Assembly: GCA_015680685.1 (NCBI GenBank)
Contig: MNCI01002616.1
Location: 130,378 to 194,377 of the forward strand
Direction: 5' to 3'
Origin: Gnetum montanum
Taxonomy: Eukaryota; Plantae; Gnetophyta
Length of the DNA: 64,000 nucleotides
Shown: piece by piece, positions 1 to 64,000 of the stretch
How positions within the stretch are numbered: the first letter of the stretch is position 1
How the letters are laid out: each line of letters begins with the position of its first letter
Notes under the pieces: generated by a model
The model's input: the letters and a program-made list of their open reading frames with translations, nothing else
Database searches by the model: none
What the model was told of the DNA's origin: nothing
Position numbers and translations under genes: made by a program

Positions 1-213
1 AATAGGTTTTCAAAAAATGACTTTACAAAAATTATTCTTTGCTTATCATTCTTAAGATCCAACACCTTAAAATATATCTCTACACATAACACAACATCTA
101 CAAACTTCAGCCCTAGCATAGTTAAGCTTTTCCAGCATCAGAGGCCAATGTTGTTGCTTTGGGAGGCTTTAAAACTCAAGTATTTTGTTGTTTCTATGTT
201 GATTACTACCATC

Positions 214-2915
214 ATGTCAAAGAAGAGATCTTCTATCACTAAGAACCCAACCATAGAGGAGGTAGATGCTGATTTCCAAGGCCTTTCCATTCTACCATGG
301 CCTATTTTTGTTTCGAGCTCCACCACCATGACACCCAGGTACACACATTCTAGCTTTTTCTAGGCATTTTTGGTTGTAGGGCTCTATGTGTTTTGTATGT
401 TTGAATTTTGCAAAAATCATATGTTATATCTAGGCCATTTGAATGGGTTTTTGATTTTTTTTAGGTTTTGGGATTTTTGTGTGTCCAATGGAAAATTTAT
501 TTCTACTGTTTCTGGGCATTTTGAGGGTTTTGGATCAAAAAAATAACACCAATTTTAAATGTTTTCCTTGTCCAAATGGCATCGATTTTTTGTTTTTCAT
601 GGCCATAGGGCTATAGCACTTCATTTAATAGTCAATTGAATTTTTAAACCCCTTTATTCTAACTTACAGTTAATTCATTATGAATTTTTTCATAGGGAAG
701 TGTAGAGTGGGTTTTCATTTTTGGCCATTCTTTACATGGTATTTTCATGTTGTTTTGCTACAAAATGATCAAGAATTTTTTAGTTTTCTTATTGTGGGTT
801 TGTAGCTCTCTATTTAAGGATTTAAATAGCTATGGAATCATCAAATTTGGATATGTAAGTAATTTAGATGAATGTTTTCCTAAACTTGAGCAAAATGGGG
901 TTTTGTTGTTACAATCAGGTTCATGTAATTTTGGCAACATTTTTTGTAAAAATGGATAATAATTTTTATGTTTTATAATTTTTTGTTTCTATATTTTTCT
1001 CAAGGATTCCAACAACTATGGAATCACTAAATTTGGTTATGTGGTTGATTTTTAATGAATTTTTCGATGAACTAGTGTCAAAGTACTTTTTGGTTGTTAT
1101 GGTTTACCCCCTATAAACATGGGTACTATTGGAATTTTAGAAAATTTTTTGAGCCAACATCCCATGGTCTTGGGGATGCCTTGAGGCATTTTGGAGGGTT
1201 TGTAAGTGGTTTTAGCTAAGTTAAAAAATTTTGATGTTTTTTATGGGTTATCTACTATGACCATTTTCTACACTCTTTGGTTGTTGTGAAATTGTTGGTT
1301 GAATGTTGTAATGGCTTTGGTTGCTATTGTGAATTTTTTTAATGTTGGAACCCTAGCATACTCACATAATTCTATTGAATTTTGATTCCACACAATTTTC
1401 AACTTTAGAAAAATGTTAGCTCTAGTTTATCATTTTCACTTTGGTGTAAACCTATCCTTTACAATTGTAGTTTTGGGTATGAAAACTACAAACCTCCTTG
1501 TCTGTATAGGCAGCGTTGATGTTGGTGTTGGTGTTTTGAAAAGTTTTCTACAAGTTGTATTCTTAGTTCTAAATAGTCATTTTGAATTTTTAGTAAATTT
1601 TTACTAGTATTCCTAGAGTTTTTATCATGGCTATTTCACCATTAACTAGGATACTTAGCAAAATTTTGCAAAATTCAAATCGATGTTTGATTGTTGTAGT
1701 TGGTAAAAGCTAGTTTCCATGCTTTTTATGTTTCTACACAAAAGTATTTTTATACATTTATACATATCTTAGTATGAAAACTACCATCAGTTGTTGCTAG
1801 GCCACTTAGTTGTACATAGTTTTGGTTTTGAGTCTAAGTGTAAAATTATGCTTTGATTACTTATTTTGGAATGGTAGTGTTGACATCAAAGTTTGTTGTA
1901 ATTTTGGCTATTTATAGTATGGTTATATTTTGTTATGACTATTTATGATTGTAAAAGTTTTTTTTTTTGGTTGTATGTAGGGCCTTCTTTAAGCCCATAC
2001 TAGTGGTAATAGAGCTGGTGGATTTGCTATGTTGCATTTACACCTTGAAGTCTAACACCCCATCATCCCACATGACCTTGGAGTGTGGCTTCTTATGGTT
2101 CAGGACTAGGGTGCAAGAGTTCTTGGCCTTCCTACTGCAAAACTTCAATGTGATGATATGGTCACACTTGTCCACTCATATAGCTTCTATTACTATTGAG
2201 ACTTTTCTACCCTAATCATCCAGGTTGATCATCAAGTTTATAGAAGATGATCCTAAAACACACATATATGGCAAGGTGCTTAATGCGACTCATACAAGGG
2301 ATACTTGTAATTTATCCAAGATTTAGGACGTGATAGAGTTCAACTTGTGCAATGCTAACAATACCTTATTAGCTAGGCACTAGGTCCATAAGTTGTTCCA
2401 AAACCCTCTTGATACTATCTATCATGTGGAAGGATAAGCATGGTTTTAAGTTATTATTATTTTGGCTATTTTAATTATTGGATTTACTAAGTTATTCAAT
2501 CTTAATGTTTTTCTTGCTTGATATACTTGAAGGTATAGGATGGATAATAGGGGGTTCATCAAGCAAGACCAACTCCTGATCTTAGCCAAAACAACATTGG
2601 TAGTTTTTGCCAAAATCATCATAGTGAGTCTTATGATGGTGGAGTAATTGAGGGTTGACATTGGTAGGTACATCACTCATTACTTCAAAGCCTATCAACA
2701 TCACTTAGATGATAACTCAACGCATGGTTGGTGGGACAAGTCTGATCTTTCCCACATTCCTATTGAAGGCCCCTTGCAACCCTCTTCTAGAAGGAGAGGT
2801 TAGAATTGCATTTTTGTTCTTGTCTTTGGCTTCACATTAGCATTTTTATGACTATATGATTGTAAGCTACTTAGGATTTAAGTATCTAAACAATTTTTCT
2901 AGTTATATTTGGCTA
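214..2915 (+). pseudogene. Degenerate copy (E) of the retroelement-borne spliced cargo gene, with exon 1 and the FCP1/NIF-like exon 1981-2433; its host element lies on the minus strand
   Basis: ATG at 214 (MSKKRSS...) is followed by a CAG|GTAC donor. Exon 1981-2433 reads KPILVVIELVDLLC...WFRTRVQEFLAFLLQNFNVMIWS...NNTLLARH..FQNP and is colinear with the copies in A, B and C. It is interrupted at 2916 by an LTR. Confidence 0.7.
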
Positions 2916-4140
2916 TGAAAAACCACCAAATATACATGTTGTAACCTTTGTAATCCCATCCGATGAAATCCAAGGTAAAACTTTATTGTAAATGTGAAGA
3001 TTGTATCTTACATATGTCATGCTTTTGGGGCTTGGGGGAGTCAAAAATGCCTTTTGGAATGCCAAAAATGGTATTTTGATGATTTTTATGAGGCATATAC
3101 ACTTTTCTACATTGACACACCCTTGCAAGGGGTAAGCCAACTAGGAGACTTCAAAGCTAGCATGGAGGAGTGCAAGGCATGAATCTCACCTATCCCTAGT
3201 GTGAAGAGGAAGGTAACTCAGCCTAGAGGTGTTTGACCTTCACTCCTCAGTGTTGACACTCTTTCCCCAGCATGAAGGGGTTAGCCAACATGGAGGGATC
3301 AACTAGTGTAGAGGGGTCAACATGCTAGGATGAATGGGATGGAGCTTACCTACCCATCTAAACATGGTAGTAACTTGGTAGCTAATTTGCTGCCAATCAG
3401 TTAGCCATTTGCAGCTAATTTTCAGCCCAAATCATGGACAAAACCCTATAAAAACCAAACCTTAACACCATTTCAAGGTTCCACACTTTTGATAGTTGCA
3501 TACACTTAGCATCTTGAGAATTTTGGCATCCAAGAGCTCTTGCTTCATTGTAGAAACATATCTTCTTAGGGCTTATTAGCATGGAACCTTTTTAGAACTA
3601 TTATCCCTTTGGGTTTTGTGAGCTTTGGATGTCAATGTTACCCCCTGGGATCCTCAAATCCCAGCATGAAGAACTTTGGCTACTCTAATCTTTTACATCT
3701 CACAATCCTAGCAGTTACCAATATTGTAGATTCTAGTTTGTAGCAAAGGAGATTCTAAAACATTGGGAGTAGCCAAGAATCTAGATCATGGAGCAATTTA
3801 TATCTTCTTCAATAGGTTTGGAACCCCCACCCAATTGAAACCCCCTTTTCTCTCCTATGGTCACTTTTGTACACACCTCTAAACTCATTCTTTATTTATT
3901 TAATAAAGTTTATAGTTTATTTCATGTGCAATTGGCATTCATTTGAATTTCAGATTTGTAATTTTTTTAATAGTTTTTCAACCCCCATTTTGCATCACCC
4001 TAACTCCCTAGGTGATCTATTAGACCACCTAGGATGCCCTAAATTCCATTTTTTCCTTAAGGCCCTTGGGATTCATGGTTAATGCTACTTGTGGCTGAGT
4101 ATCCTCAGTTTTCTAGTGATCAAGATTTTCCATCATAATA
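2916..4140 (+). repeat. 5' LTR of old element D
   Basis: Starts TGAAAAACCACC (family start TGAAACACC) and has CCTATAAA at ~3445. Its 3' end resembles the B and C LTR ends and is followed by GTTTCT plus a PBS. Confidence 0.65.
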
Positions 4141-4146
4141 GTTTCT

Positions 4147-4160
4147 TGGTGCTAGGAGGG
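4147..4160 (+). promoter_or_regulatory. Degenerate primer-binding site (tRNA-Asn type) of element D
   Basis: TGGTGCTAGGAGGG versus family consensus TGGCGCTAGAAGGAGGG, immediately after the LTR end. Confidence 0.6.
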
Positions 4161-5199
4161 CCTTCACCTAATTTTTGTGGTTAGATATATCTACCTCATT
4201 ACCAAAATTTCTTACTCTTTGAAAGTTTTTGGTTTTTATACTAGAAAAATTGAAATTCCCTTGAAAACCCAATGCTACCCTTTAAAGCTGCCAATGATAG
4301 AAATTCCAACATGGAAGTTGTAGGTGGTTGGGTGTTGAGTTTTCACAATAGATGTTGTAAATTCTAAAGCCAAAACTAGTTTTGAACACCCACATGCAAA
4401 CATTTCATTCCTTGGTATCATTTTCACAATAAAATCAATGTTGGTTTAACACCAACCGAAAATACTTTCCTCCTTCCTTGTTAAAGAATTTGGAAGCTTA
4501 ACAAAAACCATTTTGAGAAAGTTGTAGGTTTTTATTTTAGCTACTAGACCTTCCCCCTTTCATCAATGTTGTTTTAAGAAGGTGTGAGATCCTCCCATCT
4601 CATCCCCTCTTTCTTCCCTATCATACCTAAGGATGTGACAACTAGGAGGTTGGCATGAGTGAACCTTGGTACCAACATTCTTGGCTTTCCATTTTTGGAA
4701 AAAAAATGGTATACCCCCTTTTGTCCTACATTTACCACTTATATTAAGTAATCTATTTTTTATCATTTTCTACTTCTTTAAACCAAATTAAAACTTTTTG
4801 ACAATTTTAATTATCAGAATTCGCATTCTTTCCTTCACCTTTCTAATAGCTTTCACCCTAATTTTTTTACCAACATTGATTTTAGAAGGTATGAGATCCC
4901 CTCATCTCATCCCCTGTTTCCCCCTACCACACCTAGAGGTGTGATAGCTATGAAGCCAATGTGGGTGAAGTTTGTTACACCTTTTCACCATTCCATTTTT
5001 GGTAAAGGGGTATACACCCCCCCCCCCCCCCCCCCTCCCCCANTTCCATGTTTAGTTGTTTTTGCTTCTTTTGATCATTTTTGAATTTCACTCGTTTGGA
5101 TTTACTTCTATTTTTGCCTTTTGTAGCTTGTGTTAACCCATTTTTAGTGAAATAACCATATCTCTCCCACAATCGATTAAGTTGTCTTACAACTACACT

Positions 5200-6975
5200 C
5201 ATAGTGGGTCAGATCAACAGCACATTTGGGTTTATGACCCCAAAGACCTTACTATAATGGAATGTAGGAAATTCCTTAGACTTAGGGGGAAAAGTCCTTA
5301 TTTCATAGCAATAAATAAAAAACATTATAACTTCATCTGCACTAAGATCTAGGTAGGAATGCTGATCCCATGAGCAAAGGTAGAGGCCAAAAGGGAATTT
5401 GAGCTTATCCTTCATGATGGGAAAGAGTATATTCCCTTCTCCTATGACCAAATACCCCTTAATGACATCTACATTAGTGTCTTAGCCCTCCTCATTAAGG
5501 TTGATGAAGACAACTAGAAAACTACCCTTCATCTTTCTTCTCTAGTTACCCCTTAGGGGTAACTAGAGAAGAAAGATGACTGTGGGGCAAAGTCTAAGCC
5601 TAAAACTTTTTTGGAGTGACTTTTCCAATTAGGGATTCCCAAGGTTGCAGTTTTCACCTCTATCCCCTTTACTTTTTTTCTGGGTACATCCCATCACCCT
5701 CATCCCCATGGTACCTGACCATGTTCAGGCCTATGCCAATCATTGCCACACACCAAGCATAATTGGTATTGTAGCCAATCACCTTTACCCCTCCATGCCC
5801 CTTGCTATTCAACCTAGGTTAATTTAACCAACGACAATGGTAGCTACTACCACTAATCCATTGATCAACCATGTGAGGTCTACCATGGGGCCTCAAGAAA
5901 CTCAAGGATCATGCATCCCCCTTTTTTTTTGTTTGTGCCTCAGATACCAACATAAACATCTTTTTCCTTGTTTGATTCACAAACTACAACCATGAAAGAA
6001 CAAATCCCTTCTGTCTTGCAATCAATAGTGAGTCCACAAGCCTCACAACATATGCCTCAACCCTTTGTCCAAATCCCATAGCAAATAGGAGTATCATAGA
6101 GCCCAAATCAGGTCTTCTAGATGATCTAAGACTTATGTAGGAGTTGAAGAGGCTCAAAGCCTCTACTTCATAAAGTATCAAGATCATGGACTTCTATATG
6201 AATGATCCCATTAGTCTTGTGATTCCATCCTTGACACTTCATTCTAGTGTCCCTATCCCTCAATTTAGCAAGTATGATGAAAATGGTGATCCTAATACTA
6301 ACCTTATTATCTTCCACTTCGAGTGCTTACTATTATAACCTTGACTACATATTATCATGAGGATTTTCCTTATGTCCTTGATACGGAAAGTGCTTGACAG
6401 GTACCTTGCCTTACCAAAAGGATCCCTATCCTCACTTGAGGACTTGATAGCATAGTTCATTAACTACTTTGAGTATAACTTGAAGCCTGATACTATGCTT
6501 CACCAACTCATGAAAGTCAAGCAAGGATCCCTTGAACTAATGTAACAATTCCTCCAACAATGGAATGGTCTACTTAACAAGATACTAGAACCTATAGTTG
6601 AAACACATATTTTGGCTATATTTAAGTGTGTGGTTAATGAATTTATCAAGTCAAAGCTCTATTACCTTGATCCATAGTTCCTCAATCAAGAATTCTCCCA
6701 AAAGAATAACATAGAGGGCACTATGGAGGCCAACCATGAAGCATACAAAAACCAACATACATAGAGGGACAAGGAAAAGGACAAGCATAACAACATGGCT
6801 ATAGAAACTATGACTAAAGAAGCCAAGACCACTAACCAGGGGCCAAGGATCAACCCAGCCAAGATCCCTACTAATAATAATCATGATAACTAGCCTTCAA
6901 GCTTTAGAGTCACTGCATCAATAACAACCAAACCTAATTTTTAAAGGAAGGACAAGTCCAAATATACTAGGCTGT
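5200..6975 (+). pseudogene. gag: Highly degenerate gag of element D, truncated by an LTR insertion
   Basis: Segments MDFYMNDP (6186), KYDENGDPN, FEYNLKP and KDKSKY are colinear with gag of A, B and C. Many stops. Start coordinate is approximate. Confidence 0.75.
5529..5579. repeat. Perfect palindrome, 25-bp arms with a 1-nt spacer
   Basis: TCATCTTTCTTCTCTAGTTACCCCT-T-AGGGGTAACTAGAGAAGAAAGATGA read directly. Confidence 0.95.
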
Positions 6976-8279
6976 TGAAACACCACCAAATTTGGGAAAA
7001 AACACTACAATAGAAAATTTTTCTAGATGTCAACTCAAGGTAAATTTTTCTAAGTGTTTGGCCCATGATCCCATTGCTAGGGTTATGCTGTAGAGTGTAG
7101 CCAGCGTAGCATGCAACATGACCAGATTTGCAAAATTTTCTAAGTGCCAAACAGTCATGACAAAAATTTATCTAAGTTCCTTGCTATGCTCACATCCCTC
7201 TTTTGCTATGCTCTCTAGTGTAGTAAGTGTAGTAGGACTCTAGTTGCTAGTTTGCATGTGTCAAGCTAGAATCTGTCAAGCTAGCATTGCATGGAAGAGG
7301 TAATTGGTAGATTTTCTAACTCTTGAAGCTACCATTTCTACTACACTCTTAAGTGTAGTTGACATAGCAAAAACAAAGACTACAATTTTTGTTAGATTTC
7401 TCTAAGTTTCTGTGCTATGCTCTATCCCATCCTACTATGCTCTCTAGTGTAGCAAGCATAGCAGCACTAGACTTTAGTTTTTGCAAGAATTTCCTAACCA
7501 TTGTGCTACATTCCTAAGTGTAGTTAGCATAGTAATAAGAAAATACCTTCAAAAGCTTCTAGAGCTTAGCACAGGACTTCATTCTAGCTCTAGCACTCCT
7601 CTAACAAGCCAAATTAGCAACTTGCACTCTTTTTGTACCTCCCCCTATGTTCCAAAGTTGTACCTATGCTCAATCCCACTTGAAAGAGGACAGAATATAA
7701 TCTTAGAGCATAGGCCTCCAAATTGCATTATTTTGCACTATTTGTAGATACATTGTAGTCTTGGAACATGTAGCTTAAGCATCATAGCTAGTTTGGTAGT
7801 CTCCTAGGGTCTAGTGAAGTGTATCAAAGCGTAGCACTAGTTGTCCCACTGAGAGTGTAGCAAAGGTTAGTATAGCCCCACCTACCCCTTTTCCATGTGA
7901 CACTTAATCCATAGTTTGTGCTAACCCTAAGCCTATAAATACCCTACATTCCATACTTTAGGGGTTGGCATTTCATTCTAGTAGTGGGCATTAGCATTTC
8001 AGAGCACCATTTGGCACTTGAAGCACCTTGAGAACCCTGCATAGTAGAGCATATTAACATCTTGGCAACACCTTTACATCCCACTTAGCACTGTAGCACA
8101 CTACAAGGCCATAGGAGACTGCAGCAGCCAACCCAACAGGAAAAAATCTCATAGTGGATGTTAGTCTTCATCCTGGGATACCTCAAAGACTCTAGTTACA
8201 TTGCTATTGCATCTTTCTGTACCACCATGTACCTCTGCAAAGATCATTTGTAATTGCTATGCTCCCCATTTGGGGTGGT
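6976..8279 (+). repeat. Partial LTR (element F) inserted into the gag of D
   Basis: Begins TGAAACACC, is rich in GCTA/TAGC motifs and has CCTATAAATA at ~7932. It breaks at GGGGTGGT, a motif near the 3' part of family LTRs, where the next LTR starts. Confidence 0.65.
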
Positions 8280-9545
8280 TGTAATGACGGAAAATGTCGT
8301 CAGCTGGAATACCAAACAAAATCTGTGTACACAGTCTTAACCACGGATCCGTGCGAGGGCTGTGTTGGAGAAAACGAATCCGTAGTGCCCTGAACGGTCT
8401 TGTCGATCAGATAGGGACTTACTAAATCAGTAAATCGATGAAGATTGTAGACGTTTCGTGGGATGATCTGATTCGATAAATCATGAAAGGAGAGGAAAAC
8501 GATGTAAATAAATTGCAATAATGACAACGTTAACACTACAAAGGGAATCAGATCTAAGAGAAATGCGTGATTTCAAGATCTATACTTTGACCCGAAAGAA
8601 ACAAGTATTTTGTATACAAAGTTACAATGGGAAGATCCCGATTATCTTGTGTGGAAACATACACAAAATGATAAGAAAACTGTTTAACAAGGAGTGCAGA
8701 ATAGAGCTCGGTCTACCTCAAAAGCCAAAGACAGAGGGCAAGGAAGGTCAAGCTCGAATACCTATCAACCAACTGTGTCTGGCCAATAGATCTTGCCAAC
8801 CTCACCAAATGATCTCATGATCTCTGATCTATCTTCTTCACTTTGGATAGTCTTTGCTCAAAACTACCAAGGATCACCGATGGGAGAACTGTATCTTCGT
8901 CAAAAGGGGGTGATCGCTCTTGCTGCCAAAATGCTCCCAGAATGTTTCTTGTTTTTGCTCAAGGATGATAACTGCCAAAAGGTTCAAGATGTCAGCTACT
9001 GCCCTTCTCTCAAAAAAAAATGTCTCAAAAAGAAGGTCCCATCCTCTTTTCTTCGTCGACTAGGGTATTTATAACATACAGAAAAGGCACGGCCTTGATG
9101 ACACGTGTCCAGAAGTTTTTGGATGTCGTTGTCTTGATGAACTGGCCATGTCATGTCACATTGTGACGTACACTGTCAACACTTTGCTGAAGCTGCTCCA
9201 TGATTACACACAAATACTCTTATCAGTGTATTGCACGTATGGATAGTAAATGTGTAATTGCTTTAGCTGGCTTTACGCTGTATTTTACTTGTTTATGCTG
9301 CGTCGTGTGGCAGAGCGTAACAAAGCATGGAAATATTGAGTCAGGCTGTTTTACGCTCATTTACGCAGCAAAGCGTAGTGAAGTGTAAAACATGATCAAC
9401 CTGACAATAAATTACGCTTACGTATGCTACGTAGCATAACGAGCGTAAGGCGATCAATCTGCAAAAAGAAAGGGGTCGATCTATTGCGCTTCCCTTGGAC
9501 TTTTCTTTTGACTTTTTTGAAGCTCATTACGCTGTCTTGCACAAG
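8280..9545 (-). repeat. Truncated LTR (G), close to the LTRs of element A
   Basis: TGTAATGACGGAAAATGTCG... is colinear with 17583 onward until ~9545. Minus-strand TATA (TATTTATA) at ~9066. Confidence 0.85.
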
Positions 9546-10384
9546 GTCCATGGCCCTATGTGACTATGCACAAGAAAACCCTCTCTTTGAGGAGCCGTAG
9601 CCATGCAAATGGGGGAATGAAACCTCATTCTCTCCCTACTCCCTTGCCTATGTGCTAAAACCCTCTCAAATCCTATCAATCATGCATTTCCCCTAGTCCC
9701 ATTAAATGTGAGTAACCAAAAAAAGAAAAAAAATGTAGGCTCAACCCACACATGGATCTTCTCCCCTTGTCCATGGCTACCAAGGTGGCCAAGGAGGTAG
9801 TGCCTACCTAGGCAGGTCACCGAAATATCCAAACCATAATGCTAGGGAAAAAGGGTGAATGTAGCACATGTACTTGGTAGATAGTGACACTTTCCTCTCT
9901 ATCACTTGAGCTCATGGTAGGTGTTTTAGGACTCATCTTCCCTCTTCCATGTTACTAAGTCTAGGGTGTCAATGATCACTGAGATGTGTCATCCTAGTGC
10001 TACACTTGGTTGCTACACTCTAGCACTTCATCTATTTTTCTATGCTCTAGGCTCCACACCTCACTCTATCCATGCTCGATTTGGTGGTTTCTCATTTTTA
10101 TGCTGAAAAGTGATAGTTTACCCCTAGTAAATCATGCATATATACCCTACCGAGGTAATTAAAATTTTCCAAGTTTCTTGTGAAGCATAGTAAGAGGGGG
10201 CGAGCATAGCAAGGGGTGAGCATAGCAACTAGACTTAGAAAAATTTCTAGCTTTTTTCTAACAATCCAAAACTTAGAAAATTTTTGAGATTTTTCTGTTT
10301 GCCTAGTGAATGCCTAGCTTAATGCCACAATCTAGACACTTCTTACTTGGCTTGAACTAACATACCTTGCATAAATCATGATTT

Positions 10385-10465
10385 TTTAAGACCTTAAACT
10401 AGTGAATCATGATCTACTAAGATCTTAAACTGGCATCCATGGCTTGTTGAGGCTCAAAATCGGCT
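10385..10465 (+). repeat. Remnant pre-pol GACCTTAAACTRG array of another element (H), into which B inserted
   Basis: AAGACCTTAAACTAG and AAGATCTTAAACTGG units match those at 46740-46915 and 58070-58445. Confidence 0.55.
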
Positions 10466-10566
10466 TGCACACTTACCTTTCTAATGTATACTCTTGCATG
10501 TTTAGGCAATTATTCATTGCATTGCTTCCTTTATGTTATGCATTTTGATCCTATTAATATAGATGT

Positions 10567-12479
10567 TGAAACACCATAAAATTTCAAGACCCTCATGCTT
10601 TAGCAGAGTCTTGGAATTCAGGCAAAGACTTCCACAAGTGTAGTATCATGATAGTTTAGTAGGAAAATGTAGGCACTGAGGTTGGACTGTCTAGTCTGGC
10701 AAGTTTTCTATCTCCAGATAGGCCTACTAGACTCTTCAGTCTACCCAACTGGACAATTGACCTGGTTGACAGTCTACCCAAAAACTATTCTAGGAGTTGT
10801 TGAAAGTGTTTCGGATGAGCAAAACAGTTCGAAAATTTTTTTAGTGAATAATTCTACTACACTACGCTATGCTATGCAGCGTAGCAAGCCTTGAAAAATA
10901 ACCACTCAAGTGTCCAAATGCAAATTGATAAAGTGATTGAAAAGAAAAATAGGGATTTAGCTAACACAAGGTGCTACGCTATGCTATGCTATGTAGCATA
11001 GCATAGTGTAGCAAAGGCAGAGCAGAAAGGCCCATCTTGCCAAGTGATTCCAACAAGAAAAAAAATTTGGTAGGACTTTGACCTCCAAAACTCCCTTCCC
11101 CACTTAGTCCTCAAGCCTTGAGCAAAGTTTCTTGCTAGAAAATGGAAAATTAAACAAGGAAGCATGATACGCTAGCTGCTACACTATGCTATGCTACATA
11201 GCATAGCACAGCATAGCAACAATAAAAAAATAACAAAAGTGTGCCAAACATGAATTTAGCAAGTCCAAAGGCTTCCCAACATGAGGGACAAAAGTTGCAA
11301 TTGTTAACCTAACTAAGCCTTAGAAAAACACTCTTCGGCTCCTATGTAAATTTTAGTCAAGACCAGTGGCTACGCTATGCTACGCTACGTAGTGTAGCAT
11401 AGTGTAGCAAGTAGCTACTTATTCTACACCAATGTGTTCAACAACGTGAGTAGTGAAACACTAGCATGGAGGCATCAAGACGTCTTCGGGTAACTCTAGA
11501 ACTTGTTGACAGTAATCTTTCTCACTCTGGCATCTCGTTAGCAAGATCAGCAATTTTACTTCATTTTGCATAGCCCTGGTCAACTCAAAAAAAAATTGTT
11601 CCTACACTTGACCCTACTCAGAAGGGCATGGAAGACATAGTCCTGGAGCATAGGCTCCATTTTGTTTACATTCTGAGCACACTAGATCTCGACACATGCA
11701 ATTTTAGTGGGATAGTCATAACATAACAAAGTTCCATCCAGCATCGCATACCTACACAGTACAAACATATTAGCACCTTATGAGGTCTAGGACATGTGGC
11801 ATCTAGACCACATTTCTCCCCTGCTCTTGATCCTATAAATACCTTGGCAAACAGCGCTCAAAGGATTGGCTTTTTTGCGTTGGCTGGTTGGCCTCTTGAT
11901 TGGCTTCTTGGAAAATAGAGTTGGCTTTTTGGTGCAGTTCGCTCCTAAGTTGGCTTTCAGAAGGCATAGTTGGCATTTTCCTTGAGCATTCTATTTACTT
12001 TTGAGTTCTCTGGTTGGCTCCAAACATCCCTTTGTGAGTCAAGAATTTTGACATCTTAGCAAATAGAGCAGCAAGTAGAAGACCTGTGACTATACTGTTA
12101 AGTGTAAGCAGTGTCTCTTTGGTGTTGCATAACCTATTGTACACCTTTCAAACAAGGCAAAGAATCAAATCCACAGCCTTGGGGTGGTGCACTTTCTCAC
12201 CTAAGTTTGTTTCACTATTTCCTTACTATAATCGTTGTTTTGGACTATTTTCTCCATTCTTCATTTATTGATCACCGATTTATCTCACATGTCTCTCTTT
12301 AAAAAAAAACATTTATGTAAGGTTAAGATACACCAATTAAGTCCCTGTCTGATTGACCAAACTATTCATGGTGCCCCACTTCCATTTTTCTCTAGCACGG
12401 CCCTTGCACGGATCCAGGGTTAAATTGTTCATTCGACATTCTCTCGATGTTCCAGCCATCGATGTTTTTGTTCACTATA
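10567..12479 (+). repeat. 5' LTR of element B
   Basis: TGAAACACCATAAAATTT... matches 63784 onward. TATA (CCTATAAATA) at ~11833. Ends just before the PBS. Confidence 0.9.
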
Positions 12480-12484
12480 GTTTT

Positions 12485-12501
12485 TGGTACTAGAAGGAGG
12501 G
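12485..12501 (+). promoter_or_regulatory. PBS of element B (tRNA-Asn type)
   Basis: TGGTACTAGAAGGAGGG, a CpG-decayed TGGCGCTAGAAGGAGGG. Confidence 0.8.
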
Positions 12502-12727
12502 CCTTTTTGGTTCCCTTTCCATGTACTATGGGTAGCCTTGCATGCTCTCTATACCCTATCACACACTAACATAATTGTGATACCCTTTTGTGGTTGTTTA
12601 TGCATCGTGTGGTGTAGATTGGTCATGATGATGGTTCCTTTGGAACTTGGTGGGACGAAAAGCCTCCGATCTCCTATTTATTTTTTCATTTCTTGTTTGT
12701 TATTTTCCCTTTTTTTTATCACACAAA

Positions 12728-15700
12728 ATGATTCTTACAACAATAGCTATTTTCACCTTGAGCCTTGAGGCTCCTTTTTTGGCTCAAAGCACCATGGGTG
12801 CCGAGTGGCCAACTAGCCCAGTGCTGGCACCATGCCAGCCCCTTTGGATTTGACATCTGGCACCTGAGTTCTTGGCACAAGACGTAGAATGTTATGACTT
12901 CATCTACGCAAAGATCCAAGAAAATCTACCCTTGGATTGCCAAGCACTCAAGAAAAAACACAACTTTGAGTTCCTTCATAGGAATGGGAGGGAGTTTGTC
13001 CCTACCCCTGACGTTACCATCCCCCTGACGAAAATGTATCAATGGATCTTAGATTAGCTACTGTGAGTTAGTAAGCCTAGGAAGTAAGACACGACATTCC
13101 ATTATGATGAAGCATTCCAGGATGGAGAGGAAGACCTAGACTCCCAATCCGAGGGTGGTGGTCAGACTTACCCTATGACCATCCCTCCTACCATGGTCTT
13201 CAGGACAAACCCACTTTTCGCATCAACCCTCTTTGTGATTACCATGACTCTGTCCCAATCTACATTTTCATAAACCATGGGCAACCATCCTGCACCCTCA
13301 ACGTGTCAACATGCTTCTCCGTTAGTTTCATTCCTAGGCACTTTCCCTCCTCATTCTATGCCATTATGTGCACATGACATCTACTTCACAGTCACATGGA
13401 GTCTCTGCTCCTATCTCATCATCTACACTTGTTCCACCATTAGCAGTAGGCCTAGCCCCAACCGCGTGGTGGACCCCAGCCACTTTGCTCCCTATTTCGC
13501 TACCCCACCAGATGCCACATTACCCTTACCACCAAGTAGATCAAGTCCTATAGGTGTTGCAACCAAGCATCGAATTGTGGTCCATCCCATTGATCATGCA
13601 AGTGACTAACCCCATAGCACCACCAGCTGTCACAGCTCCAACAACACCACCCACTAGGTGGTAGACCCCATAGGTAACACCCTTCGCAAGGGTAGCCCCA
13701 ACAACACCCCCTATGAGGCATGCCGCAATCCTTACTACACCACCAATGATGGTTGCCCCCACAACCCCACAACCATCTACATCATCTCCAGGTCTAGACC
13801 AAGCATTTCAACTTATCCAGACCCTCACCGAAGAGGTTAAACATGTCAAAGTTGTCAATTCTGATATGGTGTAGGTCATGCATTTCTACCATGATGACCC
13901 CATTATCCTGGTAGTTCCTATGCTTACATTACCCCCTAGGATGCTACTCTCCCAATTTACAAAATACAACAGTGAGGGTGACCCTAACACACATTTAGTT
14001 ACATTTAGATCTGAATCTTTGTTGTTGTAATAGTGGCCACACACCATTATTTGTGTCTTTGTTATCTCTAACAATAAAAGCTTTATACTGGTACTATGCA
14101 CTCCCACATGCATCCATCTCAACACTGGAGGAGCTACTGACCCAATTCATGACCCACTTCAAGTATAACTTGAAGCCCAAAGTCACGCTGGATCAGTTGA
14201 TGGGCATTAAGAAAGACCCGCTAGAGTCGGTGCAATGGTTTACATAGCGGTGGAGTGCTACCTTGAATGAGATCCATGAGCCTATCATGGAGGCCCATTT
14301 TCTAGCCATCTTCAAGGGGGTGCTAAATGATTTCATCAAATCCAAGCTGTACTACCTAGCCCCACGCTCTCTCAGTTAAAATTTCACTCAGACCAAAAGC
14401 ATCCAAGATGCAGCCGAAGCTAGTAAGGACCTGACCTACGTTGCATATAAAAATGCATATACCAAAAAAAACAAAGAGAAGGGTAAAGCTATAATAGCCA
14501 CGGTGGCTGCCGTGGCCAATGAGGCAAAGCCCAACAACAAAAATAACAAGAAAATAGCCACAACATCAGCTAACCCCGTGCCTAGCCTAGGTAACACTAC
14601 CCAACCCTCCATGTTAGCACCAGAGGCACCCACTCCACCTAAACCCAACTTTGAGTGGAAAGATCGCTCCAAGTACACCCCTCTACCTGTCAAGCCTTCA
14701 GAACTTCTAAAGCAATTGCTAAGGGCTGGGTATATTCAACATAAGTGAATGTCAGAGGAGGTGATCAAATGACATCAGCAGTATTGTGAAATCCTTAGGA
14801 ACCCCTCCTTGGCTATGCCCAATGAGCTGCTAGTTCCTAAGAACTTTAGGCTAGAATGGTTCTATGACTACCACCAACTTTGTGGTCATGACACAGATTA
14901 TTGTCTAGCCTTAATAGAGGACATCCAATGGATGATTAATCGAGGGAAGTTGGTGCTAGAAGAAAGTAACTTTGTCTGCCCTGAAAATCAATCCATGCAC
15001 GTTTACAAGGACCCTCTCAACACTAACGACGTGGGGTACATTATCAATACAATTGGCATAGATGGTAATCTAGAATCGCCGTAGCAGCCGTTTGTGGTCG
15101 TGTACCTCAACGTAGCATAGTGACATAAAAAATGGAAAAAAAGACACTACAACAATCATTTTTCCTCAAGGTTCCTCCTTAGACATCTACCCTTGCACCC
15201 TTCATATTCATAACTACATTGCCGCCTACACTAATGCCACAAACACCATTTTTCATTAGGCAGCCAAAACACTCAACTGCCCCATCACATAGAGCCAACC
15301 TAAGACGACATCACAACCTTTCCATTCAAGAAAATGGGAAGAGTGTACGATATATGAAATGATCAAGGAATGTACTGCTACAGGTTCTTCGAATCCTACG
15401 CCCTCTTCCTTCATGTCTACACCCCCCTCATCACCAAAAGCTAATGCCACTATGTGCACACGATCATCACAACCCCATCCAAAAGGTGCTAGCCCCAAAC
15501 TTGAAACTACTCCTCGAGAAATTTGTCTTCTAGGATGAATGGAGGAAGATAAGGGCAACAAACAACAAGAAAGTGGATAGGACCTCCTAAATTCCCTTAC
15601 TCAGGTCAAATAGACTTTGAAATAAAATAACACAACCTTGAGCCTATACGACTTGGTAATGACTTCCACTGCACACTGCGAGGCTTTGGTTCACATGTTA

Positions 15701-16453
15701 CCATCCATATTGGTTGACAAAAACATGCCAACAAAGGAGAAAGCAATCCATGTGGTCATGCTTCTTTCTACACTAGAAGAACCATGGCCATCTCAATTAG
15801 CATTTTGTGAGGAGTCCATTAAAGATGATCCTGAAAAGGGTCGCACGACAACAACACCCATGTTCATCACGATTCAGGTCGGTCAACACAAGATCTGAAG
15901 AGTACATGTTGATGACGAGGTTGCTACAAATGTCATCCCATTTCCCATAGTGGACAAACTCGGTTTGGTGGATCAAATCAAACCCATGACAATGTCATGT
16001 TTGAAGTTGTTCAATGGAGCATGGGTGGTGGTAAAAGGCACTATCCACATTAACTTTGTTGCAGGGGATTAGTTTCCCACAAGTGTAACCTTCATTTTGG
16101 TAGAAGAGATGCCTGGGTTTAACATGATCTTGGGGAGGTTGTGGTTACCCCAACTTAGGGCTGTCTCTTCACCCATACATCAAAAAATTTACCTACCTTA
16201 TGCAGGTAGATAGGTGGTGATCTATGGCAACGAAGTAGCTACCCAGGCAATAAACAATGTTGACATGGAGCAAGGCTCAGAAGTAATATCCTCTAAGACT
16301 GAAGCATATGTCTTCACTGAAGCTACTTGTTTGGCAAATAAGCTAGCCCAAAACATTAGCTTAGAAAACAAAACTACATGGGTAGAATTACCTTGTCAAG
16401 TGATAGATAACGATGTAGAGGAATACCACAATAAAGCCCCTTGGCAAGAATAA
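12728..16453 (+). pseudogene. gag: gag-protease of element B (stops and frameshifts)
   Basis: Gag core ALYWYYALP...FKYNLKP, Cys/His box F(Y)DYHQLCGHDTDYC, protease RVHVDDE.ATN and FNMILGR.W. Confidence 0.9.
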
Positions 16454-16619
16454 TTGTTACCGATGTAGCATAACTACTCCGCTGCTTCCGACATGGCTAA
16501 CACTTATCGTACGTTTATTCTTTGATGGCTTCATATTTGTTCGATTACACTAAGTGTCTAACTCATTCTTTAAACCATTCACATCATGTCCACTGTTTAC
16601 ATTACACCACAGACTGCTA

Positions 16620-16765
16620 AGGCCTAAAACTGGCAAAATTTTTCCTTACCATCATCTAATGACCTGAAACGACCTAAAACTACCGATGGCCCAAAATGGC
16701 CTAAAACTAGTGATGGCCCAGAATGGCCTTAAACTATTGTTATGGCCCGAAATGGCCTAAAACTA
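16620..16765 (+). repeat. Post-protease tandem array (TGGCCYGAAATGGCCTAAAACTA units) of element B
   Basis: Repeated GGCCTAAAACT units read directly. Confidence 0.85.
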
Positions 16766-17582
16766 AAACGAGATGCTCCTAACGAATTTAATTCATAAAA
16801 AAAGATAAACAATAAAACAAAAATAAATACAACATATAGGCCAAAATGAAATAAACCTCTTCATATTCAATTTTTTTCTTTCATTTAAAATATTAATTAA
16901 TAATCTTTTCAACATTTTTTGTGAAAATCCAAATAAAATTCCCAGCTGCTACGCTATGACCCTTTGCCCAGTCCATCTTCCCTTGCTTCATTACGCCCTA
17001 TGTTTTCATCTAGATTCTGTACCATAGGAAAAATGAAAGTCAGTTAAAGCTACAATAAAGACTCGAAGAAAATAAATTGTCACAATGCCAAAAGGTGACT
17101 GACCTGAGACGACCCCACGTCGATTTCGAGGGGTATCCGATCCAAGCCTACCGTGAGGCATTGAAAGATCTCCTCTTCAGTAATATCAGCCTAATTCCTA
17201 TCTCCCAGGTCAACGCTTGTTGCAACTTTCTCCTTTTCTATGGATGTCCATCTCAGTGGTCCTGGAGAAAAGGTGGCAATAGTGATCTCACCCATGGGAA
17301 AGGTCATTTCCCTTTCGGGAGATTCACTTACTGTCACTTGTTGCATAAACCTATCATAAGCCCCAGAAGCACCAATAATGTCAAGGAATACCTCGTAAGT
17401 ATGTAACTTGATAGAGGCATCCTAATATTGGTTACGGTAGGTGGCACGTTCTAGCTTATACATATGTTTGTGGTTTTTCTGTGCCTACCCCCACTTGTAA
17501 ATTTTTTCACTATAGTCCTTCTAGTCTTGGTTCTTCTAGGATAACAGGTCAATTTGCATGTGTTGTTCTATTATTTCATGAG

Positions 17583-19036
17583 TGTAACGACGGAAAACGT
17601 CGGCAGCTGGAAAATACCGAACAAATTCTGTGTACACAGTTCTAACCACGGATCCGTATGAGGGCTATGCTGGAAAAATGAATCCGCGGCACCCTGAACG
17701 GTCTTGTCGATCAGATAGGGACTTACTAATCAGTAAATCGATGAATGTCTCATGGAATGATCTGATTCGAGAAATCGCAAAACCAAGAAAAATGACGTAG
17801 ATGAATTGCAACGACGATAATGCTAAAAGCGATAAGAGAAGGCTAGCACAAGAGAAACATGTAGTTTCAAGATCTATGCTTTGACTTGGAAAAATGTATA
17901 TTTTGTATGCCACATTACACTAGGGAGACCCCGATTGCTTGATGTAAGGTAAACACAAAACAACAAGGAAACTGTCCAAACAGAAGTCCGATCTACCTTG
18001 AGGGCTAGAGCCAGGATGCAAGGAAGGTCAAGCTCTGACGCCTACCGATCAATTGTTTCTGACCAATAGAGTCTTCCCCAGCAGAACGATTACTCCTGCC
18101 ATCGGTACTCAAAGTTAACTGTGCTCTATTTCTACCGGAAGGTGATGCTGTCAACAATTGCCAAAGCACTGCTCTCTGTGTCTCTGCTTCAAAAGTGATA
18201 AGTGCTCCAGTGCTTAGAAAATGCCTTTGCTTTTTTGATTTGCCAACCCCTGTATCTTCGTCAACTGGGGTATTTATAGGCTGCAACATCTTGTGGAAGA
18301 GGCACAACCCTAATGATGCGTGTCCCAAATGTTTCGGGTACTATTGGTCTGACTGTTTTTGTGTAAGGCTTCATAATTACGCACAATACGCTCGTTTGCG
18401 TATTGTGCGTGTGAAGAAGAGGTGCACGTCAGGCACGTTTCAACTGCCTTTGGGTCATATTATGCTCATCACGCTGCATTGTGTGCACGAGCGTAACATA
18501 ATCATGGAAGCAATAGATTCAGGCTGTTTTACGCTTGCATACGCAGCTGCGCGTAATGAAGCGTAAACGATGTCTAGCTTAGCGACGCAATACATTATGA
18601 TATACTACGTTGCGTGATGAGTGTATGATGAGCAGTCACACTTTCTTAGACTTTGCCTTTGACTGTTTTGGAGCCCATTACGCTGACGTGCGTAACAGAG
18701 TGTAAACATGGCCTTGAACCAAAGCCTTAGCAAAATATACAAGAAGTTGTATATTACGCTGCTCAAGCTTCTCCCTATGCCAAAGTAACTAGGCTTTTGA
18801 TGCTGGAATAGGTTTAAAGAGAATAACACTAAGCGTAATTACGCTGTGTCACGTGATATAGCGTAAATAGAGAAAACATAGTAAGATTAGAAATCTGCGC
18901 AGGAAGTTGAAGACTTGATGCTACGCGCCTCTTGGTGTTGCTCTGGCTTATTCTTCCTTTTGGAATTCTGACATGTGCCCTTGCCTGAATTGCGAATCTT
19001 TGCCTGAGGCCGACTCATAATTTTCACGGTGTTTCA
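17583..19036 (-). repeat. 3' LTR of element A
   Basis: TG...CA termini, colinear with 33366-34798. Confidence 0.97.
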
Positions 19037-19050
19037 ATGGCCCCTCTTTA
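19037..19050 (-). promoter_or_regulatory. Polypurine tract of element A
   Basis: Minus strand reads AAAGAGGGGCCAT directly before TGAAACACC. Confidence 0.85.
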
Positions 19051-20134
19051 TTGACGGTTGGAGGGCTTACCCGAAAGACGTCGACAAAGAATACAAAACA
19101 CCGGATTGGTAGAAGCAAGAACAACGTCCATCCATGGCTACTCAGGCATTGCCCTGTCAAGATGAAAGAGCAAAGCTAGAGGAATGGGAGATAAAATGAC
19201 ATAAGGCAGGAAACAAGTTCGGGGAAGACATAACATAGGTCAGGATGGTAGGAGTATGGAATACGCTTACTGAACGCACATAAACGTATGCACATGTAAG
19301 TCAATAGGAATGCTTTCAAATGAGCATAACCCGTCAGTCTGAGATCTCTCTGTCACTGATTATAGCAGGAATGCTCGCAAAAGGAGCATGGCGCATCACT
19401 TCTGTGATATCTCTGCTAGTGGGAGTGCGGAAAATGGATACTTGCGTATGGGAAGCGGGTGGTGGGGATGAAAGGAACCAAGAGCTAAGGGTAGGATTGT
19501 GAGAGGTATAGGCATGCAGATCTAAGTGGTTGGGCAAACCTGAGCAGCCATCTCAAAACGCTATTTTTTTTCACCGCTCAAATGGATGCACCTTTGAACC
19601 ACATCCGCGAAGCAAGTAATCTACAACCACAGAAGAAAATAGAGGGCACGATTGCTCATGCGAACAAGAGGCGAGGTTGTTGAAACGAGCACCGTTTGAT
19701 GCAAGATAGAGCGATTGGACCATGAAGAAGGAGCTGTAGCATGAGGGCAGAACCGCCAATCCTGATGATTGGCCCAGCATATCTTCGCCAAAAGGCATCA
19801 GACACAGTGCAGCTAACTGGTTGTACAGGAAACCAGCTAGATGAATTTGTGAAGCCAGCATCTGATAGCGATGATCGGCGGAGGTCCCTGAGGCCGTTGT
19901 CGAGGAGGATTTCGTCAGGGCTCCGGCTGGCGGGACTAAACTCTCAGAGGTGCCACCACTGCAGTGGGCGCAGCGGTGGCATCTCTGAGGGATCAGTAAG
20001 ATGCCTCTCAGCTCATCCGAGGAATCAGTAAGATGCTGGTGGGGTGGCGACACTGGGACTGTCCCTGTATCCCACCTTGTTGTTTGTGCAACTGTAAAGA
20101 GATGATCATGCTTGCTTGATTTACATGGCAGCAG

Positions 20135-20640
20135 TCTGTAAGTCCCAGTTTTAAGTCCTGGTAGACTGTCGTTACTAGTTTTAAGTCTCAGCAGAACATG
20201 GTCCCAATTTAAAGTTTGGGAGGACCGAGAAGTGCTAGTTTTACGTCGTAGCGGATGGTGCCATGTATGATTTATGGTCTCAGCAAACCGTGCTGTGGAC
20301 GTCATTTTCGTGTCATGACCCAGGGACAGATCTATGTTGATTTTATGTCTTAGCAGATGGCTACTTACCTGTGCCAGTTTAGCATCGTGGCGGATGCGTG
20401 CAAATGGTGCCAGTTTTTCGTCTTGGCGGACCTGTACAACAATGCTAGTTTTACGTCGTAGCGGACGGTTGCAACTTGCCAGTTTAGCGTCATAGCAGAT
20501 GAATATTGCCAGTTTAGCATTGTGGCAGATGCGTGCAAGGAATGCCAGTTTTACGTCGTAGTAGACGATCAGTGCCAGTTTAACGTCGTAGCGGACGTTT
20601 AGTGCCAGTATAGCGTCGTAGCGGACGAGTATTGCCATAC
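20135..20640 (-). repeat. Post-integrase tandem array of A (~30-36 bp units, GTCCGCTACGACGTAAAACTGGCA)
   Basis: More than a dozen degenerate units with GCCAGTTT(T)A on the plus strand. Confidence 0.9.
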
Positions 20641-20664
20641 CTGCTGTTAACACCATAGATGCTG

Positions 20665-23600
20665 CTAAATGTAATACCGCTTCAAGTACACATGATTTAC
20701 AGGATTTGGTAATTCATTGTTGTTGACATCTACTAACTTGAATGCGCCGTTGCTATACACGTCGACCACCAAGAAAGGGCCTTCCCAGTTTGTAGAGAAC
20801 TTGCCTACTGGTTCATGCACAGCCTTGAGGACTAGATCTCCTTTCTTGATCGGGCGCTGTTGAAGGCTGTGATGATGCTTCTGTCTCTGTTTGTCTTGAT
20901 ACCTTTCAATCGTGTTAAGAGCCTGTATCCGCTTCTCTTCTACTGAATCCAGATTCGCGATTCGAGACTCGGTGTGTTGAGCCTCATTTATAACTGTGGA
21001 GAGGACCATCCTCAGAGAAGGAATTTGCAACTCGAGAGGCAGCACTGCTTCAGACCCGTAAACAAGGCTATAGGGCGTACTACCCGTAGTACGGTATGCC
21101 CATAGCACATAGAGGATCTGTTCGTGCCACCACGTTTTGTTGCCGTCGAGCATTTTCTTAAGCAGATTAATGATCACTTTATTCATTGCTTCAGCTTGAC
21201 CATTCGCTTGTAGGTAATAGGGAGAGGAAAAGGATTGTCTAATGCCTAGGTTGTCACAGAAAGATTTGGTTTCTGTGCTACTAAATTGTGGTCCATTATC
21301 GGTCACGATAGTCATCGGGAGACCAAATCTGGTTACTATATTGTCCAGGATAAAATGGAAAATCTACTGAGATGTGATCTTTCACAGGGGAACAGCCTCT
21401 ACCCACTTCGTAAAATACTCAGTAGCAGTAATAATGAAGCTATGACCAGTGGAAGACTTCGGCGTGATGGGGCCTATAATGTCTAGTCCCCATCGCTGAA
21501 ATGGCCATGTTATCTGCATTGTATGTAATTCTGTGGGTGACACATGTATGAGGTTAGCGTGATGCTGAAACATGTCACAAGTTTTAACCTTTGTCAGGCA
21601 ATCCCTTTCCATGCGCGGCCAGTAGTATCCTAAACGATGGATTTTTAGGGCCATAGCTCGTGGTGCTACATGTTCGCCGCATAGTCCCTCATGAACATCG
21701 CTGACTATATGCTGCGCTTGGTTTTTGTCAACGCAAGTAAGCAGCACGCCATCAAAGGAGTGTCTACAGAGAGTGCTGTCTCTGATGATGACATATTGCT
21801 TAGCCCGCTTACGGATTGCGTCTTTCTGTGCGCATGTCAATGTAGATGGTAGCTCGCCCTGTAAAAGATAAGTTTTAATGTCGTCGTACCATTCAGGCGT
21901 GATTTCCTCAAGAAGAGAGGAGATTTGTGTCATCTGAATGATAGGATCTGCGCAGTCTATAATCAATTCAGGATAGGTGTCCAAAAGATGTGCAGGCACG
22001 TTCAAAGCTAGTGTTGCCAGTGCATCGGCCAGTGTGTTATCCGTGCATCGATGGTCGCGAATCGTCTCAAAAGATCTTTAGTCGTATCGCAGTAGGGCTG
22101 CAAATGTACAGCCTTGCAGGTGTAGACTCCTGTGATCTGATTTATGACAAGCATCGAATCACCCCTAATTGCCAGGTGTTGAACATCGAGTTCACCGGCA
22201 GTTAGTAATCCCCTGAGGAGCCCCTCGTACTCTACCACATTGTTCGTACAAGGGAAGGTCAAGCGATAAGCATGCAGACACACATCCTAAGGCGATAGCA
22301 TGATAACAGTGGCAGCACTGCCACCTCTAGCGGTTGAAGCACCATCAAAGTACAACGTTGCTTCGGGGCCTGTCGAGATAGGGCTTAAACTATGTACATG
22401 TTCGTCAGGGAACTCTAGTTCTATGGTCACTTGATTGTTAATTGGTGACATTACTAACTGGTCAGCTATCGCTTGGCCTTTCATAGATGATTGGCCGACA
22501 TAGTGCAGATCGAATTCTGCCGTGATAGCCTTCCAGTGAGCTATTTTACTACTCTCGTATAAATTGTGCGTAATGGTCCTAAGAATGTTGTTTTTACAGA
22601 TGATGTTGACTTTGCTACGGAAAAGATAATGTCTACATTTTTTAAGCATAAAAATTAATTCTAGGCAATTACGCTCTATGTCGTTATACCTCATTTCGTA
22701 CGCACATAGGGCATGAATCAAGTAGTAGATGGGCACTTCCGACCCATCGTCCCTCCTTTGATAAAGTAATGCGGCTAACGCTACGTCCGACGTTGCGAGG
22801 TAAATGTAAAAAGGCAAGTCCCTTTGTGGGGGGAAAACTGTCGATAAATGTTGTAGTTCTTGTTTTAAACTATCAAACGCACATTGGTAATCATCGGTCC
22901 ATTCGAAATTAACCCCCTTTTTCAGCAAGTGTTGCATAGGGTGTAGCTTGTCGGTTAATCTCAAGATGAACTGGCATATAAACTGTAAGCGTCCCTGTAA
23001 CCCGCGTAATTGCTTGAGGTCTGTAGGAGGCGTGAGCTCAACAATGGCTTTGACTTTATCAGGGTAAACTTGTATGCCAGCTTTCGACACCACAAACCCC
23101 AGCATGCGTTCGATTTTGACTCCGTATACGCACTTCTTTGGGTTAAGCCGGAGCTCATATTTGAAACATCTTTTAAGGACTAACTCCAGGTCTCCTGAAT
23201 GATCCTCAAACTTTAAAGACTTAACTGCTATATCATCTACATAATCATTCAGCCTTCCTAAGAGGTAATTGCGGAAGATGTATGTCATGGCTCGTTGATA
23301 CGTTGCTCCGGCGTTCTTTAGAACAAAAGGCATCATAGTGTAGCAGAAGGTGCCCCAAGGTGTCATGAATGTTGTGGTCAGCTGATGTTCTGGGTTAATG
23401 CGAATCTGGTTATAACCCGAAAAACCATCCATAAAGGACAACAACGCATGCCTAGCTGTTGTGTCAACTAGTTGATCGATACTTGGAAGTGGGAAGTTAT
23501 CTTTGATCGTTGCCTTATTCAAATCCCGGAAGTTGATGCAGATGCATATGCTTCCAATCTTCTTTGGGACGACTACAATGTTAGACACCCAATTTGAGTA

Positions 23601-24122
23601 ATCGACTGCACGGATGAACCTAGCCTGATACAGTTTAGTGATTTCATCACGCACGGCTAGCGCGATTTCTGGCTTAATTTTGCGTGCCTTTTGCCTAACT
23701 GCCTTAACCTATGGGTCTAAGATGATGTTATGTTGGATTAGCCTGGGATCTAGTCCAGGCATATCCTCGTATGACCATGTGAAGACGGTAATGTTGTCTT
23801 GCAGGACCTATGTTATGGCATCGTGCGTTTTCTGGTCTAATAAAGAACTGACTTTAAGCGCTTTGGCCTCACCTCTATACGTAACGATAGAGACCTCACT
23901 GAGGGGGTCTTCGGTTATGTCTCCAGCCTCCAGATCTAGCATACGTGTTGACTATTCTAGCCACTTTGGGGATGTCTCCGACGCAGCTATGGTTACGGCT
24001 TCTAAAGAGGGGTTAGCATCTATCAACGTGGAGTCAAATTGTCTAACTATCTTCCCGTGTGGGCCTGTCAAAGTTAGGGGTGCTGAAACTGTTGCGTCCA
24101 TTTGCCGTCTGTCCTGCAAAAC
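20665..24122 (-). pseudogene. pol: pol of element A: RT - RNase H - archaeal-type RNase H - integrase
   Basis: RT motifs LSFMDGFSGYNQI, MPFVLKNAGATYQR and YVDD. RH LATSD..YYL. aRH LYFDGAS, TNNVVEYEGLL and GDSMLV. INT HEGLCGEH, WGLDIIG, TDNGPQF, NGQAE and NWEGPF. Confidence 0.97.
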
Positions 24123-24527
24123 CTTCAAGTGCGTAAATGATTAGGAGACAAGTGACGTGATGTCGCCGAACATGGAAGGCTAACTAAATTTTGAATATTG
24201 TAGACAAGCTGTAATCAATGCAACCCGATTACGAGGTGATAAGATGTGGTAGTTTAACATCATTTCGGACAGTGGCACGTGCAATATCAGCCGCATTAAT
24301 ATTTGGATTTTCAGGTTCCGTTTTAGGAAAGTCCTGCTGAAATCGGCTATCAAGTCGGTGATCCTCGCGTATAAGCAAGTAGTTTTTTTTTGATGAGGAC
24401 AGGTTGTTGGCTGTTGAGAATTTGAATTCGTGACTGTCGTTGAGAGAAGGAAGAGTAGAAAGTTAGAGCGTGTAATCTTGCGAAGATTTGCAAGTGTTAA
24501 GCTGTGAAAAAATCTAAAGCCTTTGCA

Positions 24528-27500
24528 ATGGCACCGAAGATCAAGAGGAAGAACGCAAAACTGGCCAAAATCGATGAAATGCATGCAACCCTGGATCGTG
24601 TTTCGCAGGCTCTGGTCGATGTTCATGACCCTATGCCTTTGAACCGGTAGGTCATTCTTACATGCTTATGCTTGTTTCTATGGCTACTTTTCGTGGTATA
24701 TTTTTGTTTACGTGAATGTGGATTTCAAATTGTGGACCTCGGGTTAATGCGAGGGTTGATGGGGTTGCGTCTACCGCCATTGTCAGGGATGAACCTTGCG
24801 TTATTGCAAGGGTTTGGGCGATTTTGGCCTGGATAGCTAAGTGTAGTTTATGAGTTTTCTATGTTAGTCATGCAAATGTAAATGTAGGTGTTAATGTATG
24901 CATTGGGTTTTTTGTACAGCGTTGTGCTAAAGCCTATTTTGATTGTGTTGGATATTGTCAGGGTTTTTTGTTGTGTAAACCCCATCGTCCCCAATGTCCC
25001 TCCCCCGCACACGCGGTTGCAAGGAAAGGCCATATGTTTTTGACAGGGTGCGCTGGAGTTTCTGCAATTCTTGCTGCGCAACTTCAGCGTCATTGTGTGG
25101 TTTGACCTATCTGGCGACGTCACCGGTGCTCTTTTAGAGCACCTGCTGGTGGGTTCTGCGTAAGGGATTCTGGCCTTTTTGATGGATCGGGCCATCGATA
25201 CGGGCCGTCCCGAGGACTGAGAGCTTAGCGGCCGGGGCTTGCAGAGCTTAAACTGGATCTAGGAAATGGCTCGGTTCAGTTGTTATCACGCATATAACAT
25301 GTTGTTCATGGCTCGCCATGTCTCGACCTATTTCCAGAACCCACAAGGCACGATGTACTACGCAGGCGGGTAAGCAAATTTTATTGACTATCTATTTTTC
25401 TATTTTGTTTTGTTGTATGTCTGTTATCGGTGTGAAATATAAGAGAAGCTTATGTGCAAAATGTAAAATAAGCCTATGTTGTATGGTACAGGTTCTTTAT
25501 TCAGGACAACAGGTTAGTTGGAGATGGGTATGTGTTATCATGGGCCGAAACAGCAATAATGGCGTTTACTACAACTAGCAACGTGTGCGCTGGTGTTATA
25601 GAGCAGATTGGCTTTGACATGCATAAATACCCCACCCGTTATGCTAGGGCTTTTGAGAATTGCCAGAGGCTCGGGTGGCTGCACGATGACTGGACTCTAG
25701 ATCTGCCCCTTACCGTTGAGGACGTGCAGAGGGAACTCCCGCCATTTCCCCTACCATTTGGCCCCAGTAAAGTTGTTGTATAGTTGGTTATTGCGTAATG
25801 TAGTTGTAAATTGTAAGCATTGCGTAACAGTGTTTTCATTTGACTTGTGTTTTACGTTGTTCAGTTAGGGAATCCCGGGAGATTACCCTTACGATTTCCG
25901 GCCGCGAGGTGAACGCCGTCCTCTTTCGCTACGGCGACATCAAGGACACACAGTGCTGGCTCGGCCACTCGACAACCCCAGTCGCGATGAGCTCCAAGAT
26001 CCGAGCAGCAAGGCTAATGCACCTATTTTTGGCTGTGACTCCTGATGTCCTCGCCAGTGAAATGCTAACCCTGGTCAACTCCTTCAACAAAAAGGTCGAG
26101 CGTTTCTGGATGCACGTACATAACGTGTGCGTAAGCTTTAACATCGATGCTTAGATCTTCGTGGACCTCTTTGGTGTCCCCTCAGACGGCCCTCCCGTAA
26201 GTGAGAAGGCGAAGAGGAGTGTTGCCTTCCAGAATTGGCTGAAGGAGTGGGTAAGGGTCCCGAAGAAGACTAAAGGGTTTCCCTGCGAAAGATTCGAGAT
26301 GGGTGTTGCCAAGACACTTTATCCCCTTTTCCGGGCCCGGAATTTCCCCAAAACTCTCTCGCAGGGGAAGTTCTTTTCTGTAGAACAGACCCGTATTATG
26401 CGAGAGGTTCTGGAGGAGGGGACCCAGTTCAATTAGACAAGCTATTTTGCCAAGGGACTGCGTAATGAGATGATCAAGCTTCGCCAAAAGCTTGAGTCCC
26501 ATTTCAACGTGCATTACTCCTTCTTCATAGCTTACCTTCGACGGTTTGCTGAGTTTCTGGTCATCCAAAGACATGGGGTCTGGGTGCAGCAAGACCGAGA
26601 CCAACTATCCAGACCTTGGATTGCCCACATCCTCAGCACTACCTGTGGGCAGGATCCACCAGAAGGGATCGGGGAGTCGCTGTCTATAATGACCAAGGGT
26701 TTGCCGGCGCCCCAAGTGTGAGGCCTCAACAGTGTAGGCGAGATAATGCCTACTTACACCAGTGACGCCTCGCGAGGGAAATGCCTGGCGAAAGAAATTG
26801 TAGAACCTGCAGCTCGGCGTAAGAGACTCCGTATAGCCGAGGCCCCTGAGGGTGATGCAGGCCAAACTATGGTGGCCAAAGTTCAGCGGAGTAAGCCTCC
26901 GCCTGGTAAGCGTGTAGAAATTGTATTACACAACGGTTGTTTGGATGTTTTGTAATGATATACTAAGGTGCTATGACATGATAAGTAAAAATTACGAAAG
27001 AACTAACCCCTGAGACGGGAGTAGTAACACTAAGTCGTAGGGAGAGGGCCTCAATTTTAGAAGAAGAGGCCCAGCTGTTAGCGTGAGCCGTGTATAGGCT
27101 CTGGTGCATGAGGAGGCCCCAGCTACTGGAACCAGCAATGCACAAACTCTAGTGCGTGAAAGAGAAAGGGCGGCTGAAGATGTCGGTGAAGTTGCCACTG
27201 TCACCGGTAGAGGTAATGGTGTGTTAGCGTGTTTGCAAGATTTTTGTAAATAGATGAGGTTTCTAACTGGATTACGCTACAGGAGAAGAGGAGGTGTCCA
27301 CGTCTGTCGCTGTGAGCAGAGCGTGGAGAGACTTTCCAGAAAAATTTGCCTTCATGGAAGGGGTTGTCAATGACATGATTGAGCGCCTGGAGCACGTCGA
27401 ACCTGGAGCTGGTACGTTATGGTCATAGTCAGTTTGTGATATTACACAGTGGTAATATGTCATCAACGTTTGATGGTTGTTTCTATTAGGAGCTTGCCTC

Positions 27501-28663
27501 TGATGGGATCCCACGGAGCCCATTGATCTGGACATAGTGGAGCCACCATCCAATGAAGCAGCCGTGCCACGTCACATTTATGAGGAACTGTGTAAATGTG
27601 CATTATGCTCGACACGCTCCTTATGGGAAGGGCGTAAATGAAAATCTATGGAAGAGGTTGCAGAAGTCAGAACAGAGGGTTGAGTCTCTGACCAAAGAGG
27701 ACGGAGACCTAAAATCACGATGTGACTTCCTACAAGCGAGGGTGACAGGGGACGAAGACTGGAATACCGCTATTGTCGACCACTCCCAGTACTGGACAGC
27801 CATCAAAAACAGCGTGCAGACCAGTCAGGCATTAGTCGAACAACAGATGCAGATAGAACTCCTAGCCTAGAAAAGGTGGGACTGGAGGGATTATTGTGTA
27901 AGCATGCAAGAGTGGGGGCAGAAGGATAAGGACCACAAGCACTTGTACAAGCGGGAGAGTATTGCTTATTGGAAACTCTACCGCGATCTTGCCGTCAGGG
28001 CCCAGTCCTTGGAAGTCTTCCTGGATGTCATCGGAGCTTTCGAAGCTTTCAAGAAGTTTGAGGAGCAGGTGATTGTAAGTGCGTCTCCCGAAAGGGCGAT
28101 GAATCTCCCTGGGGGTCAGGCTACAATCCCTACTTTCTTCCCAGACCCACCCCGCGAGAGCAGCGTGGAGAAAGGGAAAGTGAAGGCCGGATCTGCCTTG
28201 GGAGGGGATGTATGGCCAGATCTAATGGAGGAAGAGATTATGGAACGCCTGTGGGCTAGCCTGGACAAGCTCCCCTTTGCTGCGGAAGCAGGGTCGTCAC
28301 AAGTAAGTTTACGCGTGACTTAGTTTGCGTTTCTGATTATGATGTTAAGTCTTGTGTAGCTAATGTGCTTACTGTGTTTAGGTACTAGCCGAGGATAGGG
28401 AAGATGAACAAGCTGAGGAGTTAGCAGAGGGAGCGATGGAAGCAGAGGAAGAAGCAGAGGAAGAGGCAGAAGAAGGGACAGAAGAATGCAACGATGAAGA
28501 GCATCCTTCCATGGAGCCGACGCCAGAACGAGGACCTCACAAAGAGGACATTCTTCATGAAAGAATCATTCCTAGAAACGACGGCCCATTTGAGGACGAT
28601 CCATTAGCGTTGGATCTGGACTTAAGAGATACCGGTGATAGTGGTAGTAGAGGAAATGCGTAA
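24528..28663 (+). pseudogene. Antisense ~8-exon cargo gene of A: FCP1/NIF HAD-like domain, plant-transposon-protein-like domain, coiled coil and acidic tail
   Basis: Exons at 24528-24646, 24920-25369, 25492-~25767, 25865-26905, ~26969-27206, 27283-27411, 27490-28302 and 28382-28663. GT-AG introns with compatible phases where checked. Most in-frame stops are explained by C->T/G->A decay, plus about 2 frameshifts. Confidence 0.8.
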
Positions 28664-28861
28664 TTATAATTTACGCATAGTTTTATTGATGTTGAGTTGA
28701 GTGCAATATCATTTTACGAATGATTGAAAAGACGTGTTATAAAACCTGGTGGATGCGTTAAATGTCAGTTACACATTTTTTATTCTTTTTGCGTTTTTCC
28801 TGTAGAGTGTGAGTGTAATCGTTGAAAATTTCACCTAAGTGAAAATGATAGAGTGTAATTG

Positions 28862-29106
28862 TTAGTTTAAGGCCATCGCGGGCTGTCACATGATTCTGCG
28901 TAACCTAGCGACTAGTTTAAGGCCATCGCGGGCCATTGTGTAATATGCATAAATGATAGTGGTGTAAAATTCTATGTCACTAGTTTAAGGTCATTGCGGG
29001 CCATCATATGGTTCTGCGTAAACTAGCGACTAGTTTAGGGTCGTTGCGGGTAATCAAGCGTATAGTATACAGTTCTGGCAACTACTTTAAGGCCGTTGCG
29101 GGCCAT
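28862..29106 (-). repeat. Post-protease array of A (GCCCGCGATGGCCTTAAACTAG units)
   Basis: About 5 spaced copies of TAGTTTAAGGCCATCGCGGGC on the plus strand. Confidence 0.85.
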
Positions 29107-29333
29107 AGCGTAATATAGCAAGCGTAAATGATACCGGTACAGAATTTTGCGTAATTATACTAAAGTGATCAGGAAACGTGCATATCATGCGTACAAAAAA
29201 GATAACAGTGTAAAGATAAATGACAAGCGTAAGAACTGAAAACGAAAGTAACGTGACAATGCATGAAATAAAACTACTAAGTCAGCACCATGATAACTCA
29301 CAAAGACAGGATAATGCACGTAAGGACCATCGT

Positions 29334-32300
29334 TCAACCATTGATACGTAATTGTTTCTTGAAGGCCTTCACGTTGAGCGTTGCGTAAGGGTGAGGAGAC
29401 TTATTATTTGACTCCTCCACGCTGCCATCTAGAAATGGTAGGGCGGCCCAAGCTAGACCGTCATTATTACTATCAACTTGTTGAGGGGTTTCAAGACGGA
29501 TCTGGTCATCAGTCGTTTCTATCTCTGAACCCCGTTCTTCTTCAATGTTATTGACGGTCCTGGGGGTGATTTCGTCACCGCGTATCACGACCTCCCCTCT
29601 GGCATAGGGAAGATGTATCTCTTGGTGTATCGGTAACGAAACTGCCCTCAGCTGAGCTAACCACGACCTCCCCAAGATCAAGTTGAACCCTGGCATCTCC
29701 TCGATGACTAAGAAAGTGGCCTCTGTTGGGAATTGATCTCCCGCCACAAACTCAATACACACCATCCCTTTAACTTGAACCCATGCCCCATTGAATGATT
29801 TTATGCAGGCCTTCATCGTGGGTGTGATCTGGTCGACCAGACCCAACCTATCCACGATGGAATAGGGAATGAAGTTGGTAGTCGCGCCATCGTCTACGTG
29901 CACTCTTTGGATCCGATATTGACCGACTCGGATAGTGATAAACATAGGTTCAGTGGTCACCTGACCTTTCTCAGGATCATCTTTGATAGACTCGTCGTGG
30001 AAGGTCAGCGAGGAAGGCGTAGGTTGCTCAGCTTCGGAAGGAAACATGACAGCATGTATCGCTTCCTCCTTTGCTGGCAAGCTTTCATCCACTAATATGG
30101 ATGTCAGCATGCGAACCATAGCCTCACGGTGTTCTCGAGACGTCATAAGTAGGTCGTAAAGGCTCAACGTTGTGTTTTTTTGTTTGAGAGCCTATTTAAC
30201 TTGCGTAAATGCGTCGAGGAGGTCCTTCTCTTGGCTAGGTTGCTTTTCTCCCCTGTCCTCTTCCATTCAGCCCAAGAGATGGATCTCCCGAGGTGGAACG
30301 GTGTTAGTTAGAGGGTTGCTCTTTTTCTTGCCAAGAGAAGGCGGTTGCGTTTCCGCACCTTTATCCTGCCCCTGAGACACAGGTGAAGGCACAAAAGCCA
30401 GGGGCCTAGGCTTAGGGAAGTCGAGCGTAGAGTGGTCTTTCGTTGCGTTAACTAATGTGTCCTCTCCCTTTTTTTTGGGAGGTGAGGGTTGATGCTTTTG
30501 GTTGGAGGTCTACCCCTACGTGAGAAGAGTAGCCTGTGGTTTTGGCGCCCTAATAATGAAGGGTGCCTTGGGTGTGGGTGCGGACGAGGCCGCGGCTTGG
30601 CTGTTGCTGCATGGCTGAAAGTGCATTTGAGAAGGTGCCCATATAATGAAGGGCAGCCTCGAGACCACCTGGCTGCTGATGAAATGGTTGGCCCCCTTTG
30701 TGAGTTGGCAGGGACACACAAAACAAAGTGTTGTTTTGGTGGTTTCCTCCTCTCACTGTCCGTACTTACCACAGTGATTGTATAAGGATCATCGTTTACG
30801 TTCAGCGGGTCCTTATACATGTGCAATGTTTGGTTTTCTAGACGTGTCGGGTTGTTGCTGTCTAACTTGAGTGAACCATCGTCCAGCATACGTTGAATGT
30901 CATCTTTCAACGCCCAACAGTAATCCATATCATGACCACACAGCTGGTGGTAGTCATAGAAATGGTCGAGCCTGAAAGATCTTGGAACTGGTGGTTCGTT
31001 AGGTAAGGCTAGAGAAGGGTTCTTCAACAGTTCACAATGAAGTCTGTGATGCTTCAAAGCCTCCTTGGACACCTTCTTAGGTTGAATGTGCTCTTCTCCT
31101 AACAGCTGTTTCAGTAGTTCAGAATGCTTTATAGGTAATGCCGTGTACTTTGAGCGATCCTTACGCTCAAAGTTTGGCTTAGGCTAGGGGGCCCTTCAGG
31201 GGTAGTTGTATTTTGGCTGGTGCCAGCACCAGCCATGGTTTCAAGAGGCACCGTGGCTACCTTTTTGTTCTTCTTCTTTGCACTCTCAGTCATTGCAGCT
31301 ACTGTCGTTGTCGCTGCTTTACCTTTGTCTTTGTTTTTGTTATGTGCATTCCTATAGGCGACATACGCCGGGTCTTTGCTGGCCTCCGCAGCATCTTGGA
31401 TGCTTCTCACTTAAGCGAAGGCCTGATGTAAAGAATTGGGAGAAAGGTAATACAGCTTTGACTTAATGAAGTCATTGACTGCTCCCTTGAATATAGCCAA
31501 CATATGTGAGTCCACGATCGGTTCACGGATCTCATTCAAGGTAGCATTCCAACGCTGTATGAACTTTTGGACGAGCTCAAGTGGGTCTTGTTTCACCCCC
31601 ATCAGCTGATCCAATGTGACTTCTGGTTTCAAGTTGTATTTGAAGCGGGTCACAAATTGGGTCAGCAACTCTTCCAGGGTTGAGATGGAAGAGCATGGGA
31701 GGGATCGGTACCAATCCAAAGCTTTCCCTGTTAAAGACATCACAAAGACTCGGATGATAGTGTGTGGCCACTGTTGCAACAACAAGGACTCAGATCTAAA
31801 CATGACCAAGTGCACATTGGGATCTCCCTCCCCATTATACTTGGTGAAATGAGGCAGAGACATCCCTGGCGGCAACGACAGCATAGAAACCGCTGGATTG
31901 ATCGAATCATCCTGATAAAAGTCCATGATTTGAACGGTGTCAGAATCAGCGGCTTTGAGACATCAAACCTCTTTGATAAGAGTCTGTATCAGCTGGAAGG
32001 CTTGGTCCAGGCCTGTTGGCGGGGGTGTTTGTGTGGAAGGCATAAGAGGTTGGACCAGGAGGGCGGCGCCAGGAAATGGGAACGAAGGAAGAGGTTGACT
32101 GGCTGCTTGTGGGGCGGGGATCCCAACAGGCCGGGGAGCCTGTGAAGACCACCACCCGCTGGCTTGCACAGAGGGGTTAGCCGCTGCTTGTTGTGCGAGA
32201 TAAGGATGAGGATACTGCGATACCCCCTATGGAACATACGTTGCGGGTGCAACTGGGGGTTGCACACCGTACACCACAGACTGGGTCTGTTGCGCCACCG

Positions 32301-33120
32301 GGTTAGCCCACTGACCTGCGGCAGGCTGTTGGGCGTAAGTCTGTGGCTGAACGGTTGCGGTAATCTGTTGGGTCGGAGGGGGCAGAAGTGACAAGGTTTG
32401 CGCCGGGCGCGTTGCGGGTATGTTGTGGGATTGTATCTAAGGAATGAAGTGGGGCGCAATGGTCGCCGGGACCACCACTGGGATGCTAAGTACTCGCGGT
32501 GACAAGACCACCCCCACGTTATTGTGGGGCATTTGTACTTGCAGCCCAGACGGTTGCGCAGTGGCCTGTGGCATGGCAGGGAAATGCATTTGCGCGGTCA
32601 TGGCTGGGTCAAGAGGTGCGGCTTCTCCATTGAAAGGAAACAGGGGATTTATATACGTTTGGGGGCTCAGAGTATGGAACGAATGTTCCGACTGGGCTAC
32701 CAATTCATCCTCTTCTTCTTCCCCATGCTGGGGCTCAACCACAGCTTGTGAAGCCTGGCCTTTGGCCATGACCAACTGTGTGATGAGTTGATGTTGGCGT
32801 TCAGTCAAGGGGATGATGTCGTAAGCTATTGGCTTGAAATCATGGCCCCATCGGTGGACCACCTCAAAGTTTTGCTTCGCTTAGAGTTCGGCTCGGCTGA
32901 GAGCCAGGTTCGCCTGGATCTTAACACATATAAAGTTATATTCTTTAGGGGTTATGACCGTGAAGATGGGCTCTTTTCCCTGAAGTCACAATGATTGGTG
33001 CAATGGTCCCTGAGATCCTGTTGCGCCTGGAACTAGTCGGGTGACCGCGACAGGGTTCACAGATGTGGCACCCAAATCGGTAGGGACCATGGCAGTTGTG
33101 GTTGTATAAAAGGAATCCAT
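29334..33120 (-). pseudogene. gag: gag-protease of element A
   Basis: ATG at 33120 is in frame with 32862. Pro/Gln-rich N-terminal region, gag core 31411-31926 (KYNGEGDP..H, GKALDWY), DYHQLCGHDMDYC box, protease RVHVDDGATTN and FNLILGRSWL. Ends in a stop ~5.2 kb before RT. Confidence 0.95.
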
Positions 33121-33341
33121 TGGGTAATGAGATTAATGGTAAGTGGTAATCGGATCTAAGAAATGGTCAGCAACAAAAGCACAAATAGGCTTTCTACCCT
33201 GTAGGATTTCAAAGAAATCGTCCTTGCGACCGATCTATACCACGCGATTGGCTGTAAACTTCCCTAGAGGTATTACGTCTATGGTTTAGGGTATGGATCA
33301 CTACCAGGGCTACCTGAAATATTTGGATCGAAGCCTGAAGG

Positions 33342-33359
33342 CCCTTCCTTCTAGCGCCA
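33342..33359 (-). promoter_or_regulatory. PBS of element A, complementary to the 3' end of tRNA-Asn(GUU)
   Basis: Minus strand TGGCGCTAGAAGGAAGGG. The plant cytosolic tRNA-Asn 3' end is recalled as ...CCCTCCTTCTAGCG-CCA. Confidence 0.8.
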
Positions 33360-33365
33360 GAAAAC

Positions 33366-34798
33366 TATAACGATGGAAAACGTCGGCCGCTGGAAAATAC
33401 CAAACAAATTCCGTGTACACAGTTCTAACCACGGATCCGTGTGAGGGCTATGCTGGAAAAATGAATCCGCGGTGTCCTGAACGGTCTTGTCGATCAGACA
33501 GGGACTTACTAATCAGTAAATCGCTGAATGTCTCGTGGAATGATCTGATTCAAGAAATTGCAAAACGAGGAAAAATGACGTAGATGAATTGCAATGACGA
33601 TAATGCTAAACGCGATCAGAGAAGGCTAGCACAAGAGAAACACGTAGTTTCAAGATCTACGCTTTGACTTGCAAAAATGTATATTTTGTATGCCACATTA
33701 CACTAGGGAGACCCCGATTGCTTGATGTAAGGTAAACACAAAACAACAAGGAAACTATCCAAACAGAAGTCTGATCTACCTCGAGGGCTAGAGCCGGGAT
33801 GCAAGGAAGGTCAAGCTATGAAGCCTACTGATCAACTGTTTCTGACCAATAAAGTCTTCCCCAGCAAAACCATTACTCCTTCCGCGGGTACTCAAAGTGA
33901 ACTATGCTCTATTTCAACAATTGCCAAAGCACTGATCTCTATGTCTCTACTCCAAAAGTGATAAGTGCTCTAGTGCTCAGAAAAATGCCTTTGCTTTTTT
34001 GATTTTCCAACCCCTGTATCTTCGTCAACTGGGGTATTTATAGGCTGTAACGTCTTGTGGAAGAGGCGCAACCCTGATGATGCGTCCTGAATGTTTCGGG
34101 TACTGTTGGTCTGACTGTTTTTGTGTAAGGCTTCATGATTACGCACAATACGTGAATGAGCGTATTGTGCGTATGAAGAAGAGGTGCACGTCGGGCACAT
34201 TTCAACTGCCTTTGGGTCATATTATGCTCATCATGCTGCGTTGTGTGCACGAGCGTAACATAATTGTGGAAGTAATAGATTCAGGCTATTTTACGCTTGC
34301 ATACGTAGCCGCGCGTAATGAAGCGTAAACGATGTCTAGCTTGGCGACGCAATACGCTATGATACGCTACGTTGCGTGATGAGCGTATGATGAGTAGTCG
34401 CACTTTCTTAGACTTTTCCTTTGACTGTTTTGGAGCCCATTACGCTGCCGTGTGTAACAGAGAGTAAACATGACCTTGAACCAAAGCCTTAGCAAAATAT
34501 ACAAGAAGTTGTATATTACACTGCTCAAGCTTCTCCCTATGCCAAAGTAACTAGCCTTCTGATGCCGGACTAGGTTTAAACAGAATCACGCTAAGCGTAA
34601 TTACGCTGGGTCACGTGATATTGCGTAAACTGAGAAAACATAGTAAGATTAGAAATCTGCACAGGAAGTTGAAGACTTGATGCTACACGCCTCTTGGTGT
34701 TGCTCTGGCTTATTCTTCCTTTTGGAATTCTGACATGCGCCCTTGCCTGAATTGCGAATCTTTGCCTGAGGCCAACTCGCAATTTTCACGGTGTTTCA
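33366..34798 (-). repeat. 5' LTR of element A
   Basis: Colinear with 17583-19036, with a ~20-bp deletion near 33914 and the terminal CA decayed to TA. Confidence 0.97.
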
Positions 34799-35495
34799 AT
34801 GAGTGGCCTCATTTTTTAGCCACATGGCCATCCAATACCTTACATAGTCAGTGATAGCCATGAGCCAACTGCCATTGTTGGTATCTCAGGCCAATAGGAA
34901 TTCATTCCGGGATTGGAGATCTCCCACATCAGTAGTCAAGTTGGCCTTCTCCTTCTCAAGCCTCTGTACCTATTTCTATAGGTCTTCATTCATGGGCATG
35001 CATTCCCACAAGGAGTGTGCCGAGTACAGTGCACATTAGCTTGCTTCATCGTATATATGCGACGAGGTACTTTGGTCACCTCTGGTGGAAATTCAGGCAT
35101 GGCATCGACCTCAACTACTTGTTTAGGGTCCCACTTGAGAAGAGAGGCTTCTAACCACATATACAAAGGCATTATTCATAGTGGCATAGTGAAGCAACAA
35201 CATTTTAAAGAGTCTAGTGTAGCAATTTTGACTTACCCACTTTTGGGGTCGATCTGCCTTAGACGGTCAATCATGTCATCGACCACCCCTTCCATGAAAG
35301 TAAATTTATTAGGGGTTTCGGTCCACAGTTGTAGGTGGATAGAGGAAGGGTTGGAGGTATCAATAGTGGTGTTAGTTGTATAACGAAACGTGTTGGCCAT
35401 AATGGAGGAAAATCATGATAAAGCTGATGAACAACATAAATGGCAGTGTAAAGCTCCTACCCAGCAAACTCTCAGGGGTGATAGCACGGGGGGTG

Positions 35496-37290
35496 TGAAA
35501 CACCAAAAAGTTTCAGGCCATCCTTGCTTCATCAAGTCCTTGGAACCCAGGTGGCATCACATCACTTCAGAAAGAAGTGAACGCTTCGAGCTCAGACTAT
35601 CTAGTTCAGACAATTTTCTACTTTAGGTGTCGGTAGGCTCAACAGACCCTCTTGCCTGCCTGAGTAGTTCATCCAGTTGATAACCTATTCAGAAGTGATG
35701 CAGAGAGTTGTTGATGATACTCAGGATGAATGAAACAGTTTGGAAAATTTTTTAAATCAAGAAGTTTGCTACACTATGCTATGCTATGTAGCATAGCAGG
35801 CTTTAGAAGATGGTTGCAAAACAAAGTTTCTAAGTCAAAAGGTTTGCCATGCTACGCTATGCCATGTAGCATAGCAAGCTTCAAAAGGGCGACCACAGAA
35901 TAGAGTGCTACGCTACGACATGCATCATAGCACAGAGTAGCAAAAGCCCACCATGTAGCTCCTTCACCTGACTCCAAGTCCTTTGGCGATGACTCCTTCC
36001 ACAAGGAAGCAGCAAACATAGCAAAAAAATAGTAGGCCATGTCGGTTGCTATGCTACAATACGCTATGTACTGTAGCATAGCATAGCAACTCTACAAGGA
36101 GAATGAAAGGCATTTGCAAAGGTAGGATCAACAAGTTTGCAAGTTTCGTAGTGCAAAAGGAAAATTTTGCACATTGTCAGCATTTTAGCAAAAATGCCAA
36201 AAGAAATCAGGAATGCTTCATAGGCTTCCGAACATGTGCAGCATGATGCAATGCAAGTTGTTGTTTCAAACTAGTGGCTACACTATGCTACACTGCATAG
36301 CGTAGCATGACGTAACAAGTCATCATGCTATGCCTACACACTATGCAACAAAGCACAGTTCAGTGTAGCAGATAGTTATGCCACATCAATGCACCTCACC
36401 TAATTGCACCATTGGCATGCATCTCCAAGCTCTGACGATGAAATTACAGCATGGTAGGCTCATAATTACATCATGGTAGGCTCATCCAATAGACACGCAT
36501 GACCAACAGTCATGCACGTCCATGTAGTATAGACAATTCAACACAGGCCCAAGACACGTGGCATCCAAGCCAAATCTATCGCATGCCCTTGGCCCTATAA
36601 ATTCCATAAAGAGCGATGCTCAAAGGGTCCAGTTTGGAATCAAAACAAAAAAACAAAAAAGGAGGGACTTTTGGTAAGTCAGTTAGCTGGTTAGTCAATT
36701 GGCTGGCTGGCAAGCAAAAAGTTAGCATTGTACTCTTGCACCTTGTAAACACCTTGTTTAGCATTGTAAACTCTTTGTTTGGCACTGTAAGTAATTGGCA
36801 CTCTCCCTTGGCATTTTGTTCCACTCTTTCTGGCTACGCTCACAGCACTCAGCATTGTTGACTCCCAAGTCCACGTTTAAGGGTACAATTGTCTTACTCT
36901 GGACGTCTTGGTTACCTTTGGGATCTCTATGCTTCCCAATGTCATGCAACAAATTGTATCCACCTCAACACGGTGAACTCATGTTCCTGAAGTGGTGCAT
37001 TTTTCTAATTGCAAATTACTTTTTTTTCTTGTTTTTCATTGCATTTTACATTATTTTTTGTTCCTTTTGCATAAAATTATCATTTTATGTTAAAAGTATC
37101 ATTTTCAAATTATCCGTTTATGAAAGGCTATATTAATGTTGACTAAGTCCATATCTAATCTACTAGACCTTTTAGGATGCCCCATCTCCTTTTTATCCAG
37201 CACGACCCTCTCGCGAATTTGGGGTTAAGACTATCCAGTGACTGATGACTTGTCAATGTTTTCCAGCCGCCGACATTTTTAGTCGCTAGA
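35496..37290 (+). repeat. 5' LTR of element C
   Basis: TGAAACACC start, colinear with 52501-54327, TATA at ~36595. Confidence 0.93.
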
Positions 37291-37296
37291 GTTTTA

Positions 37297-37313
37297 TAGC
37301 CCTAGAAGGAGGG
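37297..37313 (+). promoter_or_regulatory. Degenerate PBS of element C
   Basis: TAGCCCTAGAAGGAGGG follows the LTR end and GTTTTA. Confidence 0.7.
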
Positions 37314-37682
37314 CCTTTTAATACCCTTTACAGTAGTCCTGCAAGAATTTCTACACCCTGATACATGTAGACTTGACACTTGCTTATGGTTGTTTATGTA
37401 TCGTGTAGTTTAGGACGGTCACTTCGATGCTTCCTCGGGAATCCTACAAGACATAAAACCTTCGATTGCCATTGCACTTGCTTGTTTTACGATAGACTTG
37501 CATGTGTTCTGTACCCTATCATGCACTAGCATAAACGTGACACCCTCTTGCAGTTATTTACGCATTGTGTGGTATAGATCGGTCACTTTGACGATTCCTC
37601 CAAAATCTGGCAAGACATAAAGCCTTTCGATTACTTCCTATTTTCTCATTTTTCTTGTTTGCAAAATTTTGTTAGTGTCGTA

Positions 37683-40600
37683 ATGATGGCTTCCTCAAGC
37701 ACCATTGCTAACACCTCTAACGTTGAGGTTCTCATCATGGTTTAGGGCATCACTGGTGCTGAACAACCACTCAACCCAACATTGGGGCCACATCGATCCC
37801 TTAGGATCCAAAGCCTAGGTCCTGAGGGCTTGGCCCAACAATATGAATGCTATAACTTCCTCTATGGAAAGGTGTAGGAAAACATGCCCTTATACTTACA
37901 CGAACTTGAAGAAAAACATATTTTTAAGTTCACTTATTGTGATGGAAAGGACTTTGTTCCCACTGCCGGTGCCTCCATTCCTTTGACAGAGACAAACCAA
38001 TGGCTTCTAGATCAACTGATCTAGTTATCTAGACTTAGGGAGAAATAAGACATAGAGTCTAACCATGAAGAGGCATTCCAAGATGGATAGGAGGAACTCG
38101 ATTCCCATTCTGATGGGGGAGGTCAAACCAACCCCATTATAGTCCCTCCTACCCAATCCTTTTGGACAAACCTATTGTCTGTCGCTACTCCCTTTGTAAT
38201 CACACCTTCACAGCCTGTGAACATATCTACAATGGGTAGCCATGTCAACCCCTCAGTGTATCAACATCCTCTTTCACCTATTTTACCCATTTCATTTGCA
38301 ACCACTATTCCTTTGCAAACTGTTCATCAATCCATCCTCGTAGCGCATCACACACCAATCACGGCTACCCTACCACACGTGCACACCATACCGACTTCAT
38401 AGTCACATTTAGCTTCTGCTTCCATTCTCGCATTTACACCTATTCCACCACCAGTGGTGGGCCTAGGACCATCAATGTGATGGACCCCATTCATTGCTCC
38501 CCCTGCTACGCTACCATCGCAGATGTCTCACCACATTTGCCAACAAACCTACCAAGTTTCGCAAATGGTACAACCTAGCATTGGGCTATGCTCTGTCCCA
38601 CTGGCAACCCAAGTAGTATATCCCACAGCACAACCTACAGCTACTACCCCAATAACATCACCTATTGGGTGGTGGACAACACAAGCAACATAGTTCATAG
38701 GGGTTTCCCTAATAGTACCGTAGATGGGTCACGCTACCACCCTTGCTACCCCATAGATGGGAGCTACTTCGGTAGTTCCCCAACCATCCACATTGTCACA
38801 GGGTCTAGACCAAGCATTTCAGCTTATCCAGACGCTTACTCGGGAAATAAAATGCCTCAAGGTTGTTGGGTCTGACATGGTACAAGTCATGGACTTTTAC
38901 CAGGATGACCCTATCAACCCTACTATCCCCACACTGATGTTGCCCCTAGGGATGTCCCTCCCACACTTCATGAAATACAATAGGGAAGGAGATCCCAACA
39001 CACATCTTGTTACCTTTAGGTCTGAGTCTCTCCTATTACAACAATGGCCACACATGATTATCTGTGTCTTTGCTATTGCCCTATTTGGGAGAGCCTTGGA
39101 TTGGTACCGCATGCTGCCACGCTCATCTAGTTCAACCCTGGAGCTTCTGACCTAGTTCGTGATGCGCTTCAAATATAACTTGAAGCCAGAAATCATGTTG
39201 GATTAGTTAATGAGCATGAAGTAGGATCCCCTGGAGCTAGTCCAAAAGTTCATCCCACGTTGGAGTACAACCCTTAATGAAATCCGCGAGCCCATCGTGG
39301 AGGCCCACTTGCTGGCCATCTTTAAGGGTGTAGTAAATGACTTTATTAAGTCTAAACTATATTACCTCACTCCTTGCACTCTTAGTTAGGCCTTCGCTCA
39401 GACTAAGAGCATATAGGATATGGTCAAGGCAAGCAAAGACCCGACCTATGTTGTGTACAAAAAAACTTTCACAAAGAAGGATAAGGGTAAGGCCCCAAGA
39501 ACCAAAATGGCCACTGTGGTGACCAAAGCCAAGCCCAAGCCTCATAACAATGGTAACAAGAATAACAAGAAACTGGTCGCACCCATAGCTAATCCTGTTC
39601 CTAGGTAGGGCCATGCATCGCAACCTGCCATACCTACGCCAGAGGAATCTACACAATCCAAATCGAACTTCAAGCGTAAAGACCGTTCAAAGTATACCCT
39701 ACTTTCTCTTAGGCCTTTAGAGCTTCTGAAGTAGCTACTAATAGCAGGGTACATCCAACACAAGTAGATGTTAGAAGAGGGAATCAGGTGACATCAGTCC
39801 TACTTCAAGCTCCTTAGGAACCCCGCTTTAGCCTTGTCCAATGAGCCCCTAGTTCCTAAGGGTTTCAAGCTAGATAGGTTTTGTAACTATCACCAATAGT
39901 GTGGTCACAATACAAATTACTATTTGGCATTGCAAGATGACATCCAAAGGTTGATTGATCAGGGGAAATTGGTGTTGGACGAAAGTAACCCATTATGTCC
40001 TAAAAATCAATCCCTGCATTTCTACACAAACCTCCTCAATGCCAACAATGCTAGTTATGTTATCAACACCATTGGAATTGATAGTGATCCTAGGTTGCCT
40101 TAGCAACCATTTATGGTCCACATGCGACTAGTCAAGGCCTGTAGCAACTGTTTATCCTTAAATTCTATTCCTAGGAATCTTCCCCCATTCCACCTATTGG
40201 CAAAACCATGCCACCCCGCCCGTTGATGTCATTAGCTCCATTTTTCATCAATAGGTTGACTTCTTGAACTATTCCCACCCCATGTAAGGCAGTTGTACAA
40301 CCTTCTCATCCTGAAAAATGAGAAGTGTGTTTCAGAGATGAGACATAAAGGGGAAGTACTGCCCCGGGTACTCCCGAGACTACGTCTATGTCATCGTCAC
40401 CAAAGAGGGACGTCACCATAACCATGAAATCCGTGCCACATTGCCAAAAAGGGTATGAACCTAGATCCGATACCATCCCTCCTGAGGAAATTCATCTCCT
40501 AGGATGAATAGAAGAGAAGAAAAGTGGTAAATAGGGGGTGGCCAGGACCTCTTGGATGCCCTCACTCAAGTCAAACAAGCTCTAAAATAGAAAAACACTA

Positions 40601-41463
40601 CACTAAGCTTGTACGATCTAATCATGACATCTGTCCCACACTATGAGGCTCTGGTCCATATGTTGATAGTGATTCCAATCGACAAGGACATGCCAGCGAA
40701 AGAGGAAGTGATCCACTCGATCATGCTTCCCTCCACTCCCGTAGAACTAGAACCGTCTCAACTGACTTTCCATGATGATTCCATTAGGAAAGACCCTAAA
40801 AAGGGTCAGGTGACTACAGCACCTCTATTCATCACAATCCGGGTTGGTCAGTATAGGATCTAGAGGGTACATGTCGACGATGGGGCCGCTACCAACGTCA
40901 TCCCCTTCCCTATCATGGATAAGTTGGGCTTGGTTAACCAAATCAAACCCACAACGACGTCATGCCTAAGGTCGTTCAATGGGGCACAAGTCATAGTAGA
41001 AGGTACAGTCCACATAGACTTTGTGGTAGGGGAGCAGTTCCCCACGAATGCAACGTTCATCGTGGTCGAGGAGATGCCTGGGTTTAACTTGATCTTGGGG
41101 AGATCATGGTTAGCACAACTTAGGGCTATCTCTTCTCCCATACATCAGGAGATCCACCTACCATACGTAGGTAAGGAGGTGGTGATCCATGGTGATGAGG
41201 TAGCAACACAAGCAATCCACAACATAGACATGGAATAGGGCTCAGAGGTTGTAACCTCTAAGAATGAAGTGCCTGTCACAACACATATTGATCATCCGAC
41301 AGAGGAATCGGCTCAGCAATCCGGTTTCCAACCTAAAAATGCATGGGTTGCGTTGCCCTTCCAAGTGGAGGACAATGATGTGGCCGAAGGCCCTAGTAAA
41401 GCGCCTCGGCCTTATGCCTTGTTCAACCCACAATGGGTCAAGAAGCAGCTACACATAGTGTAG
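37683..41463 (+). pseudogene. gag: gag-protease of element C
   Basis: MDFYQDDP, KYNREGDPN.HL, GRALDWY, RVHVDDGAATN and FNLILGRSWL. Multiple stops. Confidence 0.92.
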
Positions 41464-41554
41464 CAGCCCCACTACTTCCCGCCCAAGTGCCATCATTGTA
41501 CATTTGCAGCTTTCATTTTTTCATGTCAACAGCGTATCATTCCTATGCTATGCT

Positions 41555-41838
41555 AATGGCTTGAAATGGCCTAAAACTAGTGTAATGGCCCGAAATGGCC
41601 TAAAACTAGTGCAACAGCCCAAAATGGCCTAAAACTAGTGCAATGGCCTGAAACAGCCTAAAACTAGTGCAACGGCCCGAAATGGACTAAAACTAGTGCG
41701 AAGGCTCGAAATGGCCTAAAACTAGTGCGAAGGCCCAAAATGGCCTAAAACTAGTGCAAAGGCCTGAAATGTCCTAAAACTAGTGCGAAGGCCCAAAATG
41801 GCCTCAAACTAGTACAATGGCCCGAAATGGCCTAAAAA
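41555..41838 (+). repeat. Tandem array of ~10 x 29 bp (ATGGCCCGAAATGGCCTAAAACTAGTGCA)
   Basis: Period 29 read directly (TAAAACTAGT at 41601 and 41630). Confidence 0.95.
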
Positions 41839-41994
41839 TATAACAAAAGAACGAATTTAACAAAAAACACAACACATAGGCAATATACAAGTTAGCGTAA
41901 AACCAATTTCTTTTGCAAAATTCTCTATCTTTCATTCAAAATTTTGTCTGTTAGACAATGTCTATAAAAATGTCTACAAAAAATTCAAAATTTT

Positions 41995-44900
41995 CAAAAA
42001 TATTCCCATGCTGTCATGGGTTGTCATTGCCCGTATTGTCTTCACTATCCCCCTTCCACATTACCTTCCCTTGCATTGTTCTCTGCTGACTCTTCATCCC
42101 TTCCCTCTACAGGCCCTGTGCCCTCATCTGGAACCTGCATCGTAGAAACGAAGTAGCCGACTAAGGCAACACATGCAAGTTACAATAGAGCAACACACAC
42201 AAGTTACAATAGAGCGTAAGCATAACAAAGTAGGAAGAAACTAACCTGAGAAGGACCTACGTCTGTCTCAAAGGGTATCTAGTTTAAACCAAGCTCGAGG
42301 TGATGCTAGACTTCCTCTTCAGTGATGTCCACCCAACGTTTGATACTAGGTTCAGCGTTTGTAATAGCCTTTTCCTTTTTCACGGTCATCCATCTCGGTA
42401 GTCCTGGAGAAAAAGAGGTGGTTGCGGTCTCTCCTGTGAAAAGGTTCATTTCCCATTCAGGAGATTCTGTAACTTTAACTTGCCCTTTGAACTTTTCATA
42501 GGCCTCAAAAATGCCAATGGCATTTATAAATGCTTTAAGGGTAAACACCTCCACCCTAACATCTCTGTATAGTTTACGATAGGTGGCACATTCTAGTTTA
42601 TACATATTTTTATGGTTCTTCTGGGACTACCCCCATTTGTAAAATTTTGTGTCGTAATCCTTCCAATCCTGACACTTCTGGGCCAACAAGTCCATTTGCA
42701 TCCGTTGCTCTATTATCTCGTCAGTGGCTTCATTTTTCTGATGCATGACTATCCAAAATCTAGTATGATCTACTACATTCATATGCCATTCCTCGTTATT
42801 GGTATCATGGGCTATGAGGAATTCATTCCTTGATTTGAGGTCCTCTACCTTGACGTGCAGGTCAGCCTTCTCTTGCTTAGCTTTTTGGACCTATTTCCAC
42901 AGGTCCTCGTTAACGTGCTTGTACTTCCATAGGGAGTGAGCTGAGTGCAAAGCACATTTGCTCACCTTGTCGTACATGCGATGAGGCAGGAATGTAGGCA
43001 TGGCACTGACTTTCAAAGGTCGTGCTGGGTCCCATTTGAGTCAAGAGGCTACCATAACATAAAGAGCATATCAGTCACATTAGCGTAGCAAGGTTAAAGA
43101 ATTTGAGAATTCTAGCATAGCAACACGAGAGCACCTAACACTACGAATTACCCACTTTAGGGTCGATCTGCCTAAGGTGGTTGATCATGTTGTCGACGAT
43201 CCCTTGCATAAATGTAAACTTATCAAGGGTCTCAGCACATGGTTCCACATGAATTGGAGGGGGTCCTAAAACATTAACAGTGACATCTATTATGCAACAA
43301 AATGAATCAGTAGTAGTAGCTAAAATGGGCTATGACAAGACAAACACATTATTAAACTTACCAGCATCCAATTGTAGTTCCCTTTCCTGCTGATGCAAAA
43401 TGATGATGGTAGCCTTGGCAAAACTCTCTTCCAGGTCTATACAGGCCTCTTCTTCATGCATTGGTACCTTTCCTTTTGAGAGACCAGTGTCTTTATTATT
43501 TAAGGGAGACTCCTCTTCATCTCCAAAAATTTCCTCCTCGCTAGTAGGAGGATTCTGCCTAATGACAAGAGCCCCTACCTCAGTGATAGGAGCTCCTGTC
43601 TTCTTAATCGGGGCCTTTCTCTCTGAGATTGGGGCCTCTAAATATTTATTTGTCATCCCTATTTTGGGGGTCGACACCTCTTCTTCACCTTCTTCTTCTT
43701 CCTTTTCTTCCTCTTCCATCCAAAAAACACATTTGCATTAGCTCAAAATAGGTTAGCTTAAAGTACGTGCTATGCTATGCTATGTTGTCTAGCATAGCAC
43801 AACGTAGGAAGCATTGACAAAGTAGGTGAAGAACATGGAAAAAAGCATTTACCAATGGGGGGTTACTTCCTTTATTGTTTAAACCATAGTTTCCACCCCT
43901 CCTCTTCTTCCACACAGAGGGCTTCTTCAGTTGAAACAGGCCTCTTTCACTGCAACTTGCTGGCCATAGTCTCGGCTATGAGACGTTTCCCTTGTAACGT
44001 GTTACTGGCCACAGTAGGGGGCGTCTCTCCTATGCTATCTCGGCCACAAAAGTTGCGGGCCACTTGATTCTTAGTCGTCACAGGAAATGACTTCCTGATT
44101 GCTTCTGGGGGATCTTGGTCTTGGGTGGTTTAGTGGATTTGGCAGATCCATGGTCTGGAGATCTGGTTGCGATTTCACATGATCCAGGATCCATTCTTGT
44201 GAACTACCAGAAACTCCATGAAAGACCGCAAGTAGGCTATGTAAAAGGCATAATGTATATTGGAATGGGACTCCTACTTCTTATGAAGCCTCAAGATTTC
44301 ATTATTTAAGCCTTTACACAGAAACTTGGCCTAGTTGTAGTAAGCCCCCTCTTCCATGACCTCACGCATCACCTAGGCCTACTCAATCTCAAGGACCTTC
44401 CCTTGGGAAAGTAGCAGGGGGAATGTGCAAGCATGAAAGATAGGGTAAACCTCCCTAGTGGATCCTACTTTAAGCTTCTCCATGGGTAGCTCCTTCTACT
44501 ACTTGGAAAACCCTAACCACTCCTGGATGTCCTTCTTCTAAAGGCTCAGCTCCTTCTTGCTCTTCAATCCTATGAGAATCCCATCAGTAGGAACGCTGAA
44601 AAGATCTGCGAACTACTGGTCATTGATTTCAATGACCACCCGTACGTTGTGTATGCATGCACAGAAGTGGTCTTCCTTACTAGAAAAGGAGCTGACCAGG
44701 GAGAGCATCTCGGTGGCAGGGACGCTCAGGTTCAAGGCTAGGAATAGATCCATGAGCCCAGCATTTTGGATGTTCTGAACCAAGGAGTCCGAGGCTGCAC
44801 TGAATATCCAGTGCTGGCTCGTATCCACTTCTTCATACTTGAAGTAGATGCTTTCCTCCTAGTTCTCAATGGTTATCACCGTCATCTCATAGGGCTTTTT

Positions 44901-46394
44901 CACCCCTATAGTAGTTTGCACAGGAGCATTTAGTGGAAAAAAAAACACAGAGAACCCAAAGATTGCAAAGATACTTAAGCATCTAGCACTTATCTTTTAG
45001 CTTACCAAGTTTGTACAGTAATAGGAATGGTGGAAGGCTAACCAAGACTAGCTCAACAGTGATTGGTTTGAAGGGTAACCATACCTCATCCAGTAAGCTA
45101 GACTCCTTGCACCTACCATAGGGAATGGGGTATAGGTCTAGGTAGGTGTGGTACTCACCCCCGCATTGACCAATCATACCTACACGTAGATTCTTAGTAG
45201 AAGAGAACTCTTGTAGGGCTAGTCATGCTATGGCCAACACACCCACATTGTCGTGAAGCCCTTCCTTGTTAATGTAAAACCTTATAGTAAAAACATACTA
45301 TTAGCATTCGGCTAGGATAGCAAGCATCACACGATATGGTAGAAAAAGGCTACAAGGCTCACCCACCAACATAGTAGATGGTCCCTGGTGGGTTTTGGAA
45401 GCACGTTGCTATATGATGTGCAACAAATAATGTGTTGTAAGAATGGTAGAAGCTGTACTCAGGCATATCCCAGATCCAAGATAAACACCTCAAATCTTTG
45501 AGGCATTGACTAGATCCCTCTCCCTACCTGCTACTGATTTCCTCGTCCGTCAAAAACATCAAGATACCCTGAACTACCCCAGGCAATAGGGTTTCTATTA
45601 TGATGGACACCTCTTCCTCCTCTAGGTATGACCAAATGATCACACTAAAGTGTTGGAAGAGAAATTGTAAGAACTCCTATGCTCCTTGCCTGAACCAGAC
45701 CCCCCACTCTCCCACATGAGTATGGGGGGAAGGAACATTGGCCACTGGTTTGCTCATGAAACATAGGACCCCTACGATTTCTAGGACAATCAGAGTTGGC
45801 CTCAACACTATCCTACATAACAAAACCAACAAATGTTAGCATTATGCCTGAGTGCAATACACACATAGCGTATCAAGAATGCGAAGAGCAATAGCGTAGC
45901 AACAGAGTGATTAGCCCTAGCTTAATGACACTACACCCTGATGAAGCACATGTCACATTGTCATGTCATGCATGGACAAACCCTCCTAAAGGTCCTACAC
46001 TATGCCATTTGAAAGCCAAGCAACCTAAACTGACCAAACCCCTGCAGTAATGACAACCGTGGTGATGGTGGCTTAGGCAACCTTGCATGCAACAATAGCG
46101 TAGCGTTTGTACATCCGCCGTAGCCGAAACGGCAATAGCGATGGTATAAAGGCCAAGACAAAGATAACACAATGACAGGAAGCACATAAAGATAAAACTA
46201 AATTGCAAAAAGAATGAAAGTAGGAAAAAATGATAAACAGAAGCACAAGGAAACAAATGGGACACAGTAGCCTACTGAGTCAACGACGTGTCCTCCCCCA
46301 CTGCAACGTGTGATTGAGTCATGCACCCTAGGGTTTCCTTGACTTCATCGACCTTAGCAAGTACCAAATTCATGTGTTCCTTCTTAGGAGCCAT
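41995..46394 (-). pseudogene. Antisense spliced cargo gene of element C
   Basis: ATG at 46394 (MAPKKEH..LAKVDEVKETL). HAD-like exon 45363-45812. AGLMDLFLAL...FADLFSVPTDG exon, DKFTFMQGIVDNMI exon and YRKLYRDV..F..IG.FEA exon are all homologous to A. End coordinate is approximate. Confidence 0.78.
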
Positions 46395-46739
46395 CGTCTT
46401 GCTTGCTGATTCCTCCTCAATTGTTGTCTCAAAATTACCTTGCTCTCTGTTGATATAGTTGCTTTGCGCTTCGAAACCGCTCTGTGCTCCGAATGTGGGC
46501 TTTGCACTGTTACAGTGAGAATGACAAACTTACCAAGGTTTAATCCCTATTTATGGCCATAATGGTAAAAATGGGAAGCTTTCCATTCTCTCTCTCCATT
46601 TAATGTGGAGTGCACCATGCAGCGTAGCATGCTCTCCACGACATCATAGCACTATTGGCATTAAAACTTTGACATGCTTCGAGTCAATTGTTTACTTTCT
46701 CAAGAAACAAAAATATATATATTTACAAATTTGGCATTC

Positions 46740-46915
46740 TAGAAAGACCTTAAACTAGCAAGCATAGCATAGTTGCAATTTTAGTTAGCGGTCTAGAAAT
46801 GCCTTAAACTAGCAATTCTAGCGTAGCAGTTCGTAAGCAGTCTGAGAAGACCTTAAACTAGCAATCCTAGTGTAGCAGTTCGTACACGGTCCAAAAAGAC
46901 TTTACACTAGTAGTT
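46740..46915 (+). repeat. Pre-pol array of C (AAGACCTTAAACTAGCAA units)
   Basis: About 4 spaced units read directly. Confidence 0.8.
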
Positions 46916-47210
46916 TTAATCCAGTACATGCACGTAGTTCTTAGTGACATTAAGCTAGAATTTTCAGGCTTTCACATTGGTAGCTTTACATTTAGTAGTT
47001 TCACATTCTCACATTGACATGTTTGCATTTCCTCATTTAGCAATTTTGCAACTCCATGCCTTAGCTCTCTATCATGAATTTAAACTAGAAAATTTTAATC
47101 TTCATATCATACTCCGCTAGTTACATCTCATCGTTGCATTGCAAATTTTCATTATACACGATTACTACCGATAGGTGCCTCTTAACTAGACTCTCATTTC
47201 ATCTTGGTAG

Positions 47211-50200
47211 GTTGAGCAAAAAATGGAAATTCATCACGATCTCTCCACACCTTTAGCTTTAGCAAGTCCACATGGTAGGCTTGCAAGATAGTTGAACCCA
47301 GACTTGATCGCTTGGGAGTCAATCACAACTAGCACCATAGCATCCTTAGAAACATCCGCAGATTGGCTTGAGCATCTGGTCCAAACCATAGATTTAGAGG
47401 TCGGGGATGTAACTAAAGATTCTCTTGTCAAGATGCCTATGACCACGTCCAAGGGGGAAGTAAAAAAATCAAAGCTTAGTTCCCTCTTAGATGTGTAGAC
47501 ACACAAACATATAGCTAATATTCTACAAGACAACATTAAGGTCTTTGCATGGTCATATAGCGATATGTCGGGTTTAGATCCAAGGCTGATACAACACAAC
47601 ATTCTCCTAGACCCATGGATGAAGGCCGTCAAGCAGAAGGCTCGTAAGGTTAAACTAGAAATTGCACTAGCCATAAGGGATGAAATCACTAAGCTATACC
47701 AATCTGGTTTCATCCTTGTAGTTGATTATTTGGAATGGGTGTCCAACATTGTTGTGGTTTCTAAGAAAACGGGAGGAATACAAATCTGTATAGACTTCTG
47801 GAATCTAAACAAAGAAATGATCAAAAAATATTTTTCACTTTTGATCATTGATCAACTCATCGACCCTACGGTTGGTCATGCTCTTCTATCCTTCACGGAT
47901 GGCTTCTCTAGCTACAACCAAATCTGTATCAACCCAGACCATCAATTAACAATGACCTTCATGACTTCATGGGGTACCTTTTTTTACATCTTGATGTCTT
48001 TTGGGCTTAAAAACACTGGAGTGACCTACCAACAAGCCATGACCTACATCTTTAGTGACTACATACTAGAAATGCTAAATGACGACATGGACAATATAGC
48101 GGTCAAGTCCAAAGAGGCTGCTAATCACCCACATGATCTAGGGGTAGTCCTCAAGTGTTGTCAAGTGCATGATTTACGTCTTAATCCTAAAAAGTGCGTC
48201 CTCGGGATGAAGACCGGATGCATGTTGGGGTTTGTAGTATTAGAGGATAGGATATGGATGGACCCTGAGAAGGTTAAAGCCATCATCAACCTAGAACCTC
48301 CTACAAACCTTAAGGAATTGCATGGTCTGTAAGGTAGGGTATAGTTCATCTGAAGGTTCATAACAAAGTTGATTGAAAAGTTACACCCCATGCAACATCT
48401 TCTAAAGAAATGGGTTAACTTAGAATGGAAAACCCAATGTTAACAAGCCTTCAATGACTTGAAGAAAGAAATTTTGCACCTCCCAACTATGCATTCGCCA
48501 CAAAGGGATAAGCCTTTCTTCATCTACCTTGCCACCTCTGACACATCTATTGTAGCACTGTTATGTCAGAAATGAGACGACGGATCTAAGATTCCAGTGT
48601 ATTACCTGAGTTATTCATTAATAGCGCATGAGGAAAAATATAATGAGGTGGAGAGGAATTTCCTTGCCTTAGTTTTTGTGTTGAAAAAGTGGAGGCATTT
48701 CTTGTTTCACAATATAATTAACATTATTTGCAAAAGCAACATACTCAGGGCTATCACTAACAACCTGTATGAAAGCAACAGGATAGCCTGGTGGAATGCA
48801 ATAACCATGGAGTTCGACTTACACTATGTAAGCCAATCATCAACAAAGGCTCAAGCCATAACGACCCAACTTACAGCCTCACCTGTCGACGACCATGCAA
48901 CCATAGATCCCGAATTCCCAGATGAGCATGTTGGCACTATCAACACCATCCCATTGCACCTAGAAGCTACTTTACACTTTGACAGCATCTCAACTATTTT
49001 AGGAGGTAGCGCAGCTACTGTCATTACTTTTCCCTCTAGGGAAATGTGTCCTTTTGCTTACCATTTTGCATTCCCCTGCACCAACAACATGGTAGAGTAC
49101 GAGGGGCTACTGAGAGGCCTCTCAGTTGCCCAAACACTATGCATACAATACCTGGTGATTCATGGTGATTCACAGTTAGTTGTAAATCAAGTCATCAAGG
49201 TCTATGTCTGCAAGGCTACACACCTACAATCCTATTGCAACCTAGTAAAGAGCCTACTCAAATAGTTTGCAACTACGGATGTGCAACATGTGCCACGTAA
49301 TGAAAACACTGTGGTAGATGCCTTAGCCACCCTAGCATTAAATATTCCACCAAACTCATTTGCAAGTCTATCAACTTCGATCGTTGAATGTATTGAGCCT
49401 ATCACTCAGGCAGGACACATGGCCTCTACCAGTGCTGCAGATACCCAGGAGTGGTACACTAACATTAAAGCCTACCTGCAACATGGTGAACCCCAAAGTA
49501 GACTGACATCTACCCAGAGAGATGTGATTCATAAGCGTGCCTAGCAATATACGCTCATGGGGAATGATGTCCTATGCAAGCGTTCCTATGATGGGATATT
49601 TTTGGAATGTGTGGGTGAGGAGCAGGCACAGAAGGTGATTAATGAAGTACATGAAGGACTATGTGGTGGACACATGGCACCTAGGGCTTTGGCTGTGAAA
49701 ATTAGACACCTAGGGTACTACTGGCCCCATATGGAGCGTGATTGTCTGTCAAAGGTCAAGACGTATGACACATGCCAGAGATATGCAAATCTCATACACA
49801 TCTCACCTACAGAGCTGCACCCAACATAGATCATGTGGCCTTTCCAGCGATGGGGCCTAGACCTCATAGGACCCATCACACCTAAGTTCTCCACAGGGCA
49901 TAGCTTCATCATCACCAGCACTGAGTATTTTACTAAGTGCATGGAAGCTATCCCCCTAAGAAAAATGACATCTTAGCAGGTTTTCCATTTCATCTTGGAT
50001 AACATCGTGACAAGGTTTGGGCTTCTGATGACTATTGTAACTGACAATGAACCGCAATTCAGTAGTACGGAAACTCGAACCTTCTGCAACAATCTAGGCA
50101 TTAACAATCACTCTCCTCCCCATACTACCCACAGGTGAACGGCCAAGCGAAGGCTACAAATAAGTCCATCATCAACTTGCTGAAAAGGATGCTTAGCAAT

Positions 50201-50685
50201 AGCAAGAGGTGGTGGCATGAGCAAATCCTCTATGTTCTATGGGCCTACAAGATGACATGTAGAACCACGACAAGTAAGACTCCTTACAGTCTTGTTTATG
50301 GATCTGAAGCTATGTTGCCTCTTGAGGTGTAGGTACCATCATAATCCTCTCTAATGTCATGAGTAAAGCCTAGAACAACGAGTTAAGGATTATCGACCTT
50401 GACTCAATATAGGAGCAGCATGCATAAACACTAACTCGCATAGAGTGCTACCAGAGTAAGCAATAGAAAAAGCATTGCATAAACCCGTATCAAAGGCCAA
50501 TACAGAAGGGTGACCTCATCCTCAAGGTTGTCCGTAAACATGTGAGAAAATTCTCAGCCAACTGGGAAGGCCCATACATGGTCACTAAAGCCTTTGGGAA
50601 TGGAGTCTCCAAGCTGGTGAACATGGACGACAATGAGTGTGCAAACCTGGTGAATCACTCGTACCTCAATTCATACTACATCTAA
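47211..50685 (+). pseudogene. pol: pol of element C (RT-RH-aRH-INT), degenerate
   Basis: LSFTDGFSSYNQI, TNNMVEYEGLL, GDSQLV, HEGLCGGH, WGLDLIG and NWEGPY. YxDD has decayed to DMDN. Confidence 0.95.
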
Positions 50686-50704
50686 GCACATGGAGCAGCT
50701 TCGC

Positions 50705-51010
50705 CATCATTTTCTATGACATAAAATTGGCATGCATGGTTCACTACGACATAAAACTAGCATGCATCATCCACTACAACATAAAACTGGCATGCATCAT
50801 CTGCTACGACATAAAACTGCATAGGTGAGTAAACATCCTCTACGACATTAAACTGGCACAACTTCACCAACGTCTGCCATGATGTAAAACTGGTGCACAA
50901 CATCCACTATGATGTTAAACTGGCATAGATGATTTTCTGGGACCTTAATCTGACATGGTGGTCTACTGAGACCCTAAACCATCACATGGTCTACCAAGAC
51001 CTTAAACTGG
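50705..51010 (+). repeat. Post-integrase 30-bp array of C (CTACGACATAAAACTGGCA)
   Basis: Period 30 read directly. Confidence 0.9.
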
Positions 51011-52500
51011 GTTCACAGCACATCCCCAGCATGCATCTACACCAAGCACCCATCAAGTGAACGTGCACAGTGCTGACGCAGGGTGGGACATTGTAGTTCC
51101 ATAATGTAGTTCACAATGCACTGAGAACATGATCTAGAACATATGCAATGTCGTTGCTCCTAGCACCTTGCTGATCCCCCAGAGATATCATAGGACATCT
51201 CACTAACCCCGCGAACCTACCATCGCCACAACCCATCACCCTGATGGTACCTCCTTGGTCAGTGCTTGCTATTGGAGTCACACTGGTATTGTGGCCCAGC
51301 CACAATATTTTTATCCTCTAGCTCCCCACCAACGTCTGGGCTCAAGAGACCTTTAGCTATGTGGTAGCTAATCCCATAGCTGAACTGAGAATGCATGCCT
51401 TAGGCGGGGATTCAAGAGCATTCGCACTCACAGCAACTCTCTGCTCCTTCGACGCTCACTCCTCCACATGAATGCTACTAAGGCTACTGCTAGCCTTCTT
51501 GCTTTGGACATTGTACATCAGCAAATATGTCCAAGAGCTTCAATAACGTCTGCAGCAAGCAAGACATTTGCCTTCATTGCACATGGCTATTTCTTCTGGT
51601 TCGCTCCTTGTTGCAATTACAGGGTGCGTCCCAAAGAAGCACCGGATGAAGGTGCATCTTGCCACAGCAATAAATGCTACAACATTATGAAATGGCCATC
51701 TTGATTAGCTTGGCCACTTGAGAGTACACATCCTTCCCTTTGCTTTGCTTCTTGCACCCACAATATCCACCCGCAATCTTCTTTCAAAAACCTATCAAGA
51801 CCTCCTGTTTGCCCAACCGCAAAGTTCATGACATGCGTAACATAGCTTGCGACATGGAAAGCACCTATATGTAGGTTAACGCCCCCACGCAGATGTAACA
51901 CAACTCATTTGGGGAAAGAAACACCCATCCTACAGCAAGGTTATTCACAAATGTAAATGGTGAAACAATAAAAGGAAAGAGCACAAGAGAGTAGAGAACT
52001 CACTGTCCATGACATTCATAACACAGCTCGCCACATGGACAACATCTGCTTCACAATCACCTTCTCCAAACACTTCAATAGGAGGTCAAAGATCAACAAA
52101 AGTAAATATGAAAACATGAAGACTTCCCCACGAGCACTTCGATAGGGGACCCTGCTAAACCTCATCTTTACCCTCTTCCTACACCTCCTTCTTCCCTGCT
52201 TCATCCTCCTCATGTCAACAAAAGTAAAGATGAAAATGCACAAACTCGCTCAGGAGCACTCCGACGAGGGACTCTGCTAAGCCTCATCTTTATCCTTTTG
52301 CTAAATCTCCTTCCTCCCTACTTAATCCCTTCCCCTTGCAAAAAAACCAATGCAACACTCTCAAGTATAGCTAAGTGACGTCTCGACAATCACCGCACAA
52401 CAATGTTGGCATTTTGTCTTTCGTGGTGTTTCGTATTCTTTGTTAACATCTCTCACGTCCATCCTCCAAACATCTTCAAACATCGACAAAGAAGGGCCAA

Positions 52501-54327
52501 TGAAACACCACAAAGTTTCAAGCTATCCTTGCTTCACTGGGTCCTCAGAACCTAGGTGGCGTCACATCACTTTGGCAAGAAGTGAACACTCTAAGTTCAG
52601 ATTGTCTAGTTTGGAAAATTTTCTACTTTAGGTTTCGGCAGGCTCAACGGACCCTCCTGCCTACCTGAGTAGTTCATCCAGCTAAGATCTTATTCAGAAG
52701 TGATGCAAAGAGTTTTCGGCAATGCTCAGGATACAAGAAATAGTTTGGAAAATTTTCTAAGTTAAGAAGTTTGCTACTCTATGCTACGCTATGTAGCATA
52801 GTAGGCTTCAGAAGACAGTTGCAAAATGAAGTTTCTAAGTCAAAAGGTTTGCCATGCTATGCTATGCCATGTGGTGTAGCAAGCTTCAAAAGGGAGGCTG
52901 TAGAATGGAGTGCTACGCTATGCCATGCAGCATAGCACAGTGTAGCAAAAGCCTGCCAAGCAGCTCCTTCGCCTGACTCCAAGTCCTTCAGCGATGGATC
53001 CTTCCACAAGGAAGCAGCAAACTTAGTAAAAAAAAAGTAGGCCATGTTATTTGCTACATTGTAAAAAAAAATCAAATTTAGTAAACAAAAAGCAAACTTA
53101 GTAAACAAAAAGAAAAATTAGTTAAAAAAGTAGGCTCTTCCAGGAGAATGGAAGGCATCTCCAAAGGCAAGATCAGCAAGTTTGCAAGTTTCACAGTGCA
53201 ACAGAGTTTGCACATTGTTGGCATTTTAGCACAAATGCCAAAAGTAGTCAAGAACACTTTAGAGGCTTCCAAACACATGTAGTAGGATGAAACACAAGTT
53301 GTTGCTTCAAACTTGTGGCTATGCTATGCTACATTACATAGCATAGCATGGCGTAACAAGTCGCCACACTACGCCTACACGCTACACTACAAAGTACAAT
53401 GCGGCGTAGCAGACAGTTACACCACATCAATGCACATCACCTAATTTCACTATTGACATGCATCTCCAAGCTCTAGCAGTGTAATTATAGCATGGCAGGT
53501 TTGCAATTACAGCATGGCAGGCTCATCCAACAAACATGCATGACCAATGGTCATGCATGTCCATGCAGTATAGATAAGTCAACAGAGGCCCAAGACATGT
53601 GGTGTCCAAATCACATCTATCGGGTGCCCTTGGCCCTATAAATACCCCAAAGAGTGATGCTCAAAGGGTTTGGTCTAGAATAAAAAAAATAAAAAAGAAG
53701 GGACTTTTGGTAAGACAGTCAGCTGGTTAGTGAATTGGCTGACTAGCAAGCAAAAAGTTAGCATTGTACTCCTGCACCTTGTAAACACCTTATTTGGCAT
53801 TGTAAACTTTTTGTTTGCACTATAAGAAATTGGCACTCTCCCTTGGCATTTTTTTCTGCTCTTTCTGGCTACCATCATAGAACTCAGCATTGTTGACTCC
53901 TGAGTTCACGTTCAAAGGTACAGTTGTCTTACTCTAGACATCTCGGTTAGCTTTGGGATCTTTGTGCTTCCCAGTGTTGTGCAACCAACTATATCCACCT
54001 CGACAAAGTGAATTCATGCTCCTAAAGTAGTGCATTTTTCTAACTGCAATTTACTTTGTTTTTTCTCGTTTGTCATTGCATTTTAAATTATTTTCTATTC
54101 CTTTTGCATAAAATTATTATTTTATGTTAAAAGTCTCATTTTCAAATTATCCATTTATGAAAGGCTATATTAATGCCAACTAAGTCCCTGTCTGATCGAC
54201 CAGACCTTTCAGGGTGCCCCATCTCTATTTTATCCAAGATATCCCTCCTAAAAATTCAAGGTTAATAATGTTCGACAACCAATGACCCGTTGGCATTTTC
54301 TAGCTATCAACGTTTTCTATCGCTATA
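52501..54327 (+). repeat. 3' LTR of element C, preceded by PPT AAAGAAGGGCCAA
   Basis: Colinear with 35496-37290. Confidence 0.93.
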
Positions 54328-57300
54328 GGGGATTGCCCATCGGCACATTGTCAAATATGCGATCAAACTCACCAGTGTCCAAATGAATCCCCTCTCCTTC
54401 CAGTTGACCCAACAACATAGTAGCATCCTCGATGCTCATGTGCCCCTCTGGCACTGAGCTTCTCTTTGCAAAAGGGTCATCAGCAAGGGCCTCTTCTTGA
54501 TTACCAGGAGCCTCTTCCTCATTGGTCAAGCCCCTTTCTTCGTCAGCATGGGCCTCCTCTTCATCGATAGAGACTTACTCCTCACCAGCCAAGGCCCTTT
54601 CTTCTATAGAAGGGACCCCTTCTTCATTGGCTGGGGTCCTCTCCTCTGTAGCTGGAGCCTCCTCATTTTCATCAATCTTCCCTGTTGTAGGGGCCACCAC
54701 CTCTTATTCTCCTTCTTCCTCTTCTTCCTTATAAATAAAGTATAGTCACAGTAAGCAAATTACACTAACTTGAAGCAGATGCTACGTTGAGCAATGCTAC
54801 CTAGCATAACACAACATAGTAAATGTTAGCAAATAAATAAAAAAAATTTACCAATTGGAGGTTGAATTCTATGAAGTTTGAGTCATAACTTCTTCCCCCT
54901 CTCTTCGTTAGTATGGGGGGTATCGTTGGTAGGGTGGGACCTCTTGCGTTGCAACTTGGTTGTCACCATCTTTGCAATGAGGCATTCGTCCTTTGTCACA
55001 TTACCAATGGTAATGGGAGGTGCCTCTTCCACACTTTCCTTGGCCCAAAAGTTGCATGCCACCTTATCCCTGGTCATCATTGAGAATGATTCCCTAATAG
55101 CTTTCGGGGGATCCTAAGATCGGGTGGTATGAAAGACTTGGTAGATCCACGGTTTGGAAATCTAGCTACAATCTTGTAGTACCCAGACACCATTCTCACG
55201 AACTACCAAGAATTCTACAAAACACCATAGGTAGACTATGAAGAAGGCATGGTGCACATTGAAATAGGACTCAAGCTTCCCGTTAAGCTTGACCATTTTA
55301 GCCTACATGCCTCTACAAAGGTGTTTGGCCTAATTGTAATGGGTCCCCTCTTCCATGACATCCCTCATTATCCAAGCCTACTCAAATCCAATTATTTTTC
55401 CTTACAATAGCAACTTGGGGAAGGCATGGTCATGGAAGACAGGGTAAACTATTTTGGCCACCCATAGCCTGACTTTCTCAATATAGATCCCCTTTTGGTC
55501 CTTGGCTGCCCCTAGCCACTCCTCGATGTTCCCTTGATTGTGTGCACCTTTCTTAAATTTTTCTCCCATAGGGAGACAATCAAAAGGGACGTCAAAAAGA
55601 TCTACAAATAATTGGTCATTAATCTTGAACATGTGTGTGGAAGCGGTCCACTTTTTCAGAAAAGGAGTTAGCTAGGGAAAGCATTTCAGTAGGTGGGATG
55701 TTTAGGCTAATAGCCAAAAATAAGTCCATAAGCCTAGCCTCCTAAAGGTTATGGACAAGCATGGTTGGGGCCCCATTGCAGAGCCAACACTAGGTCTCCT
55801 CCACCTCCCCATACTTGAAAAATCGGTTGGCCTCGTTATGCCTGGAGGTGATCACAGTAACCTCTTGGGATTTCTTTACCACTAAAATGTTTCGCAAAAA
55901 ATAAAAAAAAATAGAGGGTTAGAAAAAGGTAAAAATCACTCAAACATGTAATAGTAAATTCACACTTTATCGTACTAGGTTTAAATGGTGTGGGAAATGG
56001 TGGGAGATCCACCAACATGTCTTCAACAGTGAGCGGCTTTAGGGATGCCCATTCCCTATTCAACCAACTGGCTTCTTTACACTTCCCATAAAATTGGGAA
56101 TACCAGGTTGGATAGGTTTTGAACTCACCCCCAAATTGGCCTATTACACTAGGGTGCATATTCCTAGTGGAAGAAAACTCTCGCAGGGCCATCTATGTGA
56201 ACACCAAGGTGTCTATATCACTATGGAGACCACTCATATTGATAAAAAAAACTAGAAAAATAAAAAAAATTCATATATACACTATTAATACATGTGTCTA
56301 GCATAGCATGGATTATACAATGACAAAATACCTTTGTAGAACTCACCTGCTGGCATAATAAACAGTTCTAGGTGGGTTTTGAAAGCAGGTGCCCATGTGA
56401 TAGGCAACGAACAACGTGTTGTATAAATGATAGCAGTTATACTTAGGCATTTCCTAGATCCAACTTAAGCACCTTAAGCTTTTTGGGAACTAGTTGGAAT
56501 CTTCTTACTGATCACCCCTAATTGATCCATCAGTCAAAAATTTCAGAATCCCCTGGTTTGCCCTAGGCAACAGGGTTTCTGTGATTGCGGCTGCTATCTT
56601 CACTGATAAATGTGATCAAACAATCACACTAAAATGTTGGAGGAGGAATTCTAGGAAGTCCCACGTGCCCTCTCAGAACTAGACTACCTACCATCCCGCA
56701 TGTGCATGGGGAGGAGGGACATTGGCCACCGGTTCGCTAAGGTAGCATAGGACTCCCATAATTTTGAGGACAATCAAAATGGGTTTTAACATGACCCTGC
56801 ATAACGAAGAACCAAATGTTAGCACTGTGTACGAGTGAAGGTTACACATAGCGTAGCGTAACCCTCTGATTACATGTAGCATAGCATGACACGTTCTGTG
56901 CATATAGCGTAGCATGAGCCCCCCCAGTCGCAAATCTTTCTTTAAAAAAAAATAAGAAAAAAACAAAAATAATGGGCAATGGAGAAACATAATACTTGTA
57001 GTGTAGCATAAGCATCAAGCCCTACATAATGTTACAACATTTAGATGCAAATGCATGACACGTGACGTAGCAAATGAACATGAATAGATAGACACACAAG
57101 ACATCACTATGATGGGCATGGCAATATGGAAAACTTAACAACAAACAAATTGAGCAATGTAGCGGTATTGCAGATTCAATAGCATAGCAATGCGATAAAC
57201 CTAAAGACCTTACAACATACTAACATACCATAATAAAAAACATTACAAAGTGTAGACAAGAAATAATTCACTGTGCTAAAACCATACTTCTACTGTACAA

Positions 57301-57745
57301 AGTAACTCGTGCTATACTATGTTAAACACGTGTCTCATTTGTCAAATCTTGCAGATGGCCAAACCCTCCTAAGGGTGATGCGCTACGCTAACCATGCACT
57401 AGGCTATCCAAATTCATCCAAACCCCGATGAAAAGATAGTCATAACAATAGTGGTAGAGGCGATACTGCATACAGCTATAGTGTAATGTATGTACAACCG
57501 TTGTGGCCAACTAGCAATAGTGGCAACATATTAGCCAAAACGGCAACCAAAATAATGGTAAAAAACATGGATTTCAACAATAACAATTATAGTGATCTAA
57601 AAAACAAAGGTGGCATGGCAACTTACCAAGAAGACGAAGTCTCCTCTTGCACTTCAATGCACGCCTAGGATAGGAACCCCAGAGTGTCCTTGACTTCATC
57701 CACCTTAGCGAGCCCTCAATGCTTGTGTTTGCCTTTAGGTGCCAT
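54328..57745 (-). pseudogene. Antisense spliced cargo gene of element B, 5' part; it continues at 34799-35495 and ~16930-17582
   Basis: ATG at 57745 (MAPKGKHK..LAKVDEVKDTL). HAD-like exon 56347-56796 and FVDLFDVPFD exon. Downstream exons (NKFTFMEGVVDDMI, coiled coil) lie beyond the C and A insertions. Confidence 0.78.
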
Positions 57746-57873
57746 TGCTTCACTCTCGAATGCTATTAGTTGCTATGCTACACTATTTTTCTTTCTCTTG
57801 GCATGAATGCACTATGCTCTATATGTGGGCTGTATGCTCTAACAATAAAAATGATAAGTTTACCAAGGGAAAA

Positions 57874-57888
57874 CCCCTATTTATAGCC
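57874..57888 (-). promoter_or_regulatory. Putative TATA box of the antisense gene in B
   Basis: GGCTATAAATAGGG on the minus strand ~130 nt upstream of the ATG. Equivalent sites occur in C (~46546, GGCCATAAATAGGG) and A (~24370, TATAAG). Confidence 0.55.
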
Positions 57889-58069
57889 AACACGGTGAAA
57901 AGAACTTGCCATTTTTGCACCCCAAGTAATGTGGGATGCCAAATATAGCGTAGCACTTTCATGTCATCAACTTGTGATAGCATAGCATTCTTGTCTATAA
58001 ATAGGTGGGCCCAACCAAAAATTTCGTCCCACCTTAAATTAGCAACCTACCTCTACAAAGCCTACACGC

Positions 58070-58445
58070 CATGGTCCGCAAAGACCTAAAACTAGTAACC
58101 TTATCCACCAACCTGTTAATGGTCCACAAAGACCTTAAACTAGTAACTTTACCTTTACAACCTGTTAATGGTCTGCAAAGACCTTAAACTAGTAGCCTTA
58201 GTTTCTGAACTCCACCCATTAACGGTCTGTTAAGACCTTAAACTGGCAACATCGATTTACATTTTGACATATACTGTAGCATGAGTATGGTCCGCCATGA
58301 CCTTAAACTAGTATCTTTAGCACCCATTTTGTATTTTAAACTAGATTTTGCAATGATATGATCCACCATGATCTTAAACTGGTAGAATTAATGTCCCTTG
58401 CATGTTTGAACCCGCTCATGGTCTGCCAAGACCTTAAATTGGTAA
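58070..58445 (+). repeat. Pre-pol array of B (ATGGTCYGCAAAGACCTTAAACTRG)
   Basis: About 7 spaced units read directly. Confidence 0.85.
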
Positions 58446-58567
58446 CTTGCGAACTTGGACAAATATTTGACGATCATTTCATGTTTCATTGTTTCTTTGC
58501 AAATATTTATTACGTTTTATTACTACAAATAGGTATCACTTGATTAAGATTTCTCTTATTGTGGCAA

Positions 58568-61500
58568 GTTGAACAAAATGGCCATGTAGCATGATCTACA
58601 TTCACTTTTAACCTTGACAGGTCCTCATGGTAAGCTTACAAGATATCCAAACTTAGAGTCGATAGACTGGGATTCATCTACTGATAACACTGTAGCATCC
58701 TTGGAAATGTCCCTAGATTGGCCCAAAAATTTGGTCCAAGCCTTAGACTTAGAGGCTAGGGATGTGAGTGAGGACCCTCTCATCGAAGCACCTATAATAA
58801 CATCCAAGGGGGAAATAAAGACACTAAGACTAAGTTCCCTCTTAGATCAAAAAATACAAAAAGATCTATCCAGAGTCCTTCAAGACAACATCAAAGTATT
58901 CGCATGGTCCTACAATGACATGATGGGCTTAGACCCATGGCTAATACAACATAACATTGTATTGGACCCACGTGTCAAACCGGTTAAACAAAAGGCTTGG
59001 AAAATTAAACCAGAAATTGCACTAGGCGTACATGATGAAATTACCAAGCTATACCAAGTAGGCTTCATTCGAGTGGTTGATTACTCAAAGTGGGTATTAA
59101 ACATTATTGTATTCTCTAAGAAAATAGGAGGAATATGAATTTTTATAGACTTTCAGGATCTAAAAAAATTAACGATTAAAGATAACTTTCCACTACCAAG
59201 TATTGACCAACTTATCGACACTACGGCTAGTCATGCTTTATTATCCTTTATGGATGGGCTCTTGAGTTATAATCAAATTCGCATAAATCCAAAGCATTAG
59301 TTGATGACTACTTTCATGACTCCTTGGGGTACCTTTTGCTATACTATGATGCCCTTTGGTCTCAAAAACGCTAGAGCAACCTATCAACGAGCCATGATAT
59401 ACATATTTAGCGACTACCTTCTAGAGAGGCTAAATGATTACATGGATGAAATATTAGTCAAGTCTAAGATAGCTATTGATCATCCCAATGATATAAAGGT
59501 AATCCTCAAGCATTGTCATAGGCATGAATTGTGACTCAATCCAAAGAAATGTGTTTTCAATGTAAAAATCGAATGCATGTTAGAGTTTGTAGTATTGGAG
59601 GCTAGAATACAAGTGGACCCTGACAAAGTTAAGGTCATCGTTAACCTTGCACCCCCTACTAACCTTAAATAATAATGTGGATTGCAAGGTAGGATATAGT
59701 TTATCTGAAGGTTTATATTAAGGTTGACCAACAAGTTACACCCCATGCAACACTTACTAAAGAAGGGGGTTAACTTCAAGTGGACAACACAGTGCCAACA
59801 AGCCTTCGATGACTTAAAGAAAGAGCTTTATCACCTCCCAACTATTTACCCACCATAGAGGGATAAGCCTTTCTACATCTACCTTGCCACCTCAGACACA
59901 TCTATTGCAGCACTATTATGCCAAAAAAGAGAAGATGACTTTGAAATCCTAGTTTATTACTTGAGCCATGCATTAATAGTGTATGAAGCAAAATACAACG
60001 AAGTGGAAAGGAACTGTCTCTCTCTAGTATTCATGCTAAAAAAGTGGAGACACTACCTATTTCGTAGCATGGTCAACATTATATGCAAGAGCAACATACT
60101 TCGGGCTATTATGAATAACTTATATGAAAGTATTAGGATACCCCGATGGAAAGCTATAACTGTGGAATTCGATTTACACTATGTAGCCCAACTATCAATG
60201 AAAGGACAAGCAATAGCTACGTAGCTTACAACCTCACCCGTTGATGATCAGGCAACCATAGAACCAAAATTCCCTAATGAACATGTTATCAATATCAACC
60301 CTGTGCCATTGCATTTCGAGGTGACTTTACATTTCAATGAAGCCTCAACCACATGAGGTGGTAGTGCTGCCACTGTCATGACATTCCCCTCGGGGGACAT
60401 GCAACCTTTTTCTTACTGCTTCACGTTCCTTTGTACGAATAATGTAGCTAAGTACGAAGGACTCCTTAGCAGCCTAGTAATTAAAGATCCAACATTTGGC
60501 AGTCTAAGGCAATTCTCAACTTTTCATCAACCAAATCACTGAAGTGTATGCCTGTAGAGCTTCGCACTTACAACCTTACTATGATTTGGTCAGAAATTTG
60601 TTGAAACAGTTCACCATGATAGACATCCAGCATGTGCCACACAGCAAGAACACCATAGCCGATGCCTTAGCCACACTAGCGTTAAATGTGCCATCACATC
60701 TATTTGCAACTTTACTTGCTTCAATAACAGAATGCATAGACCTTATCACTCAAGTAGTACACGTGGCCTCTGTAAGTGCTACCAACATGCAAGAGTGGTA
60801 TGCTAACATGAAAGCCTACCTGCAACATGGTGAACCCTCACACGGCTTGACATCTGCACAAAAGGATGCAATCTGAAAGTGAGCATGGCAGGAGATAATA
60901 CCTTATGTAAAATCTCCTTTGATGGAATAATGTTAACTTGTGTTGATGGGGAAGAGTCACAGAAAATTGTTAGTGAAGTTCATGAAAGACTATGTATAGG
61001 ACACATAGCTCCTAGGGCTATGGTAGCTAAAATCATATGCATAGGGTATTACTAGCCTTGCATGGAATGAGATTGCTTTGCTAAAGTCAAGATGTGTGAT
61101 ACGTGCCAACATCATGAAAATCTTATACACGTTTCACCTACTGAGTTGCACCCTACACAGATCACATGGCCATTCCAATGATGGGGACTAGATATTATAG
61201 GACGCATAACACCTAAGTCTTCCGCATGACATAGCTTCATCATTACTTCCACCGAGTACTTTACAAAGTGGGTAGCGGCTATTCCCCTTAGGAAAACTAC
61301 ATCTCAACAAGTTTACCACTTTATCTTAGACAACATCTTAACAAGGTTTGGTCTCACCATGACTATTGTGATGGACAATGGGCCACAGTTTAGTAGTGTA
61401 GAAACCAAAACTTTTGTAGCAACCTTGGCATTAAGCAATATTTTTTGTCACCATATTACCCATAGGCTAACGGTCAGGCAAAGGCAACAAATAGGGCCAT

Positions 61501-62024
61501 CATCAACTTGCTTAAAAGAATGCCTAGCAATAGCAAGAGACGATGGCACGAGCAAATCCTCTATGTGTTGTGGGCCTACTATACGACGTGCAAGATGGCT
61601 ATAGGTAAGACTCCCTATAGCCTAGTTTACGGATCTAAAGCAGTGTTACCTCTTGAATTTTAAGGTACCATCACTACGGATGATCCTTTCGAGCATCGTG
61701 AACGAACCCCAAAACAACCAGTCAAGGATCATCAACCTCAACTCCCTAGAGGAAGAGCATGCACAAATACTAGGTCGCATCGAATGGTATCAAGAAAAGT
61801 AGCGACAAAAGCATCATGCAAACCTACATCAATGGCCGATCAAAAAGGGGAATCTAGTTCTCAAACCTATTCTTGAACATGTAGACAAGTTTTTGGCAAA
61901 CTGGAAAGGTCCATTCATAGTCACAAAATCCTACGAGAATGGAGCCTTCAAACTGGCAGACATGGATGGTAAAGAGTTTGCAAATCCTGTGAACCACTTA
62001 TACTTGAAGTCATACTATGTCTAA
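58568..62024 (+). pseudogene. pol: pol of element B (RT-RH-aRH-INT), degenerate
   Basis: FAWSYNDM.GLDP, MPFGLKNARATYQR, YMDE, WGLDIIG and DNGPQF. Many stops. Confidence 0.95.
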
Positions 62025-62049
62025 TGCAGAAACAAGGTAAACATCAATA

Positions 62050-62405
62050 GTCCACTATGACTATAAATTGGCATTCATAGTCTGCTATGACTATAAACTG
62101 ACATCCATAGTCCATTATGACTATAAACTAGCATAGATAGTCTGCCATGACTATAAACTAGCACAGATAGTATGCCATGATGTTAAACTGGCACAGATGA
62201 TCTGCTATGATCTTAAACTGGCATAGACGGTCTGCTATGACCTTAAACTGGTCCATCCACTATCTGATACAATGATAAACTAGCATAGTGGTCTACTAGG
62301 ACCTTAAACTAGCATAGTGGTCTGCTAGGACCTTAAACTAGCACATTGTAGTTTTCTGGGACCTTAAACCAGTACATCTGATGGTCTACCAAGACCTTAA
62401 ATTGG
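62050..62405 (+). repeat. Post-integrase 30-bp array of B (CATAGTCYGCTATGACTATAAACTRG)
   Basis: CTATAAAYTR at 62061, 62091, 62121 and 62151. Confidence 0.92.
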
Positions 62406-63783
62406 GTTTGTGGCATAACATTCCTAGCTTGCATCCATGACCCTTCAAACAAGCAAGTGTGCATAGTGTCAACATGGGGTAGGACATTGCAGTTCGAGAA
62501 TGCAATTCACAATGCCAAGCAAGCACCCTCTAGAACATATGCAATGCCACTACCCCTGACATCTTGCTGATCCTCTAGAGATGTCATCTAACATCTTGCT
62601 GACCTTCCAGAGCTACGACTACCATAGCCCATCACCTTGGTAGTAGCTCTTGTTGTTAGCACCTACCGTTGGAGTCCCAGCACTATTTTGGCCCAGCCAT
62701 GAAGTTGCTACCCTACAGCCCCCACCACCATTCGAGCTCAAAAGATGTTTAACTATTAGGCCTCTCACCTTACAACTAAACTACATGATGTTTTCCTTGG
62801 GCAAGAACTCCTAAGCACTTGCATTTCCACAACTCCTACCCTCCTCGATGCCAACCCCTTTAGCCTGTTGTTGCCAAAATTGTTGTCAGCCTACTTGCTT
62901 TAGACGTCACATGCCTCAGCAGTAGTGCCTATCACTTCAGTGATGTCTAAAGCAAGTAAGACCTTTTTCTAACTACATTTCATGGTTACATTTCTCTGGT
63001 CTACTTTCTGTTGCACTTGCAGGATATGGGTTGAGATGGCGTCGGTCAGAGATGTGTTTTGCCAGAAGGACATGAACCCACACCGTTCTGAGATGACTGC
63101 TCTAACTAGCTTAGCTACTTGGGAGTGCACATCCTGCCCTCCCTCTTAACCTTTGTCATCTTACTTCTTAAAACTGTAGTTTCCCTTTTCACATCTCTTT
63201 TACAAGCTTTCTCGATGCGTGTAAAGCCCTCCCATATGCTCAACCGCAAAGTTCATGATGCGTGTAACGCATGGGAAGCATCTATAGATAGGCTAAAACC
63301 CCACATGGATGTAACACAACTCATCCTAGGGAGGAAACACTTGTATTGAAACAATAAGGTTTTTTGCAAATGAACATGGCTAAATAGCAAAAGAAAAGTG
63401 CAAAAGCATAACAGAGCTCGAAAAAAAAAGAGCACGTGCCCAAAACAAATGGCACACCAGCTATTTCACAATGACCATCTCTAAGTGTTCCAATGAGAGG
63501 TTAGAAGATAGTAAAAGAAAAGATGTCCATTCGGGCCAATTCCCTCACAAGCACTCCAACGAGGGACTGCACTAAGTTGCACCTTACCTTTTCGTGAACT
63601 TGTCCCCTCAAGTCCACCCTTTCCCCTTTCTCATGTACAACTATCCTATTACTCCCAAGCATAGAAAAGCAACATCTGAGCAACCATCGAAGAGTGATGT
63701 TGGCGGCTTGTCCATCATGGTATTTGTATTCTTTGTCAACATTTATTAGGAGGATCCTCCAGACATTGACAAAGAGGGGCCAG

Positions 63784-64000
63784 TGAAACACCATAAAATT
63801 TTAGGACCCTCATGCTTTAGCAGAGTCTTGAAATTTAGGCAAGGACTTCTACAAGTATAGCATCATGACAGATTGATAGGAAAATGTAGGCATTGAGTTT
63901 AGACTCTCTATTCTGGCAAGTTTTCTATCTCTAGAGCTAATAGGCCCGCTGGAGTCTCCAACTTGCCCAACTGGACAATTGATCCGGTTGACAGTCTACC
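63784..64000 (+). repeat. Start of the 3' LTR of element B, preceded by PPT AAAGAGGGGCCAG
   Basis: Matches 10567 onward. Confidence 0.92.

Follow-up and report, generated by a model that had tools for sequence, protein, structure and literature searches.

In our reading, a set of short words sharing the core GCGTA are half-sites within response elements of double-stranded DNA that have dyad symmetry and are bound by protein. Such response elements would control both the LTR promoters of a group of retrotransposons and the internal promoters of the antisense gene that they carry, here called the cargo gene. We give this reading a probability of about 40%. The window, that is, the whole stretch of DNA analyzed, covers 64 kb of Gnetum montanum and contains three elements (A, B and C) and two solo LTR-like stretches (F and G); such a base, from a single window, weighs against the reading. 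A dimeric or higher-order sequence-specific factor would read the half-sites, one factor may co-regulate the LTR promoter and the internal cargo promoter, and the difference in the flanks of the words could arise from a change in what that factor, or its paralogues, prefer. As reader of the words we somewhat favour a host transcription factor over the main alternative, the cargo protein of the element itself. ACGT-core boxes (CTACGTAG, TGACGT, CACGTG) lie at the centre of some modules, and we take this to be a lead to host-factor sites. NAC, bZIP and CAMTA-type sites were considered, and the A or T that precedes GCGTAA fits none of the forms that we presume for them.

A, B and C are related and nested, C being split by the inserted A and B. 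They are Tat/Ogre-like Ty3/gypsy elements in which a decayed antisense gene separates protease from RT. A domain search found gag, PR, RVT_1, RT_RNaseH, Integrase_H2C2 and rve in that order, and RH is followed, before INT, by a second RNase H-like domain (aRH; PF13456, with E=1e-9 in A, 3e-8 in B and 1.5e-7 in C). The domain order of the Tat clade, as defined in the accessible part of PMC6317226 and including this second RNase H, is thus present in all three elements. The closest RT relatives are plant proteins with at most 51% identity, many of which also carry PF13456. In all three elements gag-PR and RT-RH-INT lie about 5.3-6.2 kb apart. The LTRs and cargo regions are as follows.

17583..19036, minus strand: 3' LTR of element A (LTR pair 91.5% identical), with 11 GCGTAA/TTACGC at 18377-18866.
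33366..34798, minus strand: 5' LTR of element A, with 9 GCGTAA at 34139-34628.
24009..29342, plus strand: cargo region of element A, between RT and protease, with 18 GCGTAA, 15 of them on the plus strand.
8280..9700, minus strand: LTR-like stretch G, with 7 GCGTAA at 9273-9532.
10567..12390, plus strand: 5' LTR of element C, with four inverted clusters of tandem pentamers and a TATA box at 11833.
10857-10890, 10974-11015, 11179-11220 and 11370-11412: the clusters of the C 5' LTR, each (CTAYG)n followed by (CRTAG)n.
35496..37199, plus strand: 5' LTR of element B, with inverted pentamer clusters at 35769-35796, 35852-35874, 36049-36086 and 36278-36305.
52501..54236, plus strand: 3' LTR of element B, with clusters at 52779-52945 and 53319-53409 and a TATA box at 53636.
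7084..7941, plus strand: LTR-like stretch F, with B-type words GYRTAG[CT]A and a CTATAAATA box at 7933.
41401..47220, cargo on the minus strand: cargo region of element B, with 22 B-type words.
54237..58580, minus strand: third piece of the cargo region of element C, whose three pieces hold 18 B-type words in total.

Element A is bounded by the TSD ATGAG (17583-34798), and all nine GCGTAA of its 5' LTR match copies of the 3' LTR in position. G is 73% identical to the A LTR over about 520 bases, and one of its motif modules is homologous to A 18529-18566. F gave no blastn alignment with the other LTRs, and the B, C and F LTRs likewise do not align by blastn; they nonetheless share one grammar of words, which supports a role as duplex sites.

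The earlier note had described A and G as dense in TTACGC/GCGTAA, and B and C as dense in clusters of a related word. Both observations hold, and they are stronger than first described. The A-type words are present in all the cited parts of the A LTRs, the A cargo region and G. Clusters of the B/C type were found at 10857-11011, 11179-11216, 11370-11407, 35769-36086, 43083/43115, 43770-43797 and 56851-56912. Counts were compared with 200 dinucleotide-preserving shuffles per compartment and are given as observed/mean, with the maximum in brackets. They are raw counts and not independent events, since the LTRs of one element are mutual copies and the B/C arrays are tandem pentamers in duplicated modules, an inflation that counts against the duplex-site reading: for GCGTAA, 11/0.6 (3) in the 3' LTR of A, 9/0.8 (3) in its 5' LTR, 18/1.7 (6) in its cargo region and 7/0.4 (2) in G; for GCGTAG, GCATAG and GTGTAG together, 29/2.1 (7) in the C 5' LTR, 22/2.0 (8) and 17/1.8 (5) in the B 5' and 3' LTRs, 20/2.5 (6) in F, 22/6.4 (15) in the B cargo region and 15/4.5 (10) in the third piece of the C cargo region. 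No enrichment over shuffles was seen in the leader, 3' UTR or pol of A, B and C. Among all 6-mers, GCGTAA ranks first or second in each of the four A and G compartments. Its one-base variants are all scarce, except the CpG-decay forms GTGTAA and GCATAA, and this specificity for one hexamer argues for protein-binding sites. A literature search on the hexamers returned unrelated papers only.

Thus the enrichment and the subfamily difference that the earlier note had asked for are both found, and the bases next to the core define the difference. Of 36 GCGTAA copies, 32 are preceded by A or T. The base after GCGTA is A in 11/15 and 9/15 cases in the A LTRs, 18/22 in the A cargo region and 7/8 in G, and it is G in 5/6 in the C LTR, 4/5 in each of two B LTRs, 5/9 in the B cargo region and 4/5 in the C cargo region. 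The spelling is therefore WGCGTAAW in A and G; B, C and F have TAGCGTAGCA, frequently repeated as tandem pentamers. A switch from GCGTAA to GCRTAG had been proposed. Two spellings that follow the clades do exist, but GCATAG/GCTATGC is CpG-decayed GCGTAG (CpG o/e is 0.29-0.35 in the B/C LTRs against 0.91-0.98 in the A LTRs) and the core GCGTA is common to both. What switches is the flank and the packing rather than the entire word. Two spellings within one genome, tracking two clades whose cargo proteins are about 43% identical, are consistent with binding sites.

The words are paired with strict geometry. Five independent LTRs (F, G and those of C 5', A 3' and B 5'; 8184 bases, no mutual alignment) were scanned for dyads at spacers of 0-30. 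Divergent dyads TACGC-N-GCGTA numbered 17, 11, 22, 6 and 7 at spacers 6, 11, 16, 21 and 26 in the five LTRs pooled, and 0-5 at every other spacer. Spacers 6, 16 and 26 form the shared series, with 11 and 21 found additionally in B/C, and the dyad geometry is identical in both clades. The convergent arrangement numbered 0-2 at any spacer. The mean under dinucleotide shuffles was 0.04, and randomization of site positions reached the observed sum in 0 of 2000 trials. Across the whole window, 21 of 22 N6 dyads fall in LTR or LTR-like stretches. F has B-type words in direct pairs 9 bases apart, and TAYRC-N6-GYRTA dyads at 7084, 7207, 7342 and 7436. The A modules lie here:

18378..18866, no strand assigned: dyad modules in the U3 of element A, with TACGC-N6-GCGTA at 18387, 18540 and 18679.

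The U3 of A also contains a TACGC-N16-GCGTA palindrome (18840-18865) with centre CACGTG, and GCGTAATTACGC at 18833. Such strict spacing, shared by five LTRs without mutual alignment, favours the duplex-site reading. However, the modules are extended imperfect palindromes, and a hairpin in RNA or single-stranded DNA would give the same spacers. A serious rival is that the modules act as hairpin or cruciform units, folding either in single-stranded cDNA or in genomic RNA (the U3 at its 3' end, and the cargo region kept as an intron), where they might serve export, packaging, dimerization or small RNAs, the GCGTA words being conserved stem ends. We hold this to be rather improbable. Of 19 folded stretches, 14 have z <= -2, with stems of 12-20 pairs and loops of 4-6, although these z-scores partly restate the dyads, since the stretches were picked around known ones. 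Examples are 10970-11016 (-32.1 kcal/mol, z -7.8), 18375-18412 (-23.5, z -6.9) and 11366-11412 (z -6.4); the 19 include 9272-9316, with a single half-site and z +0.85. Nested arms would yield spacers of 6, 16 and 26 exactly, and the sequences that separate the cores of A and G pair too, in a shifted register. A strand bias inside A (15 of 18 internal GCGTAA on one strand, p=0.008) also suggests strand-specific, hence RNA-level, reading, and symmetric DNA sites do not predict it. Furthermore, an Ogre-like element that exports an intron-bearing genomic RNA would be expected to need such signals, given the Ogre intron described in the accessible part of PMC6317226. Against folding, the convergent order would pair equally well, yet it is absent. 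In addition, most internal copies in A are lone hexamers without a partner, yet they are about tenfold enriched.

The position of the words relative to promoters also bears on this choice. In the LTRs of A and C, the B 3' LTR and F, the clusters lie about 100-960 bases upstream of CTATAAATA boxes on the element strand; these boxes are found at 18271 (minus strand), 11833, 53636 and 7933, respectively. The box of the A 3' LTR reads TATTTATAG on the plus strand at 18271, with the GCGTAA array upstream. Motif arrays upstream of a TATA box within the LTR are the arrangement of cis-regulatory repeats in U3. Two putative internal promoters were found on the cargo strand:

57878..57990, minus strand: putative internal promoter of the C cargo gene, with a minus-strand CTATAAATAGGG box at 57878-57886.
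46560..46660 (approximate, from alignment with C), minus strand: putative internal promoter of the B cargo gene, with a TATA one base different from that of C.

In C, GCGTAGCA (57948) and GCATAGCA (57980) lie about 60-100 bases upstream on the minus strand; in B, GCGTAGCA (46622) and another CATAGCA lie closely upstream on the cargo strand. Thus an internal TATA on the cargo strand is conserved in B and C, with two conserved B-type words within about 100 bases upstream. Arrays upstream of the LTR TATA boxes, together with words upstream of the internal TATA in B and C, count in favour of the duplex-site reading. Words upstream of a TATA box are not transcribed in the 5' LTR, and the B/C internal copies are also upstream of their TATA, which speaks against a role in RNA. 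Element A is a weak point for duplex sites, because upstream of its presumed cargo start there is one GCGTAA (24131) and one GCGTA, abutting a TATA-like box at 24367, the rest being in introns, exons and spacer.

Comparison of A with G shows 50/63 identical positions inside half-sites and 211/390 outside (Fisher p=1.7e-4), in an alignment possibly anchored on the shared words themselves; the half-sites are therefore better kept than their surroundings, as expected of protein-binding sites. In family contigs, none of the 40 listed majority-difference positions (of 112) hits a core pentamer, a weak point because the cores were selected as intact. The three N6 dyads of A are all in the highest summed-depth bins of family-contig depth from four runs, but the motif copies at 18491, 18529 and 18833/18839 are in low-depth valleys, which is unfavourable to duplex sites. 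Joints in which contigs of the four runs go back on themselves correspond to tandem module duplications at 18369-18435 and 18540-18581. Such duplications in other copies fit response elements. They also fit the view that the words have no function, being pentamer microsatellite or palindrome-prone sequence spread by slippage and inverted duplication in unconstrained parts, with the spellings recording lineage history. We regard this as very unlikely. It would explain the tandem pentamer arrays of B/C, the duplication of modules within LTRs, their copy number variation and the avoidance of constrained coding sequence by B/C words. CpG retention between LTR pairs, taken as a proxy for methylation, agrees with it in that motif CpGs decay after insertion like the others: in these small samples, motif and non-motif CpGs were retained in 13/20 and 29/64 cases in A (p=0.20) and in 2/9 and 4/30 in B (p=0.61). 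However, slippage does not explain 18 isolated, differently flanked hexamers in the A cargo region, 7 of them in coding blocks, nor does it account for five LTRs keeping identical strict spacing although their alignment is lost. Half-sites also outlast their flanks despite a hypermutable CpG, and the leader and 3' UTR are equally non-coding, yet lack words.

The conserved coding blocks of the A cargo gene, with tblastx matches best in antisense frames, are:

About 24507-24668, 24897-25376, 25475-25774, 25984-26826, 27230-27400 and 27628-28380, plus strand of the window (antisense to the element).

The GCGTAA of this region include those at 25793, 25822, 28658, 28671 and 28898-29227. Seven of the 18 lie inside the conserved blocks, in several codon phases, and the remaining ones are in introns and in the spacer downstream of the cargo. 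The earlier note had placed the words in non-coding parts. That is borne out in B and C, where 3/22 and 1/18 words are inside conserved coding blocks, compared with 53% and 48% expected (p ~2-3e-4), but exclusion from coding sequence, as in VANC targets, fails in A. The avoidance of coding blocks in B/C is in line with duplex sites. Internal words in one orientation number 11/22 in B and 6/18 in C, and the B cargo contains 49-base tandem units with CTAGCGTAGCAG at 46802-46910. GCGTAA was considered as a 5' splice site (GC|GTAA) in the A cargo and rejected, as the contexts are too diverse and several copies are in frame within conserved blocks. Four RNA runs gave 44-377 reads on 17585-33367; they were assigned to other copies, because they are mostly 90-95% alike and fit partly. 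At this very low depth no splice joints were seen in the four runs.

The cargo protein itself may be the reader of the words, as the earlier note proposed by analogy with the VANC anti-silencing proteins. On that proposal, which amounts to VANC-like or transactivator-like self-recognition, the antisense cargo protein would bind words across its gene, at its own promoter and in U3, and would activate or de-silence its own subfamily, with spellings that co-evolved. We consider this improbable. The half of the proposal that concerns binding sites fares well, in view of the specificity, dyads, placement relative to TATA boxes and conservation. The half that concerns the cargo protein does not, for want of a Pfam family, a homologue, a usable fold and a distinct core. 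There is evidence in its favour: words are limited to U3 and the cargo region and are absent from leader, 3' UTR and pol; the spellings follow the clades A+G and B+C+F within one host genome; the B/C cargo promoter and LTR share words, as an autoregulatory loop requires; and in the protein a basic stretch (RRKR) accompanies acidic runs and a long helical/coiled segment. The one-orientation bias inside A and the tandem variation of modules are, moreover, features of VANC targets reported in the accessible part of PMC5735166.

On the other hand, Pfam assigned no family to any of 8 stop-free cargo pieces or to the 284-residue exon-c read-through (E up to 10), and phmmer with this read-through found 0 relatives among 1.84 billion representative proteins. 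A word-indexed search with a 93-residue cargo piece yielded 29 candidates, none of which scored, and a protein atlas search with an unaltered 93-residue piece gave no usable match. AlphaFold2 modelling of the exon-c block from a 3-row alignment reached a mean pLDDT of 30.9, an unusable fold. Consequently, neither a DNA-binding domain nor homology to VANC, which we take to be a named Pfam domain, is demonstrable in the cargo. Identity of the cargo blocks is 39-48% from one clade to the other and 46-58% within B/C. Both clades share one core and one dyad geometry, the LTR arrays are inverted rather than in the same orientation, motif and non-motif CpGs are retained alike, and the cargo copies of A, B and C are all broken. 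With just two clades in one window, co-variation of spelling and cargo is inseparable from common descent. A form of the proposal in which a Tat/Ogre-like clade carries an orphan antisense regulator reading GCGTA dyads, with private spellings (WGCGTAAW and TAGCGTAGCA) that restrict activation or de-silencing to kin, as in a VANC or retroviral transactivator circuit, seems to us similarly doubtful.

The window offers a cis-code that can be tested, with a core of five bases, dyads at fixed spacings, two spellings that differ at defined positions and two promoters per element that would share it. How LTR retrotransposons that fill giant plant genomes are transcribed and kept distinct as subfamilies is poorly understood. 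If a host factor reads the words, the family has tapped one regulatory input that can now be searched for. If the orphan antisense protein reads them, a function would emerge for the long-puzzling antisense extra ORFs of plant LTR elements. In that case it would be, to our knowledge, the first VANC-like self-recognition system in a retrotransposon; a literature search returned no report of one, which is not proof of absence.

The U3 of LTR retrotransposons and retroviruses contains repeated cis modules upstream of the TATA box, which vary in copy number and differ between families. Unlike those repeats, the word described here also occurs in a 5-kb internal region and in a putative internal antisense promoter, forms strict dyads of fixed spacing and has two spellings side by side in one genome. 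Foamy viruses encode a transactivator with response elements in the LTR and in an internal promoter. Their logic, in which an accessory gene is driven by an internal promoter of its own whose response elements recur in U3, would match if the cargo protein is the reader, although the accessory gene here is antisense, interrupted, located between protease and RT, and without homology. The elements resemble Ogre/Tat in the order gag-PR ... RT-RH-second RNase H-INT and in the separation of gag-PR from RT-RH-INT (PMC6317226, accessible part). In Ogre this gap is a spliced intron, with an average of 274 bases in the same part of that source, whereas here it is about 5.3 kb and contains an antisense gene. 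Grande, RIRE2 and Retand have additional antisense ORFs between pol and the 3' LTR (PMC7264820, accessible part); the extra antisense gene without assigned family is a shared feature, placed here between protease and RT instead. Element-wide words are not mentioned for Ogre/Tat or for Grande, RIRE2 and Retand in the accessible parts of these two sources (PMC6317226, PMC7264820).

The Arabidopsis VANDAL transposons, which are Mutator-like, encode VANC anti-silencing proteins with target words YAGTATTAY or AGTTGTCC/AGTTGTAC, according to the accessible parts of PMC5735166 and PMC10398659. VANC is defined by binding and loss of methylation. The elements described here differ from VANDAL in that the carrier is an LTR retrotransposon instead of a MULE, the extra protein has no detectable family similarity, the LTR arrays are inverted dyads and the core is common to both subfamilies. 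They resemble VANDAL, as far as the accessible text describes it, in having a short word strongly enriched in one transposable element family, mostly in non-coding parts such as introns and upstream regions, where density matters. As in VANDAL, the spelling of the word differs among related families, and the word may build up through tandem repeats that vary between copies.

The window is a nest of plant LTR retrotransposons, with one element (C) hosting two others.

Elements and LTR-like stretches in the window
17583-34798, minus strand: element A; LTRs 91.5% identical; 5-base target duplication ATGAG on both sides
35496-54236, plus strand: element B; LTRs 81.6% identical
10567-17582, 34799-35495 and 54237 to the window end, plus strand: element C, host of A and B; 3' LTR from 63784
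8280-9700: G, LTR-like; about 520 bases match A's LTR at 73% identity
about 7000-8279: F, LTR-like, with its own CTATAAATA box

In translated comparisons the three pieces of C are collinear with A and B. The ATGAG copies lie at 17578-17582 and 34799-34803, and A sits within the last cargo block of C (the cargo being a degraded antisense gene between protease and RT). B entered C 694 bases beyond A's insertion point, and no matching target duplication was found at 35496 / 54236. Directly left of F, a gag-like fragment (6474-6668) is 67-76% identical to gag of A and B, which suggests remnants of another related element. Pfam domains follow the Ty3/gypsy order of gag, protease, RT, RNase H, integrase zinc domain and integrase core, and A, B and C carry PF13456, a second RNase H-like domain, between RNase H and integrase; in the REXdb survey (PMC6317226) it is this domain that distinguishes the Tat clade. 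The closest RT relatives are plant proteins with at most 51% identity. Between gag-PR and RT-RH-aRH-INT there is a gap of 5.3-6.2 kb in A (19040-33365), B (37200-52500) and C (three pieces), where the highest translated similarity among elements is found in antisense frames (A versus B, 219, 204 and 162 bits antisense; 103, 134 and 75 bits sense). This similarity, spread over several blocks, marks out the antisense cargo gene to which the earlier note refers.

The note had also reported dense short motifs that differ by subfamily, and these were present at every coordinate it cited. Against 200 dinucleotide-preserving shuffles for each compartment, GCGTAA (the A-type word, in A and G) and GCGTAG with its CpG-decay forms (the B-type word, in B, C and F) both lay far above expectation.

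Occurrences of each word by compartment: observed (shuffle mean)
GCGTAA, A 3' LTR: 11 (0.6)
GCGTAA, A 5' LTR: 9 (0.8)
GCGTAA, A cargo region: 18 (1.7)
GCGTAA, G: 7 (0.4)
B-type word and CpG-decay forms, C 5' LTR: 29 (2.1)
B-type word and CpG-decay forms, B 5' LTR: 22 (2.0)
B-type word and CpG-decay forms, B 3' LTR: 17 (1.8)
B-type word and CpG-decay forms, B cargo region: 22 (6.4)
B-type word and CpG-decay forms, C cargo, third piece: 15 (4.5)
B-type word and CpG-decay forms, F: 20 (2.5)

The same shuffles gave no enrichment in the leader, 3' UTR or pol of A, B and C, and mild enrichment in gag-PR of A (4 vs 0.6) and C (13 vs 3.4). In an unbiased ranking the top 6-mer was GCGTAA or AGCGTA in A/G compartments and CTATGC/CATAGC in B/C. 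One-base variants of GCGTAA were all rare except GTGTAA and GCATAA, its CpG-decay products. Another family of repeated words, TAAACTAG / TAAACTGGCA, forms 27-30-base and 49-base tandem arrays just past protease (41563-41837, 16673-16765, 28890-29240), in the stretch of pol that codes for its C-terminus, as 10-residue repeats (20476-20637, 50714-50819, 62047-62343), and before RT (46802-46910, 58071-58200); its array unit is GCGTAAACTAG in A's spacer and CCTAAAACTAG in B and C.

The proposed switch of motif between subfamilies stands for the spelling, since the base after GCGTA is A in 45/60 cases in A and G and G in 22/30 in the LTRs and cargo regions of B and C, but the GCGTA core is common to both words and unchanged. 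The difference lies in flank and packing. The A-type consensus is W-GCGTAA-W and the stand-alone B-type word of cargo regions is TAGCGTAGCA. B and C LTRs are packed with tandem pentamers, 3-4 CTAYG units then 3-4 CRTAG units, in four inverted clusters per LTR, while F has B-type words paired 9 bases apart. Between neighbours of like orientation the distance is 10 bases in A/G, 5 or 10 in B/C, and 9 or 10 in F. Because CpG o/e is low in B/C LTRs (0.29-0.35, vs 0.91-0.98 in A LTRs), the GCRTAG of the earlier note is read as decayed GCGTAG.

Core pairs were scored in five mutually independent LTRs (F, G, the 5' LTRs of B and C, and the 3' LTR of A), allowing a single CpG decay. The divergent dyad TACGC-N-GCGTA occurred 17 times at a spacer of 6 bases, 22 at 16 and 7 at 26; spacers 11 and 21 gave 11 and 6, exclusively from pentamer arrays, and each remaining spacer from 0 to 30 gave 0-5. 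The convergent arrangement was seen 0-2 times per spacer at any spacer. The dyad mean in shuffles was 0.04, and when positions were randomised within clusters, with site number and orientation kept, the observed sum was reached in 0/2000 trials. Over the whole window, 21/22 dyads of spacer 6 lie inside the five LTRs. It is quite improbable that such words are a neutral by-product of microsatellites or palindromes. We give a probability of about 0.4 to the reading that they are half-sites of dyad-symmetric, candidate protein-binding response elements on DNA, which would act at the LTR promoter and also, at least in B and C, at the internal promoter of the cargo. Hairpins formed by RNA or by single-stranded DNA would produce spacers of the same series, which makes a hairpin role a serious, if unlikely, competitor of duplex sites. 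The modules exceed the paired cores, with predicted stems of 12-20 pairs and loops of 4-6 bases, and z was <= -2 against shuffles in 14/19 folded stretches (lowest -7.8), scores that partly restate the dyads around which the stretches were picked, 1 of the 19 being mis-chosen. However, A's internal copies are mostly lone, unpaired hexamers, the arrays lie upstream of TATA boxes, and the convergent arrangement, equally able to pair, is absent.

As for the response-element reading, every LTR cluster lies upstream of a CTATAAATA box on the element strand. A minus-strand box conserved in B and C (CTATAAATAGGG at 57878 in C, one base off in B) stands upstream of the first cargo blocks, with two conserved B-type words about 100 bases or less upstream of it and further copies, in 49-base tandem units, farther upstream. 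In A, a TATA-like box abutted by GCGTA (24367) is found about 160 bases ahead of a candidate start codon (24529), and the sole full GCGTAA upstream of this region is at 24131. The earlier placing of the words in non-coding parts holds for B and C, where 3/22 and 1/18 internal words fall within conserved coding blocks (avoidance p ~2-3e-4), but not for A (7/18, no avoidance). A's internal words favour the cargo-sense strand (15/18, p=0.008), a bias that a symmetric DNA-site model would not predict; like the in-exon copies, it counts against the response-element reading. The cargo-RT spacer of C has divergent CTATAAATA boxes 110 bases apart, at 57995-58003 (plus) and 57878-57886 (minus); the former faces RT-RH-INT and may belong to an internal promoter for the sense strand.

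When A's U3 is aligned with G, identity is 50/63 within A's half-sites and 211/390 outside (Fisher p=1.7e-4), although the aligner may anchor on the shared words. The LTRs of B, C and F gave no blastn alignment to one another or to A, and keep the dyad grammar despite this. Family contigs from four DNA runs (X1, X5, X7, X8; four organisms) were mapped to A's U3 (18250-18900, 651 bases) at a likeness of at least 80%; 3092-3898 per run fitted, most less than 95% alike, and thus the family is very abundant in the four organisms. Summed contig depth, a poor measure, was highest in the bins of all three dyads of spacer 6 and the TATA region, and some single words fell in valleys. Core pentamers were touched by 0 of the 40 majority differences listed (112 in total). 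At 18539 most contigs have T, which turns ATACGC of the window copy into TTACGC. At 18377, the first base of a TTACGC in A, C makes up 58-90% of depth across the four runs, giving CTACGC, the B-type flank; individual sites may thus change from one spelling to the other within the family. Joints that "go back" indicate that other copies carry tandem duplications of two modules (18369-18435 and 18540-18581). After insertion, motif CpGs decay as other CpGs do (retention in LTR pairs 13/20 vs 29/64 in A and 2/9 vs 4/30 in B, both non-significant).

All cargo copies are broken by stops (3, 11 and 6 in the central block), mostly TAG (2/3, 8/11 and 5/6). One in-frame TAG shares an aligned position in A (26434-26436), B and C (cargo alignment column 155) and a further one is common to A and B; this could reflect CAG codons that decayed in parallel, C to T, at methylated CHG sites. 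Four RNA runs mapped to A (17585-33367) gave sparse coverage, 44-377 reads, mostly 90-95% alike, and no splice joint was seen among them. Pfam gave no family for eight pieces free of stops or for a read-through of 284 residues (X at stops), phmmer gave zero matches among 1.84 billion representative proteins, a word-indexed search gave no homologues, and the protein atlas no usable match. The AlphaFold2 model has pLDDT 31. The protein has features that would suit a nuclear regulator, namely a basic stretch (RRKR), a long segment of helix and runs of acidic residues, though this is description and not evidence. The earlier proposal of VANC-like self-recognition by an element-coded reader, a sub-case of protein binding, is doubtful. 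VANC targets are described as a family-specific word, mostly non-coding and density-dependent, with tandem-repeat variation and different words in related families (PMC5735166); several features here resemble these, most clearly the family-specific and mainly non-coding word, and two spellings in one host genome mildly favour element-coded readers. However, the VANC system is defined by a VANC-family protein, its binding and a loss of methylation, the cargo pieces match no Pfam family, and the shared GCGTA core weakens the case for a true specificity switch.

Repeated U3 modules are ordinary among LTR elements. What is unusual here, in addition, is a strict dyad grammar common to LTRs that no longer align, one word spread through a 5-kb internal region with a putative internal antisense promoter, and the coexistence of two dialects. 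Unusual too is the architecture of the host elements: the split between protease and RT is like that of Ogre, where the gap is given a mean of 274 bases (PMC6317226), but here it exceeds 5 kb and is filled by an antisense gene, while antisense extra ORFs as described in PMC7264820 are located after pol, ahead of the 3' LTR.

Follow-up and report, generated by a model that had tools for sequence, protein, structure and literature searches.

The window, a stretch of 64,000 nucleotides from Gnetum montanum, contains a complete LTR retrotransposon (copy A), recognizable parts of further elements (copies B and C and element D) and a detached fragment (copy E). Copy A is flanked on both sides by the 5-bp target duplication ATGAG. 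It is inserted into element D, where it splits the C-terminal exon of D's own antisense gene; the tblastn matches to that exon stop and resume at the borders of copy A, within the target duplication. Where the antisense gene sits and which way it runs are shared by A, B and C, and in part by D. It occupies a spacer between gag-protease and reverse transcriptase (RT) that is 5-6 kb long in A, C and D, and it is flanked on the opposite strand by Pfam domains for gag, protease, RT, RNase H, an aRNH-type RVT_3 and integrase. The features of the host elements are as follows.

17583-34798, minus strand: copy A, complete LTR retrotransposon, Ty3/gypsy and Tat/Ogre-like, 17.2 kb long
17583-19036 and 33366-34798, minus strand: LTRs of copy A, 91.5% identical, with TG..CA ends
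31414-31962, minus strand: copy A gag (Pfam)
29337-30191, minus strand: copy A protease (Pfam)
22290-23708, minus strand: copy A RT and RNase H (Pfam)
20668-22077, minus strand: copy A integrase (Pfam)
40579-41457, plus strand: copy C protease
47619-49025, plus strand: copy C RT
58974-60380, plus strand: copy B RT
13845-14373, plus strand: element D gag
15617-16441, plus strand: element D protease
17167-17583, minus strand: C-terminal exon of the antisense gene of element D, its other half at 34802-35056 (tblastn)

The elements are called Ogre-like on the basis of domain order and split ORFs. As in Ogre (Tat lineage), gag-protease and RT-RH-INT are in separate frames with a non-coding gap between them, an aRNH-type domain follows the RNase H, and the elements are large and make a 5-bp target duplication. 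One criterion for Ogre/Tat elements is an additional RNase H of archaeal type, placed after the first and before the integrase (PMC6317226). Copy C has it, with RT_RNaseH and then RVT_3 in one frame (48576-49262) upstream of the integrase. The background described for Ogre/Tat also includes a spliced intron between gag-protease and RT (PMC6317226, PMC4408406), and the Ogre gap at this place is reported to average 274 bp (Neumann et al. 2019, PMC6317226). The elements in the window differ in that their gap of 5-6 kb is about 20 times that average and carries the antisense gene. The spacer may be an enlarged Ogre pol intron; a conserved block containing AG precedes the RT frame. In copy A only a short stretch, with a sense frame in it, separates integrase from the 3' LTR. 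Between 113,439 and 133,285 contigs per run matched copies C and B in the DNA of four runs, so this is a highly repeated family.

The antisense gene appears from its reading frames and splice signals to be a spliced multi-exon gene, running against the retrotransposon between protease and RT. Its second exon encodes a domain resembling the NIF/FCP1 family. The exon was called cargo in an earlier note on this DNA; it does lie inside an element, but the word takes on a different meaning for a gene antisense to a Ty3/gypsy element in its protease-RT spacer. The parts of the gene that could be located are the following.

24528-24646, plus strand: copy A exon 1, 119 nt, ATG start (MAPK...), GT donor, conserved in tblastx
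24920-25369, plus strand: copy A exon 2 (NIF-like), 450 nt, four in-frame stops
25492-25766, plus strand: copy A exon 3, 275 nt bounded by AG and GT, frame open, assigned to no family
25865-26905, plus strand: copy A exon 4, 1041 nt, three stops up to the donor, with a conserved domain of ~280 aa
27267-28323, plus strand: further coding blocks of copy A, the C-terminal region among them, with one frameshift and a stop codon at 28321-28323
42168-46394, minus strand: copy C antisense gene, between protease and RT
46276-46394, minus strand: copy C exon 1, 119 nt
45363-45812, minus strand: copy C exon 2 (NIF-like), 450 nt, two stops, the best-preserved copy
45006-45280, minus strand: copy C exon 3, 275 nt
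43853, minus strand: end of copy C exon 4
42168-43040, minus strand: copy C C-terminal region
54852-57745, minus strand: copy B antisense gene, exons 1-4, upstream of RT
57627-57745, minus strand: copy B exon 1, 119 nt
56347-56796, minus strand: copy B exon 2 (NIF-like), 450 nt, seven stops
1981-2433, plus strand: copy E exon 2 (NIF-like), 453 nt, three stops, donor mutated to AT

Searching the window by tblastn with each copy of exon 2 returned exactly these four and no fifth. Translation of the four intervals bore out the coordinates, the lengths (450, 450, 450 and 453 nt) and the peptides quoted in the earlier note. A polypyrimidine tract and AG acceptor precede exon 2 in all four copies, and a GT donor follows it in three (A, C and B), with AT in E. 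The exon begins with one base of a split codon and ends with two, so both flanking introns are phase 2, as had been claimed. Exon 1 is 119 nt with ATG and GT in all three copies that have it (A, B and C), exon 3 is 275 nt with AG and GT in both A and C, and the exon 1/2 and 2/3 junctions are in frame in A and C. Copy E is an orphan; neighboring exons and pol domains were searched for near it and none were found. None of the four copies in the window is intact, since all have in-frame stops within exon 2. All four are decayed copies of the antisense gene of a large plant LTR retrotransposon.

RNA reads matched copy A in four runs (110-871 reads), mostly at 90-95% likeness, with a depth mostly at or below 1 in the three oligo-dT runs. 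In these four runs no read joined the splice sites predicted for either the antisense or the sense RNA, at a depth too thin to count either way.

The assignment of exon 2 to the NIF family is carried by profile searches and a predicted fold. Copy C matches Pfam NIF (PF03031) with E 1.3e-6 and 28.7 bits, above the curated cut-off of 21.8. Copy E falls below it (E 0.0028, 17.8 bits) and copies A and B individually have no match, so C is the only one of the four to pass alone. A profile made from the four copies together found 76 matches with E ≤ 1e-3 among 1.84 billion representatives, the best at 2.2e-11, and the proteins recovered were NIF only. The 20 database homologues in alignment A2 all match Pfam NIF (best 2.4e-21). 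In BLASTP, copy C aligns with the top profile match at E 2e-8 across motifs I to IV. A homologue search with the copy C exon against longer database proteins gave no matches, the profile had no matches in the PDB at E ≤ 10 by sequence, and of 597 pattern matches in metagenome contigs none were confirmed.

The structure was modeled from the copy C sequence. AlphaFold2 gave a model of the exon 2 domain with pLDDT 89.9 and pTM 0.84, which contains a HAD Rossmann-like core with a NIF-type fold. The model is not independent of the sequence match, because the alignment underlying it is mostly of NIF proteins. Foldseek found 23 matches to it in the PDB at E ≤ 1e-3, the best being SCP2 (2q5e, E 3.3e-5, TM 0.64), with SCP1 and SCP3 also at the top. 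Below the SCPs came TIM50, CTDNEP1 and Fcp1, with UBLCP1 weaker. The earlier note had proposed an FCP1/SCP/NIF-type HAD domain, to be checked against Pfam NIF and by structural comparison with SCP1, FCP1 and UBLCP1. The proposal holds on both counts: through copy C in the first case, and with matches to all three proteins in the second, UBLCP1 more weakly. It had also suggested that the next exon (25492 to about 25767) completes the fold, and this did not hold up. Exon 3 has no detectable similarity to NIF (BLASTP E 2.6, hhalign probability 0.2%), so the NIF-like domain, with no similarity to a NIF C-terminal part in the following exon, may be truncated or remodeled.

Searches with the remaining exons found no relatives. 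When the spacers of A, C and B were translated in all three frames of the antisense strand and searched against Pfam, along with single exons at E ≤ 1, the only results were NIF and a chance-level match to DivIC. The exon 4 domain has no Pfam match, and no homologues were found with the copy A exon among proteins of near lengths or with the alignment among longer ones (E ≤ 1). An AlphaFold model of it from three sequences was unusable (pLDDT 33.6), and the open C-terminal frame scored at best 0.86 against the ESM Atlas, under the useful range. Among the exons of the antisense gene that were searched, relatives outside the elements were found for exon 2 only. As a separate matter, an origin of exon 4 and the C-terminus from a PMD-coiled-coil protein, by analogy with the Tat extra ORFs described in PMC4408406, was considered and is supported by no test. 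The plant mobile domain PF10536, which an extra ORF carries in the Ogre/Tat lineage, was found in none of the frames scanned in the elements.

The catalytic residues of the family are replaced. Motif I reads D-I-V-R in A, E-I-V-G in C, K-I-M-G in B and E-L-V-D in E, so that DxDx(T/V) occurs in none of the four, and the residue two after the nucleophile position is Val or Met throughout. The motif IV pair reads AR, AH, AY and RH, with no acidic residue in any copy. Translation and alignment thus agree with the earlier note on the loss of both motifs in all four copies. What is kept is the motif II Ser in three copies (C, B and E; Phe in A) and a basic residue in motif III in all four (Lys in C and B, Arg in A and E), and there is a conserved His beside the former motif IV. 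The chemistry of HAD enzymes requires an Asp nucleophile and the acidic Mg2+ ligands of motif IV. Since these residues have been replaced, we predict that the exon 2 domain serves for binding and has no catalytic activity.

It could be supposed that the domain is still a NIF-type hydrolase with a non-canonical site, using Glu or Asp as nucleophile and His or Arg in place of metal ligation. The nucleophile position is Asp in A and Glu in C and E, the motif II, motif III and His residues just described are conserved, and the DxNG subfamily from which the domain would descend is itself non-canonical. However, B has Lys at the nucleophile position, every copy has Val or Met two residues further on, and the acidic pair that the chemistry depends on is gone from all four. 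We consider continued catalysis very improbable.

The domain resembles SCP1-3, FCP1 and CTDNEP1 in its Pfam profile match, in the predicted fold (TM ~0.6-0.68) and in having kept the Ser of motif II and the Lys/Arg of motif III, and differs from them in lacking DxDx(T/V) and an acidic motif IV and in being encoded by a retrotransposon. By sequence, these are not the nearest relatives. The nearest are NIF proteins of a DxNG(L/V)L subfamily found in eukaryotes, with Asn in place of the second Asp of motif I; the best matches of the profile built from the four copies, at E 2.2e-11 to 1e-3, belong to it. Among the 76 matches, motif I is DxN in 57, DxD in 8 and other in 2, with 9 missed by the pattern; a DD pair was found by a simple pattern in 48. 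Named relatives include a Helianthus 'putative FCP1 domain, HAD superfamily protein' and hypothetical proteins of Sphagnum. The pattern held in common is LxVLDxNGxL ... RPxxxEFLxFxxxxFxVxxWS ... LKxLxxxW ... NTLxxDDS..K...NP. In the DxNG proteins the first Asp and the acidic DD are still in place, which is not so in the element copies. The comparison with canonical enzymes in the earlier note therefore stands as to the NIF family and fails as to the nearest relatives, which are DxNG proteins rather than DxDxT enzymes. Since those relatives are already DxN, some of the catalytic loss is probably older than any capture.

Outside exon 2 the antisense gene shows no similarity to the DxNG proteins, and nothing below E 0.05 was found when its other exons were compared with 98 NIF proteins. 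A quick maximum likelihood tree of 85 rows puts the four copies in one clade (SH-aLRT 100, branch length 1.82), so on the tree they appear to share one origin. The clade adjoins unnamed short proteins (support 89) outside the land-plant group, a placement in which joining of long branches is possible. The earlier note had a host domain being captured and then kept as a pseudophosphatase. The keeping is borne out by the evidence for purifying selection given below, but not the capture from the host, the clade being long-branched and outside the land-plant group.

The selection evidence comes from comparing the copies frame by frame. In the NIF frame of exon 2, pN is 0.21-0.31 and pS 0.71-0.90, for a pN/pS of 0.29-0.36, though with synonymous sites saturated dN/dS is bounded by these figures rather than measured. 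The ratio is 0.44-0.53 in the mirror frame and 0.83-1.28 in the remaining four. Elsewhere in the antisense gene the exons have pN/pS of 0.41-0.57, with exon 3 spanning that same range in its frame (0.41-0.57), and the downstream and C-terminal blocks of copy A have 0.43. In tblastx between A and C, the downstream blocks score 219 bits in the frame of the antisense gene versus 103 in the mirror frame, and other blocks score 204 versus 134 and 162 versus 75. The antisense-gene frame has the top score in every conserved block. Since the low pN/pS is specific to the NIF frame, it indicates that a dead domain was under purifying selection while the subfamilies diverged, consistent with the pseudophosphatase of the earlier note. 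All copies in the window have decayed since that period.

The same numbers bear on whether the exon is neutral cargo, a fragment captured once and without function, whose open-looking frames reflect recent common origin. Captured gene fragments are described as common in plant LTR retrotransposons (PMC7264820), and every copy here has stops. But the copies are old, with pS saturated against a low pN in one frame only, and the exon lengths of 119, 450 and 275 nt, the ATG and the splice sites have been kept across subfamilies that are just 65-70% alike in DNA. The stops themselves occupy 13 alignment columns, each with a sense codon in at least one other copy, as expected for decay after insertion. 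We regard neutral cargo as improbable.

Extra genes are common in plant LTR retrotransposons, and their origin is given as unknown because they resemble nothing outside the elements (Vicient and Casacuberta, PMC7264820). This leaves some room for the view that a separate gene or mobile element landed in the ancestral protease-RT spacer and has been hitch-hiking there, selected for its own or the host's benefit. The gene has its own ATG and introns, and its outside relatives are confined to exon 2. Against this, its placement and direction do not vary among A, B, C and D, and its surroundings showed neither terminal repeats nor a transposase belonging to another element. It is also copied only with the element, so that selection on it must act through propagation of the element. 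An independent passenger is unlikely.

The reading we favor is that exon 2 belongs to an antisense accessory gene in the spacer of a Tat/Ogre-like element, and that its dead NIF/FCP1-fold HAD domain is a predicted non-catalytic binding module; we consider this likely. The product would be a putative protein of ~950 aa, carrying the NIF-like domain, a middle domain and a C-terminal region that is possibly coiled-coil. The introns of the gene would not be lost on retrotransposition, because it is the sense strand that serves as genomic RNA. The dead domain may hold a ligand, possibly phosphorylated, that is normally bound by host NIF proteins, and this binding might benefit expression of the element or its escape from silencing. 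TIM50 is a NIF-fold domain that serves binding and not catalysis, and by analogy it may be the best precedent for such a role. The Foldseek search matched it twice (4qqf, E 3.0e-4; 3qle, E 1.2e-3), but it is a host protein of the mitochondrial presequence translocase and has no closeness to the element domain at the sequence level.

A more specific version can be put forward only tentatively, and we think it rather doubtful. It holds that the pol intron of an abundant Ogre-like lineage houses an intron-bearing antisense gene, whose dead CTD-phosphatase-type domain holds a phosphorylated host factor and thereby steers transcription of the element or blunts its silencing. The Ser and the Lys/Arg that contact phosphate would have been kept for holding that factor, which might for example be the tail of RNA polymerase II or a protein that partners the DxNG proteins of the host.

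Antisense extra ORFs with the Transposase_28 domain are described in Retand, Grande and RIRE2 of the Tat lineage (PMC11963269, PMC7264820). Like the gene in the Tat/Ogre-like elements of the window, these are antisense accessory genes, and in those accounts they are kept in most copies of the family. They are described as uninterrupted ORFs between pol and the 3' LTR, with TRP28 or no known domain, and that is where frequent antisense extra genes are placed (PMC7264820). The gene analyzed here is likewise antisense, as the aORF-3R type requires, but it is located between protease and RT, has introns, and encodes a NIF-like domain with cellular relatives. It stands apart from the described cases by that location, by its introns and by the clear cellular NIF relatives of one exon; also distinctive is a phosphatase fold kept by selection after its chemistry was lost. 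No published description of such a gene was found in the open-access literature. If the more specific version above is right, no antisense accessory gene known earlier from a plant retrotransposon would combine a domain traceable to cellular proteins with a biochemical role open to testing. The NIF-like domain gives a concrete handle on the ligands of an accessory protein through binding assays and pull-downs. As far as the account of Neumann et al. goes, large surveys left the protease-RT gap unscanned, and the present case suggests that antisense genes of several exons go unnoticed within the introns of retrotransposons.

The NIF-like exon of these retrotransposons encodes a dead domain of the NIF fold (Pfam PF03031, FCP1/SCP-type HAD phosphatases), which forms exon 2 of a predicted spliced antisense gene opposite gag-pol, was inherited with the element and was under constraint. 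The window is repetitive DNA of plant-like character (31-50% GC), occupied by divergent copies of a single type of Ty3/gypsy LTR retrotransposon. Since 113,439-133,285 DNA contigs in each of four runs match the stretch from element C to element B, the family is highly repeated. Domains were mapped by Pfam scans over long reading frames.

Features of the window
1981-2433, plus: NIF-like exon, copy E
13845-14373, plus: gag of element D
15617-16441, plus: protease of element D
17167-17583 and 34802-35056: halves of the last antisense-gene exon of D, interrupted precisely where A inserted
17578-17582 and 34799-34803: 5-bp duplication around A
17583-19036 and 33366-34798: LTRs of A, 91.5% identical
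19.5-32 kb, minus: gag, aspartic protease, RT, RNase H and integrase (Pfam)
24920-25369, plus: NIF-like exon, copy A
45363-45812, minus: NIF-like exon, copy C
47.5-49.3 kb, plus: RT, RNase H and archaeal-type RNase H (RVT_3) (Pfam)
56347-56796, minus: NIF-like exon, copy B

Element A is complete, with TG..CA LTR ends and a 5 bp target duplication, and is a nested insertion that landed within the last antisense-gene exon of element D. The order RNase H, archaeal RNase H, integrase distinguishes Ogre and Retand, two Tat clades of angiosperms (PMC6317226). An extra gag-like stretch at 6153-6698 (plus strand), 52% identical to gag of A, lies outside the mapped elements A-E. Two 1.7 kb stretches are 81.6% alike, one located after element A (35496-37199) and the other at the expected place of the antisense C-terminal exons of B (52501-54236); this is probably another repeat inserted at both sites.

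In A, B and C, protease and RT are 5-6 kb apart, and the NIF-like exon lies in this gap, on the strand opposite gag-pol. More blocks of protein-level conservation among the copies lie on that strand, and each has its top tblastx score in the antisense-gene orientation. The gene model was predicted from conserved blocks, splice sites and frame.

Predicted antisense gene
Exon 1: 119 nt, with ATG (MAPK...) and GT donor, in all of A, B and C
Exon 2: 450 nt, NIF-like
Exon 3: 275 nt in A and C
Exon 4: 1041 nt in A
Beyond exon 4: further coding blocks of A, ending at 28323

All predicted exon junctions of A are in frame. Translation of the four exon 2 intervals (450 nt in three copies, 453 nt in E) reproduced the peptides quoted in the earlier note, and its phase-2 introns on either side were found as claimed, with a pyrimidine tract and AG upstream in 4/4 copies and a donor GT downstream in three (AT in E). 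Copy E is an orphan fragment with no recognisable neighbours, and tblastn within the window found no fifth copy. The suggestion that exon 3 may complete the fold gained no support: this exon has no detectable resemblance to NIF domains in their C-terminal portion. Exon 4 and the C-terminal region matched no Pfam family, no protein in large collections and none of the host NIF proteins. A block within intron 1 (24756-24824 in A, 46027-46095 in C) has protein-like conservation, 52% over 23 codons, and is perhaps an alternative exon, perhaps a regulatory element.

Profile, relatives and predicted fold agree that exon 2 is a NIF domain. Copy C matches Pfam NIF at E 1.3e-6 (28.7 bits, cut-off 21.8) and copy E alone scores E 0.0028, below that cut-off; A and B searched singly have no match. 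A four-copy profile found 76 matches at E<=1e-3 among 1.84 billion representative proteins (top E 2.2e-11). Among the named cluster members are Sphagnum hypothetical proteins and, from Helianthus and other Asteraceae, proteins annotated 'putative FCP1 domain, HAD superfamily'. The alignment of copies with relatives spans all four HAD motifs, and 20/20 of the relatives aligned match Pfam NIF. An AlphaFold2 model of copy C was built from this alignment (pLDDT 89.9); as most of the aligned sequences are NIF proteins, model and sequence match are not independent evidence. The model has 23 PDB matches at E<=1e-3, best to SCP2, SCP1, SCP3, TIM50, CTDNEP1 and Fcp1, with UBLCP1 weaker.

The catalytic pattern of motif I is gone, as had been proposed (D-I-V in A, E-I-V in C, K-I-M in B, E-L-V in E), and the acidic pair of motif IV is replaced in every copy (AR, AH, AY, RH). 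The motif II Ser is retained in 3/4 copies and the motif III basic residue in all four. The claimed loss holds for the nucleophile (except in A) and the DD pair, but probably not for the second Asp of motif I: by a simple pattern, 57/76 relatives have Asn two residues past the nucleophile and 8/76 the canonical DxD, so that Asp was probably never present in the lineage of the copies. Measured against these relatives, the copies have lost the Asn, the DD pair and, in all but A, the nucleophile. Four host proteins from Asteraceae (P0002, P0003, P0006, P0008) belong to the DxNG family, which has Asn at that position, and contain a tandem pair of NIF-like domains. The second of the pair is degenerate (motif I DIGG or EMDG; motif IV DT or EN); dead NIF domains therefore occur in cellular genes of this family too.

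Since the four copies form one clade and none has an acidic motif IV, catalytic loss is most likely older than their divergence. Between the subfamilies, DNA identity is only 63-70%, and that where they can be aligned. The NIF frame has pN 0.21-0.31 and pS 0.71-0.90 (saturated), a ratio of 0.29-0.36, against 0.44-0.53 in the mirror frame and 0.83-1.28 in the remaining frames; other antisense-gene exons are similar (0.41-0.57). The frame was most likely under constraint after catalytic loss, and this succession, loss before divergence and then constraint, is the core argument that the domain was kept as a pseudo-enzyme, as the earlier note held. In-frame stops in exon 2 (A 4, C 2, B 7, E 3) occupy 13 alignment columns, each with a sense codon in another copy, as would be expected if the copies decayed once inserted. 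The same stop codon is shared by the diverged copies A, B and E at exon 2 column 115, and by A, C and B at exon 4 column 188; the simple reading is parallel decay at a mutation-prone codon, and a conserved in-frame stop could also be the cause.

Capture from the host had been inferred for the domain. The tree unites the copies in a single clade (SH-aLRT 100) but does not place it within land-plant sequences; its neighbours are unnamed short proteins. Given that position and the long branch, host capture is likely but unproven.

According to PMC7264820, PMC11963269 and PMC4408406, known antisense extra ORFs of the Tat lineage occupy the stretch from pol to the 3' LTR and contain Transposase_28, PMD or nothing recognisable. 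The present gene differs in its place in the protease-RT gap, its multiple exons and its NIF-like domain, and no description of such a gene was found in the open-access literature. The gap would be the counterpart of the Ogre intron, where extra DNA would leave the polyprotein intact; it is 5-6 kb here versus an average of 274 bp in Ogre, where some of the transcripts have it spliced out (PMC6317226 and PMC4408406). With sense RNA as the retrotransposition template, antisense introns would never be spliced out of the copies, and the gene would keep its intron structure.

The phosphate-contacting Ser and Lys/Arg are present while nucleophile, acid and metal ligands are absent, so the domain would hold a ligand rather than hydrolyse it. 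TIM50 employs the same fold for binding, and the proposed role may be analogous. Its purpose, with low confidence, would most likely be the element's own expression or escape from silencing.

The border of the spacer towards RT, upstream of antisense exon 1 (23310-24471), stands out in RNA run X15: 26 molecules share a start at 23561 on one strand, and depth on the opposite strand reaches its maximum for the element in the bin that follows. This may reflect PCR duplicates or the start of a transcript. On the sense strand, A, B and C share a conserved block immediately before the RT frame (24000-24130 in A, minus; 47250-47330 in C; 58640-58720 in B). It contains two AG dinucleotides and may supply the acceptor of a sense intron across the whole antisense gene.
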